NCBI GenBank assembly: GCA_046598345.1 | Contig: JBKJIT010000003.1 | Span: forward strand, 5,089-69,088 | Source: Minisyncoccia bacterium | Lineage (GTDB): Bacteria > Patescibacteriota > Minisyncoccia > Phycocordibacterales > UBA918 | Direction: 5' to 3' | Length of the DNA stretch: 64,000 nucleotides | In this document: one piece after another, positions 1 to 64,000 of the stretch | Position numbering within the stretch: position 1 is the stretch's first letter | Layout: each line of letters opens with the position of its first letter | The notes under the pieces: generated by a model | Databases searched by the model: none | Told to the model about the DNA's origin: nothing | What the model saw: the letters and a program-made list of their open reading frames with translations, nothing else | Made by a program: the position numbers and the translations under genes

Positions 1-2546
1 CCAGTAGAAAAGGGTCCAACACTCTGACAAATAGTTGCATTATTTGAGCCCCATGAAACTTGTACTAAATCTCCTGTCGTTATGTTTTTTGTCGATGCTG
101 CTCCACCATTATTGGTAATAGGACTTGCGCCCCCTACATTAGCAACTGTAATGCTTGCAGTGGGAGCGGCCGCACAGGCACTTCCATTCCAAGCAGAGCC
201 AGCAGTGCAAGATGCTGTTCCAGTTGCCGCATGGAGGAGTGTCGTGTTGTTATAGAGTGTAAACGCATTTGTTGCACCTGATCCGTAGGAAAGGTTTCTG
301 GAAGTTCCAGGATTTGAAGCTGCCAGGTTGAATAATCCTCCACCCTGATACACACGCGGAGTAGTTGCGTTTGAAGTCCAAGATACAGAGGTGGAGCAGT
401 TATTTGCACCGACTGCAATTGTACAATTGGGAACGGTAATCGTTCCCGTAGGGGCTGGAATACATGTAAACGTTCCTCCTTGAGCTGAGTTGCTCCAGTT
501 GCCATTTGCATGACGAGTGTGCATATACCAATAATATTGGGTATTTGGGTCTATTGTTGTTACCCGTGAAGTACCGGTGTAACTATCGAGACACAGCCCC
601 TCCGGTTCTGTTTTATTCGGAGAACATGCACTTGTCCAACTTTCTGCCGCTGGAGCAGGGGGACTTTTATAAAGACGCAGAAGTGATTGAGTGTATGTAC
701 TCGGAAGTGTCCAATTAAGTGTTGCTTGTGTCCCCGCTGCATTACAAGTTACGGCACCGGGTGTTGGAACAGGCGGAATATCGAAATAAATCACATTGCT
801 CGTTCCTACGGTCCCGTTAGTGCACTCAACCCGGTATTGAGCTATAGAAGTTACACCCGTGGGAAGCGGGTATTGTCTAGTACCTGGATATGGATAGGTT
901 CCAACGCTTGCATATGCGCCTGCATTCCACCTATACACCGTACACGATGTCGGGTTGTTAGTAGCACTCCAACCCAAAATTGCTGTTGCCCCGCTCTCAT
1001 TGTAGAAGGCACTTCGTATCCAATTGCCGGTCCCACCACTCTGTGTCGTGCCCGTAGCAGTAACGACTGGAGCAGGAGGAGGAGAGACTGTTCGAGACCA
1101 CGTCATGGTGTTGCATAGTATGTTGCTTACAGAGGCCGTATTGAGATACACATGTGTATTAAAATTTCCATATTCAGCATTCCCCGCTTTGTGATTCGCT
1201 AAGTTTATCGATCCTCGCCAGGTACCTCCTCCCATGTTTGTTCCTGGATACCAGACAAGGTCGTCCTGCCCCCCTGAATCTCCCCACGTTGGAAATGTTA
1301 CCGAGGTAACATTTGCACTCACCCCATACGCATAGGTGTATAACGTTCCTGTGGTGGCGGATGTATTAGAAGATTCCATTGCAACACTCGAACAAGAAGC
1401 TGCAACAGCACTGACCGTAACGGATTGCGCACCGGTAGACACACCGCTACCATTCCAGCACTCCAACGTGAAAGTCTTAGTTGCAGGAATAGCTTGCACT
1501 GAGCTTCCATTTACAACTTGCGAACCTGTCCATCCATTCGAAGCTGTGCAAGAAGTAGCACCACTCGTTGTCCACGTAAGGGTTGAGTTTCCATTTGCAG
1601 CAACAGATGTTGGGCTAGCGGAAAAATTGAGTGTTGGAGCCCCGGGACACGAAGGCGATGCCATGGTACTAGGCGTTGGTCCTGCATTTGCTGACGATCC
1701 TGCTGAGTTTGACGCTCTTACATAGTACGTATGACTCGAAAGTGGTGAAACAGCGTGAGTGTATGAAGTAGCAGCTCCAGTATAGATAATGTTACCAGCA
1801 CTTGTTCCGTCAGCCATGAGCGTGTAGCTCGTCGCACCCGAAACAGCATTCCACGATATATTAATGAAACCACCACAACCACCAGATTGAGATGCAACAA
1901 GATTTGTAGGGGTTGTGGGAGCGACAGCACAATTTACGCCTCCATTTGGCTGATACGGATTCCAACCAGCAGGAGCTGTTTGTACAGTTCCACTGCAATC
2001 AATATAGCAAGAATCACCGGGTTCAAGTTGGTTTATGTATCCATTGGCGGCATTGGGGCTCATTGATGTGCATGTCCACCACCAGCCCGGCTGTCCATAA
2101 GACGCACTACCTGCATTGTTTGTTCCCAAACCACCTGGCAAACAGGATGACCCCGTGGTTCCGCAAATTGCGTGTGCGTAAATATCCACCGCTTTAGTTG
2201 CTGTATTTACCGTATCAGTACATGAAACCTCTCGATTGGTATACCCGGTAATCGGTCCGATTCCGCTCACTGAGCTTACTGTAGGATACGAATATGCAGC
2301 AGCAGGAGCGTCATTAACAAACTTAACTCGACAACTAGTAGCACCTACTTGACCCGATGGGAACCAAGACAGGTTGATGTATGAGTTGTAAGGAACAGAA
2401 TGAGATGATGGACTAAAAAAGGTAGAGCCCGACACCCCAGTAGATACACTACTCACAGCGATCGCGTCTACGGGAAAAAAGAAAACCACAGCCACAAATC
2501 CAAGAAGGAGTACTTTTTGAAATAAATTTATAGAAAAAGTATTCAT
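1..2546 (-). CDS. Large secreted surface protein, 3' part (runs off the window start). Signal peptide MNTFSINLFQKVLLLGFVAVVFFFPVDA, S/T/G/A-rich with recurring Cys and Ig/FN3-like W-x-S/T repeat units.
   Basis: Hand translation of the minus strand from ATG 2546..2544 found no stops in the stretches checked (e.g. 1140-1184). The ORF track shows only short fragments here because the ORF has no in-window stop. Repeated motifs such as LTWTTSGATSCTAS, LNWTLPSTYTQ and VSWTSNATTP. Confidence 0.55.
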   Translation of the reverse strand, partial: MNTFSINLFQKVLLLGFVAVVFFFPVDAIAVSSVSTGVSGSTFFSPSSHSVPYNSYINLSWFPSGQVGATSCRVKFVNDAPAAAYSYPTVSSVSGIGPITGYTNREVSCTDTVNTATKAVDIYAHAICGTTGSSCLPGGLGTNNAGSASYGQPGWWWTCTSMSPNAANGYINQLEPGDSCYIDCSGTVQTAPAGWNPYQPNGGVNCAVAPTTPTNLVASQSGGCGGFINISWNAVSGATSYTLMADGTSAGNIIYTGAATSYTHAVSPLSSHTYYVRASNSAGSSANAGPTPSTMASPSCPGAPTLNFSASPTSVAANGNSTLTWTTSGATSCTASNGWTGSQVVNGSSVQAIPATKTFTLECWNGSGVSTGAQSVTVSAVAASCSSVAMESSNTSATTGTLYTYAYGVSANVTSVTFPTWGDSGGQDDLVWYPGTNMGGGTWRGSINLANHKAGNAEYGNFNTHVYLNTASVSNILCNTMTWSRTVSPPPAPVVTATGTTQSGGTGNWIRSAFYNESGATAILGWSATNNPTSCTVYRWNAGAYASVGTYPYPGTRQYPLPTGVTSIAQYRVECTNGTVGTSNVIYFDIPPVPTPGAVTCNAAGTQATLNWTLPSTYTQSLLRLYKSPPAPAAESWTSACSPNKTEPEGLCLDSYTGTSRVTTIDPNTQYYWYMHTRHANGNWSNSAQGGTFTCIPAPTGTITVPNCTIAVGANNCSTSVSWTSNATTPRVYQGGGLFNLAASNPGTSRNLSYGSGATNAFTLYNNTTLLHAATGTASCTAGSAWNGSACAAAPTASITVANVGGASPITNNGGAASTKNITTGDLVQVSWGSNNATICQSVGPFST

Positions 2547-3181
2547 GATGTCTGTAGAATAGTAAGGGTTTCCGCCACAGGGATTAACGCATCCCTCTTT
2601 TCGGGTGCGCGCACATCCAGAACAAAAAACCAACCGGAGTATTTCTCAAAATGAAAAATGACCAAATCGGCATTTTCTCCTATGTGTTCAAGCCCATTTA
2701 TACCAGGAATACTTAGAGTAAGTGGCCTAGTTCGATACGAAGGTCCCACGTATTCCTTGAGTGTTGTTCCAAAAAAGGCTTCCCACGCGGCTTCATGTGC
2801 GTCTTCCTCACCGTTATAGAAAGTCCTGAGAATGATTGAATCAGTTGTACTTGAGACTGCGATGACGCTGTCCTCATTATTCAACTGCTGAACATTCATT
2901 GTGGATTCTGGATATGTGAGAGTGTAGGAAATACCTTTTGTACCCTGTTTCGGCTTATCAAATGTCTTTCCAGTAAAAGTACTCATAGGCTCTGGCGCAG
3001 GAATCACTACGCTTTCAGATACTTCGTTTTGTTTATCTCTTTCGATGGCACCCACTGGCTCTGGTTGACTCTGCTTGTTTCCAAAAAAAAGAAAAAACGC
3101 ATATGCGAGGAGTAATGCAAGCACAACGCTACCCGAACACATGATTGCGTACCCAATAATTTTTTGTTTAGGGGTTGCCAT
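2543..3181 (-). CDS. Membrane-anchored hypothetical protein (N-terminal TM, extracytoplasmic domain)
   Basis: 212-aa ORF whose stop TGA (2545..2543) overlaps the ATG (2546..2544) of the downstream giant surface protein, an ATGA overlap. Hydrophobic N-terminus VVLALLLAYAFFLFF. Confidence 0.5.
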   Translation of the reverse strand: MATPKQKIIGYAIMCSGSVVLALLLAYAFFLFFGNKQSQPEPVGAIERDKQNEVSESVVIPAPEPMSTFTGKTFDKPKQGTKGISYTLTYPESTMNVQQLNNEDSVIAVSSTTDSIILRTFYNGEEDAHEAAWEAFFGTTLKEYVGPSYRTRPLTLSIPGINGLEHIGENADLVIFHFEKYSGWFFVLDVRAPEKRDALIPVAETLTILQTS

Positions 3182-3302
3182 AACAAACCGTGGACAATTC
3201 CAGAGGTATTACCCCTAATATTAGCATGTAGTCACGTCAGTAAATTCACTTTAGTTGAATTCTGTGACTATTTTATAGCGAAACCAGATAATACGGACGG
3301 CC

Positions 3303-3330
3303 TTGACAAAATACCCTATGATGGTATATA
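3303..3330 (+). promoter_or_regulatory. Near-consensus sigma70-type promoter TTGACA-N16-TATATA upstream of 3422 gene
   Basis: TTGACA at 3303-3308, 16-nt spacer, TATATA at 3325-3330. GGAG Shine-Dalgarno sits 8 nt before ATG 3422. Confidence 0.5.
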
Positions 3331-3421
3331 CTCCTTTTCGGTTGGTTTGGTCTTTTCAAAAAAACTTTCGCGGGTAAAACCGCACCCAATTCCTAGGGGG
3401 TAACCTGGGTGGAGATGTGAA

Positions 3422-3826
3422 ATGAAAAGCATGAAAAGCATCATTTTGGCGGCCACCTTGGCTGTTTTGTCGCTATTGTCCTTCGGGGCATCGGCGGAAA
3501 ACAATGGCATTTGTGAGACGCTGTACGCCGTTCGAGCATTCCCCGAGGGTAAGCGGCCAACGATTATTCAGGCATGCAAGCCCCTTCTGGTCGGCCAACG
3601 GTGGTCAATGATCACGACGTGCGGCGGCAACGGCTTTGCCATCAATGGCAACTTCCCTCCCTATGTGTATCACGGGATGGGCGGAACGACCGTCAGCTGC
3701 GTTCAGCTCGAAGTGGCCAAAGCTGAAGCAAACAGGCAAATCGATGCGACCCTGAAGGCCCTGACGAAGCTCGGCGGCGACGCCAGCTACTGGATGGCTA
3801 TCCAGGACGCACTCCCGGCGGAATAA
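3422..3826 (+). CDS. Small secreted protein (signal peptide, Cys-containing), unknown function; visibly GC-richer than the surrounding genome
   Basis: 134-aa ORF. N-terminal MKSMKSIILAATLAVLSLLSFGASA is a signal peptide. Codon usage rich in GGC/GCC/CTG/ACG. Own promoter and own terminator. Confidence 0.6.
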   Translation: MKSMKSIILAATLAVLSLLSFGASAENNGICETLYAVRAFPEGKRPTIIQACKPLLVGQRWSMITTCGGNGFAINGNFPPYVYHGMGGTTVSCVQLEVAKAEANRQIDATLKALTKLGGDASYWMAIQDALPAE

Positions 3827-3848
3827 CGGGCAGACGATCTGCCCTCCC

Positions 3849-3887
3849 ATGCGCAGGTATCCTACCAAGGGTCCTGCGCATTTTTTT
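3849..3887 (+). terminator. Rho-independent terminator (ATGCGCAGG...CCTGCGCAT + T7), preceded by second hairpin GGGCAGACGATCTGCCC at 3828-3844
   Basis: Inverted repeat followed by TTTTTTT at 3881-3887. Confidence 0.6.
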
Positions 3888-3914
3888 AACCACGCATATT
3901 CGAAGGAGAATTGC

Positions 3915-4331
3915 ATGAAAATTCGTTCAGTGTCCTTTGCAACGATGGTGAGTTTTCTCTCCATATTCACTTGTGGTGCTCAGACTGCTCCGCCCATTAC
4001 GCCACCAGGAAGTTCCACACCGACGGTGGAAGTGGTGGTAACAGTTCCCTGCAATCACTATACGTGGATTCGCTGGTCCTCGTCGGCAAACACACGGTAC
4101 TGTTACATGCAGCATGAAGGACTGATTGAACCTAACGGCAAAAAGTACGTAGGGCCAATACTCGCCTACACCGTGCGGTCAGTGACGTGCTTCAATGGAA
4201 CTGGAACTGGCTGGAGTGCCCACTACCCCATCGCGATCGTTCCCAGCACCATAAATCCGGACAACCCGCACGACTGTCGCATTCCTGTCCGCCTCAAAGA
4301 TGATCACGAGGAAGACGGGTCTGTCCCATAA
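3915..4331 (+). CDS. Small secreted protein (signal peptide), unknown function, GC-rich
   Basis: ATG 3915 preceded by GAAGGAGAA SD. The track ORF begins at 3849, but that would read through the terminator. Signal peptide MKIRSVSFATMVSFLSIFTCGAQTA. Several Cys. Confidence 0.55.
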   Translation: MKIRSVSFATMVSFLSIFTCGAQTAPPITPPGSSTPTVEVVVTVPCNHYTWIRWSSSANTRYCYMQHEGLIEPNGKKYVGPILAYTVRSVTCFNGTGTGWSAHYPIAIVPSTINPDNPHDCRIPVRLKDDHEEDGSVP

Positions 4332-4365
4332 AATACAGACCGTGGATTAACCTCTCTGACAATCG

Positions 4366-4407
4366 CCCGTCCCACTCGAAGTATGAGAGTGGGACGGGCT
4401 TTTTTTA
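4366..4407 (+). terminator. Rho-independent terminator CCCGTCCCACTCGAAGTATGAGAGTGGGACGGG + T7
   Basis: Perfect 12-bp stem and T-run. Confidence 0.65.
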
Positions 4408-4461
4408 TGTACATTTTTATAACGCTGGAGGAGAACATGCGTTCTGGTGTATCATGACTCT

Positions 4462-5028
4462 ATGATTGCGCGCCTTACGGGAGAAGTGGTTGATGCAAAG
4501 CTCACGCATATAGTGCTCAGCGTTGGTGGTGTGGGGTATCTTGTCGCTGTCCGTCTCACCTCAGCATTTGAAATAGGTGGCCTCGTGACTCTCCACACCC
4601 ATCTAGCGGTGCGCGAGACTGCCCTCGATCTGTACGGATTTCTGACGCAAGACGAACTCCGTATGTTTGAGCACCTTATTAAGCTTCCGAAGATTGGTCC
4701 AAAGTCCGCGATGCAGATTCTCTCCCAAGCGGAACTTACCCTGCTCCGGCAGGCAGTACGAGAAAACGACCCGACATACCTCTCGAAGATGTCGGGCATT
4801 GGAAAGAAGAGCGCCGAAAAAATTGTACTCGGCCTCAAAGACATTTTTGAAGGTGACGATTTTCTTATGAGTGAAACCCATGGCGGAAAAGACGCAGACG
4901 TTATTGATGCACTTATTGCGCTCGGGTACTCAGAACGTGACGCGCGTGCTGCGCTCCAGAAGCTTCCCGCGGAAATCACGGATACGAACGACCGTATAAA
5001 ACACGCACTCAAATTTGTAAGTTCTTAG
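4462..5028 (+). CDS. ruvA: Holliday junction DNA helicase subunit RuvA
   Basis: MIARLTGEVV... N-terminus, helix-hairpin-helix middle region, C-terminal LIALGYSERDARAAL motif. Alternative GTG start at 4447. Confidence 0.85.
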   Translation: MIARLTGEVVDAKLTHIVLSVGGVGYLVAVRLTSAFEIGGLVTLHTHLAVRETALDLYGFLTQDELRMFEHLIKLPKIGPKSAMQILSQAELTLLRQAVRENDPTYLSKMSGIGKKSAEKIVLGLKDIFEGDDFLMSETHGGKDADVIDALIALGYSERDARAALQKLPAEITDTNDRIKHALKFVSS

Positions 5029-5199
5029 CCTCAACTGAACACCCCTTAGTCTCTCTTTTTCTCTCTTTTATTTTTTCTATCCTTAAAATTTTTTTGTCCC
5101 CGTCTTCTGTTCCTGTCTTCTTCTGCTCATTTTTACTTTTTTAGAGTTGCCCCAAGCTAATCAAGCTAACAACGTAATTTGTGTATTTACTTAATTCCA

Positions 5200-5239
5200 A
5201 CATATACCATAAGGGCCGTACGGCCCTTATGGTATATGT
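5200..5239. repeat. Perfect 40-nt palindrome ACATATACCATAAGGGCC-GTAC-GGCCCTTATGGTATATGT (copy 1)
   Basis: Self-complementary by inspection. Near-identical copy at 5970-6019. Confidence 0.85.
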
Positions 5240-5364
5240 TGCTCAAAAAAAGTTGGGCGATACTCAATATGAATAAAAATACAGAATATAAGGTATAGAG
5301 TGTTAGGTGTTGGGTGTGAAATATCGAACACGGGGTATTGGATATGAAATACGAAATGTGGAAT

Positions 5365-5410
5365 GTCGGGTGTCGGGTGTCGGGTGTCGGGTGTCGGGTG
5401 TCGGGTGTCG
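5365..5410. repeat. Tandem heptamer repeat (GTCGGGT)x6.5, preceded by degenerate GT-rich copies from about 5290
   Basis: gtcgggtgtcgggtgtcgggtgtcgggtgtcgggtgtcgggtgtcg. Confidence 0.9.
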
Positions 5411-5968
5411 TCAAATCCTAAAATATTTCCGCAGATGCTTGTCGTTTTCAATGTAATCTGACGTAAGATAAAGCACATCTGAACTGAGTCCGAGGTGTGA
5501 TTTTAAAAGTAGAATAAAATCATCACACGCATACGGATACACCCATACACTTTTCTGAAGCATGTAAAATCCGTACAATTTCATACCTCGACGAAGCTCC
5601 TTTCTCACTTTCTCTTTCGTATTCGGTACGTCAAAAACAACAACTCTCCACCTCTCATCCCATTTCTTTTTCTCGGAAGATTCTATCCTCTGATGCCTGA
5701 GGGCAATTTCCCACTTACCCTTCTTTGTAACCTCAAGTACTTTCTCGCCGCCCTCATTGTGTGTCTGTTTAATAAGCCCTGATCTGAGCAGTGATTCTAT
5801 GTTCCTCTTGATAGATTGTCCGGGTGAATACTTCTTACGCTTAAAAGTTCCCCCCAGAAGTGAAAGTGCATTCGGTGCCACTACAGCGATAGTTACCACC
5901 CCGAGGGTACCAATAGTCATAAGAACCCCTTCTCCAATTTTGCCTAGTTTTTGTCGCGTTAGTGACAT
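5411..5968 (-). CDS. PaaX-like C-terminal domain protein with N-terminal TM helix and winged-helix-like segment (putative membrane-anchored regulator)
   Basis: Motif KKKWDERWRVVVFDVPNTKEKVRKELRRGMKLYGFYMLQKSVWVYP matches the PaaX_C / Cas2-like W-D-x-x-W...F-D-V-P...L-R...G-F...L-Q-x-S-V-W pattern. Hydrophobic stretch VLMTIGTLGVVTIAVVAPNALSLLGG. An alternative start at 5920 (MTIGTL) has a better SD (GGAGAAGGGG). Confidence 0.45.
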   Translation of the reverse strand: MSLTRQKLGKIGEGVLMTIGTLGVVTIAVVAPNALSLLGGTFKRKKYSPGQSIKRNIESLLRSGLIKQTHNEGGEKVLEVTKKGKWEIALRHQRIESSEKKKWDERWRVVVFDVPNTKEKVRKELRRGMKLYGFYMLQKSVWVYPYACDDFILLLKSHLGLSSDVLYLTSDYIENDKHLRKYFRI

Positions 5969-5969
5969 T

Positions 5970-6019
5970 ACCGTAAATATACCATAAGGGCCATACGGCT
6001 CTTATGGTATATTTACGGT
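5970..6019. repeat. Palindrome copy 2 (about 50 nt, 2 mismatches) sharing the core ATATACCATAAGGGCC..GGC.CTTATGGTATAT with 5200-5239
   Basis: accgtaaatataccataagggccatacggctcttatggtatatttacggt. Confidence 0.85.
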
Positions 6020-6040
6020 GTAGGGGTTATTTGGGTTATA

Positions 6041-6064
6041 GGGGTATAGGGGTATAGGGGTATA
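6041..6064. repeat. Tandem octamer repeat (GGGGTATA)x3 with degenerate copies from 6022
   Basis: ggggtataggggtataggggtata. Confidence 0.8.
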
Positions 6065-6207
6065 TGTCTATCTATACAGTGCGCTTTAATACTTTTTAAT
6101 AATTAAGGTGTTTTATGGAGAAAAATGTATGGGGAAAGAGCAATCCGCCAACCTCATTTAATTTGAGGCAAAGCGAAAAACCCGTATACTAAATTTAAGC
6201 TTTTCAT

Positions 6208-7497
6208 ATGGAATCTTTGCTTTACCACTTAAAACGACTTTTCCCAACTTCGTTATTTAAGCTCGTGCAGCCTCCTTACCACTACCTCCTCGCAGTACTC
6301 GGAGCGATGTACTATCAATTCCCCTCAAAAGAGATCACCGTTATCGGAGTAACCGGAACGAAAGGAAAATCAACGGTCGTTGAACTTGTAAACGCACTTT
6401 TTGAAGCTGACGGGAAACGAACTGCACTCGCGGGAACAATTCGCTTTAAAATTGGGGAGAAAAGCGAACGAAACCTTCACAAGATGACTATGCCGGGAAG
6501 ATTTTTCATGCAGAAGTTTCTCAGGGATGCGGTGAATGCTGGGTGCGACGTTGCAATCGTCGAGATGACTTCAGAAGGCGTGCGTCAGTCCCGACATAAA
6601 TTCATTCACCTTGATGCGCTCATATTTACAAATCTTTCACCTGAACATATTGAATCCCACGGCTCGTATGAGAAATATATTGCGGCAAAACTAGAACTAG
6701 CGCGGGCGCTTGAGGAGTCAAGGAAGCGCCCGCGCTACGTGATCGCGAATAGTGACGACGCGCAGGGCGCGGCGTTCCTCCGTGCGCGAGTAGAACACGC
6801 ACTCCCCTACAGTCTCGATGATCTTGAGCTCTACACATTAAACCGTGAGGATGTGAGTCTCGTGATAGATGGTACGACGATTCGCGTTCCGTTGGTTGGT
6901 CTTTTCAATATTTATAATGCACTAGCGGCAATCGTAACTGCGCGCGCATTTGGCATTCCACTTAAAACCATACTCGGTGCGTTTGCAAATTTAGCTCCCA
7001 TTAAAGGCCGTGTTGAACGCTTTAAATCTCCGAAGGGTGCGGCACGAAAAATTACTGCGGTAGTCGACTACGCACATACTCCGGATTCACTGGAGAAGCT
7101 CTACCAAGCATTTGAAAAAGAAAAGAAGATTTGTATTCTCGGCAACACAGGAGGAGGAAGAGACAAGTGGAAGCGTCCAGAAATGGGACGAATTGCCGGG
7201 GAATACTGCGAGCGCGTGATCCTCACGAACGAAGATTCATACGATGAAGATCCGGCAAAAATTGTTGACGAAATGGCACGCGGAGTTGAGGATGAATCAA
7301 AAGTAACTATCATCATGGATAGACGTACGGCAATTCGCACTGCACTTGAAGAAGTGCCAGACGGGGGCGTCGTGCTTATTTCCGGGAAAGGTACTGACCC
7401 GTACATCATGGGTCCTCACAACACGAAAACACCATGGAGCGACGCGAAGGTGGTGGAGCAAGAAATGGCTGCGCTCTTTGGTGAGCAGGCTACGTAA
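6208..7497 (+). CDS. Mur ligase family protein (MurE-like UDP-N-acetylmuramoyl-tripeptide synthetase, short form)
   Basis: P-loop GVTGTKGKST, DYAHTPDSLEKL signature typical of MurE, C-terminal Mur ligase domain ILGNTGGGRDKWKRPEMG. Confidence 0.65.
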   Translation: MESLLYHLKRLFPTSLFKLVQPPYHYLLAVLGAMYYQFPSKEITVIGVTGTKGKSTVVELVNALFEADGKRTALAGTIRFKIGEKSERNLHKMTMPGRFFMQKFLRDAVNAGCDVAIVEMTSEGVRQSRHKFIHLDALIFTNLSPEHIESHGSYEKYIAAKLELARALEESRKRPRYVIANSDDAQGAAFLRARVEHALPYSLDDLELYTLNREDVSLVIDGTTIRVPLVGLFNIYNALAAIVTARAFGIPLKTILGAFANLAPIKGRVERFKSPKGAARKITAVVDYAHTPDSLEKLYQAFEKEKKICILGNTGGGRDKWKRPEMGRIAGEYCERVILTNEDSYDEDPAKIVDEMARGVEDESKVTIIMDRRTAIRTALEEVPDGGVVLISGKGTDPYIMGPHNTKTPWSDAKVVEQEMAALFGEQAT

Positions 7498-7529
7498 CTT
7501 TTGTTTGAACTAAAAGGGGTGCGTGCGTT

Positions 7530-7991
7530 CTAGGCGAAGTGGAACAAAATAATCCCCGCCGCGACGGAAACATTGAGCGATTCTTTTTTACCCTCCATCT
7601 TGATGTGGAGCACGTGGTCACACACTGCACAGATTTCCTGCGGCACTCCCTCTATTTCATTTCCTAATATGAATGCCACGTCGAGCACGATCCCTACGCT
7701 TCGATACTCCTGCGAACGTTCGTGTTGCTCAATCGCAACAATGGAGACCCCTTCGGCTTTCAGTTTCAGGATCACCGCTTCAGTAGTTTCCGCGTACTCC
7801 CAAGGAACTGTTTCAGTCGCGCCGAGGGATGTTTTTTGTATATCTTCCCGAACCCGTCCAAAACGATCTGTAGGACACGGCGTGTACCCTGTGAGAAAAA
7901 TCTTTCGAATGCCTGCTCCGTCCGCACTTCGAAAAATAGACCCTACGTTATGGGCACTGCGTATATTATGAAGAATGACGTATCGATTCAT
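7530..7991 (-). CDS. SpoU/TrmH-family RNA 2'-O-methyltransferase
   Basis: ILHNIRSAHNVGSIFRSADGAG start and SPOUT C-terminal motifs (LGNEIEGV, SLNVSVAAGIILF). Start taken at MNRYV (7991) rather than the track 8033. Confidence 0.75.
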   Translation of the reverse strand: MNRYVILHNIRSAHNVGSIFRSADGAGIRKIFLTGYTPCPTDRFGRVREDIQKTSLGATETVPWEYAETTEAVILKLKAEGVSIVAIEQHERSQEYRSVGIVLDVAFILGNEIEGVPQEICAVCDHVLHIKMEGKKESLNVSVAAGIILFHFA

Positions 7992-8006
7992 GATGGTACA
8001 CTGTAC

Positions 8007-8363
8007 ATGATGTTGAATCCGTTTCCCATTCAATTCCTCGCGCTCCTCGCATATGCACTTTTACGTATCTGTGTTGGAGGAATTCTTGCGTACCGTGCTA
8101 CTTCCCATCTTCGCGAGAAACGAACGCTGGTTCAGGCCTTTGGCGCACTCGAGCTTGTCTCTGGGCTCATGCTGATTGTGGGCTACTACACGCAAATTGC
8201 AGCACTCCTATCGGGAGGAGTTGCACTCCTTGCGCTCTCGGTCCACGCTGTTCGATCGGCACTCAGTATGGGAGGGCGGCAATTTTACCTCCTTCTTTTT
8301 GTTGCTTCCCTTTCCCTTTTCATCACGGGAGCGGGATTCTTTGCCTTTGATTTGCCTATCTAA
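8007..8363 (+). CDS. DoxX-family small membrane protein
   Basis: 118 aa with 3-4 TM helices; LALLAYALLRICVGGILAY... The track ORF (7722..8363) is over-extended through the SpoU gene. Confidence 0.5.
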   Translation: MMLNPFPIQFLALLAYALLRICVGGILAYRATSHLREKRTLVQAFGALELVSGLMLIVGYYTQIAALLSGGVALLALSVHAVRSALSMGGRQFYLLLFVASLSLFITGAGFFAFDLPI

Positions 8364-8394
8364 CCAGTGTCAAAATCCGTGATACAATTTCTTC

Positions 8395-9204
8395 ATGACT
8401 GACGTCTTATACTATTTACTCCATGGAATGCTTGCTCCCTCGCCCGTTTTTCTCATTGGGTACGTTATTGTAACTTCGCTTCTCACCCTCCTCGCGGTGT
8501 CCTGTTACCTACACCGCTCTCAAACTCACCGTGCTGTGAAATTCATTTCTCCCATAAGTCATGTTTTCCGGCTTATTCTTTGGCTTTTTACCGGAATGGT
8601 GACGAAGGAGTGGGTTGCGGTCCACAGGAAGCATCATGCATCGAACGACACCCCTGAAGATCCCCACAGCCCTCGTCATTTTGGTCTTAAAAAAATCCTT
8701 CTTGAAGGTGCTGATATTTATCGCGACGCAGGAAAAAATTACCCACACCTTATGGATGAGTACGGCGAAGGCACTCCTGATGATTGGATGGAGCGAAACG
8801 TGTACTCAGGAAAGCTTCGCAATTGGGGTATCCGTGTAACGCTTGTTGTTGAGCTTGCTCTCTTTGGCCTTCCTGCACTCATTATTTGGCCGATTCAAAT
8901 GCTTGTGATCCCCATAATGGCTGCAGGATTTATTAATGGGATCGCGCACGTCTATGGGTATCAGCGATATAAAGACGGGATGCCGAGAGGTAATGGAAAA
9001 GTATACGAACGTATTGGAGATGCACGAAACGTACCGACATACGGTCTTGTCGTTGGAGAAGAGTTTCACAACAACCACCACGCTGAGCAGGGCAACTACA
9101 AATTTTCACATGCATGGTACGAATTCGATCTCGCTGGAACACTTATTGAACTCATGACCTGGATAGGCTTTGCGTGGGTGCCAACCCGACCAAAAAACAA
9201 TTAG
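8395..9204 (+). CDS. Membrane fatty-acid (acyl-lipid/acyl-CoA delta9-type) desaturase
   Basis: Three histidine boxes: HRSQTH, HRKHHASNDTPEDPH, HNNHHAEQ. Multiple TM segments. Confidence 0.7.
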   Translation: MTDVLYYLLHGMLAPSPVFLIGYVIVTSLLTLLAVSCYLHRSQTHRAVKFISPISHVFRLILWLFTGMVTKEWVAVHRKHHASNDTPEDPHSPRHFGLKKILLEGADIYRDAGKNYPHLMDEYGEGTPDDWMERNVYSGKLRNWGIRVTLVVELALFGLPALIIWPIQMLVIPIMAAGFINGIAHVYGYQRYKDGMPRGNGKVYERIGDARNVPTYGLVVGEEFHNNHHAEQGNYKFSHAWYEFDLAGTLIELMTWIGFAWVPTRPKNN

Positions 9205-9355
9205 CGAGTGATGTCGACATGATGAATTGATGTGCTATAGTTTCGGGGCGCAATTTGGCGCTATCATATCAGTACATCTCAGCTGTACGCGTAAACAGTA
9301 CCCCGCACTGCTTACCCTTATTAAGGAGAAGGTACGCATGTACAATTAAATATAT

Positions 9356-9428
9356 CCGCCCATAGCTCAGCCGGTAGAGCAGCTCCCTTTTAAGGAGAAG
9401 GTCCTTGGTTCGATCCCAAGTGGGCGGA
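9356..9428 (+). tRNA. tRNA-Lys (anticodon UUU)
   Basis: Cloverleaf by hand: acceptor CCGCCCA/TGGGCGG, D-stem GCTC/GAGC, anticodon loop CTTTTAA, T-stem CTTGG/CCAAG with TTCGATC loop. No encoded CCA. Confidence 0.85.
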
Positions 9429-9437
9429 CTCACAAAA

Positions 9438-9476
9438 ACCAAAAGGACTAGTTCATATGAACTAGTCCTTTTGGTT
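9438..9476 (+). terminator. Perfect hairpin ACCAAAAGGACTAGTTCATATGAACTAGTCCTTTTGGT after tRNA-Lys
   Basis: 18-bp inverted repeat followed by TTT. Confidence 0.55.
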
Positions 9477-9651
9477 TAGCATGCAAACTGCTTTGCACGC
9501 GACGCATGTCCGAACCGGAATGATGTTTTTTGCCCCGAAAAACGAATGAGGCGGGATCGCGAACACTTAGGAGCGAAGCGAGTTAGTGATTCGTGATGAC
9601 AAAAGATTGAAACCTGAATAGTTCATGTACTCAAAAATTCCGAAGGCTGTT

Positions 9652-10062
9652 TTACTCCTCCCGCTTAAAATACTTGTACAAACTCGCAACACCGACAATC
9701 CGGAGCGTTCGAAGGATTCGTATCGCGCGAATTGCTTTGAGAAACGTAAAATTTCCAACCCCAATATACGTCGGTAGAATAGAGAGAAAATCAACAATAC
9801 CAAAAAAGCTGGTGAAATACCGAATTTTTTTTGCTGCTGTCCAAATTCTCGCTGCATACTCCACGGTAAAAATAATTGTCGTTATCCATTGAACGAAGAA
9901 AATCGTGAGTGGGTACGCCTCTCTCGCGAAGTGTTCAAAAAGAAACGCAATAAGCGAAACGAGTGCAGCAATGGCAAGTACTCCCTGCACACCCGCAAAA
10001 TACTTTGACGTTGGTACATTTAGGGACTCAGTAGTCGCATTTTTGAAGGCTGAAACATTCAT
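9652..10062 (-). CDS. Stand-alone voltage-sensor domain (S1-S4) protein without pore domain
   Basis: Four TM segments. S4-like FLKAIRAIRILRTLRIV with Arg at every third position. ATG overlaps the holA stop (ATGA at 10059-10062). Confidence 0.55.
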   Translation of the reverse strand: MNVSAFKNATTESLNVPTSKYFAGVQGVLAIAALVSLIAFLFEHFAREAYPLTIFFVQWITTIIFTVEYAARIWTAAKKIRYFTSFFGIVDFLSILPTYIGVGNFTFLKAIRAIRILRTLRIVGVASLYKYFKREE

Positions 10063-10760
10063 AGAGAAAGAGCCCATTTTTCCAGCGCTATATCCATATC
10101 CCGTTTCCCCAAATGCGCATCATGGTAGATGGTAAGAAGTTCCCTTGAGATTACATCCACTTCTCCCGGCTTAAATGATGCGAGCGCCCGCTTTGCTTTC
10201 GAGTACACAAAGGGTTTTTGTTTTGCTTCGTCCGCACTCTTTGTCTTCTCCGCAAGCCGGAGCATTTTCACCTGCCAATAGAGGGTTCCTAGAACTTCTT
10301 CCGGAGAAAGCCCTTCACGCCATGCCTGCATAAGAAGGAGCCAGAGCGTTTTCTTATCCCGCTCGAGGAATGCATTAGCGAGCCCAAATGCATTGAAACG
10401 TTCCTTTAATGCGCCGCTGTATTCGGTACACGCATCGGCATGTTTTGCGAGCGCTTTTACCTCCGCCGCTTTTAAAGCCCCCTCAATACAAATAAAAGTG
10501 TGCGCAGATTCGTGTAAGAGTTTTGCTTCCTGAGTAAGTTCTTCAAATGCATCTGGCTCCTCAGAGAGCGTATCGAGTATGATAATCTCACATCCCTGGA
10601 AGAGCGACATCCCGGTCGCCGCATTCGCGAGTATTCCTGGTTCATACGTTTCAGAAGTAATAGTTCGTGTGATCGTTTCTTCCGTCTCCAAAACATGCGC
10701 CTCTTTGAAAGCTTTTTCTCGAACTGTAATGACGTCACTTCCCCAGAAAACTCGAAGCAT
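10059..10760 (-). CDS. holA: DNA polymerase III delta subunit (HolA), short form
   Basis: MLRVFWGSD N-terminus and overall delta-subunit-like helical architecture. Confidence 0.65.
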   Translation of the reverse strand: MLRVFWGSDVITVREKAFKEAHVLETEETITRTITSETYEPGILANAATGMSLFQGCEIIILDTLSEEPDAFEELTQEAKLLHESAHTFICIEGALKAAEVKALAKHADACTEYSGALKERFNAFGLANAFLERDKKTLWLLLMQAWREGLSPEEVLGTLYWQVKMLRLAEKTKSADEAKQKPFVYSKAKRALASFKPGEVDVISRELLTIYHDAHLGKRDMDIALEKWALSL

Positions 10761-10773
10761 GATAGGGTAAAGT

Positions 10774-11193
10774 ATGCGCTATCTTACGTATTTCCTCAAT
10801 CTCCCCTGGACGCTCATTGGGCTTTTGAATGCGCTCATCGCTGTTCCCATAAAAATGGAATTTCGAAATGATGCGATTATTTTTCATACGAAAACTGTAG
10901 GACTTGTTGCCTTATACCAGCCAAAAGGGGCTGGGGTAGCCCTTGGTAACGTTGTGATCGTAAAACGCGATCTTGCTATAAAAATCCTTGATCATGAGCT
11001 TGTGCACATTGAGCAATTTATGCGCGAACCGTTTATTCATCCTTTTTTATACTCGATAGAACTCTTAAGAAAAGGATATTTCAACAATAAATATGAGTTC
11101 GAGGCCTATGAACGTACTGACAGTTGGCCAGACTATATCAAAAAAGACAAAGAAAATTTTCTTAAAAATTCCAAAGTAATACGGATCAAATAG
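10774..11193 (+). CDS. Hypothetical protein with HExxH (HELVH) motif, possible small zinc peptidase-like protein, N-terminal TM
   Basis: DHELVHIEQ motif; hydrophobic N-terminus. Confidence 0.35.
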   Translation: MRYLTYFLNLPWTLIGLLNALIAVPIKMEFRNDAIIFHTKTVGLVALYQPKGAGVALGNVVIVKRDLAIKILDHELVHIEQFMREPFIHPFLYSIELLRKGYFNNKYEFEAYERTDSWPDYIKKDKENFLKNSKVIRIK

Positions 11194-11208
11194 TACGACT
11201 ATCGATTT

Positions 11209-11310
11209 GATGCTAAATAGATGAGATGCGCGGCGGCAAGTCGTGAAAACGTGAGGCGTATTTTTATACGATGAACGTTTGAACGACGTAGCCAACAAAG
11301 CAGATCGCTA
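11209..11310. repeat. Inverted-repeat element copy A: ATGCTAAATAG ... CTATTTAGCAT (11-bp perfect terminal IRs, about 80-nt interior with internal hairpins)
   Basis: Lies between convergent genes. Related copy at 16988-17056 shares the IRs plus GAGATG and ATGAACG..AAC interior motifs. Confidence 0.5.
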
Positions 11311-13713
11311 TTTAGCATTAAATCGAGACATTTCCTCCCAATTAGGGCCAACCTTAACCTCAGCGCTAATCGGCACCCCCTTCCCCTCTTCATTCGTAAG
11401 TACTCCCTCCATAATCTCTTTAAGCTTTGGCACAATTTTCTTCGTATCACTCTTTTTAATTTCAAACACTAGTTCGTCGTGCACCTGAAGCATCATGTGC
11501 ACGCGATCGTTTAGTTTTTCCTTCGAAAGATACTCATGAATCCGAACCATCGCAATGCGGGCAACGTCAGCAGCGGTTCCCTGCACAGGAGCATTAATTG
11601 CCATGCGTTCTGCCTGCGCGCGAATAAATGGCGCACTCGAGTTCATACCAGGAAAATGACGGCGACGTCCGAAGAGGGTCTCGGTAAAGCCGTGACGCCT
11701 CGCATACGCCTTCGTTTCCTCCAAATACTCCGCAAGTCGTGTGAACGTATTAAAGTACGCAGTGAGAAATTCCTGTGCTGCAGCACGCGACGTCCCTTCA
11801 CCTAAGTTCGCCTTGAGAGCATTCACACCCATGCCATAGAGAATACCAAAATTGATAACCTTCGCCTGCCTTCGCATATCAGGTGTCACCTCATCTTCAC
11901 TCACTCCAAAGACGCGAGACGCAACCCCACGGTGCACATCCTCCCCGCGCTTGAAAATCTCCATGAGCTTTTCGTCGTGAGATAAAATCGCCGCAATACG
12001 AAGTTCAATTTGTGAGTAATCGATGGCGACCAAATCAAATCCTTCTTCTGCCATAAATGCACGTCTAATTGCCCTCCCTTCGTCAGTGCGAATTGGAATA
12101 TTTTGGACACTCGGATTTTCTGAAGCCATGCGTCCAGTGACCGCACCAGCTTGGAGAAACGTGGGGTGAATGCGTCCATCTTTCTGCACCACATCGGGAA
12201 GTGTGTCCACGTAGGTCGAGACAAGTTTCTGAAGTTCACGGTAACGGAGAATTTCCTTAATGATGGCGTGTTCATCAATAAGTTTCTCAAGCTCAGATTC
12301 GCGCGTCGATCGCTGACCCATTGCTGTCTTTTTTTGATTCTTAGGTTTAAGCCCTAACGTGTCATAGAGAATCTCACCCAGTTGTTTCGGTGAATTGATG
12401 TTGAACGTAACTCCAGCATGTCCATAAATTCTCTCTTCAAGGATAGTGAGTTCCTTATGAAATTTCTTTGAAAGTGTTTTAAGATACGGAACATCGATCG
12501 TTATACCAACCTTCCGCATACTGTCGAGCACGTCCATGAGTGGAAGTTCAAGCGTCGTATACAGTGCTTGGAGTTTTGGGTCTGCTTCCAAATCAGCAAA
12601 AATTTCCTTCCGGGCCTCTTCAAACGTAGGGGTTCGATCTTCCGTCCTCCTGTATGAGATAACATCATCAATCGTAGGGCTCGTCATGTCTGAATTAAGG
12701 AGCCAGAGCGCAATCGTAGTTTCGGTGAGTGTGCGAGGATCAACTGATGCCGCTTCAATACTAACCTCTTCTGCCATCACAACCCCAAAGAGAGATTTAA
12801 CGCGCACGCCAAGTGTACGGAACCCCAGTACGCTAAAGAGCGTGAGTACTTTTTCAACATCCAGATTCTCTCGCCACGTGCCTTGTGGAAGTGCGTAGGT
12901 AACTGGTGCATCTCGCCTGATGGTCGCAAGCATTTTTGAAAAGAGCGCCTCTTCTTCACTCGCCTTAAGGAGTTCCACAATACGCGCCTTGATCCCCGCA
13001 TCGAGAAGTGTCTTCTCATTTTTCTTCAGCTTTTTATAGAGGTCTTCTATTGACCCAAAGGCGACAATGAGATCAGTCGCGCTTTTTTCTCCAATTCCTT
13101 TCACGCCAGGAATATTGTCCGACGGGTCTCCTCGAAGTCCTTTGTAGTCGGGGACGAGTTTTGGTCCAAATCCAAATCGCTCTTTCACGAGCTTCTCCGT
13201 GTAAAGAATCGTATCTTTAATTCCTTTTTTTAGCGTGTACACCGTGACTCGCTCACCCTGAACAAGCTGGAGCGTATCCATATCCCCCGACGCAATGATT
13301 ATGCGGAGATCTTTCTCATCCTTAAATTGATGCGCGAGCGTTCCCAAAATATCATCAGCTTCAAAACCAGGGTGTTCGAGAATAGGAATGCCAAACGCAG
13401 CAAACACATCGCGCGAGCGTTCGATCTGACTCACGAGCAAATCATCCGTTTTCGTGCGAGTTGCTTTGTACCCCTCGTAAACCTGGTGACGATACGTAGG
13501 ATCAGGGAGATCAAAACACGAAACAATATAATCGGGTTTCAGTTCTTCTACGATTTTGAGAAGCATTGCAACGACGCCGTAGAGTGCCCCCGTTGGCTCT
13601 CCCGTAGGAGAAGTGAAGTCAGGGAGCGCATGATAGGCACGGTGCAGAATCGCATGCGCATCAAGGAGCACGAGCGTTTTCTTCGCACTTGTTTTTTTAG
13701 CTGTCTTTGTCAT
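11308..13713 (-). CDS. polA: DNA polymerase I (5'-3' exonuclease + Klenow-like polymerase)
   Basis: RRQAKVINFGILYGMG, VHDELVFE and other family A polymerase motifs. Start taken at MTKTAKK (13713), 17-nt overlap with tsaE. Confidence 0.9.
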   Translation of the reverse strand: MTKTAKKTSAKKTLVLLDAHAILHRAYHALPDFTSPTGEPTGALYGVVAMLLKIVEELKPDYIVSCFDLPDPTYRHQVYEGYKATRTKTDDLLVSQIERSRDVFAAFGIPILEHPGFEADDILGTLAHQFKDEKDLRIIIASGDMDTLQLVQGERVTVYTLKKGIKDTILYTEKLVKERFGFGPKLVPDYKGLRGDPSDNIPGVKGIGEKSATDLIVAFGSIEDLYKKLKKNEKTLLDAGIKARIVELLKASEEEALFSKMLATIRRDAPVTYALPQGTWRENLDVEKVLTLFSVLGFRTLGVRVKSLFGVVMAEEVSIEAASVDPRTLTETTIALWLLNSDMTSPTIDDVISYRRTEDRTPTFEEARKEIFADLEADPKLQALYTTLELPLMDVLDSMRKVGITIDVPYLKTLSKKFHKELTILEERIYGHAGVTFNINSPKQLGEILYDTLGLKPKNQKKTAMGQRSTRESELEKLIDEHAIIKEILRYRELQKLVSTYVDTLPDVVQKDGRIHPTFLQAGAVTGRMASENPSVQNIPIRTDEGRAIRRAFMAEEGFDLVAIDYSQIELRIAAILSHDEKLMEIFKRGEDVHRGVASRVFGVSEDEVTPDMRRQAKVINFGILYGMGVNALKANLGEGTSRAAAQEFLTAYFNTFTRLAEYLEETKAYARRHGFTETLFGRRRHFPGMNSSAPFIRAQAERMAINAPVQGTAADVARIAMVRIHEYLSKEKLNDRVHMMLQVHDELVFEIKKSDTKKIVPKLKEIMEGVLTNEEGKGVPISAEVKVGPNWEEMSRFNAK

Positions 13714-14140
13714 ATGTAAATGTTCTCGTACCGTCCTTTTCGAGAATGGTGATGTGAAGTGCATTGACTGGAATAAGACGCGGGATTCGCTCTGGCCATT
13801 CAAGGCAGACGAGATTCGATGGATCCTTCAGTATCTCTTCAAAATTAAGAACGCGCATTTCATCTTCATCATCGACACGATACGCATCAATATGTATGAG
13901 TGTCCGTAAAAAAGTATGCGAAGGAATTGCATGTGTTTTCATTATGACAAACGTGGGACTTGTAATGTGCTCAGTGATTCCCAACTCCCGAGCGAGTGCC
14001 TTTGTGAACGCAGTTTTTCCTGCCCCAAGCTCGCCTCGGAGCGTTATGATCTGTGCAGTTTCCTCCTGCGACAACGATGCCAGCACTTCCCTCGCAACTG
14101 ACGCGAGCGCAGATTCCTCCGTAACCGTATGGGTGACCAT
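13697..14140 (-). CDS. tsaE: tRNA t6A biosynthesis ATPase TsaE
   Basis: GELGAGKTAFTKALARELG ... SPTFVIM. Confidence 0.8.
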   Translation of the reverse strand: MVTHTVTEESALASVAREVLASLSQEETAQIITLRGELGAGKTAFTKALARELGITEHITSPTFVIMKTHAIPSHTFLRTLIHIDAYRVDDEDEMRVLNFEEILKDPSNLVCLEWPERIPRLIPVNALHITILEKDGTRTFTYDKDS

Positions 14141-14198
14141 GTGAGCATTCTACCACCCTAAAAAGAAACCGCTCGTCCATAACATATTGAAAAATAAT

Positions 14199-14233
14199 CA
14201 AAAAAAACCGCGTTGAACGAATCCAACGCGGGT
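14199..14233 (-). terminator. Rho-independent terminator for the minus-strand lipoprotein genes (CCGCGTTGAACGAATCCAACGCGG + T8 on minus strand)
   Basis: Hairpin with A8 on the plus strand upstream, which is T8 downstream on the minus strand. Confidence 0.55.
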
Positions 14234-14248
14234 ACTTCTGTTTGAAGG

Positions 14249-14536
14249 TCAATTATTTTTGCACTGCAGCCTTCTCGAGGAATCTGCTGCAGTTTCCTTT
14301 TCGGCCGAGTTTCTTGGACCAAACGGAGAGCTGTACAGGTACGGTTTTTGGTACACATTCACGCCGCGCTGCTCGTACTGCGTTCCCACTCCCTTCGGGC
14401 ATGCGGTATGAGACAGCCGCTGGAGTGCGAGACTGAGCTCGGGGTCGAGACCCTTCGTTTCCACGATGGTTCCACGGTGTGCACAACCACTGAGAAGCGA
14501 AATGGTGATACAAACGAACATGAACATTTTGTGCAT
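14249..14536 (-). CDS. Small lipoprotein (lipobox LLSGC), GC-rich
   Basis: MHKMFMFVCITISLLSGCAH. Confidence 0.5.
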   Translation of the reverse strand: MHKMFMFVCITISLLSGCAHRGTIVETKGLDPELSLALQRLSHTACPKGVGTQYEQRGVNVYQKPYLYSSPFGPRNSAEKETAADSSRRLQCKNN

Positions 14537-14545
14537 GGTTTCTCC

Positions 14546-14899
14546 TTATCGGCCGTATTGGTAATACGACGGGGTATAGGAAGGATAATACGAGGGGTAG
14601 GTGTACGACTGGATGGGCGTGGTGTAGATCGGATTCCCGAACTTCGCCTCGCTCTCCCATTCGTAGACACAGACGCCATTCACAACTCGAGCACGCTTCC
14701 TTTCGCCGCTTTCTCCGGTTTTACCATCCGAAAGCGTCCGGCCCCATGCAATGAAGTCTTCGACGCCCTTTGGAGGGATCGCACAATTGTGCGTGACTGC
14801 GGTTACTCCCGGGCGGTCGTGCCTTACCATCTTTTCCTTCGTGCAGCCGAAGATGCCGGTCGTGAGTGCCAAAAGCAGTGATACGATTCCATAGTTCAT
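14546..14899 (-). CDS. Small lipoprotein with C-terminal Tyr/Pro/Ser repeat (YTYPSYYPSYTPSYYQY), GC-rich
   Basis: Start MNYGIVSLLLALTTGIFGC, preceded by AAGGAGA SD. Confidence 0.55.
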   Translation of the reverse strand: MNYGIVSLLLALTTGIFGCTKEKMVRHDRPGVTAVTHNCAIPPKGVEDFIAWGRTLSDGKTGESGERKRARVVNGVCVYEWESEAKFGNPIYTTPIQSYTYPSYYPSYTPSYYQYGR

Positions 14900-15017
14900 G
14901 TGAATCTCCTTGAAAGGATCCAACGATTGTAGAAAAACAAGTGATTTAAACCAAGTTTAATTATACCATATCTAGGTATATTGTCAATCTTGGGGTAACC
15001 TCATAAATCCTTATTTT

Positions 15018-16694
15018 GTGCCGTGGTACCATGGGGGAATGCCGATTTTTGACGATAAAACGCAACAAACTCGAGTGGAAGAACTCCATCACCGAGAGGA
15101 GGAGGCACTTATTCGTGCTCTGGCTCCGAAGTATGGGTACCAATACGTCAATCTCCATGATGTCCCAATCGATAGCGACGCACTCACCCTCATCCCGGAA
15201 GCGGATGCGCGTCTGGCTGAGGTAGTCATTTTTGCTCATGGAAACAATGTACTTTCAATTGCAATCCGTAATCCTAAGAACCCTGAGTCGATCGAAATGC
15301 TCGAGCGGATTAAAAAAATTGGATATACCTCACAGGTATTCATGGCGTCTTTAGGCAGCATTGAATATGGCTGGGAGAAGTACAAAGATATAAAAAATAC
15401 GAGTGCAGAAAAAAGGGGTGTGCTCGACATTGATCCGGATGCGATTATTTCCTTTTCGAAGAGCATTGAGTCACATTTAGACGTTGCGGCAGCAGTAGCA
15501 GAAGTACAGAAAGGAAACGGTTCTGAACAGGTTACGAAAACAATCGAAGTTATTTTTGGAGGTGCCTTGGCACTTAAAGCATCTGACGTCCACATCGAAC
15601 CTGGACCTACAACCGCACGCATTCGGTACCGTCTCGATGGTGTGCTCTGGGATACCATCGATGTGCAAAAAGCACTCTACACACTGATTATTTCGAGGCT
15701 TAAACTTCTTTCAGGGCTGAAGCTCAACATCCACAACGAAGCGCAGGACGGACGATTCACGTTTGATATCGGGGACAGAAAAGTGGAAGTCCGTTCATCG
15801 GTGATTCCAGGTGGCTACGGCGAGTCTATTGTTATGCGACTCCTCGACCCTTCTGCTTCAAGCTTCAAACTTGAATATCTCGACTTGAATACCAGACTGC
15901 GGGAAATAATTACAGCAGAGTTGAAACGTCCGCATGGAGCAATTATTACAACGGGGCCAACGGGTTCAGGAAAAACGACAGCGCTCTATGCATTCCTTCA
16001 AGCAGTCCATACTCCTGAGATTAAGATTATTACCATCGAAGACCCTATTGAATACAAACTCACCGGTATCGTACAAACACAAGTGAGTGAGGACTATTCG
16101 TTTGCGGCTGGTCTCCGTGCCGTACTTCGTCAGGACCCCGACGTTATAATGGTTGGTGAAATCCGTGATCGAGAAGTGGCGGAAACGGTTGTTCACGCAG
16201 CGCTTACTGGGCACCTCGTGTTTTCTACCCTTCACACAAACAGTGCCGTTGGTGCAATCCCTCGCCTCGTCGACATTGGTGTTGACTCACGCATGATTGG
16301 AAGTGCATTCAATTTAATCTTAGGCCAGCGACTCGTCAGGCGGCTCTGTGAGAAATGTAAGGTGGAACGAAATGCGACCACAGAGGAACAGGTGCTGATC
16401 ACAAAGATTATGGAACAGCCCGTTGCGATCCACTCACTCTTTACCGCACCCGGGTGTGATGCCTGTGGCATGAGTGGGTTTAAGGGGCGATTAGGAATCT
16501 ACGAAGCGGTACAAATTGATAAGGAAATGGATGAGGCAATCATTAGTGACCCTAGAGAAGATAGTCTTCGCATTGCGGCGAAGGTACAAAAAATTCCAAA
16601 TCTCCAACAGGATGGGATTATGAAAGTACTTGCTGGTGACACTTCGCTTGAAGAACTCTCGCGTGTTATTGATCTCTATAACGGGGGACGCTAA
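15018..16694 (+). CDS. Type II secretion / type IV pilus assembly ATPase (GspE/PilB family)
   Basis: GspE N-domain, Walker A GPTGSGKTT, MVGEIRD, C-terminal CxxC...CxxC. Start ambiguous: GTG 15018 or ATG 15039. Confidence 0.85.
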   Translation: MPWYHGGMPIFDDKTQQTRVEELHHREEEALIRALAPKYGYQYVNLHDVPIDSDALTLIPEADARLAEVVIFAHGNNVLSIAIRNPKNPESIEMLERIKKIGYTSQVFMASLGSIEYGWEKYKDIKNTSAEKRGVLDIDPDAIISFSKSIESHLDVAAAVAEVQKGNGSEQVTKTIEVIFGGALALKASDVHIEPGPTTARIRYRLDGVLWDTIDVQKALYTLIISRLKLLSGLKLNIHNEAQDGRFTFDIGDRKVEVRSSVIPGGYGESIVMRLLDPSASSFKLEYLDLNTRLREIITAELKRPHGAIITTGPTGSGKTTALYAFLQAVHTPEIKIITIEDPIEYKLTGIVQTQVSEDYSFAAGLRAVLRQDPDVIMVGEIRDREVAETVVHAALTGHLVFSTLHTNSAVGAIPRLVDIGVDSRMIGSAFNLILGQRLVRRLCEKCKVERNATTEEQVLITKIMEQPVAIHSLFTAPGCDACGMSGFKGRLGIYEAVQIDKEMDEAIISDPREDSLRIAAKVQKIPNLQQDGIMKVLAGDTSLEELSRVIDLYNGGR

Positions 16695-16702
16695 CTGACA
16701 CA

Positions 16703-16736
16703 AAAAATCTCACGCGTGGGCGTGAGATTTTTTGTG
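16703..16736 (+). terminator. Rho-independent terminator AAAAATCTCACGCG-TGGG-CGTGAGATTTTTT
   Basis: Perfect stem + T-run. Confidence 0.7.
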
Positions 16737-16840
16737 TCTAAAACTTCTTTTATGTTAGAAATGAATTTTCTTTTTGGGTCAAGGGGGCATTTAGCGTTTG
16801 TATGCTATATTCCCTCTTAACACGTCTGCACCTTGAGATC

Positions 16841-16984
16841 ATCCAGGGTATAACCCTCTAAGCAAAGGCTTCCGTATGAAAGTGGCCTTCGGAACTAAGA
16901 AATAGTTCAGCGGTCACGCTCGAAGCGAGTGCCAAAATACCCTCGTACCGAGTGCCGGTTTACTTAGAGGGTTATCTCCTGGAT
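16841..16984. ncRNA. Candidate structured RNA (unclassified) closed by a long helix (7 bp + 13 bp perfect ATAACCCTCTAAG/CTTAGAGGGTTAT) enclosing about 100 nt with several hairpins
   Basis: Long-range complementarity 16841-16862 vs 16963-16984. Internal CTCGAAGCGAG and CC(UUCG)G-like hairpins; repeated CGAGTGCC. No ORF. Confidence 0.3.
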
Positions 16985-16987
16985 ATA

Positions 16988-17056
16988 GATGCTAAAAAGA
17001 AAAACATCTCGCCTGACGGCTGAGATGAACGAACTAACATGGCTATTTTAGCATGT
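16988..17056. repeat. Inverted-repeat element copy B: ATGCTAAAAAG ... CTATTTTAGCAT with internal hairpin CATCTC..GAGATG
   Basis: Same terminal IR as 11209-11310. Confidence 0.45.
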
Positions 17057-17112
17057 TATAGTTTTTTGTCAACCCCATCCACTCTCTCTTATTTTCATAT
17101 ACAATAGACCAC

Positions 17113-18111
17113 ATGAATGATCCGGTACGCGAAAAAACTCCTTTGGAGCGAGAGGTAGGAGGAAATCTCGACCAAACGCTCCGCCCTCAAAAATGGGATG
17201 AGTACGTTGGACAGAAGAAGATCAAAGAGAATTTGCGTATTCTCCTTACGGCAGCGCGCGAGCGCGGCCACGCTGCAGAACACATACTTCTCTATGGCCC
17301 GCCAGGACTTGGAAAGACGACTCTCGCTCACTTGGTTTCAAAAACGCTTGAAACAAACTTGCGGACCACTTCAGGCCCTGCAATTGAGCGCGTAGGTGAC
17401 CTTGCGGCAATCCTCACCAACCTCTCCCCGGGAGATGTCCTCTTCATTGACGAAATTCATCGCCTCTCGAAATCTATTGAGGAGGTGCTCTACCCTGCAA
17501 TGGAGTCTGGCGTACTCGATATCATTATTGGGAAAGGCCCCTCGGCTCGTACTGTGCAACTTGATCTTCCACCCTTTACGCTTGTGGCCGCAACGACTCG
17601 CATTTCCCTCCTCTCTGCCCCACTTCGCTCACGATTCTCAGGAGGCACATTTCGACTCGAGTTTTATACGAACGAAGAGATCGGGGACATCTTGAGAAGA
17701 TCAGCAGGACTTCTAAACATCGAAGCTGGAGAAGTTATTCTCGCAAATATTTCGAAGCGCGCTCGTGCGACTCCCCGTATGGCTAACTATCTTCTCAAAC
17801 GGTGTCGCGACTTGGCCCAGCTCGAGGGAACTTCGCTGACCGCTCAGATTGTTGATCGTACATTCGAGCTGCTTGAGATTGATGCAATCGGACTCGGTGC
17901 CCCAGACCGAGCTGTGCTCGATGTGATCATTAATAAATTTGGAGGCGGTCCTGTAGGACTCAATACCATCGCAGCTGCGACGGGAGAAGAGATGTCAACA
18001 ATTGAAGAGGTGATTGAACCCTATCTCATTCGCCAAGGGCTCCTCGAGCGCACTCCCCGTGGCCGTATGGCGTCCCGAGATGCGTATGCCCATTTAGGTA
18101 AACTTGATTGA
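17113..18111 (+). CDS. ruvB: Holliday junction ATP-dependent DNA helicase RuvB
   Basis: [18 protein letters not shown] Walker A, RuvB signature regions. Confidence 0.9.
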
Positions 18112-18196
18112 CGTTGCAATATTTTTTAGAGTGAATACTATTGATGGTCCCACTTCCGAACATTAGTAAAGTATACATTCGTAACAAAATCTAAGC

Positions 18197-18748
18197 ATGA
18201 GCGGACATAATAAATGGTCACAAATAAAACATCAGAAAGCCAAGACGGACGGCAAGAAAAGTAAAGTTTTTTCTAAACACGCGAGTGTTATTGCAATGGA
18301 GTCCAAAAAAGCTGAGGGGAACTTGAGTGCCCCGAGTCTTATTGCTGCTATCGAGCGGGCGAAAAAGGACTCGATGCCTAAGGAAAATATTGATAGAGCA
18401 ATACAAAAAGGAAAATCGGCAGACGGCTCATCGCTCAGCGAAGTATTGTACGAAACGTATGGGCCAGGAGGTACTGCGATTCTCGTCACTGCGGTTTCAG
18501 ACAATCCAAAACGTACCACTCCAGAAGTACGGCATATATTATCGAAGCTCGGGTACCAGCTCGGTGGAGTGGGTTCATCAGCGTGGGCTTTTCAAAAGAC
18601 GGCGGAAGGATACGTACCCACTATGGTCGTTGAACTCAGTGAGGCGGATGGTGAAAAACTTGCAGCGCTCGTTGAGGCACTTGAAGAACACGACGATATT
18701 CAAGATATCTTTACGACCGCCGACAGTCCGGAATCTGAGGTATCATAA
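18197..18748 (+). CDS. YebC/PmpR-family probable transcriptional regulator (short form)
   Basis: MSGHNKWSQIKHQKAKTDGKKSKVFSK... canonical YebC N-terminus. Confidence 0.75.
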   Translation: MSGHNKWSQIKHQKAKTDGKKSKVFSKHASVIAMESKKAEGNLSAPSLIAAIERAKKDSMPKENIDRAIQKGKSADGSSLSEVLYETYGPGGTAILVTAVSDNPKRTTPEVRHILSKLGYQLGGVGSSAWAFQKTAEGYVPTMVVELSEADGEKLAALVEALEEHDDIQDIFTTADSPESEVS

Positions 18749-18752
18749 AGAC

Positions 18753-19232
18753 GTGAGAGTTTTAGCACTAGATCCAGGCTATGGGCGTCTCGGCATAGCA
18801 GTTTTGGAACGAATACAAGGAACCGAAACCCTTCTCTACTCCTCTTGTATGGAGACAGATAAAGAATCGCCTATCCCAGAGCGACTGCATGTCATTGGGA
18901 ATATGGTTCTGCGCCTTCTCAAAGAGTACAAGCCGGATTTCCTCAGTGTTGAAACGCTCTTTTTCAACAAAAATATCAAAACGGGTATCGCTGTTGCTGA
19001 GGTGCGTGGCATCATACTCTATCTTGCGAAGGAACATGGGTGTACTATCTGTGAATATGGGCCACAGGAAGTGAAGGTGGCCGTAACAGGTTACGGTAAT
19101 AGCGACAAAGATGCCGTCATACTCATGGTGAAGCGCCTAGTGAAGGGTGCGCCCCCAAAGGCGATCGATGATGAGTACGACGCAATTGCCGTAGGGCTTA
19201 CCTGTCTTGCCCATAATAGGAGTGCGCGCTGA
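18753..19232 (+). CDS. ruvC: Crossover junction endodeoxyribonuclease RuvC
   Basis: VRVLALDPGYGRLGIAV... RNase H-fold RuvC motifs. GTG start 5 nt after the yebC stop. The track's 18327 start is an over-extension. Confidence 0.8.
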   Translation: MRVLALDPGYGRLGIAVLERIQGTETLLYSSCMETDKESPIPERLHVIGNMVLRLLKEYKPDFLSVETLFFNKNIKTGIAVAEVRGIILYLAKEHGCTICEYGPQEVKVAVTGYGNSDKDAVILMVKRLVKGAPPKAIDDEYDAIAVGLTCLAHNRSAR

Positions 19233-19315
19233 AAAGAATCTTGCATTGCAGTCCAACATCTGATAGAAAATACGAGACGTTATAAATTTAGATGAACTAG
19301 TCAGAGAGATCACAT

Positions 19316-19561
19316 ATGTTTTTAGAAGAAGAGGAAGAAAAAGAAAAAGAGATACTAGACGATGCGCTCCTCGACGGTCTCGTGGAAGAAGTGGTGCTCG
19401 ATGATGAACTCCTTGATGAAAGTGGGGTGCCTATTCCGATACCTGAGGCAATAAAGGAAATTGACGAATTTGCAGACGACAAGGAGTTGTTGGACGGTGA
19501 CTTAGAAGAAGACGAGGAGGTGGATGACTATGACTCATTCGACGACCACGACGAGCTATAA
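19316..19561 (+). CDS. Small highly acidic low-complexity protein (81 aa, D/E/L-rich)
   Basis: ORF sits between ruvC and a strong terminator. Weak SD; could be spurious. Confidence 0.3.
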   Translation: MFLEEEEEKEKEILDDALLDGLVEEVVLDDELLDESGVPIPIPEAIKEIDEFADDKELLDGDLEEDEEVDDYDSFDDHDEL

Positions 19562-19572
19562 AAGAAAACATA

Positions 19573-19605
19573 AAAACCGGCGGCCCCTAGGGGCCGGCGG
19601 TTTTT
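19573..19605. terminator. Bidirectional rho-independent terminator AAAACCGGCGGCCCCTAGGGGCCGGCGGTTTT
   Basis: Perfect GC-rich palindrome flanked by A-run and T-run, between convergent genes. Confidence 0.8.
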
Positions 19606-19625
19606 ATGTTTTCTTTACGAAACTA

Positions 19626-20822
19626 TTACGGAATAAGTTTCACGAATCGTCGTTTCCCAATCTTCAGCGTACAGTCTTCTGTTAGCTCTGCAGGGAGTTC
19701 AGTGAATTTTTCCCCGGTCTCCATACTACGTACTCCCCCAGCTTCGAAAAGGCGATGGAGTTCAGATTTCGAACTCACTATTCCTGCCGCAACAAGGTTT
19801 TCTGCGTACGGCGCACGAATTTCCACCACATCCTCTGGCACCTCTTTATTTTGAAACACAGAAATAAATACCTCCTCTGCAGTCGTAGAATTCTCTTCTC
19901 CGTGGTACATACGAACGATTTCGCGTGCGAGACGCATTTTAATATTTTTTGGATTCTCTTCTTCATTGAAGATGCGTTCAATCTCTTCAAGCGAAAGCGT
20001 CGTGCAGTCAGTGAAAAGCTGGCGCATATTTTCATCCGGCTGCGCCATTATTCCTCCGTACATCTGGTCCGGTATAGAATCCAAAAACACACCGGTTCCT
20101 TGGGACTTCGACATCATTTTTTCTTTTGTTTTTGGATTTTCAAGCAAAGTGGTGATGAACACAAACTTTTCCTTATCTTTCAATTTTCGTAAAAGTGTTC
20201 TTCCTGCAAGCGCGTTGAACTTCTGGTCAGAGCCACATAGCTCCATATCAACCTCCATGGCAACTGAATCATATCCTTGCATGAGTGGGTAAAACAATTC
20301 GTGGAGGTAGAGTGGCTTATTGTCTTCGAGTCGTTTCTCAAACATATCTCGCTCTATCATCTGTTGCACCGTAAAATGGGAAGCAAGGTTGACCACATCT
20401 TCAAATGTAAGTTTCGAGAGCCAGTCGTGATTGTAGAGGATGGTGACCGGATTTTCGGGGTCATCAACTCCAATGATGGGGCGCACCTGCGTAAGCCACG
20501 TTTTGGTATTTTCCATCACCTCTTCCCGAGTGAGTTGCTTCCTTGCTGAGTCGCCCTTATCAGTCGGGTCTCCGATGCGGGAGGTGAAATCTCCAATCAA
20601 AAAAATTATTTCATGGCCAAGTTTTCGGAGCTTCTCGAGAATGAGGTAATTTGTTGCGTGTCCCAAGTGAAGCGAGGTACCCGTTGCGTCGGTACCGATG
20701 TAGATTTTGAGGCGACGCCCTGAAAGCAAAGCCTCCTTGAGACTCTCTTTACTTGGTAATATTTCCTTTACTGATCGGCTGAGAAGTTCGTCAATTAAAT
20801 GTTCGTGAGCGTGTGGATTCAT
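19626..20822 (-). CDS. tyrS: Tyrosyl-tRNA synthetase
   Basis: HLGH and KMSKS (KMMSKS) class I motifs, C-terminal S4-like region. Confidence 0.9.
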   Translation of the reverse strand: MNPHAHEHLIDELLSRSVKEILPSKESLKEALLSGRRLKIYIGTDATGTSLHLGHATNYLILEKLRKLGHEIIFLIGDFTSRIGDPTDKGDSARKQLTREEVMENTKTWLTQVRPIIGVDDPENPVTILYNHDWLSKLTFEDVVNLASHFTVQQMIERDMFEKRLEDNKPLYLHELFYPLMQGYDSVAMEVDMELCGSDQKFNALAGRTLLRKLKDKEKFVFITTLLENPKTKEKMMSKSQGTGVFLDSIPDQMYGGIMAQPDENMRQLFTDCTTLSLEEIERIFNEEENPKNIKMRLAREIVRMYHGEENSTTAEEVFISVFQNKEVPEDVVEIRAPYAENLVAAGIVSSKSELHRLFEAGGVRSMETGEKFTELPAELTEDCTLKIGKRRFVKLIP

Positions 20823-20892
20823 AGAAATTTCATAAACTGTAACATATTCACATCAAGTTTATATATACACAATACAATGCTATATTTGCAAT

Positions 20893-23175
20893 ATGTCGTT
20901 TCTTCCAAAGTGGCTTAGAGCCAACGCAAAAGAGCTCGCCATTGACGCGCTCATTATTTTTTTTGTACTTGGTCTCATCGGGACGGGAGTAGTTTTTCTC
21001 TGGATTTCAACCTTAAACATTCCTGACCTCTCCTCGTTTGAAGAGCGCCGCGTCCTCCAGTCAACTAAAATCTATGACCGCACAGGGGAAGTTCTTCTCT
21101 ATGACCTTCATCAAGATGTTCGCCGCACCATTGTTCCCTACGAAAAAATCTCGCGACATATAAAAAATGCGACGGTTGCCATTGAAGACGATTCCTTCTT
21201 TGAGCACGGTGGGATACGGCCGTTTTCTATTCTCCGCGCTGTAATTGCCAATCTTCAGGGTGGAAACCTTCTTGGTGGACAGGGTGGATCGACCATCACG
21301 CAACAGGTTATTAAAAATTCGATCCTTGAGCGTAATAAAACCCTCACGAGAAAAATAAAAGAATGGATTCTTGCCATTCGTCTCGAGCAAGTGCTCACAA
21401 AAGAAGAAATATTAGGCCACTACCTCAACGAGTCACCGTACGGTGGGACAATTTATGGTGTGGAGGAAGCGAGCCAAACTTTTTTTGGGAAACCAGCAGC
21501 TGACGTAACCTTGGCAGAGGCAGCCTATCTTGCTTCGCTCCCGCAACTTCCCACGTATTATTCTCCCTACGGGTTACACCGAGACGATCTTGAGCTCCGA
21601 AAGAACCTCGTACTTTTGCGCATGAAGGCGTTAGGATTTATTACTGAAGAAGAACATGCGGTTGCGCTTGTCGAAAAGGTGGAATTTAAATCCCAGACAA
21701 CTGGTGGTATTCGTGCGCCTCATTTTGTCTTTTACATAAAAGAACAACTTGCGAGTATGTATGGAGATGAATTCCTTGCAGAGCAAGGATTTAAAGTAAT
21801 TACCACACTCGATTACGAGCTCCAGGAAGAGGCTGAAAAAATCGTACACGACAAAGCACTCGAGAATGAGAAAAAATTTAACGCTGAAAACGGTGCCATT
21901 GTTGCCACTGACCCACAGACCGGGGAAATCATTGTTATGGTTGGTTCACGGGATTATTTCGATACGGAAATTGATGGTAATTATAATATCGCACTTGCGC
22001 TAAGGCAGCCGGGTTCGGCATTTAAACCTTTTGTATATGCAACAGCCTTTAATAAAGGCTATACGCCCGACACTATTCTCTTTGATGTCGAAACACAATT
22101 CTCAACCACCTGTGCGCCAAATGACTTCACCTCAGGTGACAACTGTTATTCCCCACGTAACTACGATGACCGATTTCGTGGGCCCGTCAGCATTCGGAAC
22201 GCCCTCGCACAATCGCTCAATATTCCTGCAGTCAAAACGCTCTACCTTGCTGGTATTCCCGCCTCTATTAAAACGGCACGCGATTTTGGTATCACGACGC
22301 TCACAAACCAGAACCAGTACGGTCTTACGCTCGTTTTAGGGGGTGGTGAGGTACGCCTCGTCGACATGGTGGGCGCGTACAGCGTCTTTGCAAACGAAGG
22401 CATCAAACATGAACTGACCGGGATCCTCCGGATTGAAGATAGTTCTGGAAACACAGTGAGAGAATTTAAATCTGATCCAAAGCGCGTCCTCGATGCTGAG
22501 GTGGCACGAAAAATTTCTGACATTCTTTCAGACAATGTGGCGCGTACGCCACTCTACGGAGCTAATTCGCTTCTCTATTTCCCCAACCGAGACGTGGCGG
22601 CAAAAACCGGAACAACGAACGATAAGCGCGACGCTTGGATTATTGGGTACACCCCGAACCTCACCGTAGGTGCCTGGGCTGGCAACAATGACAATCGCTC
22701 AATGAGTGAGATCTCAGGCCTCATCATTACCCCAATGTGGCGTGCGTTTATGGACGTTGCGCTCGCGAAATATGAGGAAGAAACCTTCACTGAACCCCTC
22801 GCAACCCCATCGGATCTTAAGCCTATTTTACGAGGAGTGTGGTTTGATCCAACTGCGGCGATTACTGGATACCCTTCAGATCCAGACCAGGCTCCAGAAC
22901 TTAACCTTGCGGGTACAATTGGTAGCGCTCACTCCATTCTCTATTATGTAAACAAAAATGATCCAACTGGTCCCTACCCTACAAACCCCGCAAGCGACCC
23001 GCAATTTGCACTCTGGGAATATGGCGTTACGAGATGGAAAGAAGCAATGCTTGGTGCACTTACTCCCCCGGCCACTACCACTGTGGATCAGGGTACCAAT
23101 ACTGATACTACCGATATTGATGCAGAAGAAGATACTGGCCGAAGAAGCCGGAATCGTAACAGCGACAACAACTGA
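20893..23175 (+). CDS. Class A penicillin-binding protein (transglycosylase + transpeptidase)
   Basis: EDDSFFEHGG, GGSTITQQ, SAFKPF (SxxK), SLN, KTGTT motifs. N-terminal TM. Confidence 0.9.
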   Translation: MSFLPKWLRANAKELAIDALIIFFVLGLIGTGVVFLWISTLNIPDLSSFEERRVLQSTKIYDRTGEVLLYDLHQDVRRTIVPYEKISRHIKNATVAIEDDSFFEHGGIRPFSILRAVIANLQGGNLLGGQGGSTITQQVIKNSILERNKTLTRKIKEWILAIRLEQVLTKEEILGHYLNESPYGGTIYGVEEASQTFFGKPAADVTLAEAAYLASLPQLPTYYSPYGLHRDDLELRKNLVLLRMKALGFITEEEHAVALVEKVEFKSQTTGGIRAPHFVFYIKEQLASMYGDEFLAEQGFKVITTLDYELQEEAEKIVHDKALENEKKFNAENGAIVATDPQTGEIIVMVGSRDYFDTEIDGNYNIALALRQPGSAFKPFVYATAFNKGYTPDTILFDVETQFSTTCAPNDFTSGDNCYSPRNYDDRFRGPVSIRNALAQSLNIPAVKTLYLAGIPASIKTARDFGITTLTNQNQYGLTLVLGGGEVRLVDMVGAYSVFANEGIKHELTGILRIEDSSGNTVREFKSDPKRVLDAEVARKISDILSDNVARTPLYGANSLLYFPNRDVAAKTGTTNDKRDAWIIGYTPNLTVGAWAGNNDNRSMSEISGLIITPMWRAFMDVALAKYEEETFTEPLATPSDLKPILRGVWFDPTAAITGYPSDPDQAPELNLAGTIGSAHSILYYVNKNDPTGPYPTNPASDPQFALWEYGVTRWKEAMLGALTPPATTTVDQGTNTDTTDIDAEEDTGRRSRNRNSDNN

Positions 23176-23192
23176 CCATAACTCTTAGCCCT

Positions 23193-23486
23193 CTACAAAA
23201 TATCTGTAGGCGTACTCTTCTCACCCAGTCTACCTTTTAAATGGGTTAAGATTTCTCCCTTGCGAAGGAGAATTTCTGATTTAAGCGGTCCACCGACATT
23301 TATATGAAGTGTTTTTGTTGCAACCGTGTACGTGCACGCCCCCTCTTTCAGCGTAAAATTAAAGAGATCGTAGATTACCTCACAAAAGACCTTAGTAACG
23401 GTACCTTGGGGCGCTTTGAAGCGTGTAGCATACACAGAAAAGAGTTTGGATATTTTTGTAATTTCTCCTCGTCCAAATTTGCGCAT
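23193..23486 (-). CDS. Small conserved protein downstream of dnaN, possibly DUF721/DciA-like
   Basis: 97-aa ORF 20 nt after the dnaN stop, same strand. Weak resemblance only. Confidence 0.3.
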   Translation of the reverse strand: MRKFGRGEITKISKLFSVYATRFKAPQGTVTKVFCEVIYDLFNFTLKEGACTYTVATKTLHINVGGPLKSEILLRKGEILTHLKGRLGEKSTPTDIL

Positions 23487-23505
23487 TGTAGTGTATCGTT
23501 TTCGC

Positions 23506-24597
23506 TTACTTATTCATCGGCATCACCAGGTATCGTAACGAGTGGTCATGGAGGTTTTGAATCACCACCGGCCGGCCGATACCAGCTAGGTGTAAAACCA
23601 TACTTTCATCACTAATATGAGGAATAACATCTGAAATGTACCGTTGATTAAAGCTGAGGGTAATTTCGTCTCCTTCAGTCGCAGCATGAATTGACTCAGT
23701 CGTTGCTCCGATTTCAGCATTTTGAGATGAAATAGTAATACTCTTGTCTGAAACAATGAGTGACATTTGCATAAACTTATTAAGAAAAATACTCGTCTTT
23801 TTAAGAATGTGTGCAAAATCAGCGGTAAGTGTGGTTGCGTGCGCTGCATATTCTTTCGGAATAATCTGTTCATAATCAGGAAACGTTCCCCCAACAAGCC
23901 GTGAGGTGATATAAAGATCTGGGGCCTCTAGTGCACATTGATTTTCAGTAATATAGAGTGTCACCTCCCCATCATACTCTCCAGCGACTCGAGCAAGTTC
24001 GAGGGCATTTTTATAAGGAATGAGTAAAGACTCAGAAAGCACCAAACCGTGTGCTGCCACGGTTTTTTCCATCAGTCGAAATGAGTCAGTAGCAACAAAT
24101 GTAAGTGAGTGCTCCTTTTTTTGAAAAATATACACACATCCTAATTCTGGCTTAATGGCAGATTGAGAAGCAGTAAATGCGGTAGTTTTAATACCTAATG
24201 CCAATAGAGAACCTTTGATTTTTTGTGGTGCTCCGGTTATTTTCGCAATTACGGGAAAGTCTTCTGCCGCAATACTCTTGAGTTCAGATTTAGATGTTGC
24301 GGTTTCAATAGTGAGAATAGTTCCCTCGGTTGAAAGTGAAATATTTTTTTGATTCACCAAATTTACAATCTGGAGAAGTGTTTGTGCAGGCACAGCAATC
24401 ACTCCCTCCCCTTCGATTGTTGCAGGAATAGTAACCTCAATTCCAATTTCCAAATTCGTTCCTTTAAGGATGAGTTTTTTACCTTTCGCTTCAATGAGCA
24501 CACATTGAAGAACTGGAAGTGTAATGTGTTTCGTACTCACTCGAGATACAGCTTCCAATGCTTTCTGAAGTTCAGTCGTTGTTGTCGTGATGTGCAT
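23506..24597 (-). CDS. dnaN: DNA polymerase III beta sliding clamp
   Basis: Three-domain beta-clamp length and typical N-terminus MHITTTTTELQKALEAVSRV. Confidence 0.85.
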   Translation of the reverse strand: MHITTTTTELQKALEAVSRVSTKHITLPVLQCVLIEAKGKKLILKGTNLEIGIEVTIPATIEGEGVIAVPAQTLLQIVNLVNQKNISLSTEGTILTIETATSKSELKSIAAEDFPVIAKITGAPQKIKGSLLALGIKTTAFTASQSAIKPELGCVYIFQKKEHSLTFVATDSFRLMEKTVAAHGLVLSESLLIPYKNALELARVAGEYDGEVTLYITENQCALEAPDLYITSRLVGGTFPDYEQIIPKEYAAHATTLTADFAHILKKTSIFLNKFMQMSLIVSDKSITISSQNAEIGATTESIHAATEGDEITLSFNQRYISDVIPHISDESMVLHLAGIGRPVVIQNLHDHSLRYLVMPMNK

Positions 24598-24907
24598 ATC
24601 TCGAATGATTATTTTTTTAATTCATCTTTTACTCATCCTTATTATGTATGTGGATGTGTGGAAGGTTTAGTTTTAATGAGTAATTACATACTATTCTAAG
24701 GAAGCCTAGTTGTGTATTACTGTGGATTTGTGTGTGACTTGTGTGGTTAGGGTGTGTAGTACTTTATTAAATAATGTTTGGTGTTTGTAAAAAACCAAAC
24801 ATTCTCCACTTTTGTACATACTTCACCCTTCTCACACACAGAGATAGTACAAGTGATATCCCTCTGTAATCCACACTCATGAGACACAGTAAAAAACTGT
24901 AAAAGAA
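24598..24907. promoter_or_regulatory. Candidate oriC / DnaA-box cluster between dnaA and dnaN
   Basis: Several 7-8/9 matches to TTATCCACA or its complement (TGTGGATGT, TGTGGATTT, TAATCCACA) in an AT-rich spacer. Classic origin gene context. Confidence 0.4.
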
Positions 24908-26308
24908 CTACTTGAGGAGTGTACGTATTTGTGACACCTCTTCCTCAAGTTCGGTATCCACGAGAAGTTCACGTTTTATCTTTTCACACGAATGAATAAC
25001 GGTGGTATGGTCGCGGCCACCCATTTTTTGTCCAATAGCGGGATATGAAACGCGAAAATCTTCTCGAAGGATATACATAATAAGCTGACGCGGCTTCACC
25101 ACCTCTTTTCGTCGTGTCTTTTCATAAATACTTGAAGGGTCGATGTCAAAATAACGCGCAACCTTATCTACAACGTCAGAGACCGCAAGTGATTTCCGTG
25201 GTCGGGTACTGTTTTTTATAAGCACCTTCACTTCATCAAGGGAGAGTGAGCGACCAAGGAGTTGTGACTGGCATAGAATGGTATTGAGTGCGCCTTCAAG
25301 CTCACGAATGTTGCCCTCAATAATTTTTGAAAGGTGCTCTACAACTTCGTCAGCGAGTGTAATTGTGTTCTGTGCTGCTTTTGCTTTCAAGATAGCGGAG
25401 CGTGATTCTGAATCCGGGGGTGGAATATCAACAATCATTCCCTGTGAGAAACGAGAGCGGAGTCGATCCTCCATACCGTTCATGAGCGCAGGGTGTACAT
25501 CACTCGAGAATACAATCTGCTTGTTGTTGTCGTGCATTGCATTAAAGAGGTGGAAAAGTTCTTCCTGTGTCTTTTCTTTTTGTGCGAGAAACTGCACATC
25601 GTCCATGATTAAAATGTCATACTGTCGGTATTTATCTTTGAAACTATTTGCCGTACCGCTTTGGAGCGAATTCATATAATCCACGGTAAAACGCTCACTC
25701 GTGACATAAAAAACCTTCTTCCCTTGTCGTTTAAGCTGGTTCCCGATTGCTTGGATGAGGTGGGTCTTACCATGACCTGTCTTCCCATAAATAAAGAGTG
25801 GATTGTATGCAATTCCAGGCTTTGCAACCACTGTTTTTGCTGCAGCGTGGGCAAGTTCGTTGAATGGACCCACAACAAAGGTCTCAAACACGTACTTTGG
25901 ATTCAAATTGTCGCTCTTATTAATGTAGTACTCCTCAAGTGGAAGAGCCGCATTTACCGTTTGCTTCTTTGAGCTCTCGTTTTTCCGGTCATTTCGCTGA
26001 ACTACCGCGTATTCAATGCTTCGCACGTGCGACGTAATATCTCGAAGATTTTTAAGTATGAGTGCTTGGAACTTGTCTTGAATCCAGTCGCGTACAAACA
26101 CACTCGGCACAGCGAGTGTCACTGTGCCGTCTTCAAGTGCAAGAATGTATGTATCGCGGAACCAGGTCTTGAAATTCGCCGCAGTTATGGAGAGTTCGAT
26201 GGTTACGAGCACGTCGTCCCATAATTTTTTCACATCAATTTGTTCTGTTTGGAGAATGCTTGTTGATGTATTCGGGAGGTAACTCATAGCAGACGAATCT
26301 AATAGCAA
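24908..26308 (-). CDS. dnaA: Chromosomal replication initiator DnaA
   Basis: GKTGHGKTHLIQAIGN AAA+ motif, C-terminal DNA-binding domain. Confidence 0.9.
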   Translation of the reverse strand: MLLDSSAMSYLPNTSTSILQTEQIDVKKLWDDVLVTIELSITAANFKTWFRDTYILALEDGTVTLAVPSVFVRDWIQDKFQALILKNLRDITSHVRSIEYAVVQRNDRKNESSKKQTVNAALPLEEYYINKSDNLNPKYVFETFVVGPFNELAHAAAKTVVAKPGIAYNPLFIYGKTGHGKTHLIQAIGNQLKRQGKKVFYVTSERFTVDYMNSLQSGTANSFKDKYRQYDILIMDDVQFLAQKEKTQEELFHLFNAMHDNNKQIVFSSDVHPALMNGMEDRLRSRFSQGMIVDIPPPDSESRSAILKAKAAQNTITLADEVVEHLSKIIEGNIRELEGALNTILCQSQLLGRSLSLDEVKVLIKNSTRPRKSLAVSDVVDKVARYFDIDPSSIYEKTRRKEVVKPRQLIMYILREDFRVSYPAIGQKMGGRDHTTVIHSCEKIKRELLVDTELEEEVSQIRTLLK

Positions 26309-26550
26309 GCATTATACCGGGCTGTGGAAAAGTGTAAATAGATATCGAAAAAACGAAGCAATGCGCCATGTTGCATAACTGCTGTGTACAAGATGTGGAG
26401 AACAAAAAATAGTTTGCATCAATTTTGTATGACACGCATTCGCAAATACAGTTTAAGAAATACGCATTTATTTCAAATAATCCTCGAAGATCATTCCTAT
26501 TGATTAAAAAGGACGCTTAGTGTACATTAAGCCACACAAAACATTCATAT

Positions 26551-26688
26551 ATGTCAAAGCGAACCTATCAACCAAAGAAGAAAAAGCGGGCAACAACCCA
26601 CGGTTTTCTCGTACGCAGCCAAAGCAAGACAGGTGCTAGGGTCCTCCGGGCGCGTCGCCGCAAGAAGCGTGCAAAACTGAGTGTTTAA
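26551..26688 (+). CDS. rpmH: 50S ribosomal protein L34
   Basis: [45 protein letters not shown]. Below the track's length cutoff; found by eye. Confidence 0.85.
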
Positions 26689-26702
26689 GCTACACTAGAA
26701 GC

Positions 26703-27035
26703 ATGCTAGCCAAAAAAGAACGATTGAGCCGAGAGACCTTCAATCGTTCTTTTTCGTTGGGAAAGCGGTTACACGGGACGACGCTCCAGCTCGTGTACTC
26801 GAAATCTGAGACACTCCATGGCGCTGTGGTGATTCCAAAAAAGATTGAACCCCGTGCAGTTATGCGGAACAAGCTTCGGCGTCGCGTCTACGATGCGCTC
26901 CGCCAGGTAGCTAAGGAGGAAGGGGTGATTGGTACATTTATCTTTATTTTTAAAGCGAAAAGTTCAGCGCGAGCGTTTACTGATTTGAAACAAGAGGTGT
27001 CTGAATTGGTACATACAGTGACAAAGCAAAGGTAA
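26703..27035 (+). CDS. rnpA: RNase P protein component
   Basis: Position after rpmH and basic RnpA motif KLRRRVYDALR. Confidence 0.8.
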   Translation: MLAKKERLSRETFNRSFSLGKRLHGTTLQLVYSKSETLHGAVVIPKKIEPRAVMRNKLRRRVYDALRQVAKEEGVIGTFIFIFKAKSSARAFTDLKQEVSELVHTVTKQR

Positions 27036-27060
27036 TCGACTATAGTAAGTCACGTTTTCT

Positions 27061-27807
27061 ATGTTTAGCTCAATTTGGCACGGAGTCTTCTTTGATCCGA
27101 TATACAACAGCCTCGTATTTTTTATCGATTCGTTGCCAAAGGGCGATGTTGGGCTCGCGATCATTGCTACTGTGGTACTCGTAAAGCTTATTCTTCTCCC
27201 CTTTTCCCTAAAAGTCGCGCGCACGCAGCTCATAATGCGAGAGATAGAGCCAAAGCTCAAAGAACTTAAAGAAAAGTATAAGGATCAGCGGGAAGAACAG
27301 GCTCGCCGCATGATGGAACTCTACCGGAATGCCGGGGTAAATCCCTTTTCAAGCATCCTGCTTCTTTTTCTCCAGATCCCTATTGTTATCGCCCTTTATT
27401 TCGCCGTCTCTACCGGTGGTGGTGTTTCACTTCCAAATATCAATATAGACCTTCTCTATTCATTCGTTCCGAAGCCAGAGACCGCCAATATGCTTTTCCT
27501 TGGAATTGTTGACATTGCAGGGAAAAGTCTTCTTCTTGCTCTTCTTGCAGGCATTACTCAGTACATTACCGGGCACCTTACCCTTCCCAAGCCTGAACCG
27601 CGTCTCGCAGACTCGAAACCCGATTTTAAAGACGATCTCGCGCGGAGCATGCAGCTTCAGATGCGCTACATGATGCCGATTCTTATCTTTGTTGTTGCCT
27701 ACACTATTTCAGCAGCGATTGCGCTCTACTTCGTGGTGAGTAACCTCATGGCAATTGCACAAGAAGTTGTCGTCCGACGCCAAGGTCTCAAACCAGCGAA
27801 AAAATAA
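27061..27807 (+). CDS. yidC: Membrane protein insertase YidC (short form)
   Basis: rpmH-rnpA-yidC synteny, multi-TM, YidC/Oxa1 core. Confidence 0.8.
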   Translation: MFSSIWHGVFFDPIYNSLVFFIDSLPKGDVGLAIIATVVLVKLILLPFSLKVARTQLIMREIEPKLKELKEKYKDQREEQARRMMELYRNAGVNPFSSILLLFLQIPIVIALYFAVSTGGGVSLPNINIDLLYSFVPKPETANMLFLGIVDIAGKSLLLALLAGITQYITGHLTLPKPEPRLADSKPDFKDDLARSMQLQMRYMMPILIFVVAYTISAAIALYFVVSNLMAIAQEVVVRRQGLKPAKK

Positions 27808-27877
27808 ATAGTTGAATACGTGCGACAGAGAGGTGCTCCGCATCTTTCTCTGAATAACTGAATAAAAATCAGAATAT

Positions 27878-27934
27878 GAAACCCCGTCATATCCTATACG
27901 GTCCGGCCGGACCGTATAGGATATGACGGGGTTT
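27878..27934. terminator. Long perfect palindrome GAAACCCCGTCATATCCTATACGGTCCGG|CCGGACCGTATAGGATATGACGGGGTTTT between yidC and the convergent T4SS-like operon
   Basis: About 27-bp stem with T-run. Confidence 0.6.
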
Positions 27935-27974
27935 TTGTCGGGTCTTTGTTTGGGGGTAAGGATGTTATTTTCTT

Positions 27975-29126
27975 TTAGTCACCTCGCACCGAGGTGTCAT
28001 ACATCCAGAGGGTACCGTCGTTTTTGTTTATGAAATAGATGTAGTCTCCATTTGCACTTACACCAATCTTTGACACATCAACCTCTCGTCCACTTTCAAC
28101 TTCAAAATCACTGAGGAGTGCCCCCTCGCCAGATGTGATATTAATTTTCCAAAGACCATCGGAAAAGGAGACTATTCCTTTATACCAATCGTCTGGGTAC
28201 AGTGCTTCCGGCATTTTGAAGGGCGCTGCACAGATCAAATGTCCCCCCACGGGTTCCTCGGTGCATTTTTGAGGAAAGAGTGAGAGTGGAAGAGGACGTG
28301 TCTCAGCCGCTGACACATGTGAAGAAGTTAAACTACTTTCAGTAATTTTTGTCATACCGATGCCATACAGTGCAGGAAATGCCATAAGCCCAACCCCACC
28401 TGGAGCCACATATCCAAGGGAACCATTTGTGATTCGATAGAGGTGTCCAATCTGTGCCCCGCTCGGAGTGGTGTATACATATGTGTCTGTCCCCCATACA
28501 ATTTGTATGTCGCGTAGAGGGATTGAAAACAGCACGGAGGTTTGCCCGGTTCCTATGTGGTACTGCACACCCACCGTACCAATATCAGTCGGTTCAATAT
28601 ACGAAATGGTATTTTCCACTGTAAACGCCGCTTCCCGTGCGCGCGGGGGCAGCTGAAGTGTTTCAATTTTTCCTCCAGAACTATCTGAAACATACGTCCC
28701 TAACACAGTCTGTATTCCCGCTTCGGTATCATACGTAATAAGCACTCGTTCACCAGTTTCGTTAAAAATTGCATCTGTTGTACGTGGGAGGGTGGTGCCG
28801 CTGAGGAGCGTTTCATTGCCGCTTAACAGTTGTATTTCATAGAGATGGCCAGTTCCCCGTTCCATGTAGCGTACTCGTTCGCCGATAAAAACAGCACCCG
28901 CAACCGGACGTGTGGTTAGTTGTCGCAGTGCTTTGCGTGATGCTGTGTCATTACTCCCCCCATTTTGTGATGAACTCGGTTCAAAAACGCTTGGTGATCC
29001 AGAACCAAAATTAGCAAAGATGTCTTCCCCATTTTCGGGTGCACCAAACATAAACAAATATACCCATACAACCACAATAAGGAGGATAATGATGATGCCT
29101 GAAATAATGAGAATTGGTTTTTTCAT
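27975..29126 (-). CDS. Membrane-anchored extracytoplasmic protein (possible beta-propeller), last gene of T4SS-like operon
   Basis: N-terminal TM IISGIIIILLIVVVWVYLF. Start ATG 1 nt after the upstream stop. Confidence 0.5.
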   Translation of the reverse strand: MKKPILIISGIIIILLIVVVWVYLFMFGAPENGEDIFANFGSGSPSVFEPSSSQNGGSNDTASRKALRQLTTRPVAGAVFIGERVRYMERGTGHLYEIQLLSGNETLLSGTTLPRTTDAIFNETGERVLITYDTEAGIQTVLGTYVSDSSGGKIETLQLPPRAREAAFTVENTISYIEPTDIGTVGVQYHIGTGQTSVLFSIPLRDIQIVWGTDTYVYTTPSGAQIGHLYRITNGSLGYVAPGGVGLMAFPALYGIGMTKITESSLTSSHVSAAETRPLPLSLFPQKCTEEPVGGHLICAAPFKMPEALYPDDWYKGIVSFSDGLWKINITSGEGALLSDFEVESGREVDVSKIGVSANGDYIYFINKNDGTLWMYDTSVRGD

Positions 29127-29127
29127 A

Positions 29128-29910
29128 TTATGAACCGTTTGCTTTAGGGTACGTGCACACTGAACTTCTTTGATCAGGGTTGCTCACAAATGTACCCTTC
29201 AATTGTGTACATTGTGTTCTGCAGGGTCCGGGAGGGTAGTCAATGATCGGCTGACCACAATTTGTTTCTTCTGCTGTACAGCCACCAACAATTGTCGTCA
29301 CCGCTTCGTAGGTACATGTTTTTGTGGCAGTTTCATATACACAACCAGTGGTATTGTCAGTTGTGCTTTCAGTAAAGGTTCCACCCAGGGCTCTGCACTC
29401 ATTTGCACATAGGCTTATGTCGGCATTACTTTTCGAACAAATTTTTGTTGCGGTCGTCCCAGTCAACCCAGAATTTGTACCAGTTGTTCCCGCGGCGTCT
29501 TTGCTTTTAATAGTAATTGTTGGGGCGTTACCCAAGATATTTAAATTTGTGAGACCAGAATAGATGGTATTCAGTACCACAAATGGAATAAGGAGAATTC
29601 CCAAACCTTTTAATACACCCATAATGTCGTCTTTAGCCTCCTCCTTATTTGTGATCACGTCACCAAAAGCGTACTTCGCACCCGCAATGGTTATTTTAAT
29701 GGCCGCCGCGATGGCACCAATTATAATAAGAAACTTGTAGAGTTGATTTAAGTAGTTTGCGAGGCCCCCGGTAGATGTTGGTGTAATGCCCGGAATCCCC
29801 GCAAGAGGGACAAATTCATTTCCCGCAAACAAAGTAACCGGCAAGATAAGGTACATCACACTTAGGAGAATGAAAGTGGTTACGTTCCTGTGTTGTGAAA
29901 TAGTGTGCAT
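29128..29910 (-). CDS. VirB2/TrbC-like pilin with C-terminal Cys-rich (10 Cys) extension
   Basis: Signal peptide, then two hydrophobic helices separated by a short charged loop (LYKFLIIIGAIAAAIKITIAGAKYAF - GDVITNKEEAKDD - ILLIPFVVLNTIY). Start at MHTIS (29910), 1 nt after the upstream stop. Confidence 0.5.
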   Translation of the reverse strand: MHTISQHRNVTTFILLSVMYLILPVTLFAGNEFVPLAGIPGITPTSTGGLANYLNQLYKFLIIIGAIAAAIKITIAGAKYAFGDVITNKEEAKDDIMGVLKGLGILLIPFVVLNTIYSGLTNLNILGNAPTITIKSKDAAGTTGTNSGLTGTTATKICSKSNADISLCANECRALGGTFTESTTDNTTGCVYETATKTCTYEAVTTIVGGCTAEETNCGQPIIDYPPGPCRTQCTQLKGTFVSNPDQRSSVCTYPKANGS

Positions 29911-29911
29911 G

Positions 29912-30898
29912 TTATTTAAAGAAAACATCGAATGCACCTGCGACGTACGTGGGGATCTCTCCGACGTGTTTGAGTACATACCGGAATCCAAGATTCGCAG
30001 ACCCTTCGCCCCCAGTATGACGGAGAGTAATAGCATTCTGCTCACTGTTTCCAGGATTTACGGAGCTACCATTCATTGTCCACTCCGCATCCCCTTCCCC
30101 TCCAACATTACGAGTGTCCATAAAATACGGCTCAGCGAGAATGGTGGTTTCTTCCCCAGTCATTGTAAATGTGGGCGTGAGTGCCTTACGACTTAGTCCA
30201 CGGAGAGGATTTGTTTCATAAAAATACAGTTCAGGCTCTACTCCATTCAGAAGAATAATATTTCGGCCGAGAGTCGATCGATTAGTGTCGTACACCGTCA
30301 CCATAAGCCTATGGTCTGCATACGGGGGCATATCAAAAGTTACTGCATACTTTCCCTGTACTGGTCCGCCAAAGAGAACACTGCCATCGAGTGACCATTC
30401 ATAGGTGTAGCGTTCCGGGGCGGTGTTGGTTTTTCCATGCACAATTGCAATCGCACGAATAGGAGCATTCTCTGCCGGAAGTGCTCTCCCCTCATAGAAA
30501 TCGGGAACGCTCGTTTCCGCCTCAATAATAAGATCTACAGCACCGACTTGAATAGAAAGTTCCGTTTGAAGCGGGACACCATTTGAGGTCATTCGGACAC
30601 GTACCGTATGCTCGGTGCCAATTTTTCCGGTAGTAAACGAAATTGAACGCTCGTTTCTTCCTTCAATCATCTCCTTTCCGTCTACATACCAGAAGATGCT
30701 TGACCCTACTGTATTCATAGAATATGCATCGAGAGTAACGGTGACGGTGGAATTCGGTTGAGGAAAGCTTGGTACAGTAGAAAGTGAGATTTTACTCTGA
30801 TAGTCTGAAAGGGATTGTGCGTTCGATGGAGAACTTGAAAGAACAATGCTGCAGAGAAGCATTGCAAAAAAAAGTAGGCCGTTTCGAACGCGTACCAT
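29912..30898 (-). CDS. Secreted protein (signal peptide, beta-rich/Ig-like), T4SS-like operon
   Basis: MVRVRNGLLFFAMLLCSIVLSSSPSNA signal peptide. Confidence 0.5.
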   Translation of the reverse strand: MVRVRNGLLFFAMLLCSIVLSSSPSNAQSLSDYQSKISLSTVPSFPQPNSTVTVTLDAYSMNTVGSSIFWYVDGKEMIEGRNERSISFTTGKIGTEHTVRVRMTSNGVPLQTELSIQVGAVDLIIEAETSVPDFYEGRALPAENAPIRAIAIVHGKTNTAPERYTYEWSLDGSVLFGGPVQGKYAVTFDMPPYADHRLMVTVYDTNRSTLGRNIILLNGVEPELYFYETNPLRGLSRKALTPTFTMTGEETTILAEPYFMDTRNVGGEGDAEWTMNGSSVNPGNSEQNAITLRHTGGEGSANLGFRYVLKHVGEIPTYVAGAFDVFFK

Positions 30899-30924
30899 TA
30901 CCTCTAGTGTATCATTCGGAGTCG

Positions 30925-31824
30925 TCAACTGGCCGGGTTTTCGTGGATTAGTGCGACGGTAGATCTCACCTTTACAATTATGACCCAGATGAGAAGCCAG
31001 GGACCAATATTTGTTACGGGGAGAAAGCTCAGGGTAAAGCAAAGCGGCGTCAGTAGGGGGTGTTTTTTATTCACCTCAATCCCCGTAATGTAAAACGAAA
31101 TAATACAAGCGAGAAATACTCCAATGGTGATCAGTGCAGCGACACCCCAAAATGCCCACCCCAGTAAATCTGGTTGAAGCGCTGAATTGGCAAGGCTGAA
31201 TATCCAATTCGTGGCAAAGCCATGCCATGCGGTAGTTTTTGACCCTTCGATCGTGGCATATATTCCCCAGGCAATGAGTGTAATAAGTGCACAGATGAAT
31301 TGCCATACATACGCAGTTGCAACGAATCCAACTATTCCCCAACCCACAAGGCTTCGTGCCTGCTTTCCTTTTTGAGCAATTTGCTTCACCTGTCCCGCAG
31401 CACGCTGTGCATTGGCCAATCGCCCGCCTGCGCCCTCCAACCGTCTTGCCGTCTCTCCAGAACTTTGAGCACCACTGGTACTCTTCATTAGGGCAGTTTT
31501 TTCCTTGATATCTTGTGCAACACCCTTTTCTCCTGTCTCGGTTCGAAATCGCGCTGAAGAAGCAAGTGGGGATTCGTAGTGGGTCTCTACATTTTGTGGT
31601 GAAGACTGAGGTGAAGATTTGCGGACGGCGTGTCGGTGAAGGGTCCGCACCTTTTGTATAGAGTAGGAAGGGTCATTTGCGGCTTCTTCTCGTGAATCCC
31701 GGTCTCTAATTGCATCAGGATTATACCGATCCTCAAGCACGTGTTCCATTCCAGGTTGTTGATCAACACGACGAGGGTCTGCCCACGCATCATTTTTTCG
31801 TACCGTGCTCCTATCCCCTTTCAT
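30925..31824 (-). CDS. Membrane protein with hydrophilic N-terminal region and about 4 C-terminal TM helices, T4SS-like operon
   Basis: TM segments from LVGWGIVGFVATAYVWQFICALITLIAW onward. Confidence 0.5.
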   Translation of the reverse strand: MKGDRSTVRKNDAWADPRRVDQQPGMEHVLEDRYNPDAIRDRDSREEAANDPSYSIQKVRTLHRHAVRKSSPQSSPQNVETHYESPLASSARFRTETGEKGVAQDIKEKTALMKSTSGAQSSGETARRLEGAGGRLANAQRAAGQVKQIAQKGKQARSLVGWGIVGFVATAYVWQFICALITLIAWGIYATIEGSKTTAWHGFATNWIFSLANSALQPDLLGWAFWGVAALITIGVFLACIISFYITGIEVNKKHPLLTPLCFTLSFLPVTNIGPWLLIWVIIVKVRSTVALIHENPAS

Positions 31825-31846
31825 AATTGTTTATATGAGGCGTATG

Positions 31847-33643
31847 TTAGCCATTACCTTGAAGTTCCGCACGGGCATTCTTTATTTGGAGAATTTGTGA
31901 GGGATCAGAAGTAATGATTTGGTCTTCTGTGTAGGAAGCAATAACTTTAATCGCTACATGTTTTAGTCCTGCAAAGAAAATCCCTTCGCCAACTCCCGAC
32001 TCAAGGAGAAGAAACTTCTCTTCATCGGTAAGGTTGAATACACTTTGGAGCGTATCGACTGCGGTTGGCGATTGTTTCATAAGCATCTGCATAGATGAGT
32101 TCGTGATCATCGGGACTCCGTACGGTGAGCGGAGGAAGTCATCCACATCCTGCGTAATGGTCGCAATCCCGAGGTAATATTTGCGACCGCGCTTTGCAAG
32201 GCTGTGAAGGAATTCAGCCGTGTCGGGGGATTTGAGCATCCACCACGCCTCATCGATAACGAGGAGTCGCTTCTTCAGCTCTCTCCGGATCGCGCCCCAA
32301 ATGTGACTTGTAACGATGTACATCGCAATGGTTTTGAGTTCCTCCTCCATGTCTCGGAGAGAAAAGACGATAAAACGCTGGTTGATGTCGATGTTCGTGG
32401 ATTGATTGATGAATCCTGACCACGTACCTGAAGTATATTTTGACAGACGTTGTACGAGTGACTCACTTCCCTCCATACCTGCGAGAACCATTTCAAAGTC
32501 GGAGAGCAGTGGTGGTTCGAGGTTGGTGTAGTCATTATTACCAGTGATGTCCTTTAGTGCATATGTTTCGCGGAGTGCCTGGTCAATAATGGCATCTTCT
32601 TCAGGTGTAAGCCCTGAAAGCATGAGCTTAAAAAGTCCAACGAGCTCAATAATATGTGATCGGAGAAGGTCCTCAGGATTCTCGTCCGCCTGTGGAGGTG
32701 GAAGATCAAATGGATTAATGTGGTGGCTCGACGAGAGAGAAATATTGAAGAAACGTCCTCCAGTTGCCTCTGCGAGGTACTCGTACTCTCGTTCAGGATC
32801 GATCACGATAATCTCTGTACCAAACATGAGTGAGCGAAGAATCTCGAGCTTCAACGCATAGGATTTACCTGCACCGGAGGTAGCGAAAGTCACCGAGTTG
32901 TAATTGGGGAGAGAGAAACGGTCAAAGAGAACGAGCGATGAGTTGTGCCTGTTGATGCCGTAGAGAATACCCGTGTCTGAAGTAAGGTCAAATGAAGTGA
33001 ATGGGAAGAAGCTTGAGAGTGGTGAAGAGTTAAATTTGCTATGCACGAGCAGTTTGTCGCTCACCGTTGGAATAACGCTTGCAAATCCTTGCTCTTGCTG
33101 GAAGAGCGCTGGTTTAATGTAAATAAGTCGTGCATCGAGCGAGGTCTTAATTTCCGCTTCTGTTTTATTGAGTTCCGTTTCAGTATCTCCATAAATAGCC
33201 ACGTAGAGCCCCACATCAAAAAGTTTCTCTTCTGCTTGTTGGAGTTTGTCGCGAAGATCTTCCAGGTTGCGGTATGCTGCGTCAAGTTGTGGGTCACGCA
33301 CCTGGTGATGCTCTTCGCGCATATTTATCTGGCTCTGCACCTCTGCCACCTTCTTCGTAAATTTCTTTAATGTTTCAGCGGTACTAATGGGGTGAATGAT
33401 GATCGTGACATCGAGTTCGCGTTCAATATTGAGAATTGGCTCCATCCAACCATCGTTCAAGTACCGTGGGTAGGAAACCGCAAAAAACACACGTGCGAGC
33501 TTGCCACTTATGCTAATGCTCCTTGGATTAATGCTGATTGCGGCAGGCGCAACTACATCTTCCATAGTGAGCGGCGCATCGCTCCCCACGATTTCCATTT
33601 CGTCTTCCTTCTTATGTGGTTTTAATGCGTCAAAAATTCCCAT
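31847..33643 (-). CDS. VirB4/TrbE/TraC-family type IV secretion ATPase
   Basis: Walker A TSGAGKSYAL, Walker B LLVIDEAWWML, RKYYLGIATITQDVDDF. CagE/TrbE/VirB-type N-domain. Confidence 0.8.
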   Translation of the reverse strand: MGIFDALKPHKKEDEMEIVGSDAPLTMEDVVAPAAISINPRSISISGKLARVFFAVSYPRYLNDGWMEPILNIERELDVTIIIHPISTAETLKKFTKKVAEVQSQINMREEHHQVRDPQLDAAYRNLEDLRDKLQQAEEKLFDVGLYVAIYGDTETELNKTEAEIKTSLDARLIYIKPALFQQEQGFASVIPTVSDKLLVHSKFNSSPLSSFFPFTSFDLTSDTGILYGINRHNSSLVLFDRFSLPNYNSVTFATSGAGKSYALKLEILRSLMFGTEIIVIDPEREYEYLAEATGGRFFNISLSSSHHINPFDLPPPQADENPEDLLRSHIIELVGLFKLMLSGLTPEEDAIIDQALRETYALKDITGNNDYTNLEPPLLSDFEMVLAGMEGSESLVQRLSKYTSGTWSGFINQSTNIDINQRFIVFSLRDMEEELKTIAMYIVTSHIWGAIRRELKKRLLVIDEAWWMLKSPDTAEFLHSLAKRGRKYYLGIATITQDVDDFLRSPYGVPMITNSSMQMLMKQSPTAVDTLQSVFNLTDEEKFLLLESGVGEGIFFAGLKHVAIKVIASYTEDQIITSDPSQILQIKNARAELQGNG

Positions 33644-33662
33644 GGCATCTATATAGTAACGT

Positions 33663-34289
33663 CTATTGCTTGGGCGCGCTCGACATGTCTGTAGGATTAA
33701 AAATGTGGTAGTACAGCTCTATGAGCGCGTCGTTTCCTAGCGCCGCCGTACGCACCCCGATGCGCGATAGACCCTGCTCTACCACACTCACGCGCTGCTC
33801 AAGCTGACTCCGCTCTTCTGCAAATTTAGCAGCATCCATCCCCACACTTTTTTTCTTCGCTCCAATGTTGAGAAGGTCTTTAATTCCCGCAGTATCAATA
33901 CCACTCGGAGTGTAGGGCACAACGACGAAGAAGTTTTTAGACATAATGTCTACCTCTTCGGTAAACGAACGGATAAACTCCATGTATTCGCGGAGTTGAA
34001 TCTTCATGAGGTCGTTGTACTGGCCTGCCTCGTGCGAGCGGAGCACTTCCATGTATGGGCGAATGTCGAGACGACGAGATTGTATGTAGATCTGCAGTGA
34101 GAAATCAATGGTATTAAGGAATGATTGAAAGTTGGTGAGGATTGCCTCCTGTTCCGCCGCTGACTTGAGAGCAAAGTTGATCGACGATGCGAGGAGCACC
34201 ATGCACATTTGCCCATTTTTAAGTATGACAATTCCATCACGGATATCCTTGATGGGAACAAAATGTTGTGTGGGAGAAGTAGTTGCCAT
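33663..34289 (-). CDS. Soluble 208-aa protein immediately upstream of VirB4-like ATPase (possibly a split-off VirB4 N-terminal/accessory domain)
   Basis: 20-nt gap to the ATPase gene; no TM. Confidence 0.45.
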   Translation of the reverse strand: MATTSPTQHFVPIKDIRDGIVILKNGQMCMVLLASSINFALKSAAEQEAILTNFQSFLNTIDFSLQIYIQSRRLDIRPYMEVLRSHEAGQYNDLMKIQLREYMEFIRSFTEEVDIMSKNFFVVVPYTPSGIDTAGIKDLLNIGAKKKSVGMDAAKFAEERSQLEQRVSVVEQGLSRIGVRTAALGNDALIELYYHIFNPTDMSSAPKQ

Positions 34290-34291
34290 AC

Positions 34292-34702
34292 TTATTTAGT
34301 GTCGTTCATATTTAATTCAAGCTTGTGTGCGAGAGCTGCGAGATTTTGCTTTTGCATTGGAATATTCTCGGGAACCTCAACTGGCTCTTCACGCTTTGTC
34401 ACAATACTCTGCTCTTTTACCTTCCTCCAAAGATATAACTTGCTTCCACTAAAATAACTCACAAACGCCTCAAGAAACGATGAAAATGGACGATTATTGA
34501 CCTGGTGGAATGCAAGAAAACCTGCGAGGGAGGCAACGGGGATTGCGAATAGGAGGAATAGGAGGAATGGAAGCATAAAAAAGAGCACCACACAGAGCCC
34601 CACCCCACCCGCAACATACACAAACTGCTTCCAGGTAAGTGGGCCGACGATCTTGTCTTCAACGTCAATAAATTGAGGTACTTCAAAGCGCATACACCAC
34701 AT
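34292..34702 (-). CDS. VirB3/PrgI(TcpE)-like small 2-TM protein
   Basis: 136 aa, two adjacent TM helices (VYVAGGVGLCVVLFFMLPFLLFLLFAIPVASLAGFLAF), positioned just upstream of the VirB4-like gene. Confidence 0.45.
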   Translation of the reverse strand: MWCMRFEVPQFIDVEDKIVGPLTWKQFVYVAGGVGLCVVLFFMLPFLLFLLFAIPVASLAGFLAFHQVNNRPFSSFLEAFVSYFSGSKLYLWRKVKEQSIVTKREEPVEVPENIPMQKQNLAALAHKLELNMNDTK

Positions 34703-34742
34703 TGTATCCTACTTTTCCTCGAGCTTTATGAAGCCGTGCGGA

Positions 34743-35279
34743 TTATTCCTTCCCCTCGTTTTTTGCTGCATCAGCTTTTATGCGCGCAGCTTCAATATCA
34801 CTCGCCATCGTGCGCTTTGGAGAAAGTGCATTCATGAGTTCTTCGCGCGTAAGTGGTCGTGCCATTTCTTCAACAATCCCCACTTCTGGCGATACAGAGT
34901 TTTGTTTTTGCACGCCCTCGGGACGAAGATCTAGACGTTCTTTAGAATCTGAAATTTCAAAAGTTTGTTTCACCGCAGAAGAAGTATTCGCTCTCCCCTC
35001 AATTGGCTCTAGAAATTCTTTTAAGTCACTCGCGATTTTATCGGCTTCGTCTGAAGACACTTTTACGTTTTCAACCATAAGTTTTTTCAAGTCAGATATT
35101 GGATAGAAACCCAATATTATGTCTCCAACAACATTTATAAGGGCATACTTGTCTGATACAGAATATTTTTTGATGAGCGAAAGAAAAAGTTCACCACTCT
35201 CTTCCGAGCTATACATTGACGCATATGATTCAGGAAGTTGTGAGAACGCCGCTAAACGCATTTCTTTTGTGATTGTCAT
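34743..35279 (-). CDS. Soluble hypothetical protein, T4SS-like operon
   Basis: Start at MTITKEM (35279), 2 nt after the VirB6-like stop. Confidence 0.45.
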   Translation of the reverse strand: MTITKEMRLAAFSQLPESYASMYSSEESGELFLSLIKKYSVSDKYALINVVGDIILGFYPISDLKKLMVENVKVSSDEADKIASDLKEFLEPIEGRANTSSAVKQTFEISDSKERLDLRPEGVQKQNSVSPEVGIVEEMARPLTREELMNALSPKRTMASDIEAARIKADAAKNEGKE

Positions 35280-35281
35280 AT

Positions 35282-37489
35282 TTATTTTCCAAATTGAACT
35301 CCCAATGCAGAACTGAGCCAATTGTCTGCCGCGCTAAGGTAGGCGGCGTTAGGTAACGGAGGACCGCCCGCAGCTATTGCCGCGTTGTTTGCAGCGATAG
35401 CTGTTTCGAGTTGGGTCCTAATATGTGCCTGATCGACGGTATTTATTGTTGAGTCTTGAGCTATCTTAGCCAGAGCATTTACGGGAATTTCAGTGCTAAT
35501 CAGTTTCAATACTTCTGCGGGCATTTTTGCAATTTCTCCTGATTTTTGTTTAAGTATGTGATCCTTATCAAGTGTTGCTGGTGCCCCTGCTCTCATCGTA
35601 GCAATCGGAATGTTTTGAGCTAGCTGTTTCAGTGCATCTTCGCGTTTTTTAGAAAGATTACCAAACTCAGTTTTTGTAAACTTTTTCTTTAGATCATCCA
35701 TTTGCGAAGAGGTTAGACGTGCTGCATATTCAGGATCCTCAAGGAACTTTGCTCCAAGCCATTCAAGGTGCTCTGCACTTGCTTTCGCGAGAGAATCACG
35801 ATCTGCTTCGTATATCGCTTTAATTGCATCAGATTTCTTACCTTTAATTTTATTTTTTTCTTCCTCACTGAGTTCAGTGCTCTTGTCGAGTCCCTCAATT
35901 TGGCTTGTAGACAAGTCAGCCGCAATTGCTTCTCGCTCTTCTTGGCTGAGTCCCTCAAGGATCTTTGTGGTGGCGTCTGCAACTGCTCGCTCTTTTTTAA
36001 TACGAGCTACATCCCCAGCACTCCCCAGTGGCGCAGCTACACCCCCTGCGATAGCATCTTTGAGTTTTGCTTTTTCGCCACTCACCGTTCGCTCATTTTT
36101 AATCTCCTTTTTTTCCTTTTTTGCTTCTACACGTGACTGGGAGCTACCAAACTTAGCTTCTGCTCCCGCATGTGCAGCACCATACACTCCCGTTCCTCTC
36201 ATAAGACCCGCAGCTCGCTGTTGCCATTTATTATCGCTTTTACGCATATCTTCTTGTTTGTGTGCAATTGCATAGCCCAATCGTCCCACAGTGTTTCTCC
36301 CGGCAAATCCTTGAATACCCCCACGGATTTTGTTTGACCAGTCCTTTCCAAGTGACATTGCCTTGTCGGCACCCTTGATGCCAAATTCCTGTGCAATTTT
36401 GAGAGAAAAGATCAAGAACATGATGCTGATAATAAAAAGTAAGACGACATCAAACATTCCTGCGGAAGCAGCGGGGTTTCCTGCAAGTTGACCACTTCCT
36501 GAAAGGGCATCGGAAAGAGATTTCACTGGGTTTCCTTTTGCATCCAAATAATTTAGTGATTTGAACGCCCCATCAAGAATGTGAATAGAAATAAGAAGCA
36601 AAAATATGTATGCAGGTGCAAAGAAAGAGTAACTAATCAGTTTCGAAATAAGATCGTCCGCGTACTTTTTAGTTTGGGGAAATACTCTGGCCGCAAAAAT
36701 AATTGGGGAAAACACCATAATCAGTACAAGCGCAACGAAGCGGACAATGAGGAGAATGCCTCCTGCTGCAAGGACAAACCCCGCGATCATGAGAAACACT
36801 GCTCCCATCACAAAGAAGGCAAAACTCCCGCCGCCGGTGAGCTTGGCCGTTGCCTCTGGCTCCATGGTATTCCAGAAGGTTTGAATCCCCATAAGGCTTG
36901 CAAATTTTTCTGATATGTTTTTGTTGGTTGATCCCTTCAGCATGGTGGTGTAGGTCTCCACAGCAATGTAGTTTGAAACATCGATGACCACTTTTGTGAA
37001 AAAGAGACTGAAGTTAATGAGGAGAGCACCGATGATGATCGCGGCAAGCGTGCGTTTCACGTCAGCACTTTCTGAATCAAGGATGGTCCTGATACCCAAG
37101 TAAATAAATCCAAAGATAAAGGCAAGGTTCGCAAGGTCACGAATAGTAGTCCAGGCTGAATTAATAGCAACACCAAGATCCCCCTTCACTAATGCACCTA
37201 ACCCAAGCACCAACTTATCAATCGAAACTTCAAGAATCATTCCCCCCACCCACGTAGCCCGAGAGGCAACATAGAGAATCATGTTTCCGATTGTGTTTCC
37301 CATCATTGAGAGGATGTCCACTCCTCCTTGGGCTGCTGCTCCTCCTGCCACGGCAGCGGGGGGTGCAACCTCACCGGCCGCAAAAACAGTGTGTACTTCC
37401 AGAAAAAGTGCTGAAAACACAAATACGCAAGATAAAATTCCTAGAAGAATTTTTTGAATTTTTGTGTTGTGAGTGTTAACGGCAACCAT
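35282..37489 (-). CDS. VirB6/TrbL-like polytopic membrane protein with long C-terminal hydrophilic extension
   Basis: Signal/TM N-terminus, at least 6 TM helices in the first 400 aa, then a charged coiled region (K/E/A-rich). Confidence 0.55.
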   Translation of the reverse strand: MVAVNTHNTKIQKILLGILSCVFVFSALFLEVHTVFAAGEVAPPAAVAGGAAAQGGVDILSMMGNTIGNMILYVASRATWVGGMILEVSIDKLVLGLGALVKGDLGVAINSAWTTIRDLANLAFIFGFIYLGIRTILDSESADVKRTLAAIIIGALLINFSLFFTKVVIDVSNYIAVETYTTMLKGSTNKNISEKFASLMGIQTFWNTMEPEATAKLTGGGSFAFFVMGAVFLMIAGFVLAAGGILLIVRFVALVLIMVFSPIIFAARVFPQTKKYADDLISKLISYSFFAPAYIFLLLISIHILDGAFKSLNYLDAKGNPVKSLSDALSGSGQLAGNPAASAGMFDVVLLFIISIMFLIFSLKIAQEFGIKGADKAMSLGKDWSNKIRGGIQGFAGRNTVGRLGYAIAHKQEDMRKSDNKWQQRAAGLMRGTGVYGAAHAGAEAKFGSSQSRVEAKKEKKEIKNERTVSGEKAKLKDAIAGGVAAPLGSAGDVARIKKERAVADATTKILEGLSQEEREAIAADLSTSQIEGLDKSTELSEEEKNKIKGKKSDAIKAIYEADRDSLAKASAEHLEWLGAKFLEDPEYAARLTSSQMDDLKKKFTKTEFGNLSKKREDALKQLAQNIPIATMRAGAPATLDKDHILKQKSGEIAKMPAEVLKLISTEIPVNALAKIAQDSTINTVDQAHIRTQLETAIAANNAAIAAGGPPLPNAAYLSAADNWLSSALGVQFGK

Positions 37490-37492
37490 ACT

Positions 37493-39076
37493 TTATGGAG
37501 CAAATGGGGTACGCAAATCAACAGCAATTGAACAGTCGGATGCGACGGGGCAGGTAAGTGTCGGTCCAGTCGCATTTCGGACATTCACGTACACAGTGCT
37601 GCCTGGAGTTAAATTCGCCTGTGTTCCTGATACATTTCCATTAATTGAGAAGGTGATGCCGGCGCTCGGCGTTCCACCACTTCGTGTGTCTGGGTATTCT
37701 GTCGTTGTAAAATTACACGGAACGCTGGAGACATTGTATTCGCGAGAGACACTAACGGGTGTCACTGTTTGTCCTTCAGTATCGCTGTACGCTGGCAAAG
37801 TGAAAATATCAACCGTGCCTGCCTTTTTCGGCAATTCCCCATTAAATGAGGCTGGGATCTGGAGCTTGATAGCCACATTAGAATTACCCGCTCCCGTCAT
37901 TAACACTTTTCCCATCTCAACACCATCATCTACTGGCCAATCCAAAATCGCTTCGTAACACGAATTACTCTGAGATCCTACAACAGTCTGGCGCACATCT
38001 TGGTAGGTCGGGGTTTCTGGTCGTGGGGTATTATCCACGTAACTATACCCCTCCGTCGTAGTGGCCAGGGTGCTACTTCCCACCCTATCGAGATAACTAA
38101 GTCCACTCCCGTTCTTTGAATTCGTAAGACCAACGAGCCCGCCGGCCTCTTTCATTGCCATTTTTGCAAGTTGTGTAAAAAGCGCTGCAATAATTTCGTT
38201 GATTTCGTCTGCAACCATGATGCGATCCACGGGAATGCCAAGAGTTCTATCGAGCGTATCTTTTATGGTGCTTCCTGGTGTGACTGTTTGACACTCTTGT
38301 ACTCCGGCAGCCGGGCCTTCGGTAATGGTAAAACACTCTTGCCTACTTAAAAACCCATTTCCAAAATCAAGACGCTTATACTCCTGCCCGCGTGCGTTAG
38401 AAAGCCGTTCTGAAAGTTCCCATTGCCCCAAAAGCATTGCCCCATACGGATTGTTCTGAGCATTTGTAGTCATTTGAAACCATCCATCCCACCCCCCAGC
38501 GAGGAAATTACCATTCATGAAACTCTCTACATTACTCGTAACTTTTGAAAGTGTACATGCCTGAGCGGAGCCCTTCCCAAAATCTCTTCCGGACTTGTAT
38601 TGCAAATTGAGTGCGAGCTTAATGTCGAGTTGAAGTGGAGAACAAAGAAAGTTGAGTGCCGTGCCTTCGAGAAAGTTCCCTGCAACCTCATCCCCAATGC
38701 CCTGCATAAACCCTCCCAAGTTCGTCACAAACGCTGGACTTCCTTGGAAGCCCGAATTAATCCAGTTGATTGTTTCCTGTGTAAGTTGTTGAAGGATAAG
38801 GTTAACTGCATACCAGGCAACGCCATCAAGCCAACCCTCTTTCATTTTAAGATATTCATTCGCCCAGGCAGAAATTGCTGCCTGTGCACCGGTGTACCAC
38901 GCACCAATTGCAGTCACAGCAGTCTCTATATCTGCGATTAAATCTGCGACTATCCATTGTGCATTTGCTGTTGGGGTTTTGTGTGTAGGGGCATATGCGC
39001 CACCAATAAGCGAAAGTACAATGAAGAGTGAGAGAATGAACTTTGCACAGCGCTTTGTAAAGAAGTCTTTCATCAT
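37493..39076 (-). CDS. Large secreted protein (527 aa, signal peptide, Cys pairs), T4SS-like operon
   Basis: MMKDFFTKRCAKFILSLFIVLSLIGGAYA signal. ATGA overlap with the upstream gene. Confidence 0.5.
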   Translation of the reverse strand: MMKDFFTKRCAKFILSLFIVLSLIGGAYAPTHKTPTANAQWIVADLIADIETAVTAIGAWYTGAQAAISAWANEYLKMKEGWLDGVAWYAVNLILQQLTQETINWINSGFQGSPAFVTNLGGFMQGIGDEVAGNFLEGTALNFLCSPLQLDIKLALNLQYKSGRDFGKGSAQACTLSKVTSNVESFMNGNFLAGGWDGWFQMTTNAQNNPYGAMLLGQWELSERLSNARGQEYKRLDFGNGFLSRQECFTITEGPAAGVQECQTVTPGSTIKDTLDRTLGIPVDRIMVADEINEIIAALFTQLAKMAMKEAGGLVGLTNSKNGSGLSYLDRVGSSTLATTTEGYSYVDNTPRPETPTYQDVRQTVVGSQSNSCYEAILDWPVDDGVEMGKVLMTGAGNSNVAIKLQIPASFNGELPKKAGTVDIFTLPAYSDTEGQTVTPVSVSREYNVSSVPCNFTTTEYPDTRSGGTPSAGITFSINGNVSGTQANLTPGSTVYVNVRNATGPTLTCPVASDCSIAVDLRTPFAP

Positions 39077-39951
39077 TGTTCAAAAAGATACATAAGTGCA
39101 CCAGCCTCTTCGTTAGAAAAAGAAATGTCGTTAGCTTTAAAAACATTCACCATTTCTCCAGCTGTTGTGAAGAAAGCCTGTAAATCATCTTGGTAACGAT
39201 TTGCGCGCGCAAGACCGAAGAGGGGATCTTCGAACATGCCCTTCATAGCAACGAGATCGAAACGGACTGCCTCATACCCATTTATAAATCCAAGGTGCAC
39301 ATCTATAAGATTCACTGGAGTTGGTACTGCGAGCATCTCTTTGATCATTGTTTCGTACGCATCGATACTTGGTTGGAGTTTTTCAATAAGCTCACGGTCA
39401 TTTGTCTGAAGTGCCTTTAGGAGGGTCTGCCCATTTCCATCCCCAGAGTTGTCGGCGGGATACATGCCTACAATGCGGAAAATTTCATTTGCATACATGC
39501 GCATGCTTTCTTCCGAGACAGGAATGATGGTGAGCTCAAGTCGTGAATGCCGTTTACTTTCGGTATTTTGTTCGATTGCTTCCACCGCAGTGTCTATAAA
39601 TGCCGTGGGATCTTCAAACGATTCCCCACTCCCCTTACGCGACATGTAGTCTTGGAAAAATGCGACCGCAAACTTTCCCGTGAAGGTCGTGGGTGGCGTG
39701 TAGCTCGCCACTCCCGCGAGAAGTGTTGACGATGCTGATACTGAAGGGATGATGTTTTTGCTTATCTCGTCCTCCCAGTCCGGAGTACCATTTTGATCCG
39801 CATCAATTTCCCGGATGTGGTTTTTTTCAGGAGCTTGAATCACCAGTGCTGCTTGCGAAATTGCTTCGTCTCCGGTGCGTGCATAAAAGGCTATTGCGAT
39901 AAGTGCAACACCACAGAGTACCGCTCCTCCTATACGAATAATGCCTTTCAC
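39073..39951 (-). CDS. N-terminally anchored extracytoplasmic protein, first gene of T4SS-like operon (VirB8/TcpC-like topology)
   Basis: TM GGAVLCGVALIAIAFYA followed by a 270-aa soluble domain. Confidence 0.45.
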   Translation of the reverse strand: MKGIIRIGGAVLCGVALIAIAFYARTGDEAISQAALVIQAPEKNHIREIDADQNGTPDWEDEISKNIIPSVSASSTLLAGVASYTPPTTFTGKFAVAFFQDYMSRKGSGESFEDPTAFIDTAVEAIEQNTESKRHSRLELTIIPVSEESMRMYANEIFRIVGMYPADNSGDGNGQTLLKALQTNDRELIEKLQPSIDAYETMIKEMLAVPTPVNLIDVHLGFINGYEAVRFDLVAMKGMFEDPLFGLARANRYQDDLQAFFTTAGEMVNVFKANDISFSNEEAGALMYLFEQ

Positions 39952-40030
39952 GCAAAGGTAAGTTACTCAGTAAGTATACCAAGTGATGTGGATTATCAGG
40001 GTATAACTTTGTTGAAAAGCAGTATATAGA

Positions 40031-40858
40031 TTACTGCGTGCTTTGTGGGTTATCTGTGGAAAGAATTGCGTCAGCGAGTGTAAGCCACGATTCGATAGAA
40101 AGGTCCTCCCCACGAACGTCGAGAGCGAGACCCAGTGTGGAAAAAATGTGGGTAAGCACTGCTCTGTCCATTACTTTTGAAAGATTCCCAAGGAGCTGCT
40201 TGCGTTTTGAGGCAAATCCATGATGAAGGAGCTTAAAAAATTCCTCTTCCCGGAGTTTTGCAAAAGATGCGTGGGAAATGTTCTCAATGAGTAAAATAGC
40301 AGATTCAACGTTCGGTGGTGGTGAAAAATTTCCCCTCCTCACGGTGGTTACGTACTTTGGCTTCCCGTACGCTTTCACACTGAGCGAAAGAAGGGATTCT
40401 TTTTTGTCCCTCGCAATACGCTCCGCAACCTCCTTTTGGACGAGAAATACAATATCGGACGGCTGCATATCGGTCTCGAGAAATATTCGAAAGAGCATCC
40501 CTGAGAGAAAATATGGGATATTCGCTACTACTTTGTAGGAATGTTCAGGTAGCTTAAGGTCGTGGAGGGAAAAAGTGCGAATGTCTTTGTGCATGAGCGT
40601 CAGCTGTTTTGATGTCAGGTAGGAAGCAAAATCATTGGTGAGCGATTCGATTGCTCGCAGATCAGTTTCGATGGCGATTACCACCCCTCCCCGTTCAAGT
40701 AACTCCCTCGTCAGTACACCAGTGCCTGGCCCAATTTCCACAATAGTTTCACCTGACACTACGCGTGCAGCGTCCACCATTCGTTTTGGAACGCCGCGGT
40801 TATTCAGAAAATGCTGTCCGAGAGATTTTTTAGGAGCAATTTTTCCAAGCCCTTTCAT
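40031..40858 (-). CDS. rsmA: 16S rRNA (adenine1518/1519-N6)-dimethyltransferase
   Basis: LGQHFLNNRGVPKRMV, EIGPGTGVLT SAM motif. Confidence 0.85.
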   Translation of the reverse strand: MKGLGKIAPKKSLGQHFLNNRGVPKRMVDAARVVSGETIVEIGPGTGVLTRELLERGGVVIAIETDLRAIESLTNDFASYLTSKQLTLMHKDIRTFSLHDLKLPEHSYKVVANIPYFLSGMLFRIFLETDMQPSDIVFLVQKEVAERIARDKKESLLSLSVKAYGKPKYVTTVRRGNFSPPPNVESAILLIENISHASFAKLREEEFFKLLHHGFASKRKQLLGNLSKVMDRAVLTHIFSTLGLALDVRGEDLSIESWLTLADAILSTDNPQSTQ

Positions 40859-40896
40859 TACTGTACTCTGCCTTAAAAATGAGAATTTTGCACGCG

Positions 40897-42846
40897 TTAA
40901 TCAAAAAATATTGTTGTTTCGTAGCCCGATTCACTCGGATTACTGCTTTCAATAAGGTCTTTGCTGATGTCGTGGAGAAAGCACGAGGGCACGTTCACCC
41001 GCTGACTTCCAAAAATAGTGCGAATGTGGGCAAATGAGAGGAACACCTTTTTCCCCGCGCGCGTGAGTGCTACGTAGAAAAGACGGCGCTCCTCCTCTTC
41101 GTCCGTCTTCTCATCTGAAAGTCGCTCATGGGGAAAGAGCCCCTCTTCAAGCCCAGTGATAAATACGTACGGGAACTCGAGTCCCTTTGATGCGTGTACC
41201 GTCATAAGTCGTACGGCGTTTTTCTCCTCCTTTGATTTAAGCTCGTCCTGATCACTTTGGAGTGCGGCATCCTCAAGGAGATGCTCGACGGCTTCCTCGG
41301 GTTCGTATTCTGCGTACTTCGTACCGAGCGTGACGAGCTCTCGTAAGTTTTCAAGTCGTTCGAATCCTTCTTCCCCCTCCGTTTTGAGTGTTTCTTCCAG
41401 GCCCGTACGTTTTAAAATATACTTAAGGGTTTCGGAAACAGGATTTGTAGTTGCATAAAGACGAATCGCTTCCATCATTTCTCCAAATTGTGCAACCTTG
41501 TCCCTCGTGCTCCCTGTAAGCTCGGCACGCTTCCCCTCCACAATTTTCATGAGGGTTACTTTTCCAATACCGCGTGATGGTGTATTAATCACACGGCTGA
41601 GGTCAGCGATACTTTCAGGATTGAGTGCAAGTCGAAGGAAGGAAAGTACATCTTTAATCTCTTTTCGTTCAAAGAAGCGCGTGCCAAGCATTTGGTAGGG
41701 CACGTTGTAGTTAATAAACGCTTCCTCAAGCACGCGCGACTGAAAGTTTGTCCGAAAAAGTACCGCAATCTCTGAGGGGGACACATTATTCTGAATCAAT
41801 TTTTTGGCTGTAAGCGCCACGTACTCGGCTTCTTCTTGCCCTCCCATGGCGGCATAGAGAGAAATCAGCTCCCCCTCGTGATTTTTGGTGAATACGTTTT
41901 TCGGGGGACGGTTTACATTTTTTCCGATGATGTCATTGGATGCAGAAACAATAGTTTGAGTTGAGCGATAGTTTTCCTCGAGCATGACGATTTTTGCAGA
42001 GGGAAAATGTCGTTCGAATTGCATGATGTTTTTAATATCTGCACCGCGCCATGAGTAAATATTTTGATCCACATCCCCCACAACACAGATGTTTTCACGA
42101 GGGCCAACGAGTAACCTTGCAATTTCGTACTGGACGCGATTAGTGTCCTGGTACTCATCTATATGAATATACTGAAAACGCTCTCGATATAACTCAAGAA
42201 TAGGCGGGTGACTCTTGAGAAGGTTGAGTGTTTTGATGAGGAGATCGTCAAAATCAAGCGCCTGCTCTTCTTTAAGTATTCGGTCATAGAGTTTCCACGC
42301 TTCTCCGGCGACTCGCTCAGGGTATGACCGTGCCCCGGCCAGGTAGTCCTCGGGAGAAAGCGCATCACCCTTTGCTTTGGAAATCATACTGAGAAATTTC
42401 CTGGGTTCAAACTGCTTTTCGGTGTATCCCGCTGTTTCTAGGGCTCGTTTCATAGCCCTAGTTGAATCACTACGGTCATAAATGGTAAAATGTCGGCGAA
42501 GTCCTAGTACCTCGTGATGTTCGCGGAGAATTCGTACACCAAGTGAATGGAAGGTTGAAACGGTAGGAGTTCCATCACTCATCGTACGCGCTCCCACAAA
42601 GTGTTTTGCTATAAGCGCGCGTACCCGCTCTCGCATCTCTGCCGCAGCCTTGTTGGTAAAGGTAACTGCGAGAATTCTCTCTGGAGGCACTCCCTTCTCG
42701 ATGATGTGGAGGATACGGTGGGTAATCACCCTCGTCTTCCCAGAGCCGGCTCCAGCAAGCACGAGAAGTGGCCCTTCAGTGTGAAGTACTGCCTCTTTTT
42801 GCGCATTATTTAGGCCTTCGAGATGCTCCGTTGTCATGAAAAACAA
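40897..42846 (-). CDS. pcrA: UvrD/PcrA-family ATP-dependent DNA helicase
   Basis: GAGSGKTRVITHRI Walker A and SF1 helicase motifs. Confidence 0.85.
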   Translation of the reverse strand: MFFMTTEHLEGLNNAQKEAVLHTEGPLLVLAGAGSGKTRVITHRILHIIEKGVPPERILAVTFTNKAAAEMRERVRALIAKHFVGARTMSDGTPTVSTFHSLGVRILREHHEVLGLRRHFTIYDRSDSTRAMKRALETAGYTEKQFEPRKFLSMISKAKGDALSPEDYLAGARSYPERVAGEAWKLYDRILKEEQALDFDDLLIKTLNLLKSHPPILELYRERFQYIHIDEYQDTNRVQYEIARLLVGPRENICVVGDVDQNIYSWRGADIKNIMQFERHFPSAKIVMLEENYRSTQTIVSASNDIIGKNVNRPPKNVFTKNHEGELISLYAAMGGQEEAEYVALTAKKLIQNNVSPSEIAVLFRTNFQSRVLEEAFINYNVPYQMLGTRFFERKEIKDVLSFLRLALNPESIADLSRVINTPSRGIGKVTLMKIVEGKRAELTGSTRDKVAQFGEMMEAIRLYATTNPVSETLKYILKRTGLEETLKTEGEEGFERLENLRELVTLGTKYAEYEPEEAVEHLLEDAALQSDQDELKSKEEKNAVRLMTVHASKGLEFPYVFITGLEEGLFPHERLSDEKTDEEEERRLFYVALTRAGKKVFLSFAHIRTIFGSQRVNVPSCFLHDISKDLIESSNPSESGYETTIFFD

Positions 42847-43205
42847 CTATAGCATGAGCGCTCCTTTGGGGATGTGAAAAGTGTATGAAAAGGCTTTAAG
42901 CCATTATTACACAATAAGATTTAAAGTTTGCATATAGCTACAAAATGGCGTTTCCAAAGGGTTAAATTGAGTTTTTTATCACACTGTGGACAACGATTTT
43001 TGGCAAGGTTGCTACTCGTCCCTATTCCGATATCATAGTGAAGTACTGATGAAGTGGTACAGAAAAAAAGGGGGTCTACGATCCGCTTTTTTATTTCGGT
43101 AATTGCTGTAATGGAAGTATTGCGGAGAGTCCATAACATTTGCATATAGAATCTCACTACAAAAAATCTGATACCTCCCATAAGCGTTCGGGTACAAGAG
43201 GTCAG

Positions 43206-44228
43206 ATGACATACAGTTCATTCAAGCGGGTGTCTTTTGCACCACTTTCGCTCTCTTTACCCGTTCTCGTTGGTATTCTTGTTAATGCCAGCATTTACTT
43301 TGCAATCTACTCAGTGAATGAAAAGGCAGAAGCTGAAGGCTTCGCTGTTTCTCCTATGAATGCGCAGACGATGCCACTTCTTAAAGCAACTCATTCGGTA
43401 CATCAAAATTCTGCGAAAGGAGGGGGCGATATTATTGTTGAGGATGGATCTCTCGTGTCTCCTAATGATGTGAGTGAAAGGGATGACGCAGAAAATGGAA
43501 AGACATCTAATGGTGAGATTAGCCTCTATCTCGTCCGTGAAGGAGATACCCTCTCACAAATTGCCGATATGTTTGAAGTGAGTGCGAAGACGATTCTTTG
43601 GGCAAACGACCTTAAGTCTGCTGGACTCATTAAACCAGGTTCATCACTCGTTATTCTTCCTATTACGGGCGTACGACATATTGTAAAAAAGGGTGACACC
43701 ATAGCGTCAATTGCTAAGAAGTACAGTGGAGACGTCGATGATATTCTTTCGTACAACCAACTTACCTCAGGTAGCGAACTTACGGTTGGAGACACGGTCA
43801 TGATTCCTGATGGCACGATTACTGTACCTACTCCTGCGCGAAGTGCCACCGGAAAGGCTGGAGGAAGTGCAGTTGCAAGTGGGGGGGCACTCTCAAACCC
43901 GCTTCCGGGTGGTGTAAAGACACAGGGAATTCACGGATACAACGGTGTTGATCTATCAGGAGTGCCAGTAGGAAGTTCAGTGGTTGCGGCCGCCGCGGGA
44001 GATGTAATTGTGGCAAAGGGTTCTGGCTGGAATGGTGGGTACGGAGCATACATAGTTATTAAGCATCCAAACGGTACACAAACACTGTACGCTCACCTCT
44101 CAAGTGTGTCTGTTTCCGTAGGGCAGTATGTTGGAAAGGGAGCGGTGATCGGTGGTATGGGTAATAGTGGTCGCTCAACCGGGCCGCACCTACACTTTGA
44201 AGTTCGAGGATCACGGAATCCGTTTTAG
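43206..44228 (+). CDS. Membrane-anchored LysM(x2)-M23 peptidase (peptidoglycan endopeptidase)
   Basis: Two LysM repeats (GDTLSQIADMF..., GDTIASIAKKY...). M23 motifs HGYNGVDL and HLHFEV. TM near the N-terminus. Confidence 0.8.
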   Translation: MTYSSFKRVSFAPLSLSLPVLVGILVNASIYFAIYSVNEKAEAEGFAVSPMNAQTMPLLKATHSVHQNSAKGGGDIIVEDGSLVSPNDVSERDDAENGKTSNGEISLYLVREGDTLSQIADMFEVSAKTILWANDLKSAGLIKPGSSLVILPITGVRHIVKKGDTIASIAKKYSGDVDDILSYNQLTSGSELTVGDTVMIPDGTITVPTPARSATGKAGGSAVASGGALSNPLPGGVKTQGIHGYNGVDLSGVPVGSSVVAAAAGDVIVAKGSGWNGGYGAYIVIKHPNGTQTLYAHLSSVSVSVGQYVGKGAVIGGMGNSGRSTGPHLHFEVRGSRNPF

Positions 44229-44235
44229 AAATATG

Positions 44236-44269
44236 AAAAACCCCGCGGCCGGGAGGCCGCGGGGTTTTT
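44236..44269. terminator. Bidirectional terminator AAAAACCCCGCGGCCGGGAGGCCGCGGGGTTTTT
   Basis: GC-rich perfect hairpin between convergent genes. Confidence 0.75.
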
Positions 44270-44281
44270 CGTAATGTTTTT

Positions 44282-45808
44282 CTATATTTTCACCCGATAC
44301 TGAAGGGCTTCGAGTACATGCTCTGATGTAAGCTCCTCATCCCCTTCGAGATCTCCGATTGTGCGAGCTACTTTAATAAGTCTGTGGTAGCTTCGGGGCG
44401 AAAGTTTCATTTTTTCCGCTGATTGACGAAGGAGCGCTCGAACGGTATCGGAAAGGACGATCCGGTCTTCAATGTCGCGAGAGGACATTTCTCCATTTGT
44501 TTGGACACCAAGCCCCTTAAGACGTTCTCGTTGCATCTTTCGAGCTTTAAGGATTTGCTCTCGTACCAATTCCGTTTCTCCGGGCTTTTCTTCTTTTACT
44601 TTATCTCGAACGCGCGTAAGCGTATCAAAATCAACGTGTGGTACAGGAAGCCAAAGGTCGATGCGATCGAGGATAGGTCCAGAAATCTTTTGCTTATATG
44701 TGGTGATCATCTGTGCGGCGTAATCACCTCCCTCATCTCCACCTCGAGTCGGGTTCATTGCAGCAATTAAAATAAAGTCTGCAGGGAAAAGTGCTGAGGA
44801 ATGGACTCGCGAGATCGTCACGACCTTGTCTTCCAGGGGTTGCCGGAGCGCATCAATACTTCGTCGTTCAAATTCTGGAAATTCATCAAGAAAGAGTACG
44901 CCTTTGTGAGCGAGCGTGACCTCCCCAGGCTTTGGGTGAGTACCTCCACCAACGAGCGAGGTGTGTGAGGCTGTGTGGTGGGGCGCACGAAATGGCGGAC
45001 GTGACGAAATGCGTTCCCCCGTACCCGCGACCGAGTGAATCGCGGTGACTTCAAGTGCTTCCTCAACGGAAAGCGGCGGCAGGATACTTTGAAATGCACG
45101 CGCGAGCATTGTCTTCCCTGTACCTGGTGGACCAACCATGATGATATTGTGCCGCCCTGCCGCCGCGATCATGAGTCCACGCTTTGCAGTTTCCTGACCC
45201 CTAATATCTTCGAGGCGAAGCGCGCTTTCGTCCCAGATCGTCTCAATTTGTGTGGGTGGTTGTGCAGCCAGAGGTTGATGGTCGTCTCGTTTGTGGTCGA
45301 GATGTCGAATGACTTCACCAAGCGTACGGGCTGGTGTCGTAATGATATCCGGAATAAGCGCAGATTCTTCAGCATTTTCATGTGGCACAATCACCTCGGT
45401 AAATCCTCGTCGCATAGCCTCTCGCACAATTGGAAGTACGCCGCGCACCCTCCGGAGTGTGCCATCCAGTGCAAGTTCCCCAATAAGGAGACAGGTGGGC
45501 GAAACGGGCGCCATGTCTTCGTTTGCAACGAGGTACGCGATCGCAATAGGAAGGTCAAAGAGTGGTCCTTCTTTTTTAAGATCAGCGGGCGCGAGCGAAA
45601 TAATGACTTTGTGATTTTCACTCTTCGGGGAACTGAATCCAGAATTTTTAATAGCACTTGAAACACGATCTTCAGCCTCCTCTACCGCTTTGCCCGGAAG
45701 TCCAACAATTGAAAATGAATACAGACCTCGCGAGAGGTCTGCTTCGATAGTTACAATGTCTCCCCCGGTGACGGAAGGTTGTGCAGCATGTACTCGTGCA
45801 ACAGCCAT
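44282..45808 (-). CDS. YifB/ComM-family Mg-chelatase-like AAA+ ATPase
   Basis: N-terminal Lon-like domain SFSIVGLPGKAVEEAEDRVSSAIKNSGF, Walker A GPPGTGKT. Confidence 0.85.
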   Translation of the reverse strand: MAVARVHAAQPSVTGGDIVTIEADLSRGLYSFSIVGLPGKAVEEAEDRVSSAIKNSGFSSPKSENHKVIISLAPADLKKEGPLFDLPIAIAYLVANEDMAPVSPTCLLIGELALDGTLRRVRGVLPIVREAMRRGFTEVIVPHENAEESALIPDIITTPARTLGEVIRHLDHKRDDHQPLAAQPPTQIETIWDESALRLEDIRGQETAKRGLMIAAAGRHNIIMVGPPGTGKTMLARAFQSILPPLSVEEALEVTAIHSVAGTGERISSRPPFRAPHHTASHTSLVGGGTHPKPGEVTLAHKGVLFLDEFPEFERRSIDALRQPLEDKVVTISRVHSSALFPADFILIAAMNPTRGGDEGGDYAAQMITTYKQKISGPILDRIDLWLPVPHVDFDTLTRVRDKVKEEKPGETELVREQILKARKMQRERLKGLGVQTNGEMSSRDIEDRIVLSDTVRALLRQSAEKMKLSPRSYHRLIKVARTIGDLEGDEELTSEHVLEALQYRVKI

Positions 45809-45817
45809 AGAAAGAAA

Positions 45818-46195
45818 TTAGAGGGGTAAGGTTGTTTCGTCATTCATGTGGGCTTTGTCGGTTCGCGCTTCTGGGCTCACGAGAAGACGATCTTCTTCAA
45901 CCTCGCTTCCACAAACCTCGCAGGCGCCATACGTTCCTTCCTCAATTTTTCGGAGCGCACGCTGGATGTTGTTGTATTGGACTTCGAGTGTTGCGACAAG
46001 TCCCCGTCGTTCATCCCAATCTTCCGCCACGTCAGCAACAAGATCGACATCAGCTTCATTTGCGTCGACACCTTCAGGCACAGCAATCCAATCTTGAGGA
46101 TTATCGGGGTTATGAATACCTACGGTCTTAAGTTCTTCGGTAATATTTACGAGTAGCACCTCAAGCTTCGCCTTATATGTTTGTGTATCCATCAT
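45818..46195 (-). CDS. DksA/TraR-family C4-type zinc-finger protein
   Basis: YGACEVCGSEVEEDRL C-terminal motif. Confidence 0.5.
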   Translation of the reverse strand: MMDTQTYKAKLEVLLVNITEELKTVGIHNPDNPQDWIAVPEGVDANEADVDLVADVAEDWDERRGLVATLEVQYNNIQRALRKIEEGTYGACEVCGSEVEEDRLLVSPEARTDKAHMNDETTLPL

Positions 46196-46216
46196 TTTTC
46201 GAGTATACCACGAATT

Positions 46217-48058
46217 TTATTCACCTAATTGCCCAAGAATTACCGAAAGTGCCTCACTTGAAGTGGTAATCACCAGTGTCGTTTGGTTCACAAATGCGTA
46301 CACGATGCGCTCTCGCCCATCGGTACCATAGAGAATCCGAATGGCGGCATTCTGAGAAATAGCATCCACGAATCCCCGCGACGAGGCACTGCTCGGGTCA
46401 TTAGCTCCAAAAAATACTCCTAGGTCAGCTGCAATAAATGGCTCCCACGCAAGCATGCCGGCAAAGGCAACATCAAATGCATTTGAGCGCAGAACGATGT
46501 ATGGCTCATTTCGTGCTGACGTGGAAACGCTTCCGAGTGCCAAGTCGGCCTGAAGTGCGCGCCTCCAAGAACCTTCGGTATGCGGTGCTAGCACTTCCAT
46601 TATGGTTGCAGCGGTCGGGTCTTGGAAAGCATCAGTAAATTGAATGTGTGAAATTCCATCCCCGGCATTCGCAATTGCTTTCTGGAGGCTTGTCGTGAGC
46701 ACTGTGTTCGTAGTAGCCCACGAAACAGTCAGAGTTGTATCGGTGGTAAGAAGCGACGGTGAAGAAAGAGGTGTCGCTATGCTTGCAGGTTTCTCATGTG
46801 TATAGAGTGCCGCTCCAATCCCAGCAACCGCTCCAAGTATGACGAAAAACAAAATAAGAAAAACAGGAAAAAGACTTCTTCCGGGTTCGGGAGACGCTGC
46901 TGCGGTTGCCCTGCGTGCACGTACCGGCACTCGTGACGCGAGAGGCGAGGGCTCCATGACCGGTGGCGATGGAGGTAGTTCTTCAGGAATGGGCGCAATT
47001 GGTACGACTGGTTCTCTAGGAATCTCCTCTTCCACAGTAATTTCCTTCTGAATTTCATCGTGTATTTCATGTCTTTCAACTTCTGGTGCAGGTATCGGTG
47101 CAATTTCTTTCTCGGGCGTACTCCAACGAGTGTCAGTAATAATTTCCGCTACAGGAACGGGAGGAGGCACCGGATCTGGTTTTGAAAAAGTAAGCGGGGT
47201 TCTCGTGGTGACTTCCGGGGCAACGCCCGATTCCATCGCCCCGACGTTTAGGTGCCCCGAATTCATAGTTGGAGACGAAGTTGTTTTTACTGTCGGGGTT
47301 GGTGTCGTCGGTTTCGGAATCTCAGGTTTTCTTACGTACGCATCAATAGGTCGATCAATTTTTCGCTCAACTGCGGGGGCAACAGCAAACCCACGCATAT
47401 CGAGAGGCTGCTTTGTGAACACAGGAGCTGGTGAGTGCGGAGGTGTTTCTTTCTTTGGTATTGGTACGGGTATTGATTCTGGTTTCAGAGTTGGTGTGAT
47501 TGGCGCGCTCCACGTTGGGGTGCTCTGTGCAGATGGCTTTATGATTTGGTACGGCTTTCCGGTAATCTTTTCTGCATCATGGGAGAGCGTCTTTAGTTTT
47601 TCGACCACAACGGCGTGGTCATTGTGAGGCACCAAGGTTCCATGTTTAGTTGCTTCAGCAATTATTTCTTTCCGCTTTTCTGGGGGTGCCATCGTGGGCG
47701 CGGGAAGATCCACATACTCGATTTTTTCGAGAGTATCTTGGAATTTCGTAATCCATTCCTTTGCGGCGCCTTTTAGTGCTCCTCCCAAACCCATGTGATG
47801 GTGACGCTTGTCGGTAACTATCGTTCCACTCTCTACATGATCTTCCTGGAACATTTTTCCCACGTCAAACACATCGCTCTTGTTTGAAAGGATTGATTTT
47901 TGTTCTTGCCGCCCACCTCCTCCCGCCTTAAGCGGAGCGTGCATATTCAGCGTATCTGAATTACCTGTTGTGGCAGGTTTAAAGACGACCCCCATTCCTG
48001 GATTCGTTTCGCTGTGCCCTGCATCAGATTTTACCAGTGGGTCATCCTTCGGCATCAC
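46217..48058 (-). CDS. Proline/threonine-rich bitopic membrane protein (cytoplasmic Pro-rich N-region, one TM, extracytoplasmic C-domain)
   Basis: Long PxP repeats; TM LFPVFLILFFVILGAVAGIGAALY. Confidence 0.5.
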   Translation of the reverse strand: MMPKDDPLVKSDAGHSETNPGMGVVFKPATTGNSDTLNMHAPLKAGGGGRQEQKSILSNKSDVFDVGKMFQEDHVESGTIVTDKRHHHMGLGGALKGAAKEWITKFQDTLEKIEYVDLPAPTMAPPEKRKEIIAEATKHGTLVPHNDHAVVVEKLKTLSHDAEKITGKPYQIIKPSAQSTPTWSAPITPTLKPESIPVPIPKKETPPHSPAPVFTKQPLDMRGFAVAPAVERKIDRPIDAYVRKPEIPKPTTPTPTVKTTSSPTMNSGHLNVGAMESGVAPEVTTRTPLTFSKPDPVPPPVPVAEIITDTRWSTPEKEIAPIPAPEVERHEIHDEIQKEITVEEEIPREPVVPIAPIPEELPPSPPVMEPSPLASRVPVRARRATAAASPEPGRSLFPVFLILFFVILGAVAGIGAALYTHEKPASIATPLSSPSLLTTDTTLTVSWATTNTVLTTSLQKAIANAGDGISHIQFTDAFQDPTAATIMEVLAPHTEGSWRRALQADLALGSVSTSARNEPYIVLRSNAFDVAFAGMLAWEPFIAADLGVFFGANDPSSASSRGFVDAISQNAAIRILYGTDGRERIVYAFVNQTTLVITTSSEALSVILGQLGE

Positions 48059-48125
48059 ATAAGTATCTCATGCTTCATACAAAATCGCGTTCATATTTTG
48101 TGAACGCGATTTTGTAGCACGGAAA

Positions 48126-50267
48126 TTAGGCGATCGGTTTCCTCTCCGGCGCTTTGATTCCTTTCTTCTCTGCGAAATCTGGATCTGCCTTTTTAATGGA
48201 GAGGCCAATTTTTCCTTCTTCAATCTTTGAGACGACGACCGGGACGACCTCCCCCACTTTAAGGAGTCCCTCAACGGTGTCGAGGCGCCAGGACACAATT
48301 TCAGAAATGTGAACGAGTCCTTCCGTTGAGTCGTTAAGTTTTGCAAACGCACCGAAGGTCGCGATGCGTGTAATCGTTGCATCAAGTCGTTCACCAATTT
48401 CGAATACGCGGGTAATTGCTTTAATTCTCTCCAAGGCTCGTTCGGCTGAACCATCTTTCCCTGTTATGTAGACGGTACCATCGTCCTCGATGGTGATCTC
48501 ATCGACGCCCGTATCATCTTTGATGCCGTTAATGGTCTTCCCCCCACCTCCAATCACAAGACCAATTTGGCTTGGAAGAATGGTATGAACGAGAATTTTT
48601 GGCGCTCGGGGAGAAATATCAGGTCGTGGAGAAGCAATTTCTGCAATGAGCACGTCAAGAATTTGGAGTCGGGCGAGCCGCGCTTTTTCTAGTGCTTCTG
48701 CGAGAATTTGTACGGGTATTCCACCCACCTTCACGTCCATTTGAATCGCTGTAATACCTTTGGTTGTTCCTGCAACTTTAAAATCCATATCACCAAACTC
48801 ATCCTCTGGGCCTTGAATATCGGTGAGGAGGGCGTACTCACTTTCGCTTCGCATCATGAGTCCTGAAGCAATGCCGGCAACCGGGCGTGTAATCGGAACA
48901 CCCCCGTCCATAAGTGCGAGTGTTGATGCGCAGACGGATCCCATTGAGCTCGAGCCATTTGATGACATGGTTTCTGAAACAAGTCTCACGGTGTATGGGA
49001 ACACCTGCTTAGTCGGGAGTATGGGGAGGAGTGCTTTCTCAGCGAGCGCACCGTGTCCGATCATTCTGCGATTTTGTCCTCCGACGCGACCAGTCTCACC
49101 TACTGAGAATGGTGGAAAGTTATAGTGGTGCATGAACTGCTTCTTCGTATCATTTTCTTCGATGGTGTCGAGTATCTGTGCATCATCTGGCCCACCGAGC
49201 GTAAGTGCAGTAAAAATGTGTGTTTCTCCGCGATAAAAAATACCGCTGCCATGAAGTACGGGAGAAATACCGCCCGCTTGTGCGTAGAGTTTGCGCACCT
49301 CATCCATGCCTCGTCCATCTGCACGCTTTCCGTCATCGATTGCGCCACGGTGAATCTCGGCATCAACTCCCTGCTCGAATAGGTCGCTTGCGTCAGTGGA
49401 CTCAGCCTCTGGAAGTCGTTCCTTCACGAGTGCCATCCATGAGTCCTTAAGTTCATAAATATGAGCCTTTCCAGAGCGGTTTGAGAACAGCGTTTCAGAA
49501 AGTTTTACTTTCATCTCAGTTTCAAAAAGCATCCGCATGTCGAGTGGAATTTCTTCAAGTCTCATTGCACGCTTCGCTTGTCCAATTTCTGCAATAATTT
49601 GCTTCTGGAATGCTTCGATTGCTGTATTGATAGTGGCCGCTTGTGTAAGTGCACTCAAAATCTCAGCTTCAGCAATTTCATTTCCGGCAGTTTCAATCAT
49701 GTTGATGCTGCCGTCTTTTCCGCACGCGAGTACTTCATAAGAGAGCACACCGTCTTCTCGCTCCTTATATGTTGGGTTGATGACAATAGCGCCCGTATCA
49801 TTTCGCTTACCAATACGTACTGCGCCGACGGGTCCTCCCCAAGAAATCGGAGAGGTGGCAAGCGCGAGTGATGCCCCGATAATGCCGAGTGTGTCCGGGT
49901 CATCTTCTCCCATTGCGAGCACGGTCACAATGACCTGTATTTCATTCCGAATTCGGTGATCAAAGAGTGGGCGAATCGTACGGTCAACAATGCGTGCAGA
50001 AAGTACTGCCCCGTCACTCGGCCGTCCTTCTCGTCGCATAAAGCGGCTTCCTAAAATCTGTCCGCTTGCATAAAATTTTTCCTCAAACTCAACAGAAAGT
50101 GGAAAATAGGAAAGTCCAGGATTTTCCCTGCCCATTACTGCTGTTACAAGAATCACCGTCTCCCCCATGCTGACCATTACGGAACCATGTGCTTGGTTCG
50201 TGAGGTCGTTAAATTCTGCAGTAAGTGTCTTCCCTCCAACTTCGTGTGTAAACGATCGTTTCTCCAT
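48126..50267 (-). CDS. pnp: Polyribonucleotide nucleotidyltransferase (PNPase)
   Basis: Two RNase PH domains + KH + S1, typical N-terminus. Confidence 0.9.
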   Translation of the reverse strand: MEKRSFTHEVGGKTLTAEFNDLTNQAHGSVMVSMGETVILVTAVMGRENPGLSYFPLSVEFEEKFYASGQILGSRFMRREGRPSDGAVLSARIVDRTIRPLFDHRIRNEIQVIVTVLAMGEDDPDTLGIIGASLALATSPISWGGPVGAVRIGKRNDTGAIVINPTYKEREDGVLSYEVLACGKDGSINMIETAGNEIAEAEILSALTQAATINTAIEAFQKQIIAEIGQAKRAMRLEEIPLDMRMLFETEMKVKLSETLFSNRSGKAHIYELKDSWMALVKERLPEAESTDASDLFEQGVDAEIHRGAIDDGKRADGRGMDEVRKLYAQAGGISPVLHGSGIFYRGETHIFTALTLGGPDDAQILDTIEENDTKKQFMHHYNFPPFSVGETGRVGGQNRRMIGHGALAEKALLPILPTKQVFPYTVRLVSETMSSNGSSSMGSVCASTLALMDGGVPITRPVAGIASGLMMRSESEYALLTDIQGPEDEFGDMDFKVAGTTKGITAIQMDVKVGGIPVQILAEALEKARLARLQILDVLIAEIASPRPDISPRAPKILVHTILPSQIGLVIGGGGKTINGIKDDTGVDEITIEDDGTVYITGKDGSAERALERIKAITRVFEIGERLDATITRIATFGAFAKLNDSTEGLVHISEIVSWRLDTVEGLLKVGEVVPVVVSKIEEGKIGLSIKKADPDFAEKKGIKAPERKPIA

Positions 50268-50394
50268 AAGTAAGTCATTTTATTGAACGATCCAGATTTC
50301 AGATTTCAAGTATGCTTGAAACCTACCTATCTAGATCGCACCTAATAACCCCCTGAGTGTATCAGAACTGGGAAAAATTTACATAAAGACAGTA

Positions 50395-50412
50395 TCCCGC
50401 GCGCTGAACTGG
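50395..50412. repeat. Direct repeat copy 1 GAACTGGAGGAGGTTCGA (context GCGCTGAACTGGAGGAGGTTCGAGC)
   Basis: About 21/25 identical to the copy at 51021-51045. Confidence 0.55.
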
Positions 50413-50490
50413 AGGAGGTTCGAGCCCGGTATTGCGTATAAAAAGAAACCGCTCGACGAGCGAGCGGCTCGTGGGGCGGGTGGATGTGGG

Positions 50491-50877
50491 TTAGGCGTCG
50501 TTGAATTGTTGCCAGAACTCCTTCCGAGTCTTGACCGGCTTCACGACTTCTGCCGAGTTGTGGTCGAAGAGGAACAGGGCGAACGGATGGTTTGGGAAAC
50601 CACCTTCCATCCAGTACTCGGCCGCTTCAGGTGACTTCTGCTGGAGTGCTTCAATCGCATGCGTCTGAAGCACGATGTAGCCGGGGTAGTCCGGAACTTC
50701 GAATCCAGTCTCCACGTCGAGGGTGCGGTCACCCTCATTGGGCGGTACCCCATCGTGCGTAAACATGCAGGGCACCTCGACCCCGATCCATTGCTCACGG
50801 ATTGAAAGAGGTGCACCACCACGGGGAACGGAAATAAGACGAATCGTTCCCAGGTCCTCCATTTGAATTTGCCTCAT
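50491..50877 (-). CDS. Hypothetical protein, GC-rich ORF of foreign-looking composition
   Basis: Start at MRQIQMEDLG. Own rho-independent terminator (CCGCTCGCTCGTCGAGCGG + TTTCTTTTT on minus) at 50440-50470. Confidence 0.45.
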   Translation of the reverse strand: MRQIQMEDLGTIRLISVPRGGAPLSIREQWIGVEVPCMFTHDGVPPNEGDRTLDVETGFEVPDYPGYIVLQTHAIEALQQKSPEAAEYWMEGGFPNHPFALFLFDHNSAEVVKPVKTRKEFWQQFNDA

Positions 50878-51025
50878 GACAAGACTCCCGAGGATGAACA
50901 CATGCCGACATAGGCAAGATGGGATAAGTAAACTTGAATAAGTGCTCGAAGTCAATCAGTTGTCGAACTCTATTCCGCACAAACGAAAATAACCCCAATA
51001 AATTGGTTATTTTCATTTGTGCGTC

Positions 51026-51043
51026 GAACTGGAGGCGGTTTGA
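51026..51043. repeat. Direct repeat copy 2 GAACTGGAGGCGGTTTGA, followed by 12-bp perfect palindrome TTTGAAACTCAT-GGG-ATGAGTTTCAAA (51037-51066). An 18-bp hairpin lies just upstream at 50977-51028.
   Basis: By inspection. Confidence 0.55.
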
Positions 51044-51159
51044 AACTCATGGGATGAGTTTCAAAGCTGTTCAGAGATAGTTTTCGAGTAAAGCGAAGAT
51101 AAATACCCTGAACGGGTACTGAACATGTAATGTTCGAACTTTTGTGCTCAGAAATTATA

Positions 51160-51729
51160 CTAAATTTTGTCAGTATCAGTTCCGACAATCTGCTGGATGT
51201 GTTTACGGAATTTGCCGGCGCCGCGGAAACCAATCAAAAATTCTCGTGGATTCTCATCCATATCAATGAAGTCGTCTACGGTTTCTCGAAGTCGTGAGGA
51301 GCTTGAGCGTCCAAACGCGATCGCTTCAACTTGGCAGCCATTCGAACGGACATATTCAACGAGTGGTACGAAGTCACCATCTCCCGTGGCGAGTACGATT
51401 GCATCGACTTTTTGGGAAAGCTTAATGGCATCAATAGCCATACCAACGTCCCAATCGGCTTTTTTTGCTCCCCCGTAAAAAATCTGGAGGTCTTTTGTCT
51501 TTACTTCGATACCAATTTTTTCAAGCGCTTCAAAGAATGACTGCTCTTCCCCACTTTCAGTGGTGACAACGTACGAAATCGCCCGCACGAGCTTACGGTC
51601 ACCAAGCGCAGCCTTTACGACTGCGTCGAAGTTTACTTTTGATTTATGAATATTTTTTGCACTGTGATAAAGGTTTTGTGTGTCAATAAAAATGGCGACA
51701 CGCTGTTCTGCATGTTTAATGATGGACAT
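51160..51729 (-). CDS. NYN-domain (LabA-like, PIN-like) protein
   Basis: VAIFIDTQNLYHS ... LATGDGDFVPLVEYVRSNGCQVEAIAFG. Confidence 0.7.
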   Translation of the reverse strand: MSIIKHAEQRVAIFIDTQNLYHSAKNIHKSKVNFDAVVKAALGDRKLVRAISYVVTTESGEEQSFFEALEKIGIEVKTKDLQIFYGGAKKADWDVGMAIDAIKLSQKVDAIVLATGDGDFVPLVEYVRSNGCQVEAIAFGRSSSSRLRETVDDFIDMDENPREFLIGFRGAGKFRKHIQQIVGTDTDKI

Positions 51730-51884
51730 AGTACATATGTAAAATAATAAATAGAATTCTGAAGCTACCTTCAGAAAAGTTTTAAAAGATCGTGTTCCTA
51801 CAGAACCAGTATACCAAAAAGCATTATGTGAGAAAAGTGAAGAAAAATACACGCGCTTCCTTTGGAAGCGCGTGTATTTTCTTG

Positions 51885-52148
51885 TTACTTAAGGCCAAGT
51901 TTCTTTACGAGGGACTTGTGTGCCTTCTCGTCATGGCGCTCGAGGTATTTGAGATGCTTCCGTCGGTCAGCGACCATTTGCAAGAGGCCTCGTCGTGAGT
52001 GAAAATCATTTCGATGCTTCTTTAGATGCTTTGAAAGCTCATCAATCTGCTTCGTGAGAAGCGCAACCTGAGCCTCAGGCGATCCAGTATCGCTGTCATG
52101 TCGTCGCACGTCTTTCAGTGCGTTCTCTTTCTTTCGTTTTGTAAGCAT
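51885..52148 (-). CDS. rpsO: 30S ribosomal protein S15
   Basis: 87 aa; GSPEAQVALLTKQI...HSRRGLLQMVADRRKHLKYL. Confidence 0.85.
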   Translation of the reverse strand: MLTKRKKENALKDVRRHDSDTGSPEAQVALLTKQIDELSKHLKKHRNDFHSRRGLLQMVADRRKHLKYLERHDEKAHKSLVKKLGLK

Positions 52149-52288
52149 GATGTTTTAAAAATGCGTCTGTATGTGCTAGATCATCACATAGACGCTGTTA
52201 GTACTAACCTGCGAAGGTTGTAACCACTCTACCACAAATTGACATACTTTGCAACCCCTCGTGTAATGAAGAATTTCATGGGTTCGGT

Positions 52289-53233
52289 GTGCGGTACAAT
52301 AGAGGTATGACGCTTACAGAACTCAAACGACAATTCCTTGAATACCTTGAAATTGAAAAAGGGCGAAGTATTCGCACTATAACGAACTACGATCACTACC
52401 TGACTCGATTTTTAGACTACGCAAAGACGGATTCCCCAGCGAAACTTACCGAAGAAATGGTTCGCGAGTACCGCCTGTGGCTGAATCGCCAACCGGGAAC
52501 AAAAACAGGGCGCCAGCAGGACACATTAAAGCGAAAAACTCAGAACTATTATCTGATTGCCCTTCGTGCATTTCTCAAATTTATGCGCAAGCGTGGCATC
52601 GAGTCTCTCAATCCGGAACGCATTGAGCTCGCGAAGGTGCCGGAGCGTTCGCTTGATCTCATTTCGCCCCAAGAACTAGGGCGTCTTATGGATGGGCCAG
52701 ACGTTCGCACGTTACCAGGGCTTCGTGACCGCGCCATGCTTGAGCTACTTTTTTCCACCGGCCTCCGTGTGTCAGAACTTTGTTCCCTTTCTCAAGAGGA
52801 TGTAGACCTCTCTCGTGACGAGTTTTCTATTCGTGGGAAGGGAGAGAAGATTCGCGTCGTGTTTCTCTCTGACACTGCGAAAGATGCGATTCGAGCGTAT
52901 CTCAAAGAACGAAAGGATTTTGATGATGCGATGTTTATTCAGTACGGAAAGAACGCTAAGCAGGCAGAGATACAAAATAAGGACTTACGGCTAACTCCTC
53001 GGAGTGTGCAACGGATCATGAAGCGCTACGCGACAATCGCCGGCATTACGAGGAAGGTAACCCCGCACGTCATCCGGCACAGTTTTGCTACAGACCTTCT
53101 TTCAAATGGTGCAGATCTCCGATCGGTGCAAGCGCTCCTTGGTCATGCACACATCGGAACGACGCAGGTGTATACGCATGTGACTGACAAGCATTTACGC
53201 GATATACATAAGAAATTCCACTCAAGGAAGTAA
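52289..53233 (+). CDS. Tyrosine recombinase XerC/XerD family
   Basis: R...HxxRHSFAT...LGH...Y catalytic motifs (HVIRHSFATDLL, LLGHAHIGTTQVYTHV). Start GTG 52289 or ATG 52307. Confidence 0.85.
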   Translation: MRYNRGMTLTELKRQFLEYLEIEKGRSIRTITNYDHYLTRFLDYAKTDSPAKLTEEMVREYRLWLNRQPGTKTGRQQDTLKRKTQNYYLIALRAFLKFMRKRGIESLNPERIELAKVPERSLDLISPQELGRLMDGPDVRTLPGLRDRAMLELLFSTGLRVSELCSLSQEDVDLSRDEFSIRGKGEKIRVVFLSDTAKDAIRAYLKERKDFDDAMFIQYGKNAKQAEIQNKDLRLTPRSVQRIMKRYATIAGITRKVTPHVIRHSFATDLLSNGADLRSVQALLGHAHIGTTQVYTHVTDKHLRDIHKKFHSRK

Positions 53234-53243
53234 GAAAATAAAA

Positions 53244-53274
53244 ACACCCGCGGCCTCCGGCCGCGGGTGTTTTG
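53244..53274. terminator. Terminator ACACCCGCGGCC-TCCG-GCCGCGGGTGT + T-run
   Basis: Perfect hairpin. Confidence 0.7.
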
Positions 53275-53290
53275 CGTTTCTGTGAGTGAG

Positions 53291-53803
53291 TTATTCAACA
53301 ATCAATTTTCCAACCATGCCGTTTGCGCGATGTTGTCCTATTGAGCAGTAGTACTCAAAGGTTCCTTTCTTGTCAGCAACAAAGGTTACGCTCGTGGTTC
53401 CGTCTGTTTGGACTTTCCCGGTGCGTGCATTAAATTCATCCACTACCCAATCATGGAATCCTCCCGTACTCGTGAAGTTAATCTTGACCGTGTCTCCTTC
53501 TTTCACCCGAATCTCCGCTTTGTCATAATCAAAGTTTTTTCCACTGATCTCAATTATCTTTGCATCAGCTGGTAAATCGGCGATTGGATATTCCATATTG
53601 ATGTCAGTTCCGGTTTCTCCACTCATGTCTGCTCCCTCGTGATCAGTTGGTTCTTCGTCAAGGGTTTCAGTGGTAATGGGTGTCGTGGACGTTGGGGTAA
53701 GGACGATTACTTCTTCAGTGGGAGCAGGTGTGCTCGTGCGCATAAAGAGAAATCCAACAACGAGAAGGACGAGGATGGTTATAACAATTGGTAATGGTTT
53801 CAT
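53291..53803 (-). CDS. Membrane-anchored cupredoxin-domain (type-1 blue copper-like) protein
   Basis: GGFHDW ... YYCSIGQHRANGM places His/Cys/His/Met ligands in cupredoxin spacing. N-terminal TM and Thr/Pro linker. Confidence 0.5.
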   Translation of the reverse strand: MKPLPIVITILVLLVVGFLFMRTSTPAPTEEVIVLTPTSTTPITTETLDEEPTDHEGADMSGETGTDINMEYPIADLPADAKIIEISGKNFDYDKAEIRVKEGDTVKINFTSTGGFHDWVVDEFNARTGKVQTDGTTSVTFVADKKGTFEYYCSIGQHRANGMVGKLIVE

Positions 53804-53865
53804 ACGTAAAAATACTTACGAGTAATTGAATCGATATTCTATCACAGTGACTGAAAATCTAGGTT

Positions 53866-55089
53866 TTAGAGCTGCTCCCCGTTAATATCGACGAGTGTGT
53901 GCACGTATGCGCCAAGACAATGCTGAGTGACGTCGATACGCTGTGTTGGTTCAGTATCGCTTACGATGAATCCCCCCAGCGCCCGCACGGGCTTTGGTAG
54001 AGTCCTAAGAATAAGTGTTCCGTCTTCTCTCAGTACACGCACCTTGTCTCTTTCGGTCAATTGAACAAATACGTGGCGGGCGTTCAGCGTATGTAGTTCT
54101 TTTTTGAACCCCGTCACGTCTACAGTTGGACTGTTCTGTAAAATGGAAACGGCACTCGCGAGTCCTTCTGCATACCCACAGTAATTACGAATCGGGCCGC
54201 TACTAGCCTTCGAGCCATCGATGCGCCAACTTGTAAAATCATTCACGTATGTTGTGTACGTGTCTTTTTCAAGTATTCCGTCCGCATCCTTTAGTGCAGC
54301 CATGATCCAGAGGTATAGGTTTGCATCAAACGGCTGAGCTTTCAAATAGGTAAATGCCTGCAGGATGGCCTCCTTTACTTCCCCGCTTGGATTGAAGTGG
54401 TACAACCGGACGAGCGCAAGGAGCGCTTCCCCGTTTGAGAAAGGTGACTCTGCTTCAGCTTGTGTTCGTACACCAAAGCGATATCCATTTCGAAATCCAC
54501 CGTTTTCTTTCTGTTGCCCCAAGATAAATGCACCGTAACCTGAAATTAATTCAGCATATGTGCGTTCCTTTGCGGGCATTTCTTCCACATAGGAGAGCAA
54601 TCCGATGAGCGCTAGGCTCGTAGCACCGAGTTGGCACCGTGAGCTCACTTCTGTAGCACGAATGCACGCGATGGCTGTGTCTTCCTCGTGTCTGGTGAGG
54701 CCTTCGAAATACGTGATCGCACGCGTAATTGGTGTACCGAGCTTCAGTGAATCATTTTGCGACTCCCGGAAGAGCTCTCCTAGAATGTAGAGCGCACCTG
54801 TTTGTCGTACGATGTTGTCATCCGTACTGTATGTGTCTTCATACGGAGTATATTCATATCTAAAATGACCATTCGGTTCCTGTGACTTAGTCATCCACCC
54901 CGCTCCTGCAGTAATCGAATCACGCAGTTCTGCATCAGTAAGCTCCTTGGTTTGTCTAAAGGTTCTCGCGAGGTACGAACTAATTGCCGGAAGTTGTTCA
55001 AGAAGACTCTCGTCCACCTCCTCCGCCTGAAGGCTAAAAGGAGTAGAACAGATACTTATCATCAACAAAGCGAATACTATTTTTTTCAT
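53866..55089 (-). CDS. Secreted protein with QxxNGGF-type repeats (possible alpha/alpha-toroid, prenyltransferase/squalene-cyclase-like fold)
   Basis: Signal peptide MKKIVFALLMISICSTPFSLQA. Repeats QEPNGHFRY and QKENGGFRNGYRFG. Confidence 0.4.
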   Translation of the reverse strand: MKKIVFALLMISICSTPFSLQAEEVDESLLEQLPAISSYLARTFRQTKELTDAELRDSITAGAGWMTKSQEPNGHFRYEYTPYEDTYSTDDNIVRQTGALYILGELFRESQNDSLKLGTPITRAITYFEGLTRHEEDTAIACIRATEVSSRCQLGATSLALIGLLSYVEEMPAKERTYAELISGYGAFILGQQKENGGFRNGYRFGVRTQAEAESPFSNGEALLALVRLYHFNPSGEVKEAILQAFTYLKAQPFDANLYLWIMAALKDADGILEKDTYTTYVNDFTSWRIDGSKASSGPIRNYCGYAEGLASAVSILQNSPTVDVTGFKKELHTLNARHVFVQLTERDKVRVLREDGTLILRTLPKPVRALGGFIVSDTEPTQRIDVTQHCLGAYVHTLVDINGEQL

Positions 55090-55175
55090 TCCACTATTAT
55101 GCCGATGAACGAGAAAAAAAGAAACGCGAGCCGAAGGCTCGCGTTTCTAAACTGTAGTACCAAGAGTGAAGCAAC

Positions 55176-55748
55176 TTACTCAAATTGTATTGGAATCTCG
55201 AGTGCGTTGTCGTTTTCGGGGAGGCCTGAGGGGTTATCTTTCTTAAAAATGATTGCACCGCGGCGGTACGGTGTATCGGCAGGAAGCGTGTACGTAATGG
55301 TTGCACTAAAAGGTACAAAGTCCTCAGTCATCCATTCGCCATCAGCGGTTGCAATCCCTTCCCCAATAATGAGCCCATTCCAATTGACAATGGTGATCGG
55401 AAAACTTGCCTCGAAAAACCAATATCCGCGCGCCTCACCAGTAATCGTGATCGGTGAACTCACCACTGTGTCGCGTTTTGGACTTTCTACCATAATAAGA
55501 TTTGCTTTTGAATCGATATGGGCCTGGATGTCGTCACCAACTGGTGTGGGGCACTCCGCAAATTCGCAGTTGGAGCCAGTCCTCCCTACCGCGCTTCCAT
55601 CAGGGCACATTTTTGCGTCCATAGTGCAGGCGACTTGTGTGTCACCACCGTTCTGGCCTGTCCGCCTATTCTCTAGCGTGATCCAGAGTGCTATGCCAAT
55701 AATAACGACAATAACGAGTGCAATAATATTGATTGTATTTCGATGCAT
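55176..55748 (-). CDS. Membrane-anchored extracytoplasmic protein with Cys-rich segment and beta-rich (Gmad2/Ig-like) C-domain
   Basis: TM IIALVIVVIIGIALWI; 6 Cys in 30 aa. Confidence 0.4.
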   Translation of the reverse strand: MHRNTINIIALVIVVIIGIALWITLENRRTGQNGGDTQVACTMDAKMCPDGSAVGRTGSNCEFAECPTPVGDDIQAHIDSKANLIMVESPKRDTVVSSPITITGEARGYWFFEASFPITIVNWNGLIIGEGIATADGEWMTEDFVPFSATITYTLPADTPYRRGAIIFKKDNPSGLPENDNALEIPIQFE

Positions 55749-55771
55749 ATATTAGTATTTAAATCGGTAAC

Positions 55772-56371
55772 TTATCGTGAACCTCTCCCCTTTGCCGCAA
55801 AGAGTATGAGTGCTGTTACAGCCCCAAGTGTATCCATAAGGATGTCTTTTTGCGCGTCCCAAATATCTCCCTGTGAACCTAGAAACGCAGCTCCTGCATC
55901 CCCGCCATAGGACGCTGCAAACCACCATTCAATCATTTCATAGGCCGCAGCAACGCTGATAATGAAAAAAAGTGGGGTCAGGTAAAGGAGCCATTTGGTA
56001 TTCACGAGGTTCTTTGCACGAATAATTTCGGCGAACGGATATGCATAGAAGCCTACAGAAAAGTGCGCAATCCGATCGTACATGTTGCGTTCATATCCGA
56101 AGAGTTCACTAAACCACTCGAACGGCACGCGTTCAAAGGTAAAGTGTCCCCCTATTGTATGGAGGTAGAGGAGTACGAACATGAGTGCATAGGATGTGTT
56201 TGAGAACCTAGTCCCACGAACATAGAGGATGAAGAGTATGAGCGCAATGATGACAATCGGTAAGTTTTCTGCAAACCAGACGGCTCGGTTATATGGCGAA
56301 ATGGCGAGTGCCACAAATAGTATTCCGTAGGCAAGAAATAGAAATTTAGGAAAAGATGAGGTGTTTATCAT
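55772..56371 (-). CDS. Polytopic inner-membrane protein (YjdF/DUF2238-like)
   Basis: 5-6 TM helices; resemblance is from memory only. Confidence 0.4.
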   Translation of the reverse strand: MINTSSFPKFLFLAYGILFVALAISPYNRAVWFAENLPIVIIALILFILYVRGTRFSNTSYALMFVLLYLHTIGGHFTFERVPFEWFSELFGYERNMYDRIAHFSVGFYAYPFAEIIRAKNLVNTKWLLYLTPLFFIISVAAAYEMIEWWFAASYGGDAGAAFLGSQGDIWDAQKDILMDTLGAVTALILFAAKGRGSR

Positions 56372-56373
56372 AA

Positions 56374-56745
56374 TTGTATTGTACTATGTCTGCTATGAAA
56401 ATGTATTCAGGTTCGTGTCATTGTGGGGCAGTAACGTTCAGTGTCACGTGTAGTGTGGAAAATGTCATTGAGTGTAACTGTTCACACTGTGCGCAAAAAG
56501 GACTTCTGCTCACCTTTGTCCCTGCGTCAGAGTTTTCTCTTCACAGCGGAGCGGACTCACTCACCGAGTATCGGTTTAATAAAAAAGTTATCGCGCACCA
56601 ATTTTGCAGCGTGTGTGGCGTCGAATCATTTGCTCATGCACAGAATAAAGAGGGAGAGCCGACGGTGGCAATCAATGTGCGATCGCTCGAAGGCGTAGAT
56701 GCGGCGGCAATCCCGCGAGCGATGTTTGACGGAAAGAGTTTGTAG
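56374..56745 (+). CDS. GFA/CENP-V family (Mss4-like) zinc-binding protein
   Basis: CHCGAV ... CNCSHC ... CSVCG cysteine pattern. Start may be 56395 (MKMYSGSCHCGAV) given the divergent gene 2 nt away. Confidence 0.6.
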   Translation: MYCTMSAMKMYSGSCHCGAVTFSVTCSVENVIECNCSHCAQKGLLLTFVPASEFSLHSGADSLTEYRFNKKVIAHQFCSVCGVESFAHAQNKEGEPTVAINVRSLEGVDAAAIPRAMFDGKSL

Positions 56746-56752
56746 CTAAAAT

Positions 56753-56790
56753 AATAAATACCGCGCGCCTTTGGCGCGCGGTATTTATTA
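56753..56790. terminator. Bidirectional terminator AATAAATACCGCGCGCC-TTTG-GCGCGCGGTATTTATT
   Basis: Perfect palindrome between convergent genes. Confidence 0.7.
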
Positions 56791-57645
56791 TTCATCGTTC
56801 TTCCCCCTTCCCGTATTTTCTCGATTTCCCTCGTTTCCATTCTGTGGCTCACGCACCGTCGACTCCCCTTCCACCACACCCTTTTCTGGATTTTTTTCTA
56901 CTTCAACGCGGACTTCCCCATCCTTTTTTTCAATACGCGTCCGGTCATTTTTCCGGGTGATGTCAATTCGTGTTTCACCGCTAGCATCATGGCGGATTAC
57001 AACGGTGCGACCCTTTTCCACTGCATCTTCCTGCCCGTCTGCTACATTCACCTCAAGTGCGAACGCGTCAATTTCATGAAAGATCCCTTCAAGCATTTTT
57101 TCACGGTCAATTTCCTCAAGTTCTGTGTCATCAATAAAACTGAGTATTGCATCAACTGCAACACCGACGCGCTCCTCCCCATGCTTCGACAGAGATTTTT
57201 GGGCCTGGGTGCTCGTCGTGGGCACCATCATTTTCGCTACATCATCTGAAATCGAGTGCTCATTAATAAGTTCGCGTAACTCTGCGATACGTTTTTCAGA
57301 AAGTGCAGATTTAAGTTCTCGCTTGGCTTCGGCATTTTTAGTTAAATGAAGTCTTGTATTTTCAATCACGCGCTCGAGCGGGAAAAGTACATCCCCGGGA
57401 CGTGAGCCATCTGCTGCGAGCGCAGTAGTGCCGCCGGTAATGACGACGAGAAGAATAACGAAAGCTGAAAGAAGCGAGCGATGATACGCAAGACTACTAA
57501 ATGTAAAAGGTAAAAAAGGAGAGGGTACGGCACTCTGAGGAGGGAGCTTTTCAGAAATACGTGTCCACAGTAATGCCTCTACCTCATCGTTGAGGCGAGG
57601 TGCGTGAGCGTTTAATTTTTCTATAATGTGTTTGTCGTCTTTCAT
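56788..57645 (-). CDS. Putative anti-sigma factor (single TM, K/E-rich extracytoplasmic domain) coupled to ECF sigma
   Basis: ATG 1 nt after the sigma stop; TM LLSAFVILLVVITGG. Confidence 0.45.
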   Translation of the reverse strand: MKDDKHIIEKLNAHAPRLNDEVEALLWTRISEKLPPQSAVPSPFLPFTFSSLAYHRSLLSAFVILLVVITGGTTALAADGSRPGDVLFPLERVIENTRLHLTKNAEAKRELKSALSEKRIAELRELINEHSISDDVAKMMVPTTSTQAQKSLSKHGEERVGVAVDAILSFIDDTELEEIDREKMLEGIFHEIDAFALEVNVADGQEDAVEKGRTVVIRHDASGETRIDITRKNDRTRIEKKDGEVRVEVEKNPEKGVVEGESTVREPQNGNEGNRENTGRGKNDE

Positions 57646-57646
57646 G

Positions 57647-58171
57647 TTACGGTTTGATGTTTTTTCGTAGCGTAGCGATTGCTCTGTGGTGGCGTACTCG
57701 TACTGCTGTTTCATTCATACGGAGCATCAGTGCGATTTCTCCGAATGTGTACCCTGACCAGTGGTGGAGCGTTATGACTTCTTTCGCCTCAGGACTCAGT
57801 GTCTCAAGAAGGCGAGAAATTTCATCTTCTTGTTCGTGGTTACTATCACCATCTTCCTCCCCCAGAGCGTTTTCGTCAAATGGGAGTGGATCTCGTGCAC
57901 CGCGCGAATAATACTGTGCAAGTTGACGTTTCGTGATCACGAACACGAAGGCGTAAAACTGAGGAAGTGAGCGAAAAACAAACTTTGGGAGTGCTTTCCA
58001 GAGCTCAATGAATACGTCCTGTACCAGATCCGTTGCTGCTTCCTTCGTCTTTACCCGCGAGCGTACGTATGGAAAGACACGTGAAACGAGGTGCTCATAG
58101 AGACTTTTGTAACATTCTGTGTCACCCTTCCCACTTTTGGCGATAAGAGTCACTATGTGCGTAGAATCCAT
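57647..58171 (-). CDS. ECF-type sigma-70 family RNA polymerase sigma factor
   Basis: Region 2 (DLVQDVFIELW) and region 4 (GYTFGEIALMLRMNETAVRVRHHRA). Confidence 0.8.
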   Translation of the reverse strand: MDSTHIVTLIAKSGKGDTECYKSLYEHLVSRVFPYVRSRVKTKEAATDLVQDVFIELWKALPKFVFRSLPQFYAFVFVITKRQLAQYYSRGARDPLPFDENALGEEDGDSNHEQEDEISRLLETLSPEAKEVITLHHWSGYTFGEIALMLRMNETAVRVRHHRAIATLRKNIKP

Positions 58172-58338
58172 CCGTCTACTCTACTATATATGCTGTCATT
58201 TGTTTAAAAACGTTACAGATGTGTGAGGGATTCATGAAACGTGACATTGAGCCATATCTACGGCATAATCTCTCCCGTTCCCGAGGCAAGTTTGCTTAGG
58301 GATAGGATTGTTCTTTACAATAACTAAAGGGATTGACC

Positions 58339-58722
58339 ATGCGAGTGGTTGTCATTGTAGTTCTGTTTTTCTTTGTTTCGTTCGCGGAAGCAGCCCGTGC
58401 GGAGACGTACTTTGTTTCACGAACATCAGATATGTATCCGGTATTGCTAAACAAGCCGCCGAAGGGAAAAATCGGCAGGAACCTCTATGAGCGTGCACGT
58501 AGCACATTGTTGAGTGCAGGTTTCGAGGAAGTTTCAGAGCGACCGCACAATTTCGAGAATCAAGCTTGCGAATTGGTACCGTACAGCTCACGGATGTACA
58601 TAGCGTGTGTGCGAGCGACTGAGGAACCGTTTTGCGCATTTTTGCCAGATCAGATTCATGTGAACGCCATCGTTCACATGATGAAGACATTTCGTCGGGC
58701 CTGTCCGACACGGATTATCTGA
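58339..58722 (+). CDS. Small secreted Cys-containing protein
   Basis: Signal peptide MRVVVIVVLFFFVSFAEAARA; AAGGG SD. Confidence 0.45.
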   Translation: MRVVVIVVLFFFVSFAEAARAETYFVSRTSDMYPVLLNKPPKGKIGRNLYERARSTLLSAGFEEVSERPHNFENQACELVPYSSRMYIACVRATEEPFCAFLPDQIHVNAIVHMMKTFRRACPTRII

Positions 58723-58731
58723 GGAGATGAC

Positions 58732-59184
58732 ATGCAAGAATTAGAAGCCGAGGTAATTCGGGAAGAAGACCGGAGCAGTTTCATTATGACCCTTGTGGTG
58801 GCCGTTCCGCTAGTGGTTGTGTCTGCGCTAATGCTGAACATCGGACAGAGGTCAGTCTTGGAGTTCAAGATCGGCGGAGTGCCCTACGTTGTGGACGCAA
58901 CAAGAAACACGGAGGTGTTCAAATCCTTGCTAAAGCAGGGAGGAGCGCGCATTCCTGCCACAAAGCATGATGACAACCCGAATGCCTACTTCTGTGTCGT
59001 GGAACCAGCGCAAATTGGGGTCGTTTCGTACGTGTACCAGGCGTGCGGAAAAATGGGTGCGGAAAAAGGAGAAGTCTTTGGGTGCAATGTAGACTCACTG
59101 GATGCCGCACAGAGCATTCTCGAATACATTCGATACTCGAAGAAGTTCACTTGTTCATTGGAGGGAGGAAGAAGGCCAGTGTAA
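58732..59184 (+). CDS. Small membrane-anchored protein
   Basis: TM IMTLVVAVPLVVVSALML; 4 Cys. Confidence 0.45.
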   Translation: MQELEAEVIREEDRSSFIMTLVVAVPLVVVSALMLNIGQRSVLEFKIGGVPYVVDATRNTEVFKSLLKQGGARIPATKHDDNPNAYFCVVEPAQIGVVSYVYQACGKMGAEKGEVFGCNVDSLDAAQSILEYIRYSKKFTCSLEGGRRPV

Positions 59185-59197
59185 TTGCTGGGCAAAT

Positions 59198-59230
59198 GGG
59201 GGATGTGCGCAGGCACTCCCCCGTTTTTTT
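59198..59230 (+). terminator. Terminator GGGGGATGTGCGCAGGCACTCCCCC + T7
   Basis: Hairpin + T-run. Confidence 0.65.
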
Positions 59231-59235
59231 GTTAC

Positions 59236-60027
59236 CTACTCTCCTGTAACTGTAAACGTGCCGAGTGGAATCAACTGACTTCTTAGCGTTACATACTCTA
59301 CGTCATCATACGGAATAGTATTTGAATACTCTACTGAGTACGTTTCTCCCGCTTTCATACTCGTGGTGAGCGAAACATGTACACGACGGGTAGGTCCACG
59401 CGAGAGGGGTATACTTTTTCCTACTATCTCGCCGTTACTATTTGTTACAAAAAGAACAGCACCGTCATTCTCGAGTTCAATATAATCAATAATCACCTCC
59501 TCTCCAGTCGGCTGATTAGTAAGTGCGAAACCAAGCACCGCATTTGAAATGTAATCGGTGCCACTTTCGGCAGTCATCGCACTTTCATTAAATGGAGCTA
59601 ACATTTTTGCATCCATATCAGGAGTGGGGGCACCCATGGTGTCCATAGCGGGCGCGCTCACTGACTGTGATTCAGGCGAACTCGTGTACGAGGTACTTGG
59701 AACTCGGGGGGTGCGAACCACGTCGTCCACTTCCCCACCGTCTCGTGTCATAAACTGCGGTACAAGAATAAGGAGAAGAAGTGCGACTGCACTAAGCGGT
59801 GCAACACGCATCATGAGCGCATGCATGAACGGCGATGGTGCGGGTTTTTGTACGGTCTGTGCATAGATGAGTTTGGCACGGAGTGAGCGTACAAACTCAG
59901 GGTCTATGGTAATGGAGGGCTTTTGTGTAATCAGCGCCTCGACAATCTGGCGCACGTTCGCATCTCCCTTCCAAGAAGGGTCGAGCATTTCTAGTTCTGT
60001 AAGTATTGTGTCGATATGGTCGTGCAT
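59236..60027 (-). CDS. Putative anti-sigma factor / bitopic membrane protein downstream of second ECF sigma
   Basis: Single TM VAPLSAVALLLLILV, 8 nt after the sigma stop. Confidence 0.4.
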   Translation of the reverse strand: MHDHIDTILTELEMLDPSWKGDANVRQIVEALITQKPSITIDPEFVRSLRAKLIYAQTVQKPAPSPFMHALMMRVAPLSAVALLLLILVPQFMTRDGGEVDDVVRTPRVPSTSYTSSPESQSVSAPAMDTMGAPTPDMDAKMLAPFNESAMTAESGTDYISNAVLGFALTNQPTGEEVIIDYIELENDGAVLFVTNSNGEIVGKSIPLSRGPTRRVHVSLTTSMKAGETYSVEYSNTIPYDDVEYVTLRSQLIPLGTFTVTGE

Positions 60028-60035
60028 ACTGTATA

Positions 60036-60683
60036 TTACGAAAGTTCCTTAAAAGGTAACGCTAGGGAATCCGGGAGAAGAGCAGAGTGCATGGTGAAGA
60101 AAAGGAAGAGTCCCAGCGCGCCACATTTTTCCCGCACATCGCGAATACTTCTCGAGAACGCCATTTTTACACTGTCCTCGGTCCCTCCCACAATCAGAGC
60201 GATCTCCTTATAGGATCGCTCTTCCCAAATGCGAAGCGTGATAATTTCTCGTTGCTTAGGCGTAAGTGTTTTGAGGTAGATCTCGACTTTTTCGAGGGCC
60301 ATAAGCGCATCTGTTTGCTCCGCAGTGCGCTCATCAAATCCGATATCAAACAGGTCGTCGATCGGCACCGTCGACTTCTTTGTCCGGTAATAATCAATGA
60401 TCGCGTTTCGTGCAATGCGATAGAGCCACGCAGAAAATGAGCCCTTTGCGGCGTCAAAAGAATTAATTTTTTGGAATGCCTTAGTGAACACTTCGCTCGT
60501 GAGGTCCTCAGCGATTTCTTTGCTCCACACTTTGTAGTAAACAAAGCGGTAGATACGATCGAGGTATCGATCGTAGAGCGCACCAAACGCAGCGCTGTTC
60601 CCTGCTTGAGACTCCATAACATCAGAAAGGTCCGTATCCATGCTCACAGTATGCATGCTCATTCGCCGGAATTCAATGTGCAA
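60036..60683 (-). CDS. ECF-type sigma-70 family sigma factor (second copy)
   Basis: Region 2 DLTSEVFTKAF and region 4 SYKEIALIVGGTEDSVKMAFSRSIR. Confidence 0.8.
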   Translation of the reverse strand: MHIEFRRMSMHTVSMDTDLSDVMESQAGNSAAFGALYDRYLDRIYRFVYYKVWSKEIAEDLTSEVFTKAFQKINSFDAAKGSFSAWLYRIARNAIIDYYRTKKSTVPIDDLFDIGFDERTAEQTDALMALEKVEIYLKTLTPKQREIITLRIWEERSYKEIALIVGGTEDSVKMAFSRSIRDVREKCGALGLFLFFTMHSALLPDSLALPFKELS

Positions 60684-60702
60684 AAGGAGTTATAATGGAT
60701 AT

Positions 60703-61461
60703 ATGAAATGGAAAGGGGCATACCCAGATGGCATCGTTGCACCAGGGGCACTTCTCGCGAGCGCCATCATTGCCTTTCTTTCGGTCATGGGATTCCTCGT
60801 CGTGCCGCTCGCGACGGAACCGCTTGCTGACATGCGCATCGAGCCTTCCTCGGGTACGCTCACTGTGGGGAGTACGTTTGACGTGAAGGTTCTCGTATCA
60901 GCAAAGACGCCCGTGAACGTATTTAAGGGCGCTCTTACATTTGATCATACGAAGCTCAGTGTGGATTCGATTTCGTACAACACGTCGATTGCTAATATTT
61001 GGGCTGAGGAACCGTGGTACCGGAATGGTGAAGGGACGCTCGGATTTATTGGTGGCACGTCACGTAGTGGCGGATTTCTTGGTGACGGAGAATTACTAGT
61101 CATTACGTTTCGTTCTATGAAAGAGGGGGATGCGGTCATTAGGTTCCATGAGGCACGTATTCTAGAACACGATGGACTCGGCACGGATGCCACACTCGAA
61201 TCCCCGATCGATAGTATTTTTCTCGTTGAACAGGCAGAGCTCGAACGTGAAACAGTTGCGGTACCGCTCCCCGATGAAGCTAGAATTGCTTCGGTGAAAG
61301 AGTACGCAAGAACAGACCTCAATTACGACGGCAAGCAATCTCTCGCTGATATCAGTATTTTCATGCTCAACATGATGGGTGATAATCCTCGATTTGATTT
61401 CAATACTGACGGAAAAGTTACCACAAAGGATCTCAGTATTATCCTAAGCGCAGAAAGGTAG
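60703..61461 (+). CDS. Secreted protein with cohesin-like beta domain and C-terminal dockerin-type Ca-binding repeats
   Basis: Two D-x-N-x-D-G-K repeats (DLNYDGKQSLADIS, DFNTDGKVTTKDLS). N-terminal TM/signal. Confidence 0.5.
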   Translation: MKWKGAYPDGIVAPGALLASAIIAFLSVMGFLVVPLATEPLADMRIEPSSGTLTVGSTFDVKVLVSAKTPVNVFKGALTFDHTKLSVDSISYNTSIANIWAEEPWYRNGEGTLGFIGGTSRSGGFLGDGELLVITFRSMKEGDAVIRFHEARILEHDGLGTDATLESPIDSIFLVEQAELERETVAVPLPDEARIASVKEYARTDLNYDGKQSLADISIFMLNMMGDNPRFDFNTDGKVTTKDLSIILSAER

Positions 61462-61535
61462 GGTGTTCCCCGCCTCTGTTTGAAGGACCATTGGTGGTGA
61501 TAGAAAAACGGCGGCCTCCCTGAGCCCTCCGTTTC

Positions 61536-62006
61536 CTATTTGAGATCGTGCAAGTCTTGCAGTACGTCGTCTGCATGCTTTGGTGGTTTCACATTCTCGT
61601 ACACTTTGCGCAGTATGCCTTTTGGATCAATGAGAAATGATGTTCGAAGAATTCCTTCGAATTCCCTTCCCATGAACTTTTTCTTTCCCCATACACCGTA
61701 GAGCCCTACAACTTGTTTCAGAGAATCTGAGAGCAATGTAAATGGAAGTTTGTACTTCTCTTCAAATTTCTTGTGACTCTTCTCGCTATCGGCACTAATG
61801 CCAAACACGACACAGTCTAGCTTTTGTAATTCTGGAAACGCATCCCTGAGGACACAGGATTCTTTCGTACATCCGGGTGTGTCGTCTTTTGGATAAAAGT
61901 ACATGAGCACCCATTTTCCTCGGTAATCAGAAAGAGTATGCACCTTCCCATTTTGATCAGGGAGTGAAAAATCGGGAGCCGATCTATCAATCGTTGGATG
62001 GGCCAT
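61536..62006 (-). CDS. bcp: Peroxiredoxin Bcp (thiol peroxidase)
   Basis: PKDDTPGCTKESC active-site motif. Confidence 0.85.
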   Translation of the reverse strand: MAHPTIDRSAPDFSLPDQNGKVHTLSDYRGKWVLMYFYPKDDTPGCTKESCVLRDAFPELQKLDCVVFGISADSEKSHKKFEEKYKLPFTLLSDSLKQVVGLYGVWGKKKFMGREFEGILRTSFLIDPKGILRKVYENVKPPKHADDVLQDLHDLK

Positions 62007-62010
62007 ATAT

Positions 62011-62829
62011 TTAGAGCGAAGTTTCTGATCCAGTTTCTATTTTAATTTCTATATCCGCACCTTCGCGAAGTGTGGCAAGAAATGCATTAACCAGCTCAAG
62101 GCGTTTTGGTGTGATAATTTCTCGTTCGATTTCCGAACGAATTGTGTCGAGAGGTGGAGTAGTGGTGCCTCCTTGTTCGCTTAGCATCGCGTAGAATGCA
62201 CCGATCTCTTCAGGAGTTGCAGCAAGCAATTCAATATCCGTTTCTGCTTCGATAAATTTATCAACGACAATTCTCTCGTAAATATTGCTGCGGAGCTTTT
62301 CCTCAGTAAGACCTACCACGTCCATTTGGGCCTTCAGGTTTTCCTCTCCCTTGAGTTCAAGTACAAGCGCATCTCGTTGCACTTTAATTTCTTCGTCACT
62401 AGCAGTGATATCTGCATCCCCAGCTGCTTCAAGAAGAAGTGCATTATTTACAAGCGTGTCGATTGCCTGCGTTGTGATTTCCTTTTGTATATCTGGACTG
62501 GTCACATCGTATCCTTGGAGCGATGCCTGTTGGGTGATGAGTGCAACATTGTTATCAAAATCAATCTTCTTGATCTTCGTTCCGTTTACTACTGCCGCAA
62601 CGGTATCGGATTGTGAGCGAAGGTAAAACATTCCTCCTGCAACAAGTACGCCGACGAGCACAATACCGATTGCTATCTTAATTTTCCCTGCGTTTCCGTG
62701 ACCTAGAGCGTCTGTGCCCGGTGTTTCAGGCGCCCCTGTCTCGCTCGTAGTCTCACTTGTGTCGTCTCCAATTATTGTTGCATCAGTAATCTGATTGTTA
62801 GAATTTTGTTCGTCCATATCAATATTCAA
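62011..62829 (-). CDS. SurA N-terminal-domain-like periplasmic chaperone-type protein (no PPIase domain evident), membrane-anchored
   Basis: TM IAIGIVLVGVLVAGGMFYL followed by a SurA_N-like helical region. Confidence 0.4.
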   Translation of the reverse strand: MNIDMDEQNSNNQITDATIIGDDTSETTSETGAPETPGTDALGHGNAGKIKIAIGIVLVGVLVAGGMFYLRSQSDTVAAVVNGTKIKKIDFDNNVALITQQASLQGYDVTSPDIQKEITTQAIDTLVNNALLLEAAGDADITASDEEIKVQRDALVLELKGEENLKAQMDVVGLTEEKLRSNIYERIVVDKFIEAETDIELLAATPEEIGAFYAMLSEQGGTTTPPLDTIRSEIEREIITPKRLELVNAFLATLREGADIEIKIETGSETSL

Positions 62830-62890
62830 AAAGTAAATATACGCACGCTGATAAGTACGTCAAGGGTACCATGTCGGATCAGACTTGTAC

Positions 62891-62933
62891 AAAAGAAGGG
62901 CGACGAGTCTCCAGAGGAGACTCGTCGCCCTTC
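62891..62933. terminator. Perfect palindrome GAAGGGCGACGAGTCTCC-AGAG-GAGACTCGTCGCCCTTC
   Basis: 18-bp stem. Confidence 0.7.
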
Positions 62934-62952
62934 AACATCGCCTTTCACCCCC

Positions 62953-63372
62953 TTACCCCCAGCGTCCAATAAGGAAACCGTACATGAGAAACAGCACGAG
63001 CTGGAATCCAGCCTGAATGAGAAACAACGCCCATTTCACCTTGTTGGGCTGGTTATTCCACATCGCACTCCCTGCCACTGTGGGCATGACGAATCCGAGC
63101 CAGAGGAAAAATGCCACCCCCACACTTTGTGCCGACCATGAGTTCCATGTAATGAAATTACTAAAGATATATACTTGCAAAAGACTGAGTGCAAACTGAA
63201 TAATGTAGAGCGGCTTTGCAGCCCTCTGCATTTCCTTTCGTTTCTCAGCGTCCATCTCAGTCGCCCCCATGATCTGCATCCACTTTTTTCCAAAAAGTGG
63301 TCCAAACCACACAAAGCCGATAACCATTGAGAGGAGTGCACCGACAAGAATAATTACGTAATTTGCTTCCAT
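62953..63372 (-). CDS. Small polytopic membrane protein (DUF1761-like)
   Basis: 4 TM helices. Confidence 0.4.
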   Translation of the reverse strand: MEANYVIILVGALLSMVIGFVWFGPLFGKKWMQIMGATEMDAEKRKEMQRAAKPLYIIQFALSLLQVYIFSNFITWNSWSAQSVGVAFFLWLGFVMPTVAGSAMWNNQPNKVKWALFLIQAGFQLVLFLMYGFLIGRWG

Positions 63373-63415
63373 AATGATTAGTTAATCTTATATAGTCATA
63401 GCGTACCACCAGGTT

Positions 63416-63925
63416 TTACATCTTTCTACTATCATATGCCCAGTGAAGCAGCGCCTGTCGCTGTCGCCTCCGACAGAATTCGTCACCCTTTCTGCAGTGG
63501 AGAACCACTTGCGCGACATGACGCCGAATCGCATTCCAACGTTTAATTTGGCGCACATCGTCCTCATGCCTCCGACCGAGATAGTAACGACAATACCACT
63601 CAAACCATCCGTGAGGGTCGTCTGTATGAATCCATCCTTTTTTTTGCCACACAGAGCGTGGTTGGCTCGCGAGCACTCCAAAATAATTAAGTTCTTTGTG
63701 CGGTGCACCATCAGGGGAAAGTCTCGCTCCTTTCCACCAGGATGTAGGAAATTCTTTCGTACGTTCTTCAAAATATGCACCTCCAAAAACTCCGAGGGCT
63801 AGCATTTCTTGCGGAGTAAGTTGCGGTCTAAATTCCTTGGCAAAGTTTTTTCCTACGGGTTCACTACAAACGTACGAATACTTCTTTTGAAGTGGTGAAG
63901 AGACAACGACTTTTTTACTTCGCAT
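63416..63925 (-). CDS. Conserved hypothetical protein (HGWFEWYCRYY motif), slightly GC-rich
   Basis: 169-aa ORF with coding-like composition. Confidence 0.4.
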   Translation of the reverse strand: MRSKKVVVSSPLQKKYSYVCSEPVGKNFAKEFRPQLTPQEMLALGVFGGAYFEERTKEFPTSWWKGARLSPDGAPHKELNYFGVLASQPRSVWQKKGWIHTDDPHGWFEWYCRYYLGRRHEDDVRQIKRWNAIRRHVAQVVLHCRKGDEFCRRRQRQALLHWAYDSRKM

Positions 63926-64000
63926 CTTTCAGATAACTATCAAAGTAAATTGCGTGGCAAGTGAGAAAGTCTGGGTGAAAAATGCCGGGGGCATTTTGCA

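Follow-up and report, generated by a model that had tools for sequence, protein, structure and literature searches.

ORFans are genes with no detectable homologue outside one genome, and most of those in E. coli have been inferred to be imported genes whose function is unknown (PMC13012023). The two genes described here, denoted ORF1 and ORF2, resemble bacterial ORFans and small acquired islets: they are short and without homologues, ORF1 is atypical in composition and codon usage, and the pair sits at a junction that is filled differently in relatives. Classical ORFans, as discussed by Daubin and Ochman in 2004, are reportedly most often AT-richer than their host. In contrast, ORF1 is GC-richer than its host, and the pair has no phage or mobile-element context.

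The pair also resembles the small secreted proteins that are common among the CPR/Patescibacteria; those shorter than 300 aa make up 24 of the 66 signal-peptide proteins in a closed Gracilibacteria genome (PMC6851277). ORF1 and ORF2 likewise have a Sec-type signal, fewer than 300 residues and no annotation, and lie beside a giant surface protein. However, this is a descriptive category rather than a homologous family, and the two proteins share no similarity with anything found. With classical genomic islands, the locus shares the atypical GC content and, as far as the distant relatives sampled can tell, a lack of counterparts where the neighbouring gene order is conserved, but it covers only ≈1.2 kb, carries no integrase or transposase, lies 5 kb from a tRNA gene and is bracketed by a repeat of marginal quality. 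The pair is a fairly ordinary lineage-specific islet of exported-protein orphans. If real and expressed, it would add two exported proteins of previously unseen sequence from a barely sampled CPR lineage, and in episymbionts it is most likely through lineage-specific surface proteins of this kind that attachment to the host is mediated.

Organization of the Locus

The DNA analysed, a 64-kb stretch referred to here as the window, comes from a Kaiserbacteria/Paceibacteria-like CPR bacterium. ORF1 and ORF2 occupy a divergent intergenic gap between a surface-protein operon on one side and the conserved ruvA-murE-trmH block on the other (Table 1). The large cysteine-rich protein of the operon contains a GBS Bsp-like repeat, has only partial matches in relatives and is fast-evolving. 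Its 212-aa neighbour found only itself in the databases and had no match in the loci of 126 relatives. The GC contents of the three adjacent orphans are 0.43 for the 212-aa gene, 0.57 for ORF1 and 0.53 for ORF2.

Table 1. Features of the ORF1–ORF2 locus, in window coordinates.
Feature	Position	Strand	Details
Secreted Cys-rich protein, >848 aa	1-2546	-	Operon-like pair with the 212-aa orphan gene
212-aa orphan gene, N-terminal membrane anchor	2543..3181	-	From the ORF list; divergent from ORF1
Direct repeat (11/12), left copy ACAAACCGTGGA	3183..3194	+	Right copy ACAGACCGTGGA at 4335-4346; brackets ORF1 and ORF2
Imperfect inverted repeat TAGTCAC...GTGACTA	3229..3270	.	Arms 3229-3235/3264-3270; inner arms AATTCA/TGAATT
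ORF1 sigma-70-type promoter	3303..3332	+	TTGACA 3303-3308; N18-TATACT (11/12) or N16-TATATA with preceding TGg
ORF1 5' leader (inferred, ≈82 nt)	3339..3421	+	GGAG at 3411-3414
ORF1, 134-aa preprotein	3422..3826	+	Proposed frame best of six
ORF1 putative signal peptide, residues 1-25	3422-3496	+	Cleavage ASA↓ENNG
ORF1 double hairpin/terminator	3828..3888	+	Hairpin 3828-3844; stem 3849-3881; T7 at 3882-3888
ORF2 Shine-Dalgarno GAAGGAG	3902..3908	+	6 nt upstream of ATG 3915
ORF2, 138-aa preprotein	3915..4331	+	Start ATG 3915; proposed frame best of six
ORF2 intrinsic terminator	4365..4406	+	Stem-loop 4365-4399, perfect 13-bp stem, 9-nt loop; then T7

The direct repeat that brackets the pair is possibly an insertion scar, although with an estimated chance expectation of ≈0.06 for the two intergenic stretches it is only marginally above chance. 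The nearest tRNA gene, and the only one found, encodes tRNA-Lys at 9356, 5 kb away across core genes. No integrase or transposase Pfam domains were detected in the two upstream genes, which extend to the left edge of the window, or in the main downstream ORFs as far as 14.7 kb. Among the usual marks of an island, mobility genes and tRNA or att linkage were therefore lacking here, and direct repeats were represented by the marginal 11/12 match. Elsewhere in the window, a second pair of small signal-peptide proteins, with no similarity to ORF1 or ORF2, is encoded at 58333-59184, and a PrgI-family (type IV secretion) gene is located at 34292-34702, about 30 kb from the pair.

Base Composition and Codon Usage

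An earlier, sequence-only reading of this DNA had described a GC-rich block of two genes that deviates from its surroundings. The deviation was readily reproduced: in sliding windows of 405 bp and 910 bp, the GC maximum of the whole 64 kb fell at 3451-3471, inside ORF1, with peaks of 0.593 and 0.549, respectively, where the average is 0.468 (z about 2.9), and GC climbed abruptly at about 3420. The description of a uniform block held for only one of the genes. ORF1 has a GC content of 0.568, compared to 0.47 for the window, and its GC3 of 0.704 ranks first among 59 ORFs (z = 3.6); none of 528 host segments of matched length exceeds 0.619. The choice of synonymous codons in ORF1 is likewise an outlier (z = -3.2): leucine is encoded by TTG or CTG in 8 of 13 cases, compared to 13% in the host, and glycine by GGC in 9 of 13, compared to 17%. 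ORF2, on the other hand, is modestly GC-rich (GC 0.525; GC3 0.56, z = 1.5), and its choice among synonymous codons resembles the host's (z = -1.0). The two genes therefore need not have one origin, and the atypical composition and codon usage of genomic islands are a property of ORF1, not shared by ORF2 in its synonymous usage. The dinucleotide signature of the segment is host-like. With a codon score trained on the host, ORF1 and ORF2 scored 0.02 and 0.01, respectively, compared to 0.225 ± 0.058 for chunks of host genes (minimum 0.056).

Transcription and Translation Signals

The near-consensus promoter previously proposed for ORF1 is present; read as TTGACA-N18-TATACT, it matches at 11 of 12 positions, and it is one of four sites of at least 11/12 in the window. 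The leader that would follow it showed no significant fold (z = -0.7) and no Rfam match at E ≤ 1, and on these grounds the idea that the 82-nt 5' UTR contains a riboswitch or a leader RNA was dropped. Starting 2 nt past the ORF1 stop codon, the tandem double hairpin and its T-run form an intrinsic terminator, as had been claimed, with a folding energy of -33.9 kcal/mol (z = -6.9) that was equalled by none of 200 shuffled sequences. The terminator of ORF2 (-32.9 kcal/mol, z = -5.2) also has the perfect stem ascribed to it, with a length of 13 bp rather than 12. The GC-rich stem-loop, T-run and stability beyond shuffled sequence that characterize Rho-independent terminators were all found.

The proposal that each gene has its own promoter failed for ORF2: only 26 nt separate the T-run of ORF1 from ATG 3915, and no site of at least 9/12 was found. 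Expression of ORF2 would therefore need read-through of the ORF1 terminator, which may be a leaky terminator or an attenuator. The promoter and terminators of the pair are in the host's usual style. The inverted repeat reported upstream of ORF1 is present, but its position had to be corrected, with 28 nt between the arms, and its fold is marginal and not significant (z = -1.9 on either strand, with 9 of 200 shuffled sequences as good). Seven-nucleotide inverted repeats are frequent near the pair, with 15 pairs in 1.4 kb, and this one is possibly an operator or else a product of chance.

Both genes have a Shine-Dalgarno site. That of ORF1, 7 nt upstream of the ATG, gives the third strongest duplex (-6.9 kcal/mol) among 36 ATG-start genes, but consists of the 4-mer core only, which occurs at random in 8–11% of cases. 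The GAAGGAG of ORF2 was located where it had been read and gives the second strongest duplex (-8.8 kcal/mol). These energies, and the mean of -1.3 for host starts compared to -2.5 for random sequence, assume the canonical anti-Shine-Dalgarno sequence, since the 3' end of the host's 16S rRNA falls outside the window. Host -10 boxes cluster at -7/-8 from the ATG. The host genes in the window are thus Shine-Dalgarno-poor and often leaderless, in contrast to ORF1 and ORF2. Initiation style, Shine-Dalgarno-led or leaderless, may be usable as an additional marker of foreign genes in such Shine-Dalgarno-poor genomes.

The Predicted Proteins

In a rule-based check, the N-termini of ORF1 and ORF2 both had the properties of Sec/signal peptidase I substrates: a positive n-region, an h-region of at least about 10 residues, small residues at -3 and -1 and no further transmembrane segment. 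The N-terminus of ORF1 consists of MKSMKS, the hydrophobic stretch IILAATLAVLSLLSF and GASA↓E, with a maximum 15-residue Kyte-Doolittle hydropathy of 2.54; that of ORF2 consists of MKIR, SVSFATMVSFLSIF and TCGA↓Q (IFTCGA↓QT), with a maximum of 1.83. Beyond the predicted cleavage sites, hydropathy reaches at most 0.7 over 19 residues, showing no additional membrane segment, and neither N-terminus contains the type IV pilin/pseudopilin motif, in which G↓F/M-x-x-x-E precedes a hydrophobic helix. The predicted mature part of ORF1 has 109 aa (11.7 kDa, pI 6.9). Each mature part contains four cysteines, in agreement with the earlier reading of signal peptides and several cysteines in both proteins. 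These N-terminal signals support the identification of ORF1 and ORF2 as putative exported proteins, and the mature proteins are probably disulfide-bonded. The possibility that they are paralogues was rejected for lack of mutual similarity.

ORF2 comprises a hydrophobic N-terminus, a Pro/Thr-rich linker and a domain of ≈100 aa with the four cysteines. A single-sequence AlphaFold2 model predicted the domain to be all-beta, with seven strands, at low confidence (pLDDT 57); the confidence for the ORF1 model was also low (pLDDT 37). The general arrangement of ORF2 is reminiscent of Gram-positive-type lipoproteins, in which a cysteine closes the hydrophobic N-terminus and a Pro/Thr/Ser-rich linker leads on to a globular domain. 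The lipobox, which terminates the signal peptide, has the form [LVI][ASTVI][GAS]-C (PROSITE PS51257/DOLOP). ORF2 departs from this pattern, with I-F-T preceding Cys20 and therefore Phe at -2 and Thr at -1, and signal peptidase I could instead cleave after CGA. Lipid anchoring through a relaxed CPR lipobox is the less likely of the two. A segment of ORF2, RYCYMQHEGLIEP, resembles the MHC-I alpha3 Ig C1 motif; this was attributed to chance (PDB E = 0.18), the cysteine spacing being wrong for an Ig domain.

The database form of ORF2 has 160 aa and starts at ATG 3849; since this start falls within the ORF1 terminator, it is probably a mis-call. In public gene calls, ORF1 is represented by a 49-aa C-terminal fragment and a 64-aa antisense ORF, and the full-length frame is uncalled. 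An antisense ORF of 121 aa is open at 3605-3970.

Homologue Searches

ORF1 had zero matches in 5.8 billion clusters. A full HMMER search of 1.84 billion representatives, made with mature ORF1, returned only its own fragment and tandem-repeat artefacts. Because of their atypical composition, both genes were overlooked by gene callers or given a wrong start, so that full-length ORF1 was not found in the collection searched. The artefacts, P0002 (5253 aa, 26 stretches), P0004 and P0005, were rejected as homologues of mature ORF1, as they are translated tandem repeats in which weak unit scores are summed; single repeat units scored 8–12 bits (E > 1e4). The only protein match to ORF2 was ORF2 itself. 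Altogether, neither ORF had a homologue among about 15 billion proteins searched. Searches of JGI metagenomes (ORF1 only), IMG/VR (both ORFs), plasmids (DNA and protein) and phages (DNA only) gave no match, and tblastn, phmmer and blastn found no relative of either ORF in the loci of the 126 relatives or the rest of the window. Profile searches of Pfam, NCBIfam, PHROGs and PADLOC likewise gave nothing for either protein at E ≤ 0.1 beyond signal-peptide noise. In the PDB, the best sequence E-values were 0.12 and 0.18, and there was no usable structural match. Within these searches, both genes are ORFans. The homologues in unrelated phyla that a foreign origin might have led one to expect were not found, and no donor was identified.

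Relatives and the Origin of the Pair

ORF1 and ORF2 were absent (E < 1) from the ruvA loci of 126 relatives. The order ruvA-murE-trmH is conserved in relatives, while the junction on the upstream side of ruvA varies throughout these relatives and does not contain ORF1. Of 15 close relatives inspected, 7 have a large ORF with a signal peptide directly next to ruvA, encoded on the opposite strand. The nearest relative is 78% identical in RuvA and 84% in MurE, and the flanking proteins are all singletons at 90% identity. The absence at the 126 loci is thus an absence from distant relatives, there being no strain within 90% in the collection, and an import could not be dated as "recent".

Of the earlier proposal of recently acquired DNA, the acquisition itself is supported for ORF1, while the date and the inclusion of ORF2, with its host-like codons, are not. 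Import of ORF1 is supported by its GC3 and synonymous codons, by its Shine-Dalgarno site and long leader in a Shine-Dalgarno-poor, often leaderless genome, and by its absence from the 126 ruvA loci and from the ruvA-upstream junction of relatives. It is weakened by the lack of a donor, homologue or mobility genes and by the host-like dinucleotides, promoter and terminators. On balance, ORF1 was probably imported from an unsampled, GC-richer source.

What was observed directly are the sequence signals, the composition, the failure to find homologues and the pair's absence from relatives; these are most consistent with a pair of real, lineage-specific genes for small Sec-exported proteins in a variable surface locus, of which at least ORF1 was imported. 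We hold this reading with middling confidence. Expression, export, read-through, import and function, which we infer from the layout, might proceed as follows. The promoter would give a transcript with an ≈82-nt leader, from which ORF1 would be translated via GGAG, exported by Sec and cut after Ala25 to an 11.7-kDa protein with four cysteines. The terminator at 3849-3888 would stop most transcripts, and the read-through remainder would carry ORF2 with its strong AAGGAG, ending at 4365-4406; the layout suggests that ORF1 output greatly exceeds that of ORF2. ORF2 would also be exported and then cut after CGA22, a lipid anchor at Cys20 being the less likely outcome, and the Pro/Thr-rich linker would hold out the all-beta domain and its four cysteines. 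ORF1 would have retained the codon usage and Shine-Dalgarno-led signals of its source in a host whose mRNAs are mostly leaderless and lack Shine-Dalgarno sites. The most likely role of the proteins would be as extracellular or cell-surface parts of a variable envelope or host-contact repertoire, rather than as enzymes or recognisable toxins.

Alternatively, the genes may have arisen in place, with ORF1, ORF2 and the 212-aa orphan being diverged residents or de novo genes of a hypervariable locus, and the GC content of ORF1 a local peculiarity that involved no horizontal transfer. Three neighbouring orphans of such different GC content beside a fast-evolving giant surface protein would fit this view, as would the absence of mobility genes and the host-like ORF2 codons, dinucleotides, promoter and terminators; the distance to the relatives (78% and 84% in RuvA and MurE) also leaves ample time for divergence. 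However, the GC3 and the leucine and glycine codons of ORF1 are far beyond the host range and would not result from the host's mutation bias. Furthermore, both ORFs have Shine-Dalgarno sites in a depleted genome, neither has nucleotide or protein similarity to resident sequence or to that of relatives, and orphan genes in E. coli are mostly inferred to be imports rather than inventions (PMC13012023). We consider an origin in place rather unlikely.

It is improbable that one or both ORFs are non-coding, in which case the ORF1 frame would have opened by chance within a GC-rich insert, non-coding or decayed, and the signals would serve a non-coding RNA or nothing. Full-length ORF1 was indeed rejected by the gene caller, the coding score under the host model is about 0, neither ORF has homologues, and the 121-aa antisense ORF shows that long open frames come easily in this GC-rich stretch; at 57% GC, an open frame of 134 codons is estimated to occur by chance with a probability of about 0.7% per frame. 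On the other hand, the proposed frame scores best of the six for each ORF, the N-terminus of ORF1 is a textbook signal peptide ending in an ASA↓E site, GGAG and AAGGAG precede the starts by 7 and 6 nt, respectively, the ORF1 terminator follows 2 nt after the stop codon, the number of cysteines per mature part is even, and the region has neither an Rfam match nor a significant leader fold.

A bolder version of the import reading, to which we attach a low probability, is that ORF1 came in very recently from a GC-richer organism, conceivably the host cell of the episymbiont, and still bears donor-type codons and Shine-Dalgarno-led signals; ORF2 and the Shine-Dalgarno-bearing sequence upstream of ruvA might have come with it. 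If true, the locus would encode a previously unknown secreted factor for interaction with the host, and its composition would hint at which organism the donor or host is.

The sequence-only reading had also suggested effectors or toxin-like peptides. A secreted toxin or bacteriocin-type module, or a secretion-system effector module, directed against competitors or the host cell would be in keeping with small, exported, cysteine-containing and lineage-specific proteins, a strong ORF1 promoter and the PrgI-family gene about 30 kb away. No toxin, bacteriocin, immunity or defence family matched in Pfam, NCBIfam, PHROGs or PADLOC at E ≤ 0.1 beyond signal-peptide noise, however, nor did the PDB yield a match. 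Both proteins carry Sec signals, so that neither resembles a cytoplasmic immunity partner, and no processing, transport or immunity gene lies nearby, making this explanation very improbable.

Finally, an assembly chimera, with the GC-rich piece derived from another organism in the metagenome, is scarcely credible: although the source is a metagenome-assembled genome and GC jumps at about 3420, the promoter, terminators and dinucleotides are in the style of the host, the composition of ORF2 is intermediate, and an independent assembly of SRR31159418 from Logan matches positions 166-4938 of the window with 100% identity, spanning both junctions.

The ORF1-ORF2 Pair

We give about an even chance to a joint reading in which ORF1 and ORF2, two small same-strand open reading frames, are genuine genes whose small products leave the cell through Sec and probably carry disulfide bonds. 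These products would be part of the surface or extracellular repertoire specific to the lineage of this CPR bacterium. One strong promoter would transcribe both, and an internal, leaky terminator would make ORF1 far more abundant than ORF2. ORF1 was probably acquired from a GC-richer, unsampled source.

Coordinates of the main features in the window
Feature	Position	Strand	Details
Equivalent of relatives' large signal-peptide ORF	1-2546	-	>848 aa, Cys-rich, secreted, one GBS Bsp-like repeat
ORF1 promoter	TTGACA 3303-3308	+	N18-TATACT (11/12), or N16-TATATA preceded by TGg
ORF1	3422-3826	+	134 aa
Hairpins after ORF1	3828-3844, then 3849-3881 + T7	+	-33.9 kcal/mol, z -6.9
ORF2	ATG 3915 to 4331	+	138 aa; credible start 6 nt after GAAGGAG
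ORF2 terminator	4365-4399 + T7	+	perfect 13-bp stem, -32.9 kcal/mol, z -5.2
PaaX_M/Cas2-like gene	5411-5968	-	185 aa; PF20803, E 5e-20
PrgI-family gene (type IV secretion, VirB3-like)	34292-34702	-	PF12666, E 8e-10
Second pair of small Cys-containing proteins	58333-59184	+	no Pfam match

Composition and Translation Signals

The GC content of the window is 0.4675, and the sliding-window maxima of all 64 kb (0.593 for 405 bp, 0.549 for 910 bp; z about 2.9) lie at 3451-3471; most of the excess sits in ORF1. ORF1 has a GC content of 0.568 and a GC3 of 0.704, which tops the 59 ORFs (mean 0.462, sd 0.067, z 3.6) and exceeds all 528 length-matched host-gene segments (maximum 0.619). Its synonymous codon choice is foreign (z -3.2): eight of 13 Leu codons are TTG/CTG, where the host uses CTT/CTC for 75%, and GGC provides nine of 13 Gly codons, compared to 17% in the host. 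The GC-rich two-gene island of the sequence-only reading holds clearly for ORF1 and only mildly for ORF2 (GC 0.525; GC3 0.56, z 1.5), whose synonymous usage is host-like (z -1.0).

Host genes in the window are essentially without Shine-Dalgarno sites. The core occurs at 9 of 57 gene starts, versus 11% in random windows, and duplexes with CACCUCCUUA (the 16S 3' end of the organism itself lies outside the window) averaged -1.3 kcal/mol at host genes and -2.5 in random sequence. In 7 of 36 ATG-start ORFs, a -10 box (≥5/6) has its end at exactly 7-8 nt from the ATG, and in 9 of 36 it lies between -14 and -5 (background 2.7%), which suggests that leaderless mRNAs are widespread in this CPR genome. 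By Shine-Dalgarno strength, ORF2 (-8.8) and ORF1 (-6.9, a 4-mer core only) rank second and third of 36 genes. These ranks and the long ORF1 leader (82 nt, with no significant structure and no Rfam match) fit import from a Shine-Dalgarno-using organism.

Genomic Neighborhood

The order ruvA-murE-trmH is conserved across the 126 relatives' ruvA loci compared (48 genomes and 78 metagenome contigs). At a threshold as loose as E<1, these loci still lack anything resembling ORF1, ORF2 or the 212-aa gene upstream, and they show no DNA similarity to the region here; the close syntenic homologs that would have spoken against acquisition were not found among these relatives, the nearest of which is 78% identical in RuvA. 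The region upstream of ruvA is variable, and in 7 of 15 close relatives inspected an opposite-strand ORF of 527-1841 aa with a signal peptide abuts ruvA. The equivalent protein here, which runs past the window edge, partially matches these giant proteins (about 40% identity over roughly 200 aa) and appears to be a fast-evolving surface protein; its minus-strand gene is preceded by that of the 212-aa membrane-anchored orphan. The ORF1-ORF2 pair therefore lies in the gap that separates ruvA from a divergently oriented, variable surface-protein operon.

The foremost alternative is that the genes diverged in place or were born de novo at such a hypervariable locus, and the segment's GC-normalized dinucleotide signature is host-like (z 0-0.4). 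Composition, codons and Shine-Dalgarno sites make import of ORF1 probable, however, and we consider this alternative unlikely. It is the composition that suggests a recent import, as first proposed; each flanking protein, the Mur ligase included, is a singleton at the 90% identity level in a collection of 15 billion proteins, with no close strain among them. No integrase, transposase or adjacent tRNA was found around the pair; lacking mobility genes and tRNA linkage, it does not qualify as a classical genomic island. It matches the well-known category of bacterial ORFans and small acquired islets (PMC13012023), as well as the small secreted proteins that abound in CPR genomes (PMC6851277): the sequences are new, while the kind of feature is already known.

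An 11/12 direct repeat (3183-3194 and 4335-4346) brackets the pair, only marginally above chance. The inverted repeat reported upstream is present (arms 3229-3235 and 3264-3270), but its fold is only marginally beyond shuffles (z -1.9).

Coding Status and Expression

A codon model trained on 35 host genes favored the proposed frame over the other five for both ORFs, with scores near zero (0.019 and 0.011; host chunks 0.225 ± 0.058, minimum 0.056). Such scores would suit spurious or non-coding ORFs, which we nevertheless regard as improbable. ORF1 has a predicted textbook signal peptide (MKSMKS, hydrophobic core, ASA|E), a GGAG 7 nt from its ATG and a terminator that begins 2 nt past the stop codon. 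For ORF2, the corresponding features are an N-terminus of hydrophobic character, a Pro/Thr linker and the AAGGAG site. Both putative mature proteins contain four Cys and lack additional hydrophobic segments, in agreement with the original description of signal peptides and several cysteines, and these features argue for two real genes. ORF2 does not pass as a canonical lipoprotein. Single-sequence AlphaFold2 models were poor (pLDDT 37 for ORF1; 57, with seven strands, for ORF2). The ORF1 start (3422-3439) is a perfect 9-bp tandem duplication, ATGAAAAGC ATGAAAAGC, giving MKS-MKS and two in-frame ATGs.

The recorded gene calls, 3316-3510 (-), 3677-3826 (+) and 3849-4331 (+), are probably wrong. 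The first, a 64-aa antisense ORF, covers the ORF1 promoter and signal peptide, and the second is a 49-aa C-terminal fragment of ORF1; both were taken over full-length ORF1, which is missing from the 15-billion-protein collection searched, because of the near-zero codon scores. The third, the 160-aa form of ORF2 in public collections, starts at ATG 3849, within the ORF1 terminator hairpin.

Only four sites across the 64 kb reach the 11/12 promoter score. The near-consensus ORF1 promoter, its tandem double-hairpin terminator and the GAAGGAG before ORF2 were all found as first described, and the perfect ORF2 terminator stem measures 13 bp rather than 12. Both terminators are strong but native in style, since the host widely uses such terminators. 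A separate promoter for each gene did not hold up: ORF2 has no promoter-like site at ≥9/12 and its ATG lies only 26 nt after the ORF1 T-run, so its expression is most simply explained by read-through.

Homology Searches and Assembly

Searches of ORF1 and ORF2 against Pfam, NCBIfam, PHROGs and PADLOC returned only signal-peptide noise, and the best E-values in PDB sequence searches were 0.12 and 0.18. In a word-indexed search of 5.8 billion clusters, ORF1 had no match and ORF2 matched only itself. Mature ORF1 was also run through an exhaustive HMMER scan of 1.84 billion representatives, which recovered the 49-aa ORF1 fragment together with three proteins made of tandem repeats; the latter were rejected, as their scores sum 6-26 identical weak matches (8-12 bits per unit, E>1e4). 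No match was found in JGI metagenomes (ORF1), IMG/VR (both), plasmids (DNA and protein) or phages (DNA only). None of these searches found a homolog in an unrelated phylum. The two proteins resemble neither each other nor anything else in the window, and their relatedness was rejected. Exported, Cys-containing proteins might suggest the effectors or toxin-like peptides originally proposed, but neither matches a toxin or defense family in the four collections, and we consider such a module very improbable.

An assembly chimera could likewise give a compositional outlier; positions 166-4938 are 100% identical in an independent Logan assembly (run SRR31159418), and this explanation is hardly credible. 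The source is an uncultured CPR/Patescibacteria bacterium, with RuvA at most 78% identical to MAG RuvA labeled Kaiserbacteria, Paceibacterota or "Saccharibacteria".

Other Features

Upstream of ruvA, GGAGGAG (4428-4434) is followed by a six-codon mini-ORF (ATG 4438 to TGA 4456-4458), ending 3 nt ahead of ATG 4462, where ruvA likely begins (MIARLTGEVV, as in relatives); GTG 4447, which would give the longest ORF, is probably not the true start. The mini-ORF could reflect translational coupling or be a remnant of the island.

A 1.18-kb insertion (5029-6207) separates ruvA from the Mur ligase gene; across 113 relatives' loci, the median length of this gap is about 76 bp. The PaaX_M/Cas2-like gene within the insertion is bracketed by a ~36-nt palindrome, ATATACCATAAGGGCCGTACGGCCCTTATGGTATAT, that occurs twice (about 5202-5237 and 5977-6012); no matches are expected by chance, and the palindrome is absent from all 127 loci compared. 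Close by are two simple repeats, (GGTGTCG)n (5366-5410) and (GGGGTATA)n (about 6036-6066). The insertion looks cassette-like or like an operator pair.

The second pair of small proteins does not resemble ORF1 or ORF2. Its first member carries a signal peptide (MRVVVIVVLFFFVSFAEA|...); the other contains a segment like a signal anchor, and the Shine-Dalgarno site of its gene is strong (-9.2 kcal/mol). Just 3' of the pair lies a strong hairpin followed by a T-run (around 59180-59224, -29 kcal/mol). The PrgI-family gene adjoins a 735-aa ORF (35282-37489) and may mark a T4SS-like cluster, some 30 kb away from ORF1-ORF2.

Follow-up and report, generated by a model that had tools for sequence, protein, structure and literature searches.

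A minus-strand gene at 5411..5968 of the 64,000-nucleotide stretch of DNA analyzed here (the window) encodes a 185-aa PaaX-like protein, which we call mini-PaaX, and lies between two nearly identical palindromes. Each palindrome contains one copy of a 38-bp site, and comparison with other Patescibacteria showed that homologous genes are mostly bracketed by a site pair of their own, different in sequence from locus to locus. We lean, with somewhat better than even confidence, toward reading the module as an insertion-polymorphic cassette in which mini-PaaX is autoregulated through twin operators, the palindromes being its predicted cognate sites.

A PaaX- and Cas2-like protein between twin palindromes

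The palindrome downstream of the gene is perfect over 44 nt (5198-5241), while the one upstream spans 50 nt (5970-6019), with 23-nt arms at 5970-5992 and 5997-6019 that carry one mismatch and surround a 4-nt center. The sequence-only reading that preceded this work had correctly picked out both as real and near-identical; its extents needed correction, since it had drawn the first as a perfect 40-mer at 5200-5239 and counted two mismatches in the second. The two have in common a 36-nt core (5202-5237 and 5977-6012) with 94% identity, and the pair has no further copy within the 64 kb. All four matches to the 14-nt half-site in the window were accounted for by the two palindromes, against 0.25 expected by chance, and none of 100 shuffles reached four. 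Neither 38-bp site is assigned to a strand. The downstream copy (5201..5238, core CGTACG) begins ∼170 nt past the stop codon of the gene, and the upstream copy (5976..6013, core CGTATG in gene orientation) sits between divergent genes within a palindrome that stops 1 nt short of the ATG at 5968. A scan of 185,579 species-representative genomes for the palindrome gave no match and a scan of the JGI metagenomes gave only two, both unrelated GC-rich terminators; the genome of the window is absent from both sets. Searches of Rfam returned chance-level matches only.

Mini-PaaX is made up of a hydrophobic N-terminal helix (residues ∼14-35), a winged helix (∼47-100), and a Cas2-like PaaX_M domain (101-185). 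The PF20803 (PaaX_M) profile matched residues 101-176 (5e-20, 71.8 bits, cut-off 24), and the Kyte-Doolittle(19) score was 2.0 over residues 14-32, in agreement with the earlier assignment of 5411-5968 as a gene for a PaaX-like membrane protein. Of 50 family members, 49 score 1.6 or higher, and the N-terminal helix is probably membrane-spanning. An AlphaFold2 model (pLDDT 81) predicts the winged helix as a helix at 49-63, a β-hairpin at 66-80, and a helix at 82-96, and profile matches to wHTH proteins (MarR, AspA) cover residues 47-100. The hydrophobic segment, which the model places with low confidence, stands in for or masks the first helices of a canonical wHTH. When we searched the model with Foldseek, the top match was to E. 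coli PaaX (8a39) and was full-length, with AspA, Rv0674, Cas2, and MarR/PadR proteins coming next.

The PaaX equivalog TIGR02277 scored 34.3 bits against a cut-off of 264.55, and the PaaX_C effector domain gave no match; the protein stops at residue 185, right past the middle domain. Of the Cas2 profiles, TIGR01573 scored above its threshold, at 26.7 bits against the NCBIfam cut-off of 24.5, and PF09827 came just under its own (22.4 against 23.8), and the PADLOC Cas2 models matched as well. Apart from the PaaX_M and Cas2 matches, Pfam, NCBIfam, and PADLOC found no transposase or recombinase domain. The conserved part of the protein retains an invariant Cas2 signature, namely the FD-V/I-P motif with Asp113, R122, and Q-x-SVW, and a single-sequence PDB search with the Cas2-like domain had no match. 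Divergence within the protein is greatest in the winged helix, with a mean identity of 27% compared to 55% for the Cas2-like domain. The C-terminal 85 residues of mini-PaaX carry the Cas2 fold and signature, and Foldseek matches them to Cas2 structures. In contrast to Cas2, however, this domain is preceded in the same chain by a hydrophobic helix and a wHTH, a tandem-repeat scan of the window found no CRISPR array, no cas1 is nearby, and no cas gene recurs as a neighbor in 80 loci. The 36-38-nt palindromic "repeats" are also ∼660 bp apart from center to center and bracket a gene, not a spacer.

Locus-specific 38-bp site pairs across Patescibacteria

Clustered at 50% identity, the family comprises ∼690 groups (E up to 1e-30), with at least 586 loci in species-representative genomes and often several paralogues per genome. 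Of 74 homologous loci in other Patescibacteria, 59 have two copies of a 38-bp site peculiar to that locus, one on each side of the gene. At each of these 59, the top-scoring match between the upstream and the downstream flank reaches at least 14, as it does in only 0.8% of mismatched locus pairs; a score of at least 20 was found at 43 of the 74 loci and in no mismatched pair. The arrangement is specific to the gene family. For instance, mini-PaaX alone among the 58 genes of the window has flanks of this kind (score 30, with 12 for the runner-up), and anything similar was seen for only two of 230 neighboring genes in the other loci, neither of them scoring 20 or more.

Alignment of the site copies revealed a common anatomy, in which inverted outer boxes of 8 bp, variable in sequence and placed at ±11 to ±18, enclose a family-wide CKRYMG core. 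Identity between the two copies of a locus is ∼0.3 outside the site, 0.82-0.98 at ±11 to ±18, and 0.92-1.0 in the core. Across the family only C-3 and G+3 are invariant, and the arms vary among loci, including among paralogues of one genome. The inner arms are only partly symmetric (0.60-0.72) and some centers are asymmetric, such as CAGGGG and CTGGAG; these inner arms and non-symmetric centers are nevertheless the same in both copies of a locus. Where site pairs are clearly asymmetric, 18 are in direct and six in inverted orientation.

The sites move with their gene, as seen in a clade consisting of the window and loci L002, L004, L005, and L006, which keeps TATAYCATAA-type boxes although its members sit in three different genomic contexts. 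Members of this clade have a similar recognition helix (Q-S/A-I-x-R-N). Across the family, box identity follows winged-helix identity more than Cas2-domain identity (partial r 0.145 vs 0.068), and two loci with the same box (L059 and L071) have a 93% identical helix; this apparent covariation is weak and confounded by shared descent. Beyond the pair, no further site was found across the 64 kb, nor in the flanks examined at 42 of 43 loci. Some loci do carry extra copies. Locus L046 has three sites, which bracket a second ORF, and locus L105 has one upstream and four downstream copies; such arrangements would suit binding-site arrays.

Predicted autoregulation through twin operators

PaaX is the phenylacetyl-CoA-responsive repressor of the paa catabolon in E. 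coli and Pseudomonas (PDB 8a39, 3l09). Mini-PaaX resembles it in domain order, with a winged helix toward the N terminus and then the Cas2-like dimerization domain that forms the middle of PaaX. The PaaX operator, TGATTC-N27-GAATCA, is 39 bp long with outer inverted boxes, and PaaX acts on its own promoter as a steric repressor (PMC9493321). By analogy, the 38-bp sites, which share the geometry of this operator and of which the upstream copy overlaps a -10-like element, are putative binding sites of mini-PaaX. The differences concern both protein and locus. Mini-PaaX has 185 residues rather than ∼300, lacks PaaX_C, has the extra N-terminal hydrophobic helix, and retains the Cas2-type Asp that is missing from the aligned PaaX-like Rv0674. 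No paa genes are nearby, the neighbors being ruvA and murE in the window and varied housekeeping genes across 80 loci. Lastly, a conserved core at the site dyad, a second site copy downstream of the gene, and an insertion-polymorphic unit set the module apart from PaaX.

The right arm of the upstream site contains an extended -10-like element, TGGTATATT, on the minus strand at 5976..5984. Judged by this hexamer match, which comes without a -35 element, it may be the -10 of the gene's own promoter; TGGTATATT ends 7 nt before the ATG, and a leaderless or near-leaderless mRNA is therefore predicted. The mirror-image element on the plus strand at 6005..6013 is a possible divergent promoter directed toward a G-rich repeat and murE. 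The corresponding hexamer of the downstream copy is TATATG on both strands, without the final T. In the family, -10-like hexamers in the right arm were more frequent in upstream than in downstream copies, both at +5 to +9 (20 vs 9) and at +15 to +19 (13 vs 1).

Based on these features, we propose that mini-PaaX would bind as a dimer whose winged helices read the outer 8-bp boxes, with the CKRYMG core on the dyad lying beneath the conserved Cas2-like dimer. Binding to the upstream copy would occlude the extended -10 that it overlaps, leading to autorepression of a leaderless or short-leader mRNA, much as PaaX acts at Px. The downstream copy could be a second operator, which might either loop out the gene for stronger repression or block transcription across the module boundary. 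Gene and sites together make up a compact, self-contained module, which is widespread in Patescibacteria and which this lineage carries as an insertion between ruvA and murE. Looping between a promoter operator and auxiliary distal ones is known for DeoR, LacI, and GalR, which likewise use two or more identical palindromic operators separated by hundreds of bp. In those systems, however, the auxiliary operator is not known to lie systematically right behind the regulator's own stop codon, and the repressors control catabolic operons and not only their own gene. The sequence-only reading had also suggested a structured module of a regulatory or insulator kind beside a gene resembling a regulator, and this came close to what the comparative data favor.

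Several observations count against a simple autorepressor. Within the 64 kb and the locus flanks searched, the only detectable targets flank the gene itself, leaving no obvious output. In about half of the cases the downstream copy has a convergent gene beyond it and is therefore not a promoter or operator of a neighbor; on the same grounds we rejected the downstream site as an operator of the next gene. The distance between the two sites showed no helical phasing. Identical inner arms and non-symmetric centers are not needed by a symmetric dimer and therefore indicate homogenization or a further constraint. A membrane anchor is unusual in a repressor, and mere dimerization would not call for the invariant Cas2-type Asp (D113).

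Insertion polymorphism and alternative readings

We conclude that the module between ruvA and murE is an insertion because four relatives (L085, L087, L088, and L089; MurE 81-84% identical) have ruvA directly beside murE, and this position is filled only in the window. At a second position, between yidC and a convergent gene, a module is present in L005 and L006 and absent from the window. A comparison of orthologous loci for presence or absence had been proposed earlier, with a palindrome unique to this locus and the same structure in relatives as the sign of a conserved terminator pair rather than a mobile element. The palindromes proved to belong to a unit that some relatives have and others lack, and the outcome was a third one, in which the palindrome is found only here and the orthologous loci of relatives are without the whole structure. 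On the right, the inserted DNA is limited by a native murE promoter-like site on the plus strand (TTGAGG-16-TATACT, 6163..6190), whose AAAAACC..TATACT motif also occurs in the module-free relatives. On the left, the plus-strand tract at 5040..5160 is, as first described, pyrimidine-rich (78.5% C+T, the richest such stretch of the window). The tract is native ruvA-murE spacer outside the module, because the spacers of module-free relatives are likewise T/C-rich and low in G. Aligning these empty spacers to the window was uninformative, the spacers being too diverged, and the empty sites contained no recognizable target-site duplication or solo site. A 25-nt, 72% direct repeat at 5124 and 6080 is probably due to chance. 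As candidates for solo sites left by excision, we considered two further palindromes of the window, at 27879-27934 and 9436-9477, and rejected them; their A-run/T-run flanks, and their location after a tRNA or where convergent genes end, mark them as ordinary bidirectional terminators.

These data give some chance, well short of even, that the module is a selfish mobile cassette. The 38-bp sites would then be ends or recombination substrates, with the protein binding the boxes while its Cas2-type metal site nicks or cuts the dyad core for excision, insertion, or homing. Consistent with this, the two polymorphic positions involve close relatives, the sites move together with the gene, the module of L046 lies between rplE and rpsN within an otherwise conserved ribosomal spc operon, and the 267 neighboring ORFs of the family fall into 210 clusters. 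The dyad core holds the sole bases conserved family-wide, and the Cas2-like domain with its invariant signature is the conserved part of the protein. The concerted evolution of the two copies, which extends to non-symmetric positions, also fits, and an HNH endonuclease gene in L068, a known type of mobile gene, has copies of its own hairpin on both sides in a similar way. On the other hand, the protein has no known transposase or recombinase domain, and its N-terminal membrane helix would be odd for a transposase. Identical proteins keep to one context (P0093 on the 23 contigs read, P0012 on 9), and paralogues within a genome are old (35-45% identity) with different sites, so that bursts of identical copies are absent. 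The mixed orientation of the sites fits neither terminal-inverted-repeat transposition nor obligatory excision, the empty sites are without traces, and viral contigs contained no family member.

RAYT/REP and IS200/IS605-type elements consist of a small gene flanked by palindromic hairpins that it recognizes. The likeness extends to co-varying palindromes, a ferredoxin-like fold core, and intergenic insertions. The mini-PaaX module differs in having no HUH/Tyr transposase domain, in palindromes that are not dispersed across the 64 kb or the locus flanks searched, in the absence of identical multi-copy elements, and in ends that are each a full palindrome of mixed orientation. The stronger proposal, that the modules are a previously unrecognized class of very small selfish Patescibacteria elements whose wHTH-Cas2-like protein would read its own sites through the variable outer boxes and cut or join DNA at their dyad core with its Cas2-type catalytic center, seems to us rather unlikely. 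In a milder variant, a membrane-anchored protein may tether its own locus to the membrane as a chromosome-organizing or centromere-like device. AspA, the centromere-binding protein of Sulfolobus plasmid pNOB8 (PDB 5k5q), is similar in that its winged helix is among the top structural and profile matches, that it binds a palindromic site according to PDB titles, and that some module loci (L105) have site arrays. The modules differ from it in being chromosomal, single-gene loci without ParA/ParB partners, and the similarity is that of a generic wHTH only. A MITE or other nonautonomous repeat, which the sequence-only reading had put forward, was rejected; the unit encodes a conserved 185-aa protein, has two site copies in 64 kb with no real copies in the genome and metagenome collections, and identical proteins always share one context.

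There is a slim chance that the palindromes instead act as 5′ and 3′ mRNA stem-loops, that is, as stabilizers, a translation gate, or factor-independent insulators or terminators, possibly bound by the Cas2-like protein through its RNA-binding fold. Both are very stable as RNA (-34 to -38 kcal/mol, z about -8 to -10), long perfect palindromes serve as terminators elsewhere in the genome, and in one subclass of loci the ATG lies within the 3′ arm of the upstream site. Downstream copies also show a slight excess of sense-strand wobble pairs (42 vs 24, p = 0.036). However, ∼62% of non-Watson-Crick positions are wobble-incompatible, near random expectation, and upstream copies are biased in the opposite direction. 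Many sites are only partly self-complementary, as the inner-arm symmetry and asymmetric centers described above show, Rfam offers no match, and a structural role would leave the sharing of sequence within a locus and its difference between loci unexplained. An intrinsic terminator pair was rejected. Neither palindrome is followed by a T-run, a terminator scan found 0 terminator-like sites in 4900-6300, the upstream copy has its place between divergent genes, and L005 and L006 carry a separate canonical terminator beyond the downstream site. The earlier statement that these are not simple terminators is thereby supported.

The remaining proposal came from the two G-rich tandem repeats. One, (TGTCGGG)x6.7 at 5364-5410 (plus strand, 100% matches), abuts the stop codon; the other, (GGGGTATA)x4 at 6033-6064 (plus strand), is part of a degenerate (GGGGTATA)n stretch at 6021..6064 just upstream of the upstream site. 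Both are C-rich on the sense strand of the gene, and the second is G-poor there. The repeats had been given as x6.5 at 5365-5410 and x3 at 6041-6064, so that their existence stands with revised lengths. As for potential G-quadruplexes on the plus strand, the two repeats account for every canonical G4 motif that the window has on either strand; these motifs nevertheless lie outside the conserved unit. Of the proposed duplicated unit of palindrome plus G-rich repeat, the palindrome is duplicated, whereas the repeats differ in unit and in spacing (abutting from 6021 at one palindrome, ∼125 nt away at the other). The flanks of modules at other loci contain one G4 motif, at background density, and two short tandem repeats, which makes neither a family feature. 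We conclude that both repeats are local, locus-specific microsatellites. It is very improbable that palindrome and G-rich repeat form a duplicated structural, insulator, or MITE-like element, a reading already largely refuted by the lack of such features at the other loci and by a palindrome without copies in the collections searched. The unlike repeats, the lack of other palindrome copies in the window, and a unit that encodes a protein also count against it, even though both G4-type motifs lie 5′ of a palindrome in gene orientation and the sense strand upstream of the upstream site is G-poor family-wide (G at 0.09-0.15).

Patescibacteria (CPR) are mostly uncultured and gene regulation in them is almost unknown; within the searchable library, no paper was found linking PaaX with Cas2, or PaaX with CPR. 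Members of the mini-PaaX family are labeled inconsistently in databases, as "Cas2", "PaaX", or hypothetical, and solo "Cas2" genes in CPR genomes are likely misannotated. Comparison predicts protein-site pairs by the dozen, all of them candidates for orthogonality and open to direct testing in vitro or with heterologous reporters, and they could serve as compact orthogonal repressor/operator parts. Should the Cas2-like domain act on the core, the family would tie the Cas2 fold to site-specific DNA transactions outside CRISPR and would represent a new kind of mobile cassette.

Layout of the ruvA-murE gap and its module-free counterparts

The gap between ruvA (4447-5028, plus strand) and the Mur ligase gene murE (6208-7497, plus strand) spans 1179 nt and contains an ORF on the minus strand (5411-5968). 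Next to this ORF lie a perfect 44-mer palindrome (5198-5241) and a second palindrome with 23-nt arms (5970-5992 and 5997-6019) that differ by one mismatch; the two have a 36-nt core in common at 94% identity. Within the 64 kb, the half-site is confined to these palindromes; 0.25 matches were expected, and no shuffle gave four. TRF reported tandem repeats of (TGTCGGG)x6.7 at 5364-5410 and (GGGGTATA)x4 at 6033-6064, and beyond these two G-rich repeats no G4-type motif was found on either strand of the window. The tract at 5040-5160 (78.5% C+T) has the window's maximum pyrimidine content. Our checks of coordinates, TRF output and composition thus confirmed how the sequence-only reading had described the palindromes, repeats and pyrimidine tract.

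In four relatives (MurE identity 81-84%), ruvA is followed directly by murE across spacers of 70-254 nt that lack the ORF. These spacers, too, are T/C-rich and low in G, and they carry the AAAAACC..TATACT motif of window 6176-6190; the window's pyrimidine tract and its murE promoter are therefore native, and the DNA from roughly 5160 to 6170, limits that are approximate, is extra, inserted sequence. A homologous module, comprising the gene and its two flanking palindromic sites, occurs at 52-53% identity in two further relatives' loci, L005 and L006, where it lies between yidC and a convergent gene beside dnaA-rpmH-rnpA. An ordinary terminator is retained past their downstream site, and therefore the site is not itself the terminator. 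The window counterpart of this spot (27795-27987) has only an ordinary A-run/T-run terminator palindrome. It adjoins the replication-origin neighbourhood of the window (24908-27792), with dnaA (24908-26287, minus strand, 85% identical to the DnaA of locus L100), rnpA (~26703-27011) and yidC (27061-27792), the gene directly after which the relatives have their module. In L046, the module sits between the ribosomal protein genes rplE and rpsN, which we take to be an insertion into the conserved spc operon. Module neighbours are highly diverse across loci, yet wherever an identical protein was sampled on many contigs, its neighbours were invariably the same, and hence module movement is rare, on a between-species time scale. 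Since the window, L002, L004, L005 and L006 have TATAYCATAA-type boxes and similar recognition helices in three contexts, the sites travel with the gene and are not duplicated target sequence.

Other repeats and small genes were seen in these regions. Unusually long palindromes, perfect or nearly so and up to 56 nt, are flanked by A-runs/T-runs at window positions 27879-27934, 19561-19616, 9436-9477, 56750-56792 and 16697-16738. They are unrelated in sequence to the module sites; located between convergent genes or past a tRNA, they appear to be bidirectional terminators. Repeated tRNA-like fragments adjoin intact tRNA genes in L004 (1630-2450, with ..catccgcccatagctca.. present three times) and in the window (9240-9430, where the ..ttaaggagaaggt.. 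arm is partly repeated ahead of the tRNA), and could be leftovers or duplicates of tRNA genes. LAGLIDADG homing-endonuclease genes occur in the relatives L085 (7497-8324) and L087 (8573-9284), within the SpoU methylase/DoxX neighbourhood that is syntenic between them and the window; no counterpart was noticed in the ORF list of window 3000-9000.

A predicted mini-PaaX protein

The 185-aa product of the ORF gave a match at 5e-20 to PF20803, which represents the Cas2-like domain in the middle of PaaX, and scores above the NCBIfam Cas2 threshold; the PaaX equivalog threshold is missed by far. Residues 14-32 are strongly hydrophobic, with a comparable segment in 49 of 50 homologues. The AlphaFold2 model (pLDDT 81; >90 at residues 105-185) places a helix (49-63), a beta-hairpin wing, a helix (82-96) and a beta-alpha-beta-beta-alpha-beta domain in this order. 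Over the whole length, the top Foldseek match is E. coli PaaX (8a39), followed by AspA, Rv0674, Cas2 structures and MarR/PadR proteins, and profile searches of PDB sequences gave matches to Rv0674 and to MarR/AspA winged helices. Based on these scores, the hydrophobic segment, the model and the structural matches, we describe the protein as a predicted "mini-PaaX", comprising a winged helix and a Cas2-like dimerisation domain, with no effector domain and with an extra hydrophobic helix. As far as searches show, the family is restricted to Patescibacteria (Paceibacteria/Parcubacteria lineages), and it is large: 183 close matches, at least 586 loci in species-representative genomes, commonly with several paralogues per genome, and ~690 clusters at 50% identity (E up to 1e-30). 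No members were found on viral contigs.

Twin 38-bp sites in the family

In the closest homologous loci, one palindrome precedes the start codon and another lies past the stop codon; they are alike inside a locus and unlike from locus to locus. When 150 nt upstream were compared with 300 nt downstream of each homologue, a common segment reached a score of 14 or more in 59 of 74 loci and in 0.8% of mismatched locus pairs, and a score of 20 or more in 43 of 74 loci and in no mismatched pair. Among 58 window genes, only the mini-PaaX gene has repeat-bearing flanks (score 30; runner-up 12), and none of the 230 genes around the homologues in the fetched loci scored 20 or more. By these comparisons, the paired palindromes characterise the family and go with the mini-PaaX gene.

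A 38-bp unit emerged when the sites were aligned by their axis of symmetry. Identity between the copies of a locus is ~0.3 outside this unit, 0.82-0.98 at ±11 to ±18, 0.72-0.82 at ±6 to ±10 and 0.92-1.0 over the central 8-10 bp, a profile paralleled by that of dyad symmetry. Only the core is conserved across loci, with positions -3 (C) and +3 (G) invariant (CGGTCG, CGACCG, CGATCG, CGGCCG and CTATAG; CGTACG and CGTATG in the window), and the arms vary by locus, also among paralogues within one genome (L050, L060 and L072). The sites are spaced 594-897 bp centre to centre (median 659), and exactly two copies lie within ±2.5 kb in 42 of 43 loci, as also in a 20-kb view of L106. In L046 (2300-4520), three perfect copies (2406, 3303 and 3880) enclose a second small ORF (3422-3721, minus strand, 99 aa, no Pfam match), which together with the module and the sites is inserted between rplE and rpsN, and a structured-looking G+C-rich stretch comes next (~3960-4090). 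L105 has one copy upstream (9966) and four tandemly spaced downstream (starts 10593, 10641, 10759 and 10808), the latter a candidate operator or centromere-like array (10590-10830). In L068 (1890-2380), the module adjoins a 122-aa HNH endonuclease gene (PF01844, 2.7e-6). This gene has a short hairpin of its own (ATCTGGC..GCCAGAT), present on both sides in inverted orientation, and is a second type of small gene framed by a repeated hairpin in these genomes.

Candidate autoregulation and competing readings

Because the arms are locus-specific and there is no other locus-specific factor, the encoded protein would be their reader. PaaX has a 39-bp operator, TGATTC-N27-GAATCA, with inverted boxes at its outer ends, and it blocks its own promoter through steric hindrance (PMC9493321). 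Mini-PaaX has the same predicted fold, and the 38-bp sites, its putative operators, share this geometry; by analogy the module probably works as an autoregulated repressor of the PaaX type. Divergence within the protein is greatest in the winged helix, with a mean identity of 27% against 55% in the Cas2-like domain. Similarity of the outer 8-bp boxes has a partial r of 0.145 with winged-helix similarity versus 0.068 with Cas2-domain similarity, values confounded by descent, and L059 and L071 have the same box and winged helices 93% identical; this suggests covariation that is weak but has the predicted sign. On the dyad, the conserved core would be the natural partner of the conserved Cas2-like domain.

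The right arm of upstream copies is enriched in -10-like hexamers relative to downstream copies, which is why we propose that protein bound there would occlude the gene's own promoter. In the window, the -10-like TGGTATATT (5984-5976, minus strand) ends 7 nt ahead of the ATG, and therefore a leaderless mRNA is predicted; the downstream copy has TATATG in its place. The upstream palindrome (5976-6013) is symmetric out to TTTACGG, and each strand thus has its own extended -10-like TGGTATATT. From the plus-strand copy (6005-6013), a putative transcript would run through the G-rich repeat towards murE, additional to that from the native promoter at 6163-6190. For the downstream copy, DNA looping or a transcriptional roadblock would be the obvious options; no helical phasing of the site-to-site distance was detected. 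A role as operator of the neighbouring gene was rejected, since roughly one in two downstream neighbours is convergent.

A mobile element whose Cas2-like domain processes the site core would account for the insertion polymorphisms, the invariant Cas2 signature (Asp113 included), the conserved dyad core and the concerted evolution of the two copies, non-symmetric positions included. We consider this unlikely, as no recombinase domain was found in the protein, recent mobility was not seen, site orientation is mixed (18 direct versus 6 inverted) and no target duplication was found. An RNA-hairpin role for the palindromes is disfavoured: sharing within a locus extends beyond pairing to the sequence, self-complementarity is only partial at many sites, most mismatches are not wobble-compatible and a T-run is absent. 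The grouping of palindromes and G-rich repeats into one unit in the sequence-only reading needs revision, since the G4/tandem repeats are absent as a family feature and are best explained as local microsatellites, lying where the sense strand is G-poor throughout the family.

Mini-PaaX falls outside PaaX proper in lacking the effector domain and paa context and in its sub-threshold score, and it has the Cas2 signature but not the CRISPR context. Within the library searched, we found no paper linking PaaX with Cas2 or with CPR bacteria. Taken together, the data point to a truncated PaaX/Cas2-like, predicted DNA-binding protein, probably membrane-anchored, whose gene systematically lies between two copies of a 38-bp site of its own, in a cassette that is insertion-polymorphic.

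Follow-up and report, generated by a model that had tools for sequence, protein, structure and literature searches.

A pore-less voltage-sensor-domain protein encoded next to holA in a Minisyncoccia bacterium and conserved in several uncultured lineages

Naturally pore-less voltage sensors have, to our knowledge, been documented previously in eukaryotes only, and a search of the literature on prokaryotic pore-less voltage-sensor-domain (VSD) proteins or on Patescibacteria channels found no prior description. The best known of the eukaryotic proteins, Hv1/VSOP, is thought to have been derived from the VSD of a channel by loss of the pore. In human Hv1 an aspartate midway along S1, D112, is the proton selectivity filter (PMC5092046), and the S4 helix carries the signature RxWRxxR with a totally conserved tryptophan (PMC10377628). 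A second reference point is the Shaker potassium channel cut after S4, the iVSD, which is a cation channel that prefers protons (PMC5092046). TMEM266 (HVRP1) is a pore-less S1-S4 voltage sensor for which no ion conduction is reported (PMC6392501). Prokaryotic sensors have been described in other terms: of two reviews, one states that every known prokaryotic VSD is accompanied by a pore domain, and both agree that Hv channels, the voltage-gated proton channels without a pore domain, do not occur in bacteria or archaea (PMC10377628, PMC13095418). The 136-aa protein described here, encoded in a stretch of 64,000 nucleotides from a Minisyncoccia bacterium (the whole stretch is referred to as the window), forms together with its orthologues a conserved and selected counter-example to the generalisation that a pore is always present.

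The gene is situated on the minus strand (Table 1), and the coordinates and product length given for it in an earlier note, made from the letters alone, are right. An in-frame ATG at 10077 offers an alternative start that would give a protein of 141 aa (five more residues); the start at 10062 is favoured, as orthologue alignments begin there and two public gene calls use the same position. The minus-strand junction with the upstream holA reads ...GCT CTT TCT CTA TGA / ATG AAT GTT..., and because the ATG AAT frame is one base off from the CTA TGA frame, the ATG of the VSD gene overlaps the TGA of holA. The ATGA overlap pointed out earlier is thus seen directly in the sequence, and it recurs at four other loci (L085, L088, L174 and L175); at a fifth, L003, holA ends in TAA and a 7-nt gap precedes the VSD gene. 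The product of the window holA is recognised by TIGR01128 at E=2e-13 and 50.4 bits (cut-off 80), over C-terminal model positions 196-315 only, and by Pfam DNA_pol3_delta_C weakly (E=0.033).

Table 1. Features of the pore-less VSD locus and of its protein product, in window coordinates
Feature	Position	Strand	Basis and remarks
Pore-less voltage-sensor-domain (VSD) protein gene, 136 aa	9652..10062	-	ATG at 10062, TAA 9654-9652
S0, N-terminal amphipathic helix, aa 3-15	10018..10056	-	AF2; alignment with 6TM relatives
S1, aa 20-45	9928..10005	-	AF2; outer end FEHF (E43, H44)
S2, aa 52-75	9838..9909	-	Q58 in place of outer Glu; F65 and E68 of the charge-transfer centre; R72
S3, aa 86-100	9763..9807	-	motif SFFGIVDFLSILP; D91 and P97 invariant
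S4, aa 106-123	9694..9747	-	K109, R112, R115, R118, R121 at every third position
Cytoplasmic tail, 13 residues, GVASLYKYFKREE	9655..9693	-	what remains of the first part of the S4-S5 linker
ATGA start/stop overlap with holA	10059..10062	-	read from the sequence
Short holA (DNA polymerase III delta), 233 aa, conserved upstream neighbour	10059..10760	-	
Intergenic spacer, 222 nt	9430..9651	.	three-frame translation, tblastn with P0002, pore HMM
tRNA-Lys(ttt), convergent, bounds the locus	9356..9429	+	ARAGORN, Rfam

Across the window the surrounding genes are ordered RuvA (4447-5028), Mur ligase (6208-7497), SpoU (7530-8033), tRNA-Lys, VSD, holA, PolA and TsaE. An opposite-strand ORF of 139 aa stands between polA and holA in the window and in locus L001, and holA follows directly after polA in L003, L088-90 and L174. 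A scan for promoters and terminators between holA and the VSD gene returned nothing above shuffled expectation, the tRNA was the sole match of an Rfam scan, and PADLOC gave no match. In such compact genomes the most likely reason for the linkage with holA is that the two genes are transcribed together, and not that the VSD protein has a function in replication.

The comparison with Ion_trans that the earlier note had proposed places the protein clearly. Ion_trans (PF00520) is its sole above-threshold Pfam match, at E=8.7e-14 and 51.7 bits (cut-off 25), and the match covers profile positions 10-111 of 241, which correspond to the S1-S4 half; in NCBIfam there is a single 23-bit match, to the model for MVP-type K channels (cut-off 300). 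An AlphaFold2 (AF2) model built on an alignment of 63 sequences has a pLDDT of 85.6 and a pTM of 0.76, and predicts with confidence the four transmembrane helices that had been noticed from the sequence, arranged as a four-helix S1-S4 bundle and preceded by the amphipathic helix. Helices S0 to S2 of the model are those of Table 1, S3 occupies residues 79-84/86-100, and the last helix, 106-135, comprises S4 and the tail. Directly after the S0 helix comes N-P-x-S-K-x-F, a conserved family motif. The S1 sequence, YFAGVQGVLAIAALVSLIAFLFEHFA, has no Asp, and E43, near its outer end, is the one acidic residue in it; S4, FLKAIRAIRILRTLRIV, has no Trp and carries the S4-like basic residue at every third position that the earlier note had pointed out. 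Judged from the sequence, this charge spacing and the Ion_trans match are far beyond chance. The best phmmer matches in the PDB are S2-S4 of Kv4.2, Kv4.3, Kv3.1 and Kv2.1, with the isolated KvAP sensor also present. Placement in an unrelated family of four transmembrane helices lacking the S4 charges, the outcome that would have spoken against a voltage sensor, was not found, and the S4 charges are invariant in the seven orthologues. Profile, structure and context agree and support the identification of the 136-aa protein as a stand-alone S1-S4 VSD protein translationally coupled to holA.

That no pore domain follows S4, as had been claimed, is borne out by the DNA downstream. The ORF ends 13 residues past S4, and three-frame translation of the 222-nt spacer is stop-ridden and non-hydrophobic, with no long frame and no pore remnant. 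A custom HMM of the S5-P-S6 pore was built from 57 relatives; as positive controls, it scored 97 bits on L002 and 59 bits on L085, loci that carry 6TM (six-transmembrane) genes. Against all six-frame ORFs of the 64-kb window it found nothing (best E=0.76), which also answers, for these 64 kb of a contig of 341.7 kb, the question whether a pore-domain gene exists elsewhere, and it found no pore at loci L001, L003, L004 and L088-L091. A full-length HMM matches the VSD ORF at 1.2e-43 over model positions 3-131 of 232 only, and tblastn of the window with the closest 6TM relative, P0002, matched only residues 9-116 of that protein. One match to a TVGYG-type K+ filter occurs in the window, at 21206, in a stop-ridden frame, and is taken as chance. 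A frameshift, readthrough or split gene was considered and rejected, since none of the frames ahead of the tRNA encodes anything hydrophobic or pore-like; recoding of TGA was rejected likewise, as under table 11 the 831-aa PolA and other long ORFs are uninterrupted, and the VSD gene stops with TAA.

When 1.84 billion representatives were searched exhaustively with HMMER, 1538 matched at E<=1e-3, and further relatives came from profile searches of a collection of 5.8 billion clusters; a single-protein word-index search returned the query itself and one 6TM relative only. Nearly all relatives are 6TM proteins of about 220-250 aa, and those that are named in their sources are described as ion transporters from the Patescibacteria group, Parcubacteria, Paceibacterota or Curtissbacteria. 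The truncated architecture is common to six further proteins: P0003 (134 aa), which is 54-58% identical to the window protein (P0001); P0010 (132 aa), about 40-49% identical, the value varying with the method; P0034, P0267 and P0274 (138 aa each), which are 32-37% identical to the window protein and 75-80% mutually; and P0031 (111 aa), which is shorter before S1. The GTDB species representatives, which hold no VSD orthologues, yielded ordinary Kv channels only, at no more than 45% identity. A scan of JGI metagenomes with the generic pattern FT[VIL]EY had generic channels among the matches listed, and L003 was not among these.

Genomic context could be recovered for five of the six VSD-only orthologues. 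Loci L088, L089 and L090 (ENA, JGI) and L174 (Logan) have the order TsaE-PolA-holA-VSD-tRNA-Lys(convergent)-SpoU-Mur ligase-RuvA, which is the window order reversed, and P0034 is present on 10 contigs (ENA, JGI, Logan). L003 (JGI) has TsaE-PolA-holA-VSD, and on a second JGI contig of the L003 protein the VSD gene is followed by a 212-nt gap and then by unrelated minus-strand genes. On the short contigs L004 and L175 an upstream ORF is seen to end ahead of the VSD gene, and the gene itself has a real stop with non-coding DNA beyond it. Identity to the window holA is 48% in L003 and 45% in L088 (range 45-49%), low enough that the lineages must be deep. At least four divergent lineages keep the VSD-only protein in the same syntenic position.

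Selection on the gene was estimated by the Nei-Gojobori method (NG86). Within the P0034 subgroup omega is 0.077-0.099 (dS 1.5-2.3), and holA of the same genome pair gives 0.085; the window VSD compared with L004 gives 0.21. In the saturated comparison of the window with L003, pN is 0.38 for the VSD gene and 0.34 for holA. Purifying selection on the VSD gene is about as strong as on holA. Alignment of the seven VSD-only proteins leaves 25 invariant columns, which include F65, E68, R72, D91, K109, R112, R115, R118 and R121; all residues that characterise a working voltage sensor are thus retained. Three of these residues, F65, E68 and D91, are also invariant in 198 of 198 6TM relatives, in which the five S4 basic residues are at least 87% conserved.

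These data bear on whether the gene might be the decaying remnant (a pseudogene) of a 6TM channel, or an artefact of assembly or gene calling. Such a reading draws on the closest full-length relatives being 6TM channels, and on the many short metagenomic Ion_trans entries that are contig-end fragments or frameshifts (P0013, P0015, P0184 and P0202). We consider it very improbable for the window gene, however, as six independent assemblies have real stops with non-coding DNA and further genes beyond them, the proteins keep to a length of 132-138 aa, omega of about 0.07-0.21 is like that of the adjacent holA, no residual pore sequence is seen and the translational coupling is preserved. The selection and synteny data effectively refute a relic or artefact.

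How the pore came to be absent is suggested by locus L085, where a holA orthologue (50% identical) is ATGA-coupled to a 237-aa 6TM protein, P0005. The C-terminal half of P0005 contains S5, pore helix and S6 in its AF2 model, and the protein aligns full-length with Kv subunits. Because a 6TM protein thus fills the holA-coupled slot of another genome, the pore was probably lost in the VSD-only lineages, and because L085 also has the holA linkage, that linkage is older than the pore loss. In the more distant L002 (holA 26% identical) tRNA-Lys comes directly after holA, and the 6TM gene is about 4.5 kb away. P0005 and its nearest kin (P0017, P0018, P0025, P0065, P0080 and P0022) have in common with the VSD-only tails a linker motif after S4, VG.xN(I/L); the post-S4 motif RIVG-x-x-N-(I/L) may be compared with GVASLYKYF, GLANLPRYF and FADFINLSK. 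With the pore HMM this group scores 59 bits, 14 bits or nothing at all, against a median of 100 for 196 other relatives. On this comparison of sequences the pore modules of the nearest 6TM relatives are barely recognisable, and these proteins are apparent evolutionary intermediates in which the pore is fading.

Neighbour-joining trees of the sensor region place the VSD-only proteins together, adjoining the P0005 subfamily, with weak support. Bootstrap values are 99% for P0001 with P0003, 100% for the P0034 subgroup, 63% for the trio P0001/P0003/P0010 in a small tree and 13% for all six VSD-only proteins in a large one. The most economical reading of these sequences would be that the pore was deleted once or twice at one locus, the monophyly of the VSD-only proteins being weakly supported. 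A 6TM channel gene of the Patescibacteria type would have become coupled to the end of holA; the pore of this holA-coupled channel would then have diverged and S5-P-S6 been deleted, while the sensor remained strongly constrained. That the window protein is a functional, free-standing S0-S4 VSD protein, produced in this way from a holA-coupled 6TM channel of the Patescibacteria type minus S5-P-S6, is the account we adopt; taken together with the output proposed for the protein below, we give it a little under an even chance of being correct in full.

The residues that have changed in the VSD-only proteins are concentrated at particular places in the sensor. Shaker E283, the outer glutamate of S2, coordinates R4 in the activated sensor (PMC5092046). 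All 198 pore-bearing relatives have Glu at the equivalent position, 58; in the VSD-only proteins it is Gln (P0001, P0003, P0010) or His (P0034, P0267, P0274), and the truncated P0031 has Asp. The outer Glu of S1, in the motif LETVP, is present in 184 of the 198 6TM relatives and kept in P0001 and P0003; P0010 has a gap at this position and the P0034 subgroup has Gln. This subgroup has in addition a second His three residues before position 58 (FHWTHW). Basic residues that lie past R121 in 6TM relatives (L-A-K-x-x-R; the K5/R6 positions) are gone from the VSD-only proteins. As far as can be read from the alignments, the extracellular negative cluster and the innermost charges are remodelled and the core charge-transfer machinery is untouched. 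This altered charge pattern hints, more strongly than any other observation, that a new function may reside in the hydrated outer crevice of the sensor.

The second His of the P0034 subgroup recalls Hv1, whose His140 helps to form a Zn2+ site where the gating pore opens and is aligned with Shaker F280, three residues before E283 (PMC5092046). This correspondence of the -3 position with H140, together with the VSD-only architecture, could be taken to mean that the 136-aa protein belongs to the Hv1 family, as the "Hv1-like" wording of the earlier note would imply if read as family membership. In that sense the wording does not hold, since the defining S1 Asp, the S4 Trp (with RxWRxxR) and the C-terminal coiled coil are all missing. 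Among the PDB sequence matches at E<=1 there are no Hv1 chains, the sensor-region tree nests the protein among bacterial 6TM channels, and reviews find no prokaryotic Hv1 (PMC10377628, PMC13095418). We regard membership of the Hv1 family as a reading with next to no chance of being right. That the protein may work in the manner of Hv1 or of Shaker-iVSD is a separate claim, made by analogy.

The arrangement of conserved charges suggests that S4 quite probably moves with membrane potential. What follows from this movement is less certain. By analogy with Shaker-iVSD, the output may be a voltage-dependent flux of protons or cations through the sensor's own gating pore, which we rate as possible and somewhat short of even. 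Conduction is put forward as the most likely output because there is no effector domain, only a tail of 13-19 residues and no conserved partner gene, and because the class of residue that changed sits at the mouth of the pathway, where Gln or His in place of the outer Glu could tune or gate entry. Several features speak against conduction. S4 has its full arginine ladder and the hydrophobic plug at Phe65 is intact, a combination that is non-conducting in intact channels, and there is no S1 Asp of the Hv1 type. If protons leaked in at negative voltage, as they do through Shaker-iVSD, a small cell would lose proton-motive force at a high cost unless the leak was tightly controlled. TMEM266 senses voltage with no conduction reported, so pore loss need not create a channel. 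The fullest version of the conduction reading, in which a natural prokaryotic VSD-only protein would be a self-sufficient voltage-gated proton or cation pathway, Hv1-like but arisen independently in ultra-small bacteria by deletion of a Kv-type pore, with an adaptive change to Gln or His at the mouth of the gating pore, is on balance unlikely.

The same complete arginine ladder and intact Phe65 plug would fit a sealed, non-conducting sensor whose signal passes in trans, by contacts within or next to the membrane, to a second membrane protein, a split channel included. The gene for this partner would lie elsewhere in the genome, candidates being pore-only channels, 6TM paralogues, transporters and enzymes. 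VSDs are modular, TMEM266 provides an example of a pore-less sensor with no conduction reported (PMC6392501), and a 2026 preprint reports that the voltage sensor of a VSP co-assembles functionally with the pore-only Kir2.1. The conserved tail element N-L-x-K/R, a remnant of the S4-S5 linker, could serve as the contact site. However, near the orthologues there is no pore-like or conserved partner gene, the constant neighbours being holA, PolA and tRNA-Lys only, and the 64-kb window has no pore domain. The pore of the nearest 6TM relatives is decaying and has not moved to a separate gene. Moreover the VSD-only proteins have only a degraded form of the LETVP motif that is strong in 6TM relatives, which argues against an old interface being retained. 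We see action in trans as the main alternative, somewhat short of an even chance and nearly as likely as conduction.

It might also be that the VSD fold has been kept for a role unconnected with voltage, as a structural or scaffolding membrane protein or as a lipid- or ion-binding module, in the way that TRP channels have S1-S4-like domains poor in charge. With outer acidic residues lost (the S2 Glu in six proteins, the S1 Glu in the P0034 subgroup), the activated state would be less stable, and the genomic context gives no readable function. Yet the S4 basic residues, Phe65, Glu68, Arg72 and Asp91 are invariant at an overall identity of 32-54%, and if no charge were transferred it would be difficult to account for the conservation of such buried charges. 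This makes a non-voltage role improbable, and voltage sensing, with conduction as its tentative output, is the reading carried forward here.

Other candidates for a VSD-only architecture occur at different loci. P0016 (149 aa) is encoded on four contigs, flanked by rplS and an inositol monophosphatase gene, P0131 (142 aa) comes from a Woesearchaeota MAG and a second sample, and several further candidates of 130-145 aa stop 10-22 residues past S4. Many short database entries are fragments or frameshifts, and context has therefore to be checked case by case.

As a minimal natural isolated sensor, the window protein offers a test of whether loss of a pore alone creates a gating-pore conductance, as the result with truncated Shaker suggests. 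It is also a system for asking what role the otherwise universally conserved outer S2 Glu plays, and for asking how proteins of the Hv1 type could have arisen. Its compactness would suit it as a scaffold in structural studies or for building voltage indicators, and its sequence points to possible sensing of membrane potential in bacteria of reduced genome that are probably symbiotic.

Placed among known systems, the protein differs from each in some respect. Ci-VSP fuses its VSD to a PTEN-like phosphatase effector; the window protein has no effector domain of any kind, and it is not a VSP because it ends after S4 with no phosphatase domain. TMEM266 is eukaryotic and oligomeric and its cytoplasmic termini are partly structured (PMC6392501), whereas the termini of the window protein measure 19 and 13 residues. 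With Hv1/VSOP it shares the condition of a natural pore-less S1-S4 protein, but Hv1 has a C-terminal coiled-coil dimerisation domain where the window protein has only 13 residues after S4. Shaker-iVSD is closer in design, being an engineered Kv VSD that ends just past S4, folds, senses voltage, conducts and prefers protons (PMC5092046); it is, however, a laboratory construct with the wild-type outer Glu, and the window protein is natural, long selected and has that Glu replaced. The best matches in both sequence and structure are the VSDs of Kv-type 6TM channels (Kv4.2, Kv3.1, Kv1.2, KvAP), which have the fold in common with it along with the Phe and Glu of S2, the Asp of S3 and the S4 basic residues at every third position, and its nearest relatives are the 6TM "ion transporters" of Patescibacteria, of about 235 aa. 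It is not itself a 6TM channel because there is no pore in the polypeptide: in place of S5-P-S6 there are 13 linker residues only, and Gln stands for the outer S2 Glu. The window protein is thus closer to Kv sensors than to Hv1.

The mainstream pore-bearing relatives form what appears to be a large family of six-transmembrane (6TM) "ion transporters" of about 235 residues in Patescibacteria (P0002, P0006, P0154, P0266-P0376), with 1899 matches at E<=1e-10 in a profile search, and we found no description of this family in the literature. A TVGYG-type filter is absent from these mainstream members, in which the stretch C-terminal to the pore helix reads SIPxGMWWAxxxxxGG(I/V)(P/S)xxxP. A subfamily of 221-237 residues (P0005, P0017, P0018, P0025, P0065, P0080 and P0022) has a well conserved voltage sensor and a pore module that the family pore HMM hardly recognises or misses altogether (59 bits, 14 bits or no match, against a median of 100). 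The S5, pore helix and S6 are still present in the AF2 model of P0005, and these proteins may represent intermediates toward pore loss.

Independent pore-less voltage-sensor (VSD) genes, encoding P0016 and P0131, occur at unrelated loci. The arrangement of P0016 between its two flanking genes is found on four contigs. The ORF that follows P0131 resembles a 4-TM protein, with no likeness to a pore domain.

Coordinates of the features discussed (window positions or locus:positions)
Feature	Position	Strand	Remarks
185-aa protein, PaaX central Cas2-like domain	window 5411-5968	-	PF20803 5e-20; weak CRISPR_Cas2
Weak DoxX-like ORF	within window 7722-8363	+	
Fatty-acid-desaturase-like gene	window 8395-9204	+	PF00487 8.6e-11
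HExxH ORF, 139 aa	window 10774-11193	+	DHELVHIEQ; wedged between holA and polA, opposite strand to both
PolA ORF, 831 aa from TTG	window 11308-13803	-	mechanical ORF call
TsaE ORF	window 13697-14140	-	
6TM "ion transporter" P0002	L002:6001-6654		~235-aa Patescibacteria family
6TM protein P0005	L085:1587-2300		221-237-aa subfamily
Pore-less VSD gene P0016, 149 aa	L091:4001-4450		flanked by inositol monophosphatase gene and rplS
Pore-less VSD gene P0131, 142 aa	L086:4001-4429		Woesearchaeota (DPANN archaeon) MAG
119-aa ORF	L086:4508-4867		starts 79 nt after P0131 gene
P0034-subgroup VSD genes	L088:4001-4417, L174:5001-5417, L175:304-720		

Around the VSD gene of the window, the HExxH ORF has no match in Pfam, NCBIfam or PADLOC; it recurs in L001 and is missing at the same position in the orthologous loci L003, L088 and L174. 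The mechanically called PolA and TsaE ORFs overlap by about 100 nt, and since PolA is 801 aa long in the public gene call (L001), translation of polA probably begins at an ATG downstream of the TTG. The desaturase-like gene and the DoxX-like ORF sit between tRNA-Lys and SpoU (7722-9204, +), and neither L088 nor L174 has a counterpart of either one there. If the host is a lipid-synthesis-poor Patescibacterium, finding a desaturase gene is unexpected. The gene for the PaaX/Cas2-like protein is placed between RuvA and a Mur ligase.

In the P0034 subgroup of the VSD-only orthologues, S2 ends on its outer side with two histidines (FHW-T/I-HW), and the S1-S2 loop contains a further one. Of the S2 pair, one replaces the otherwise invariant outer Glu of this helix. 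These outer histidines may constitute a metal or pH sensing site, and another His of the subgroup occupies a position aligned with H140, a residue of the Zn2+ site of Hv1 (PMC5092046).
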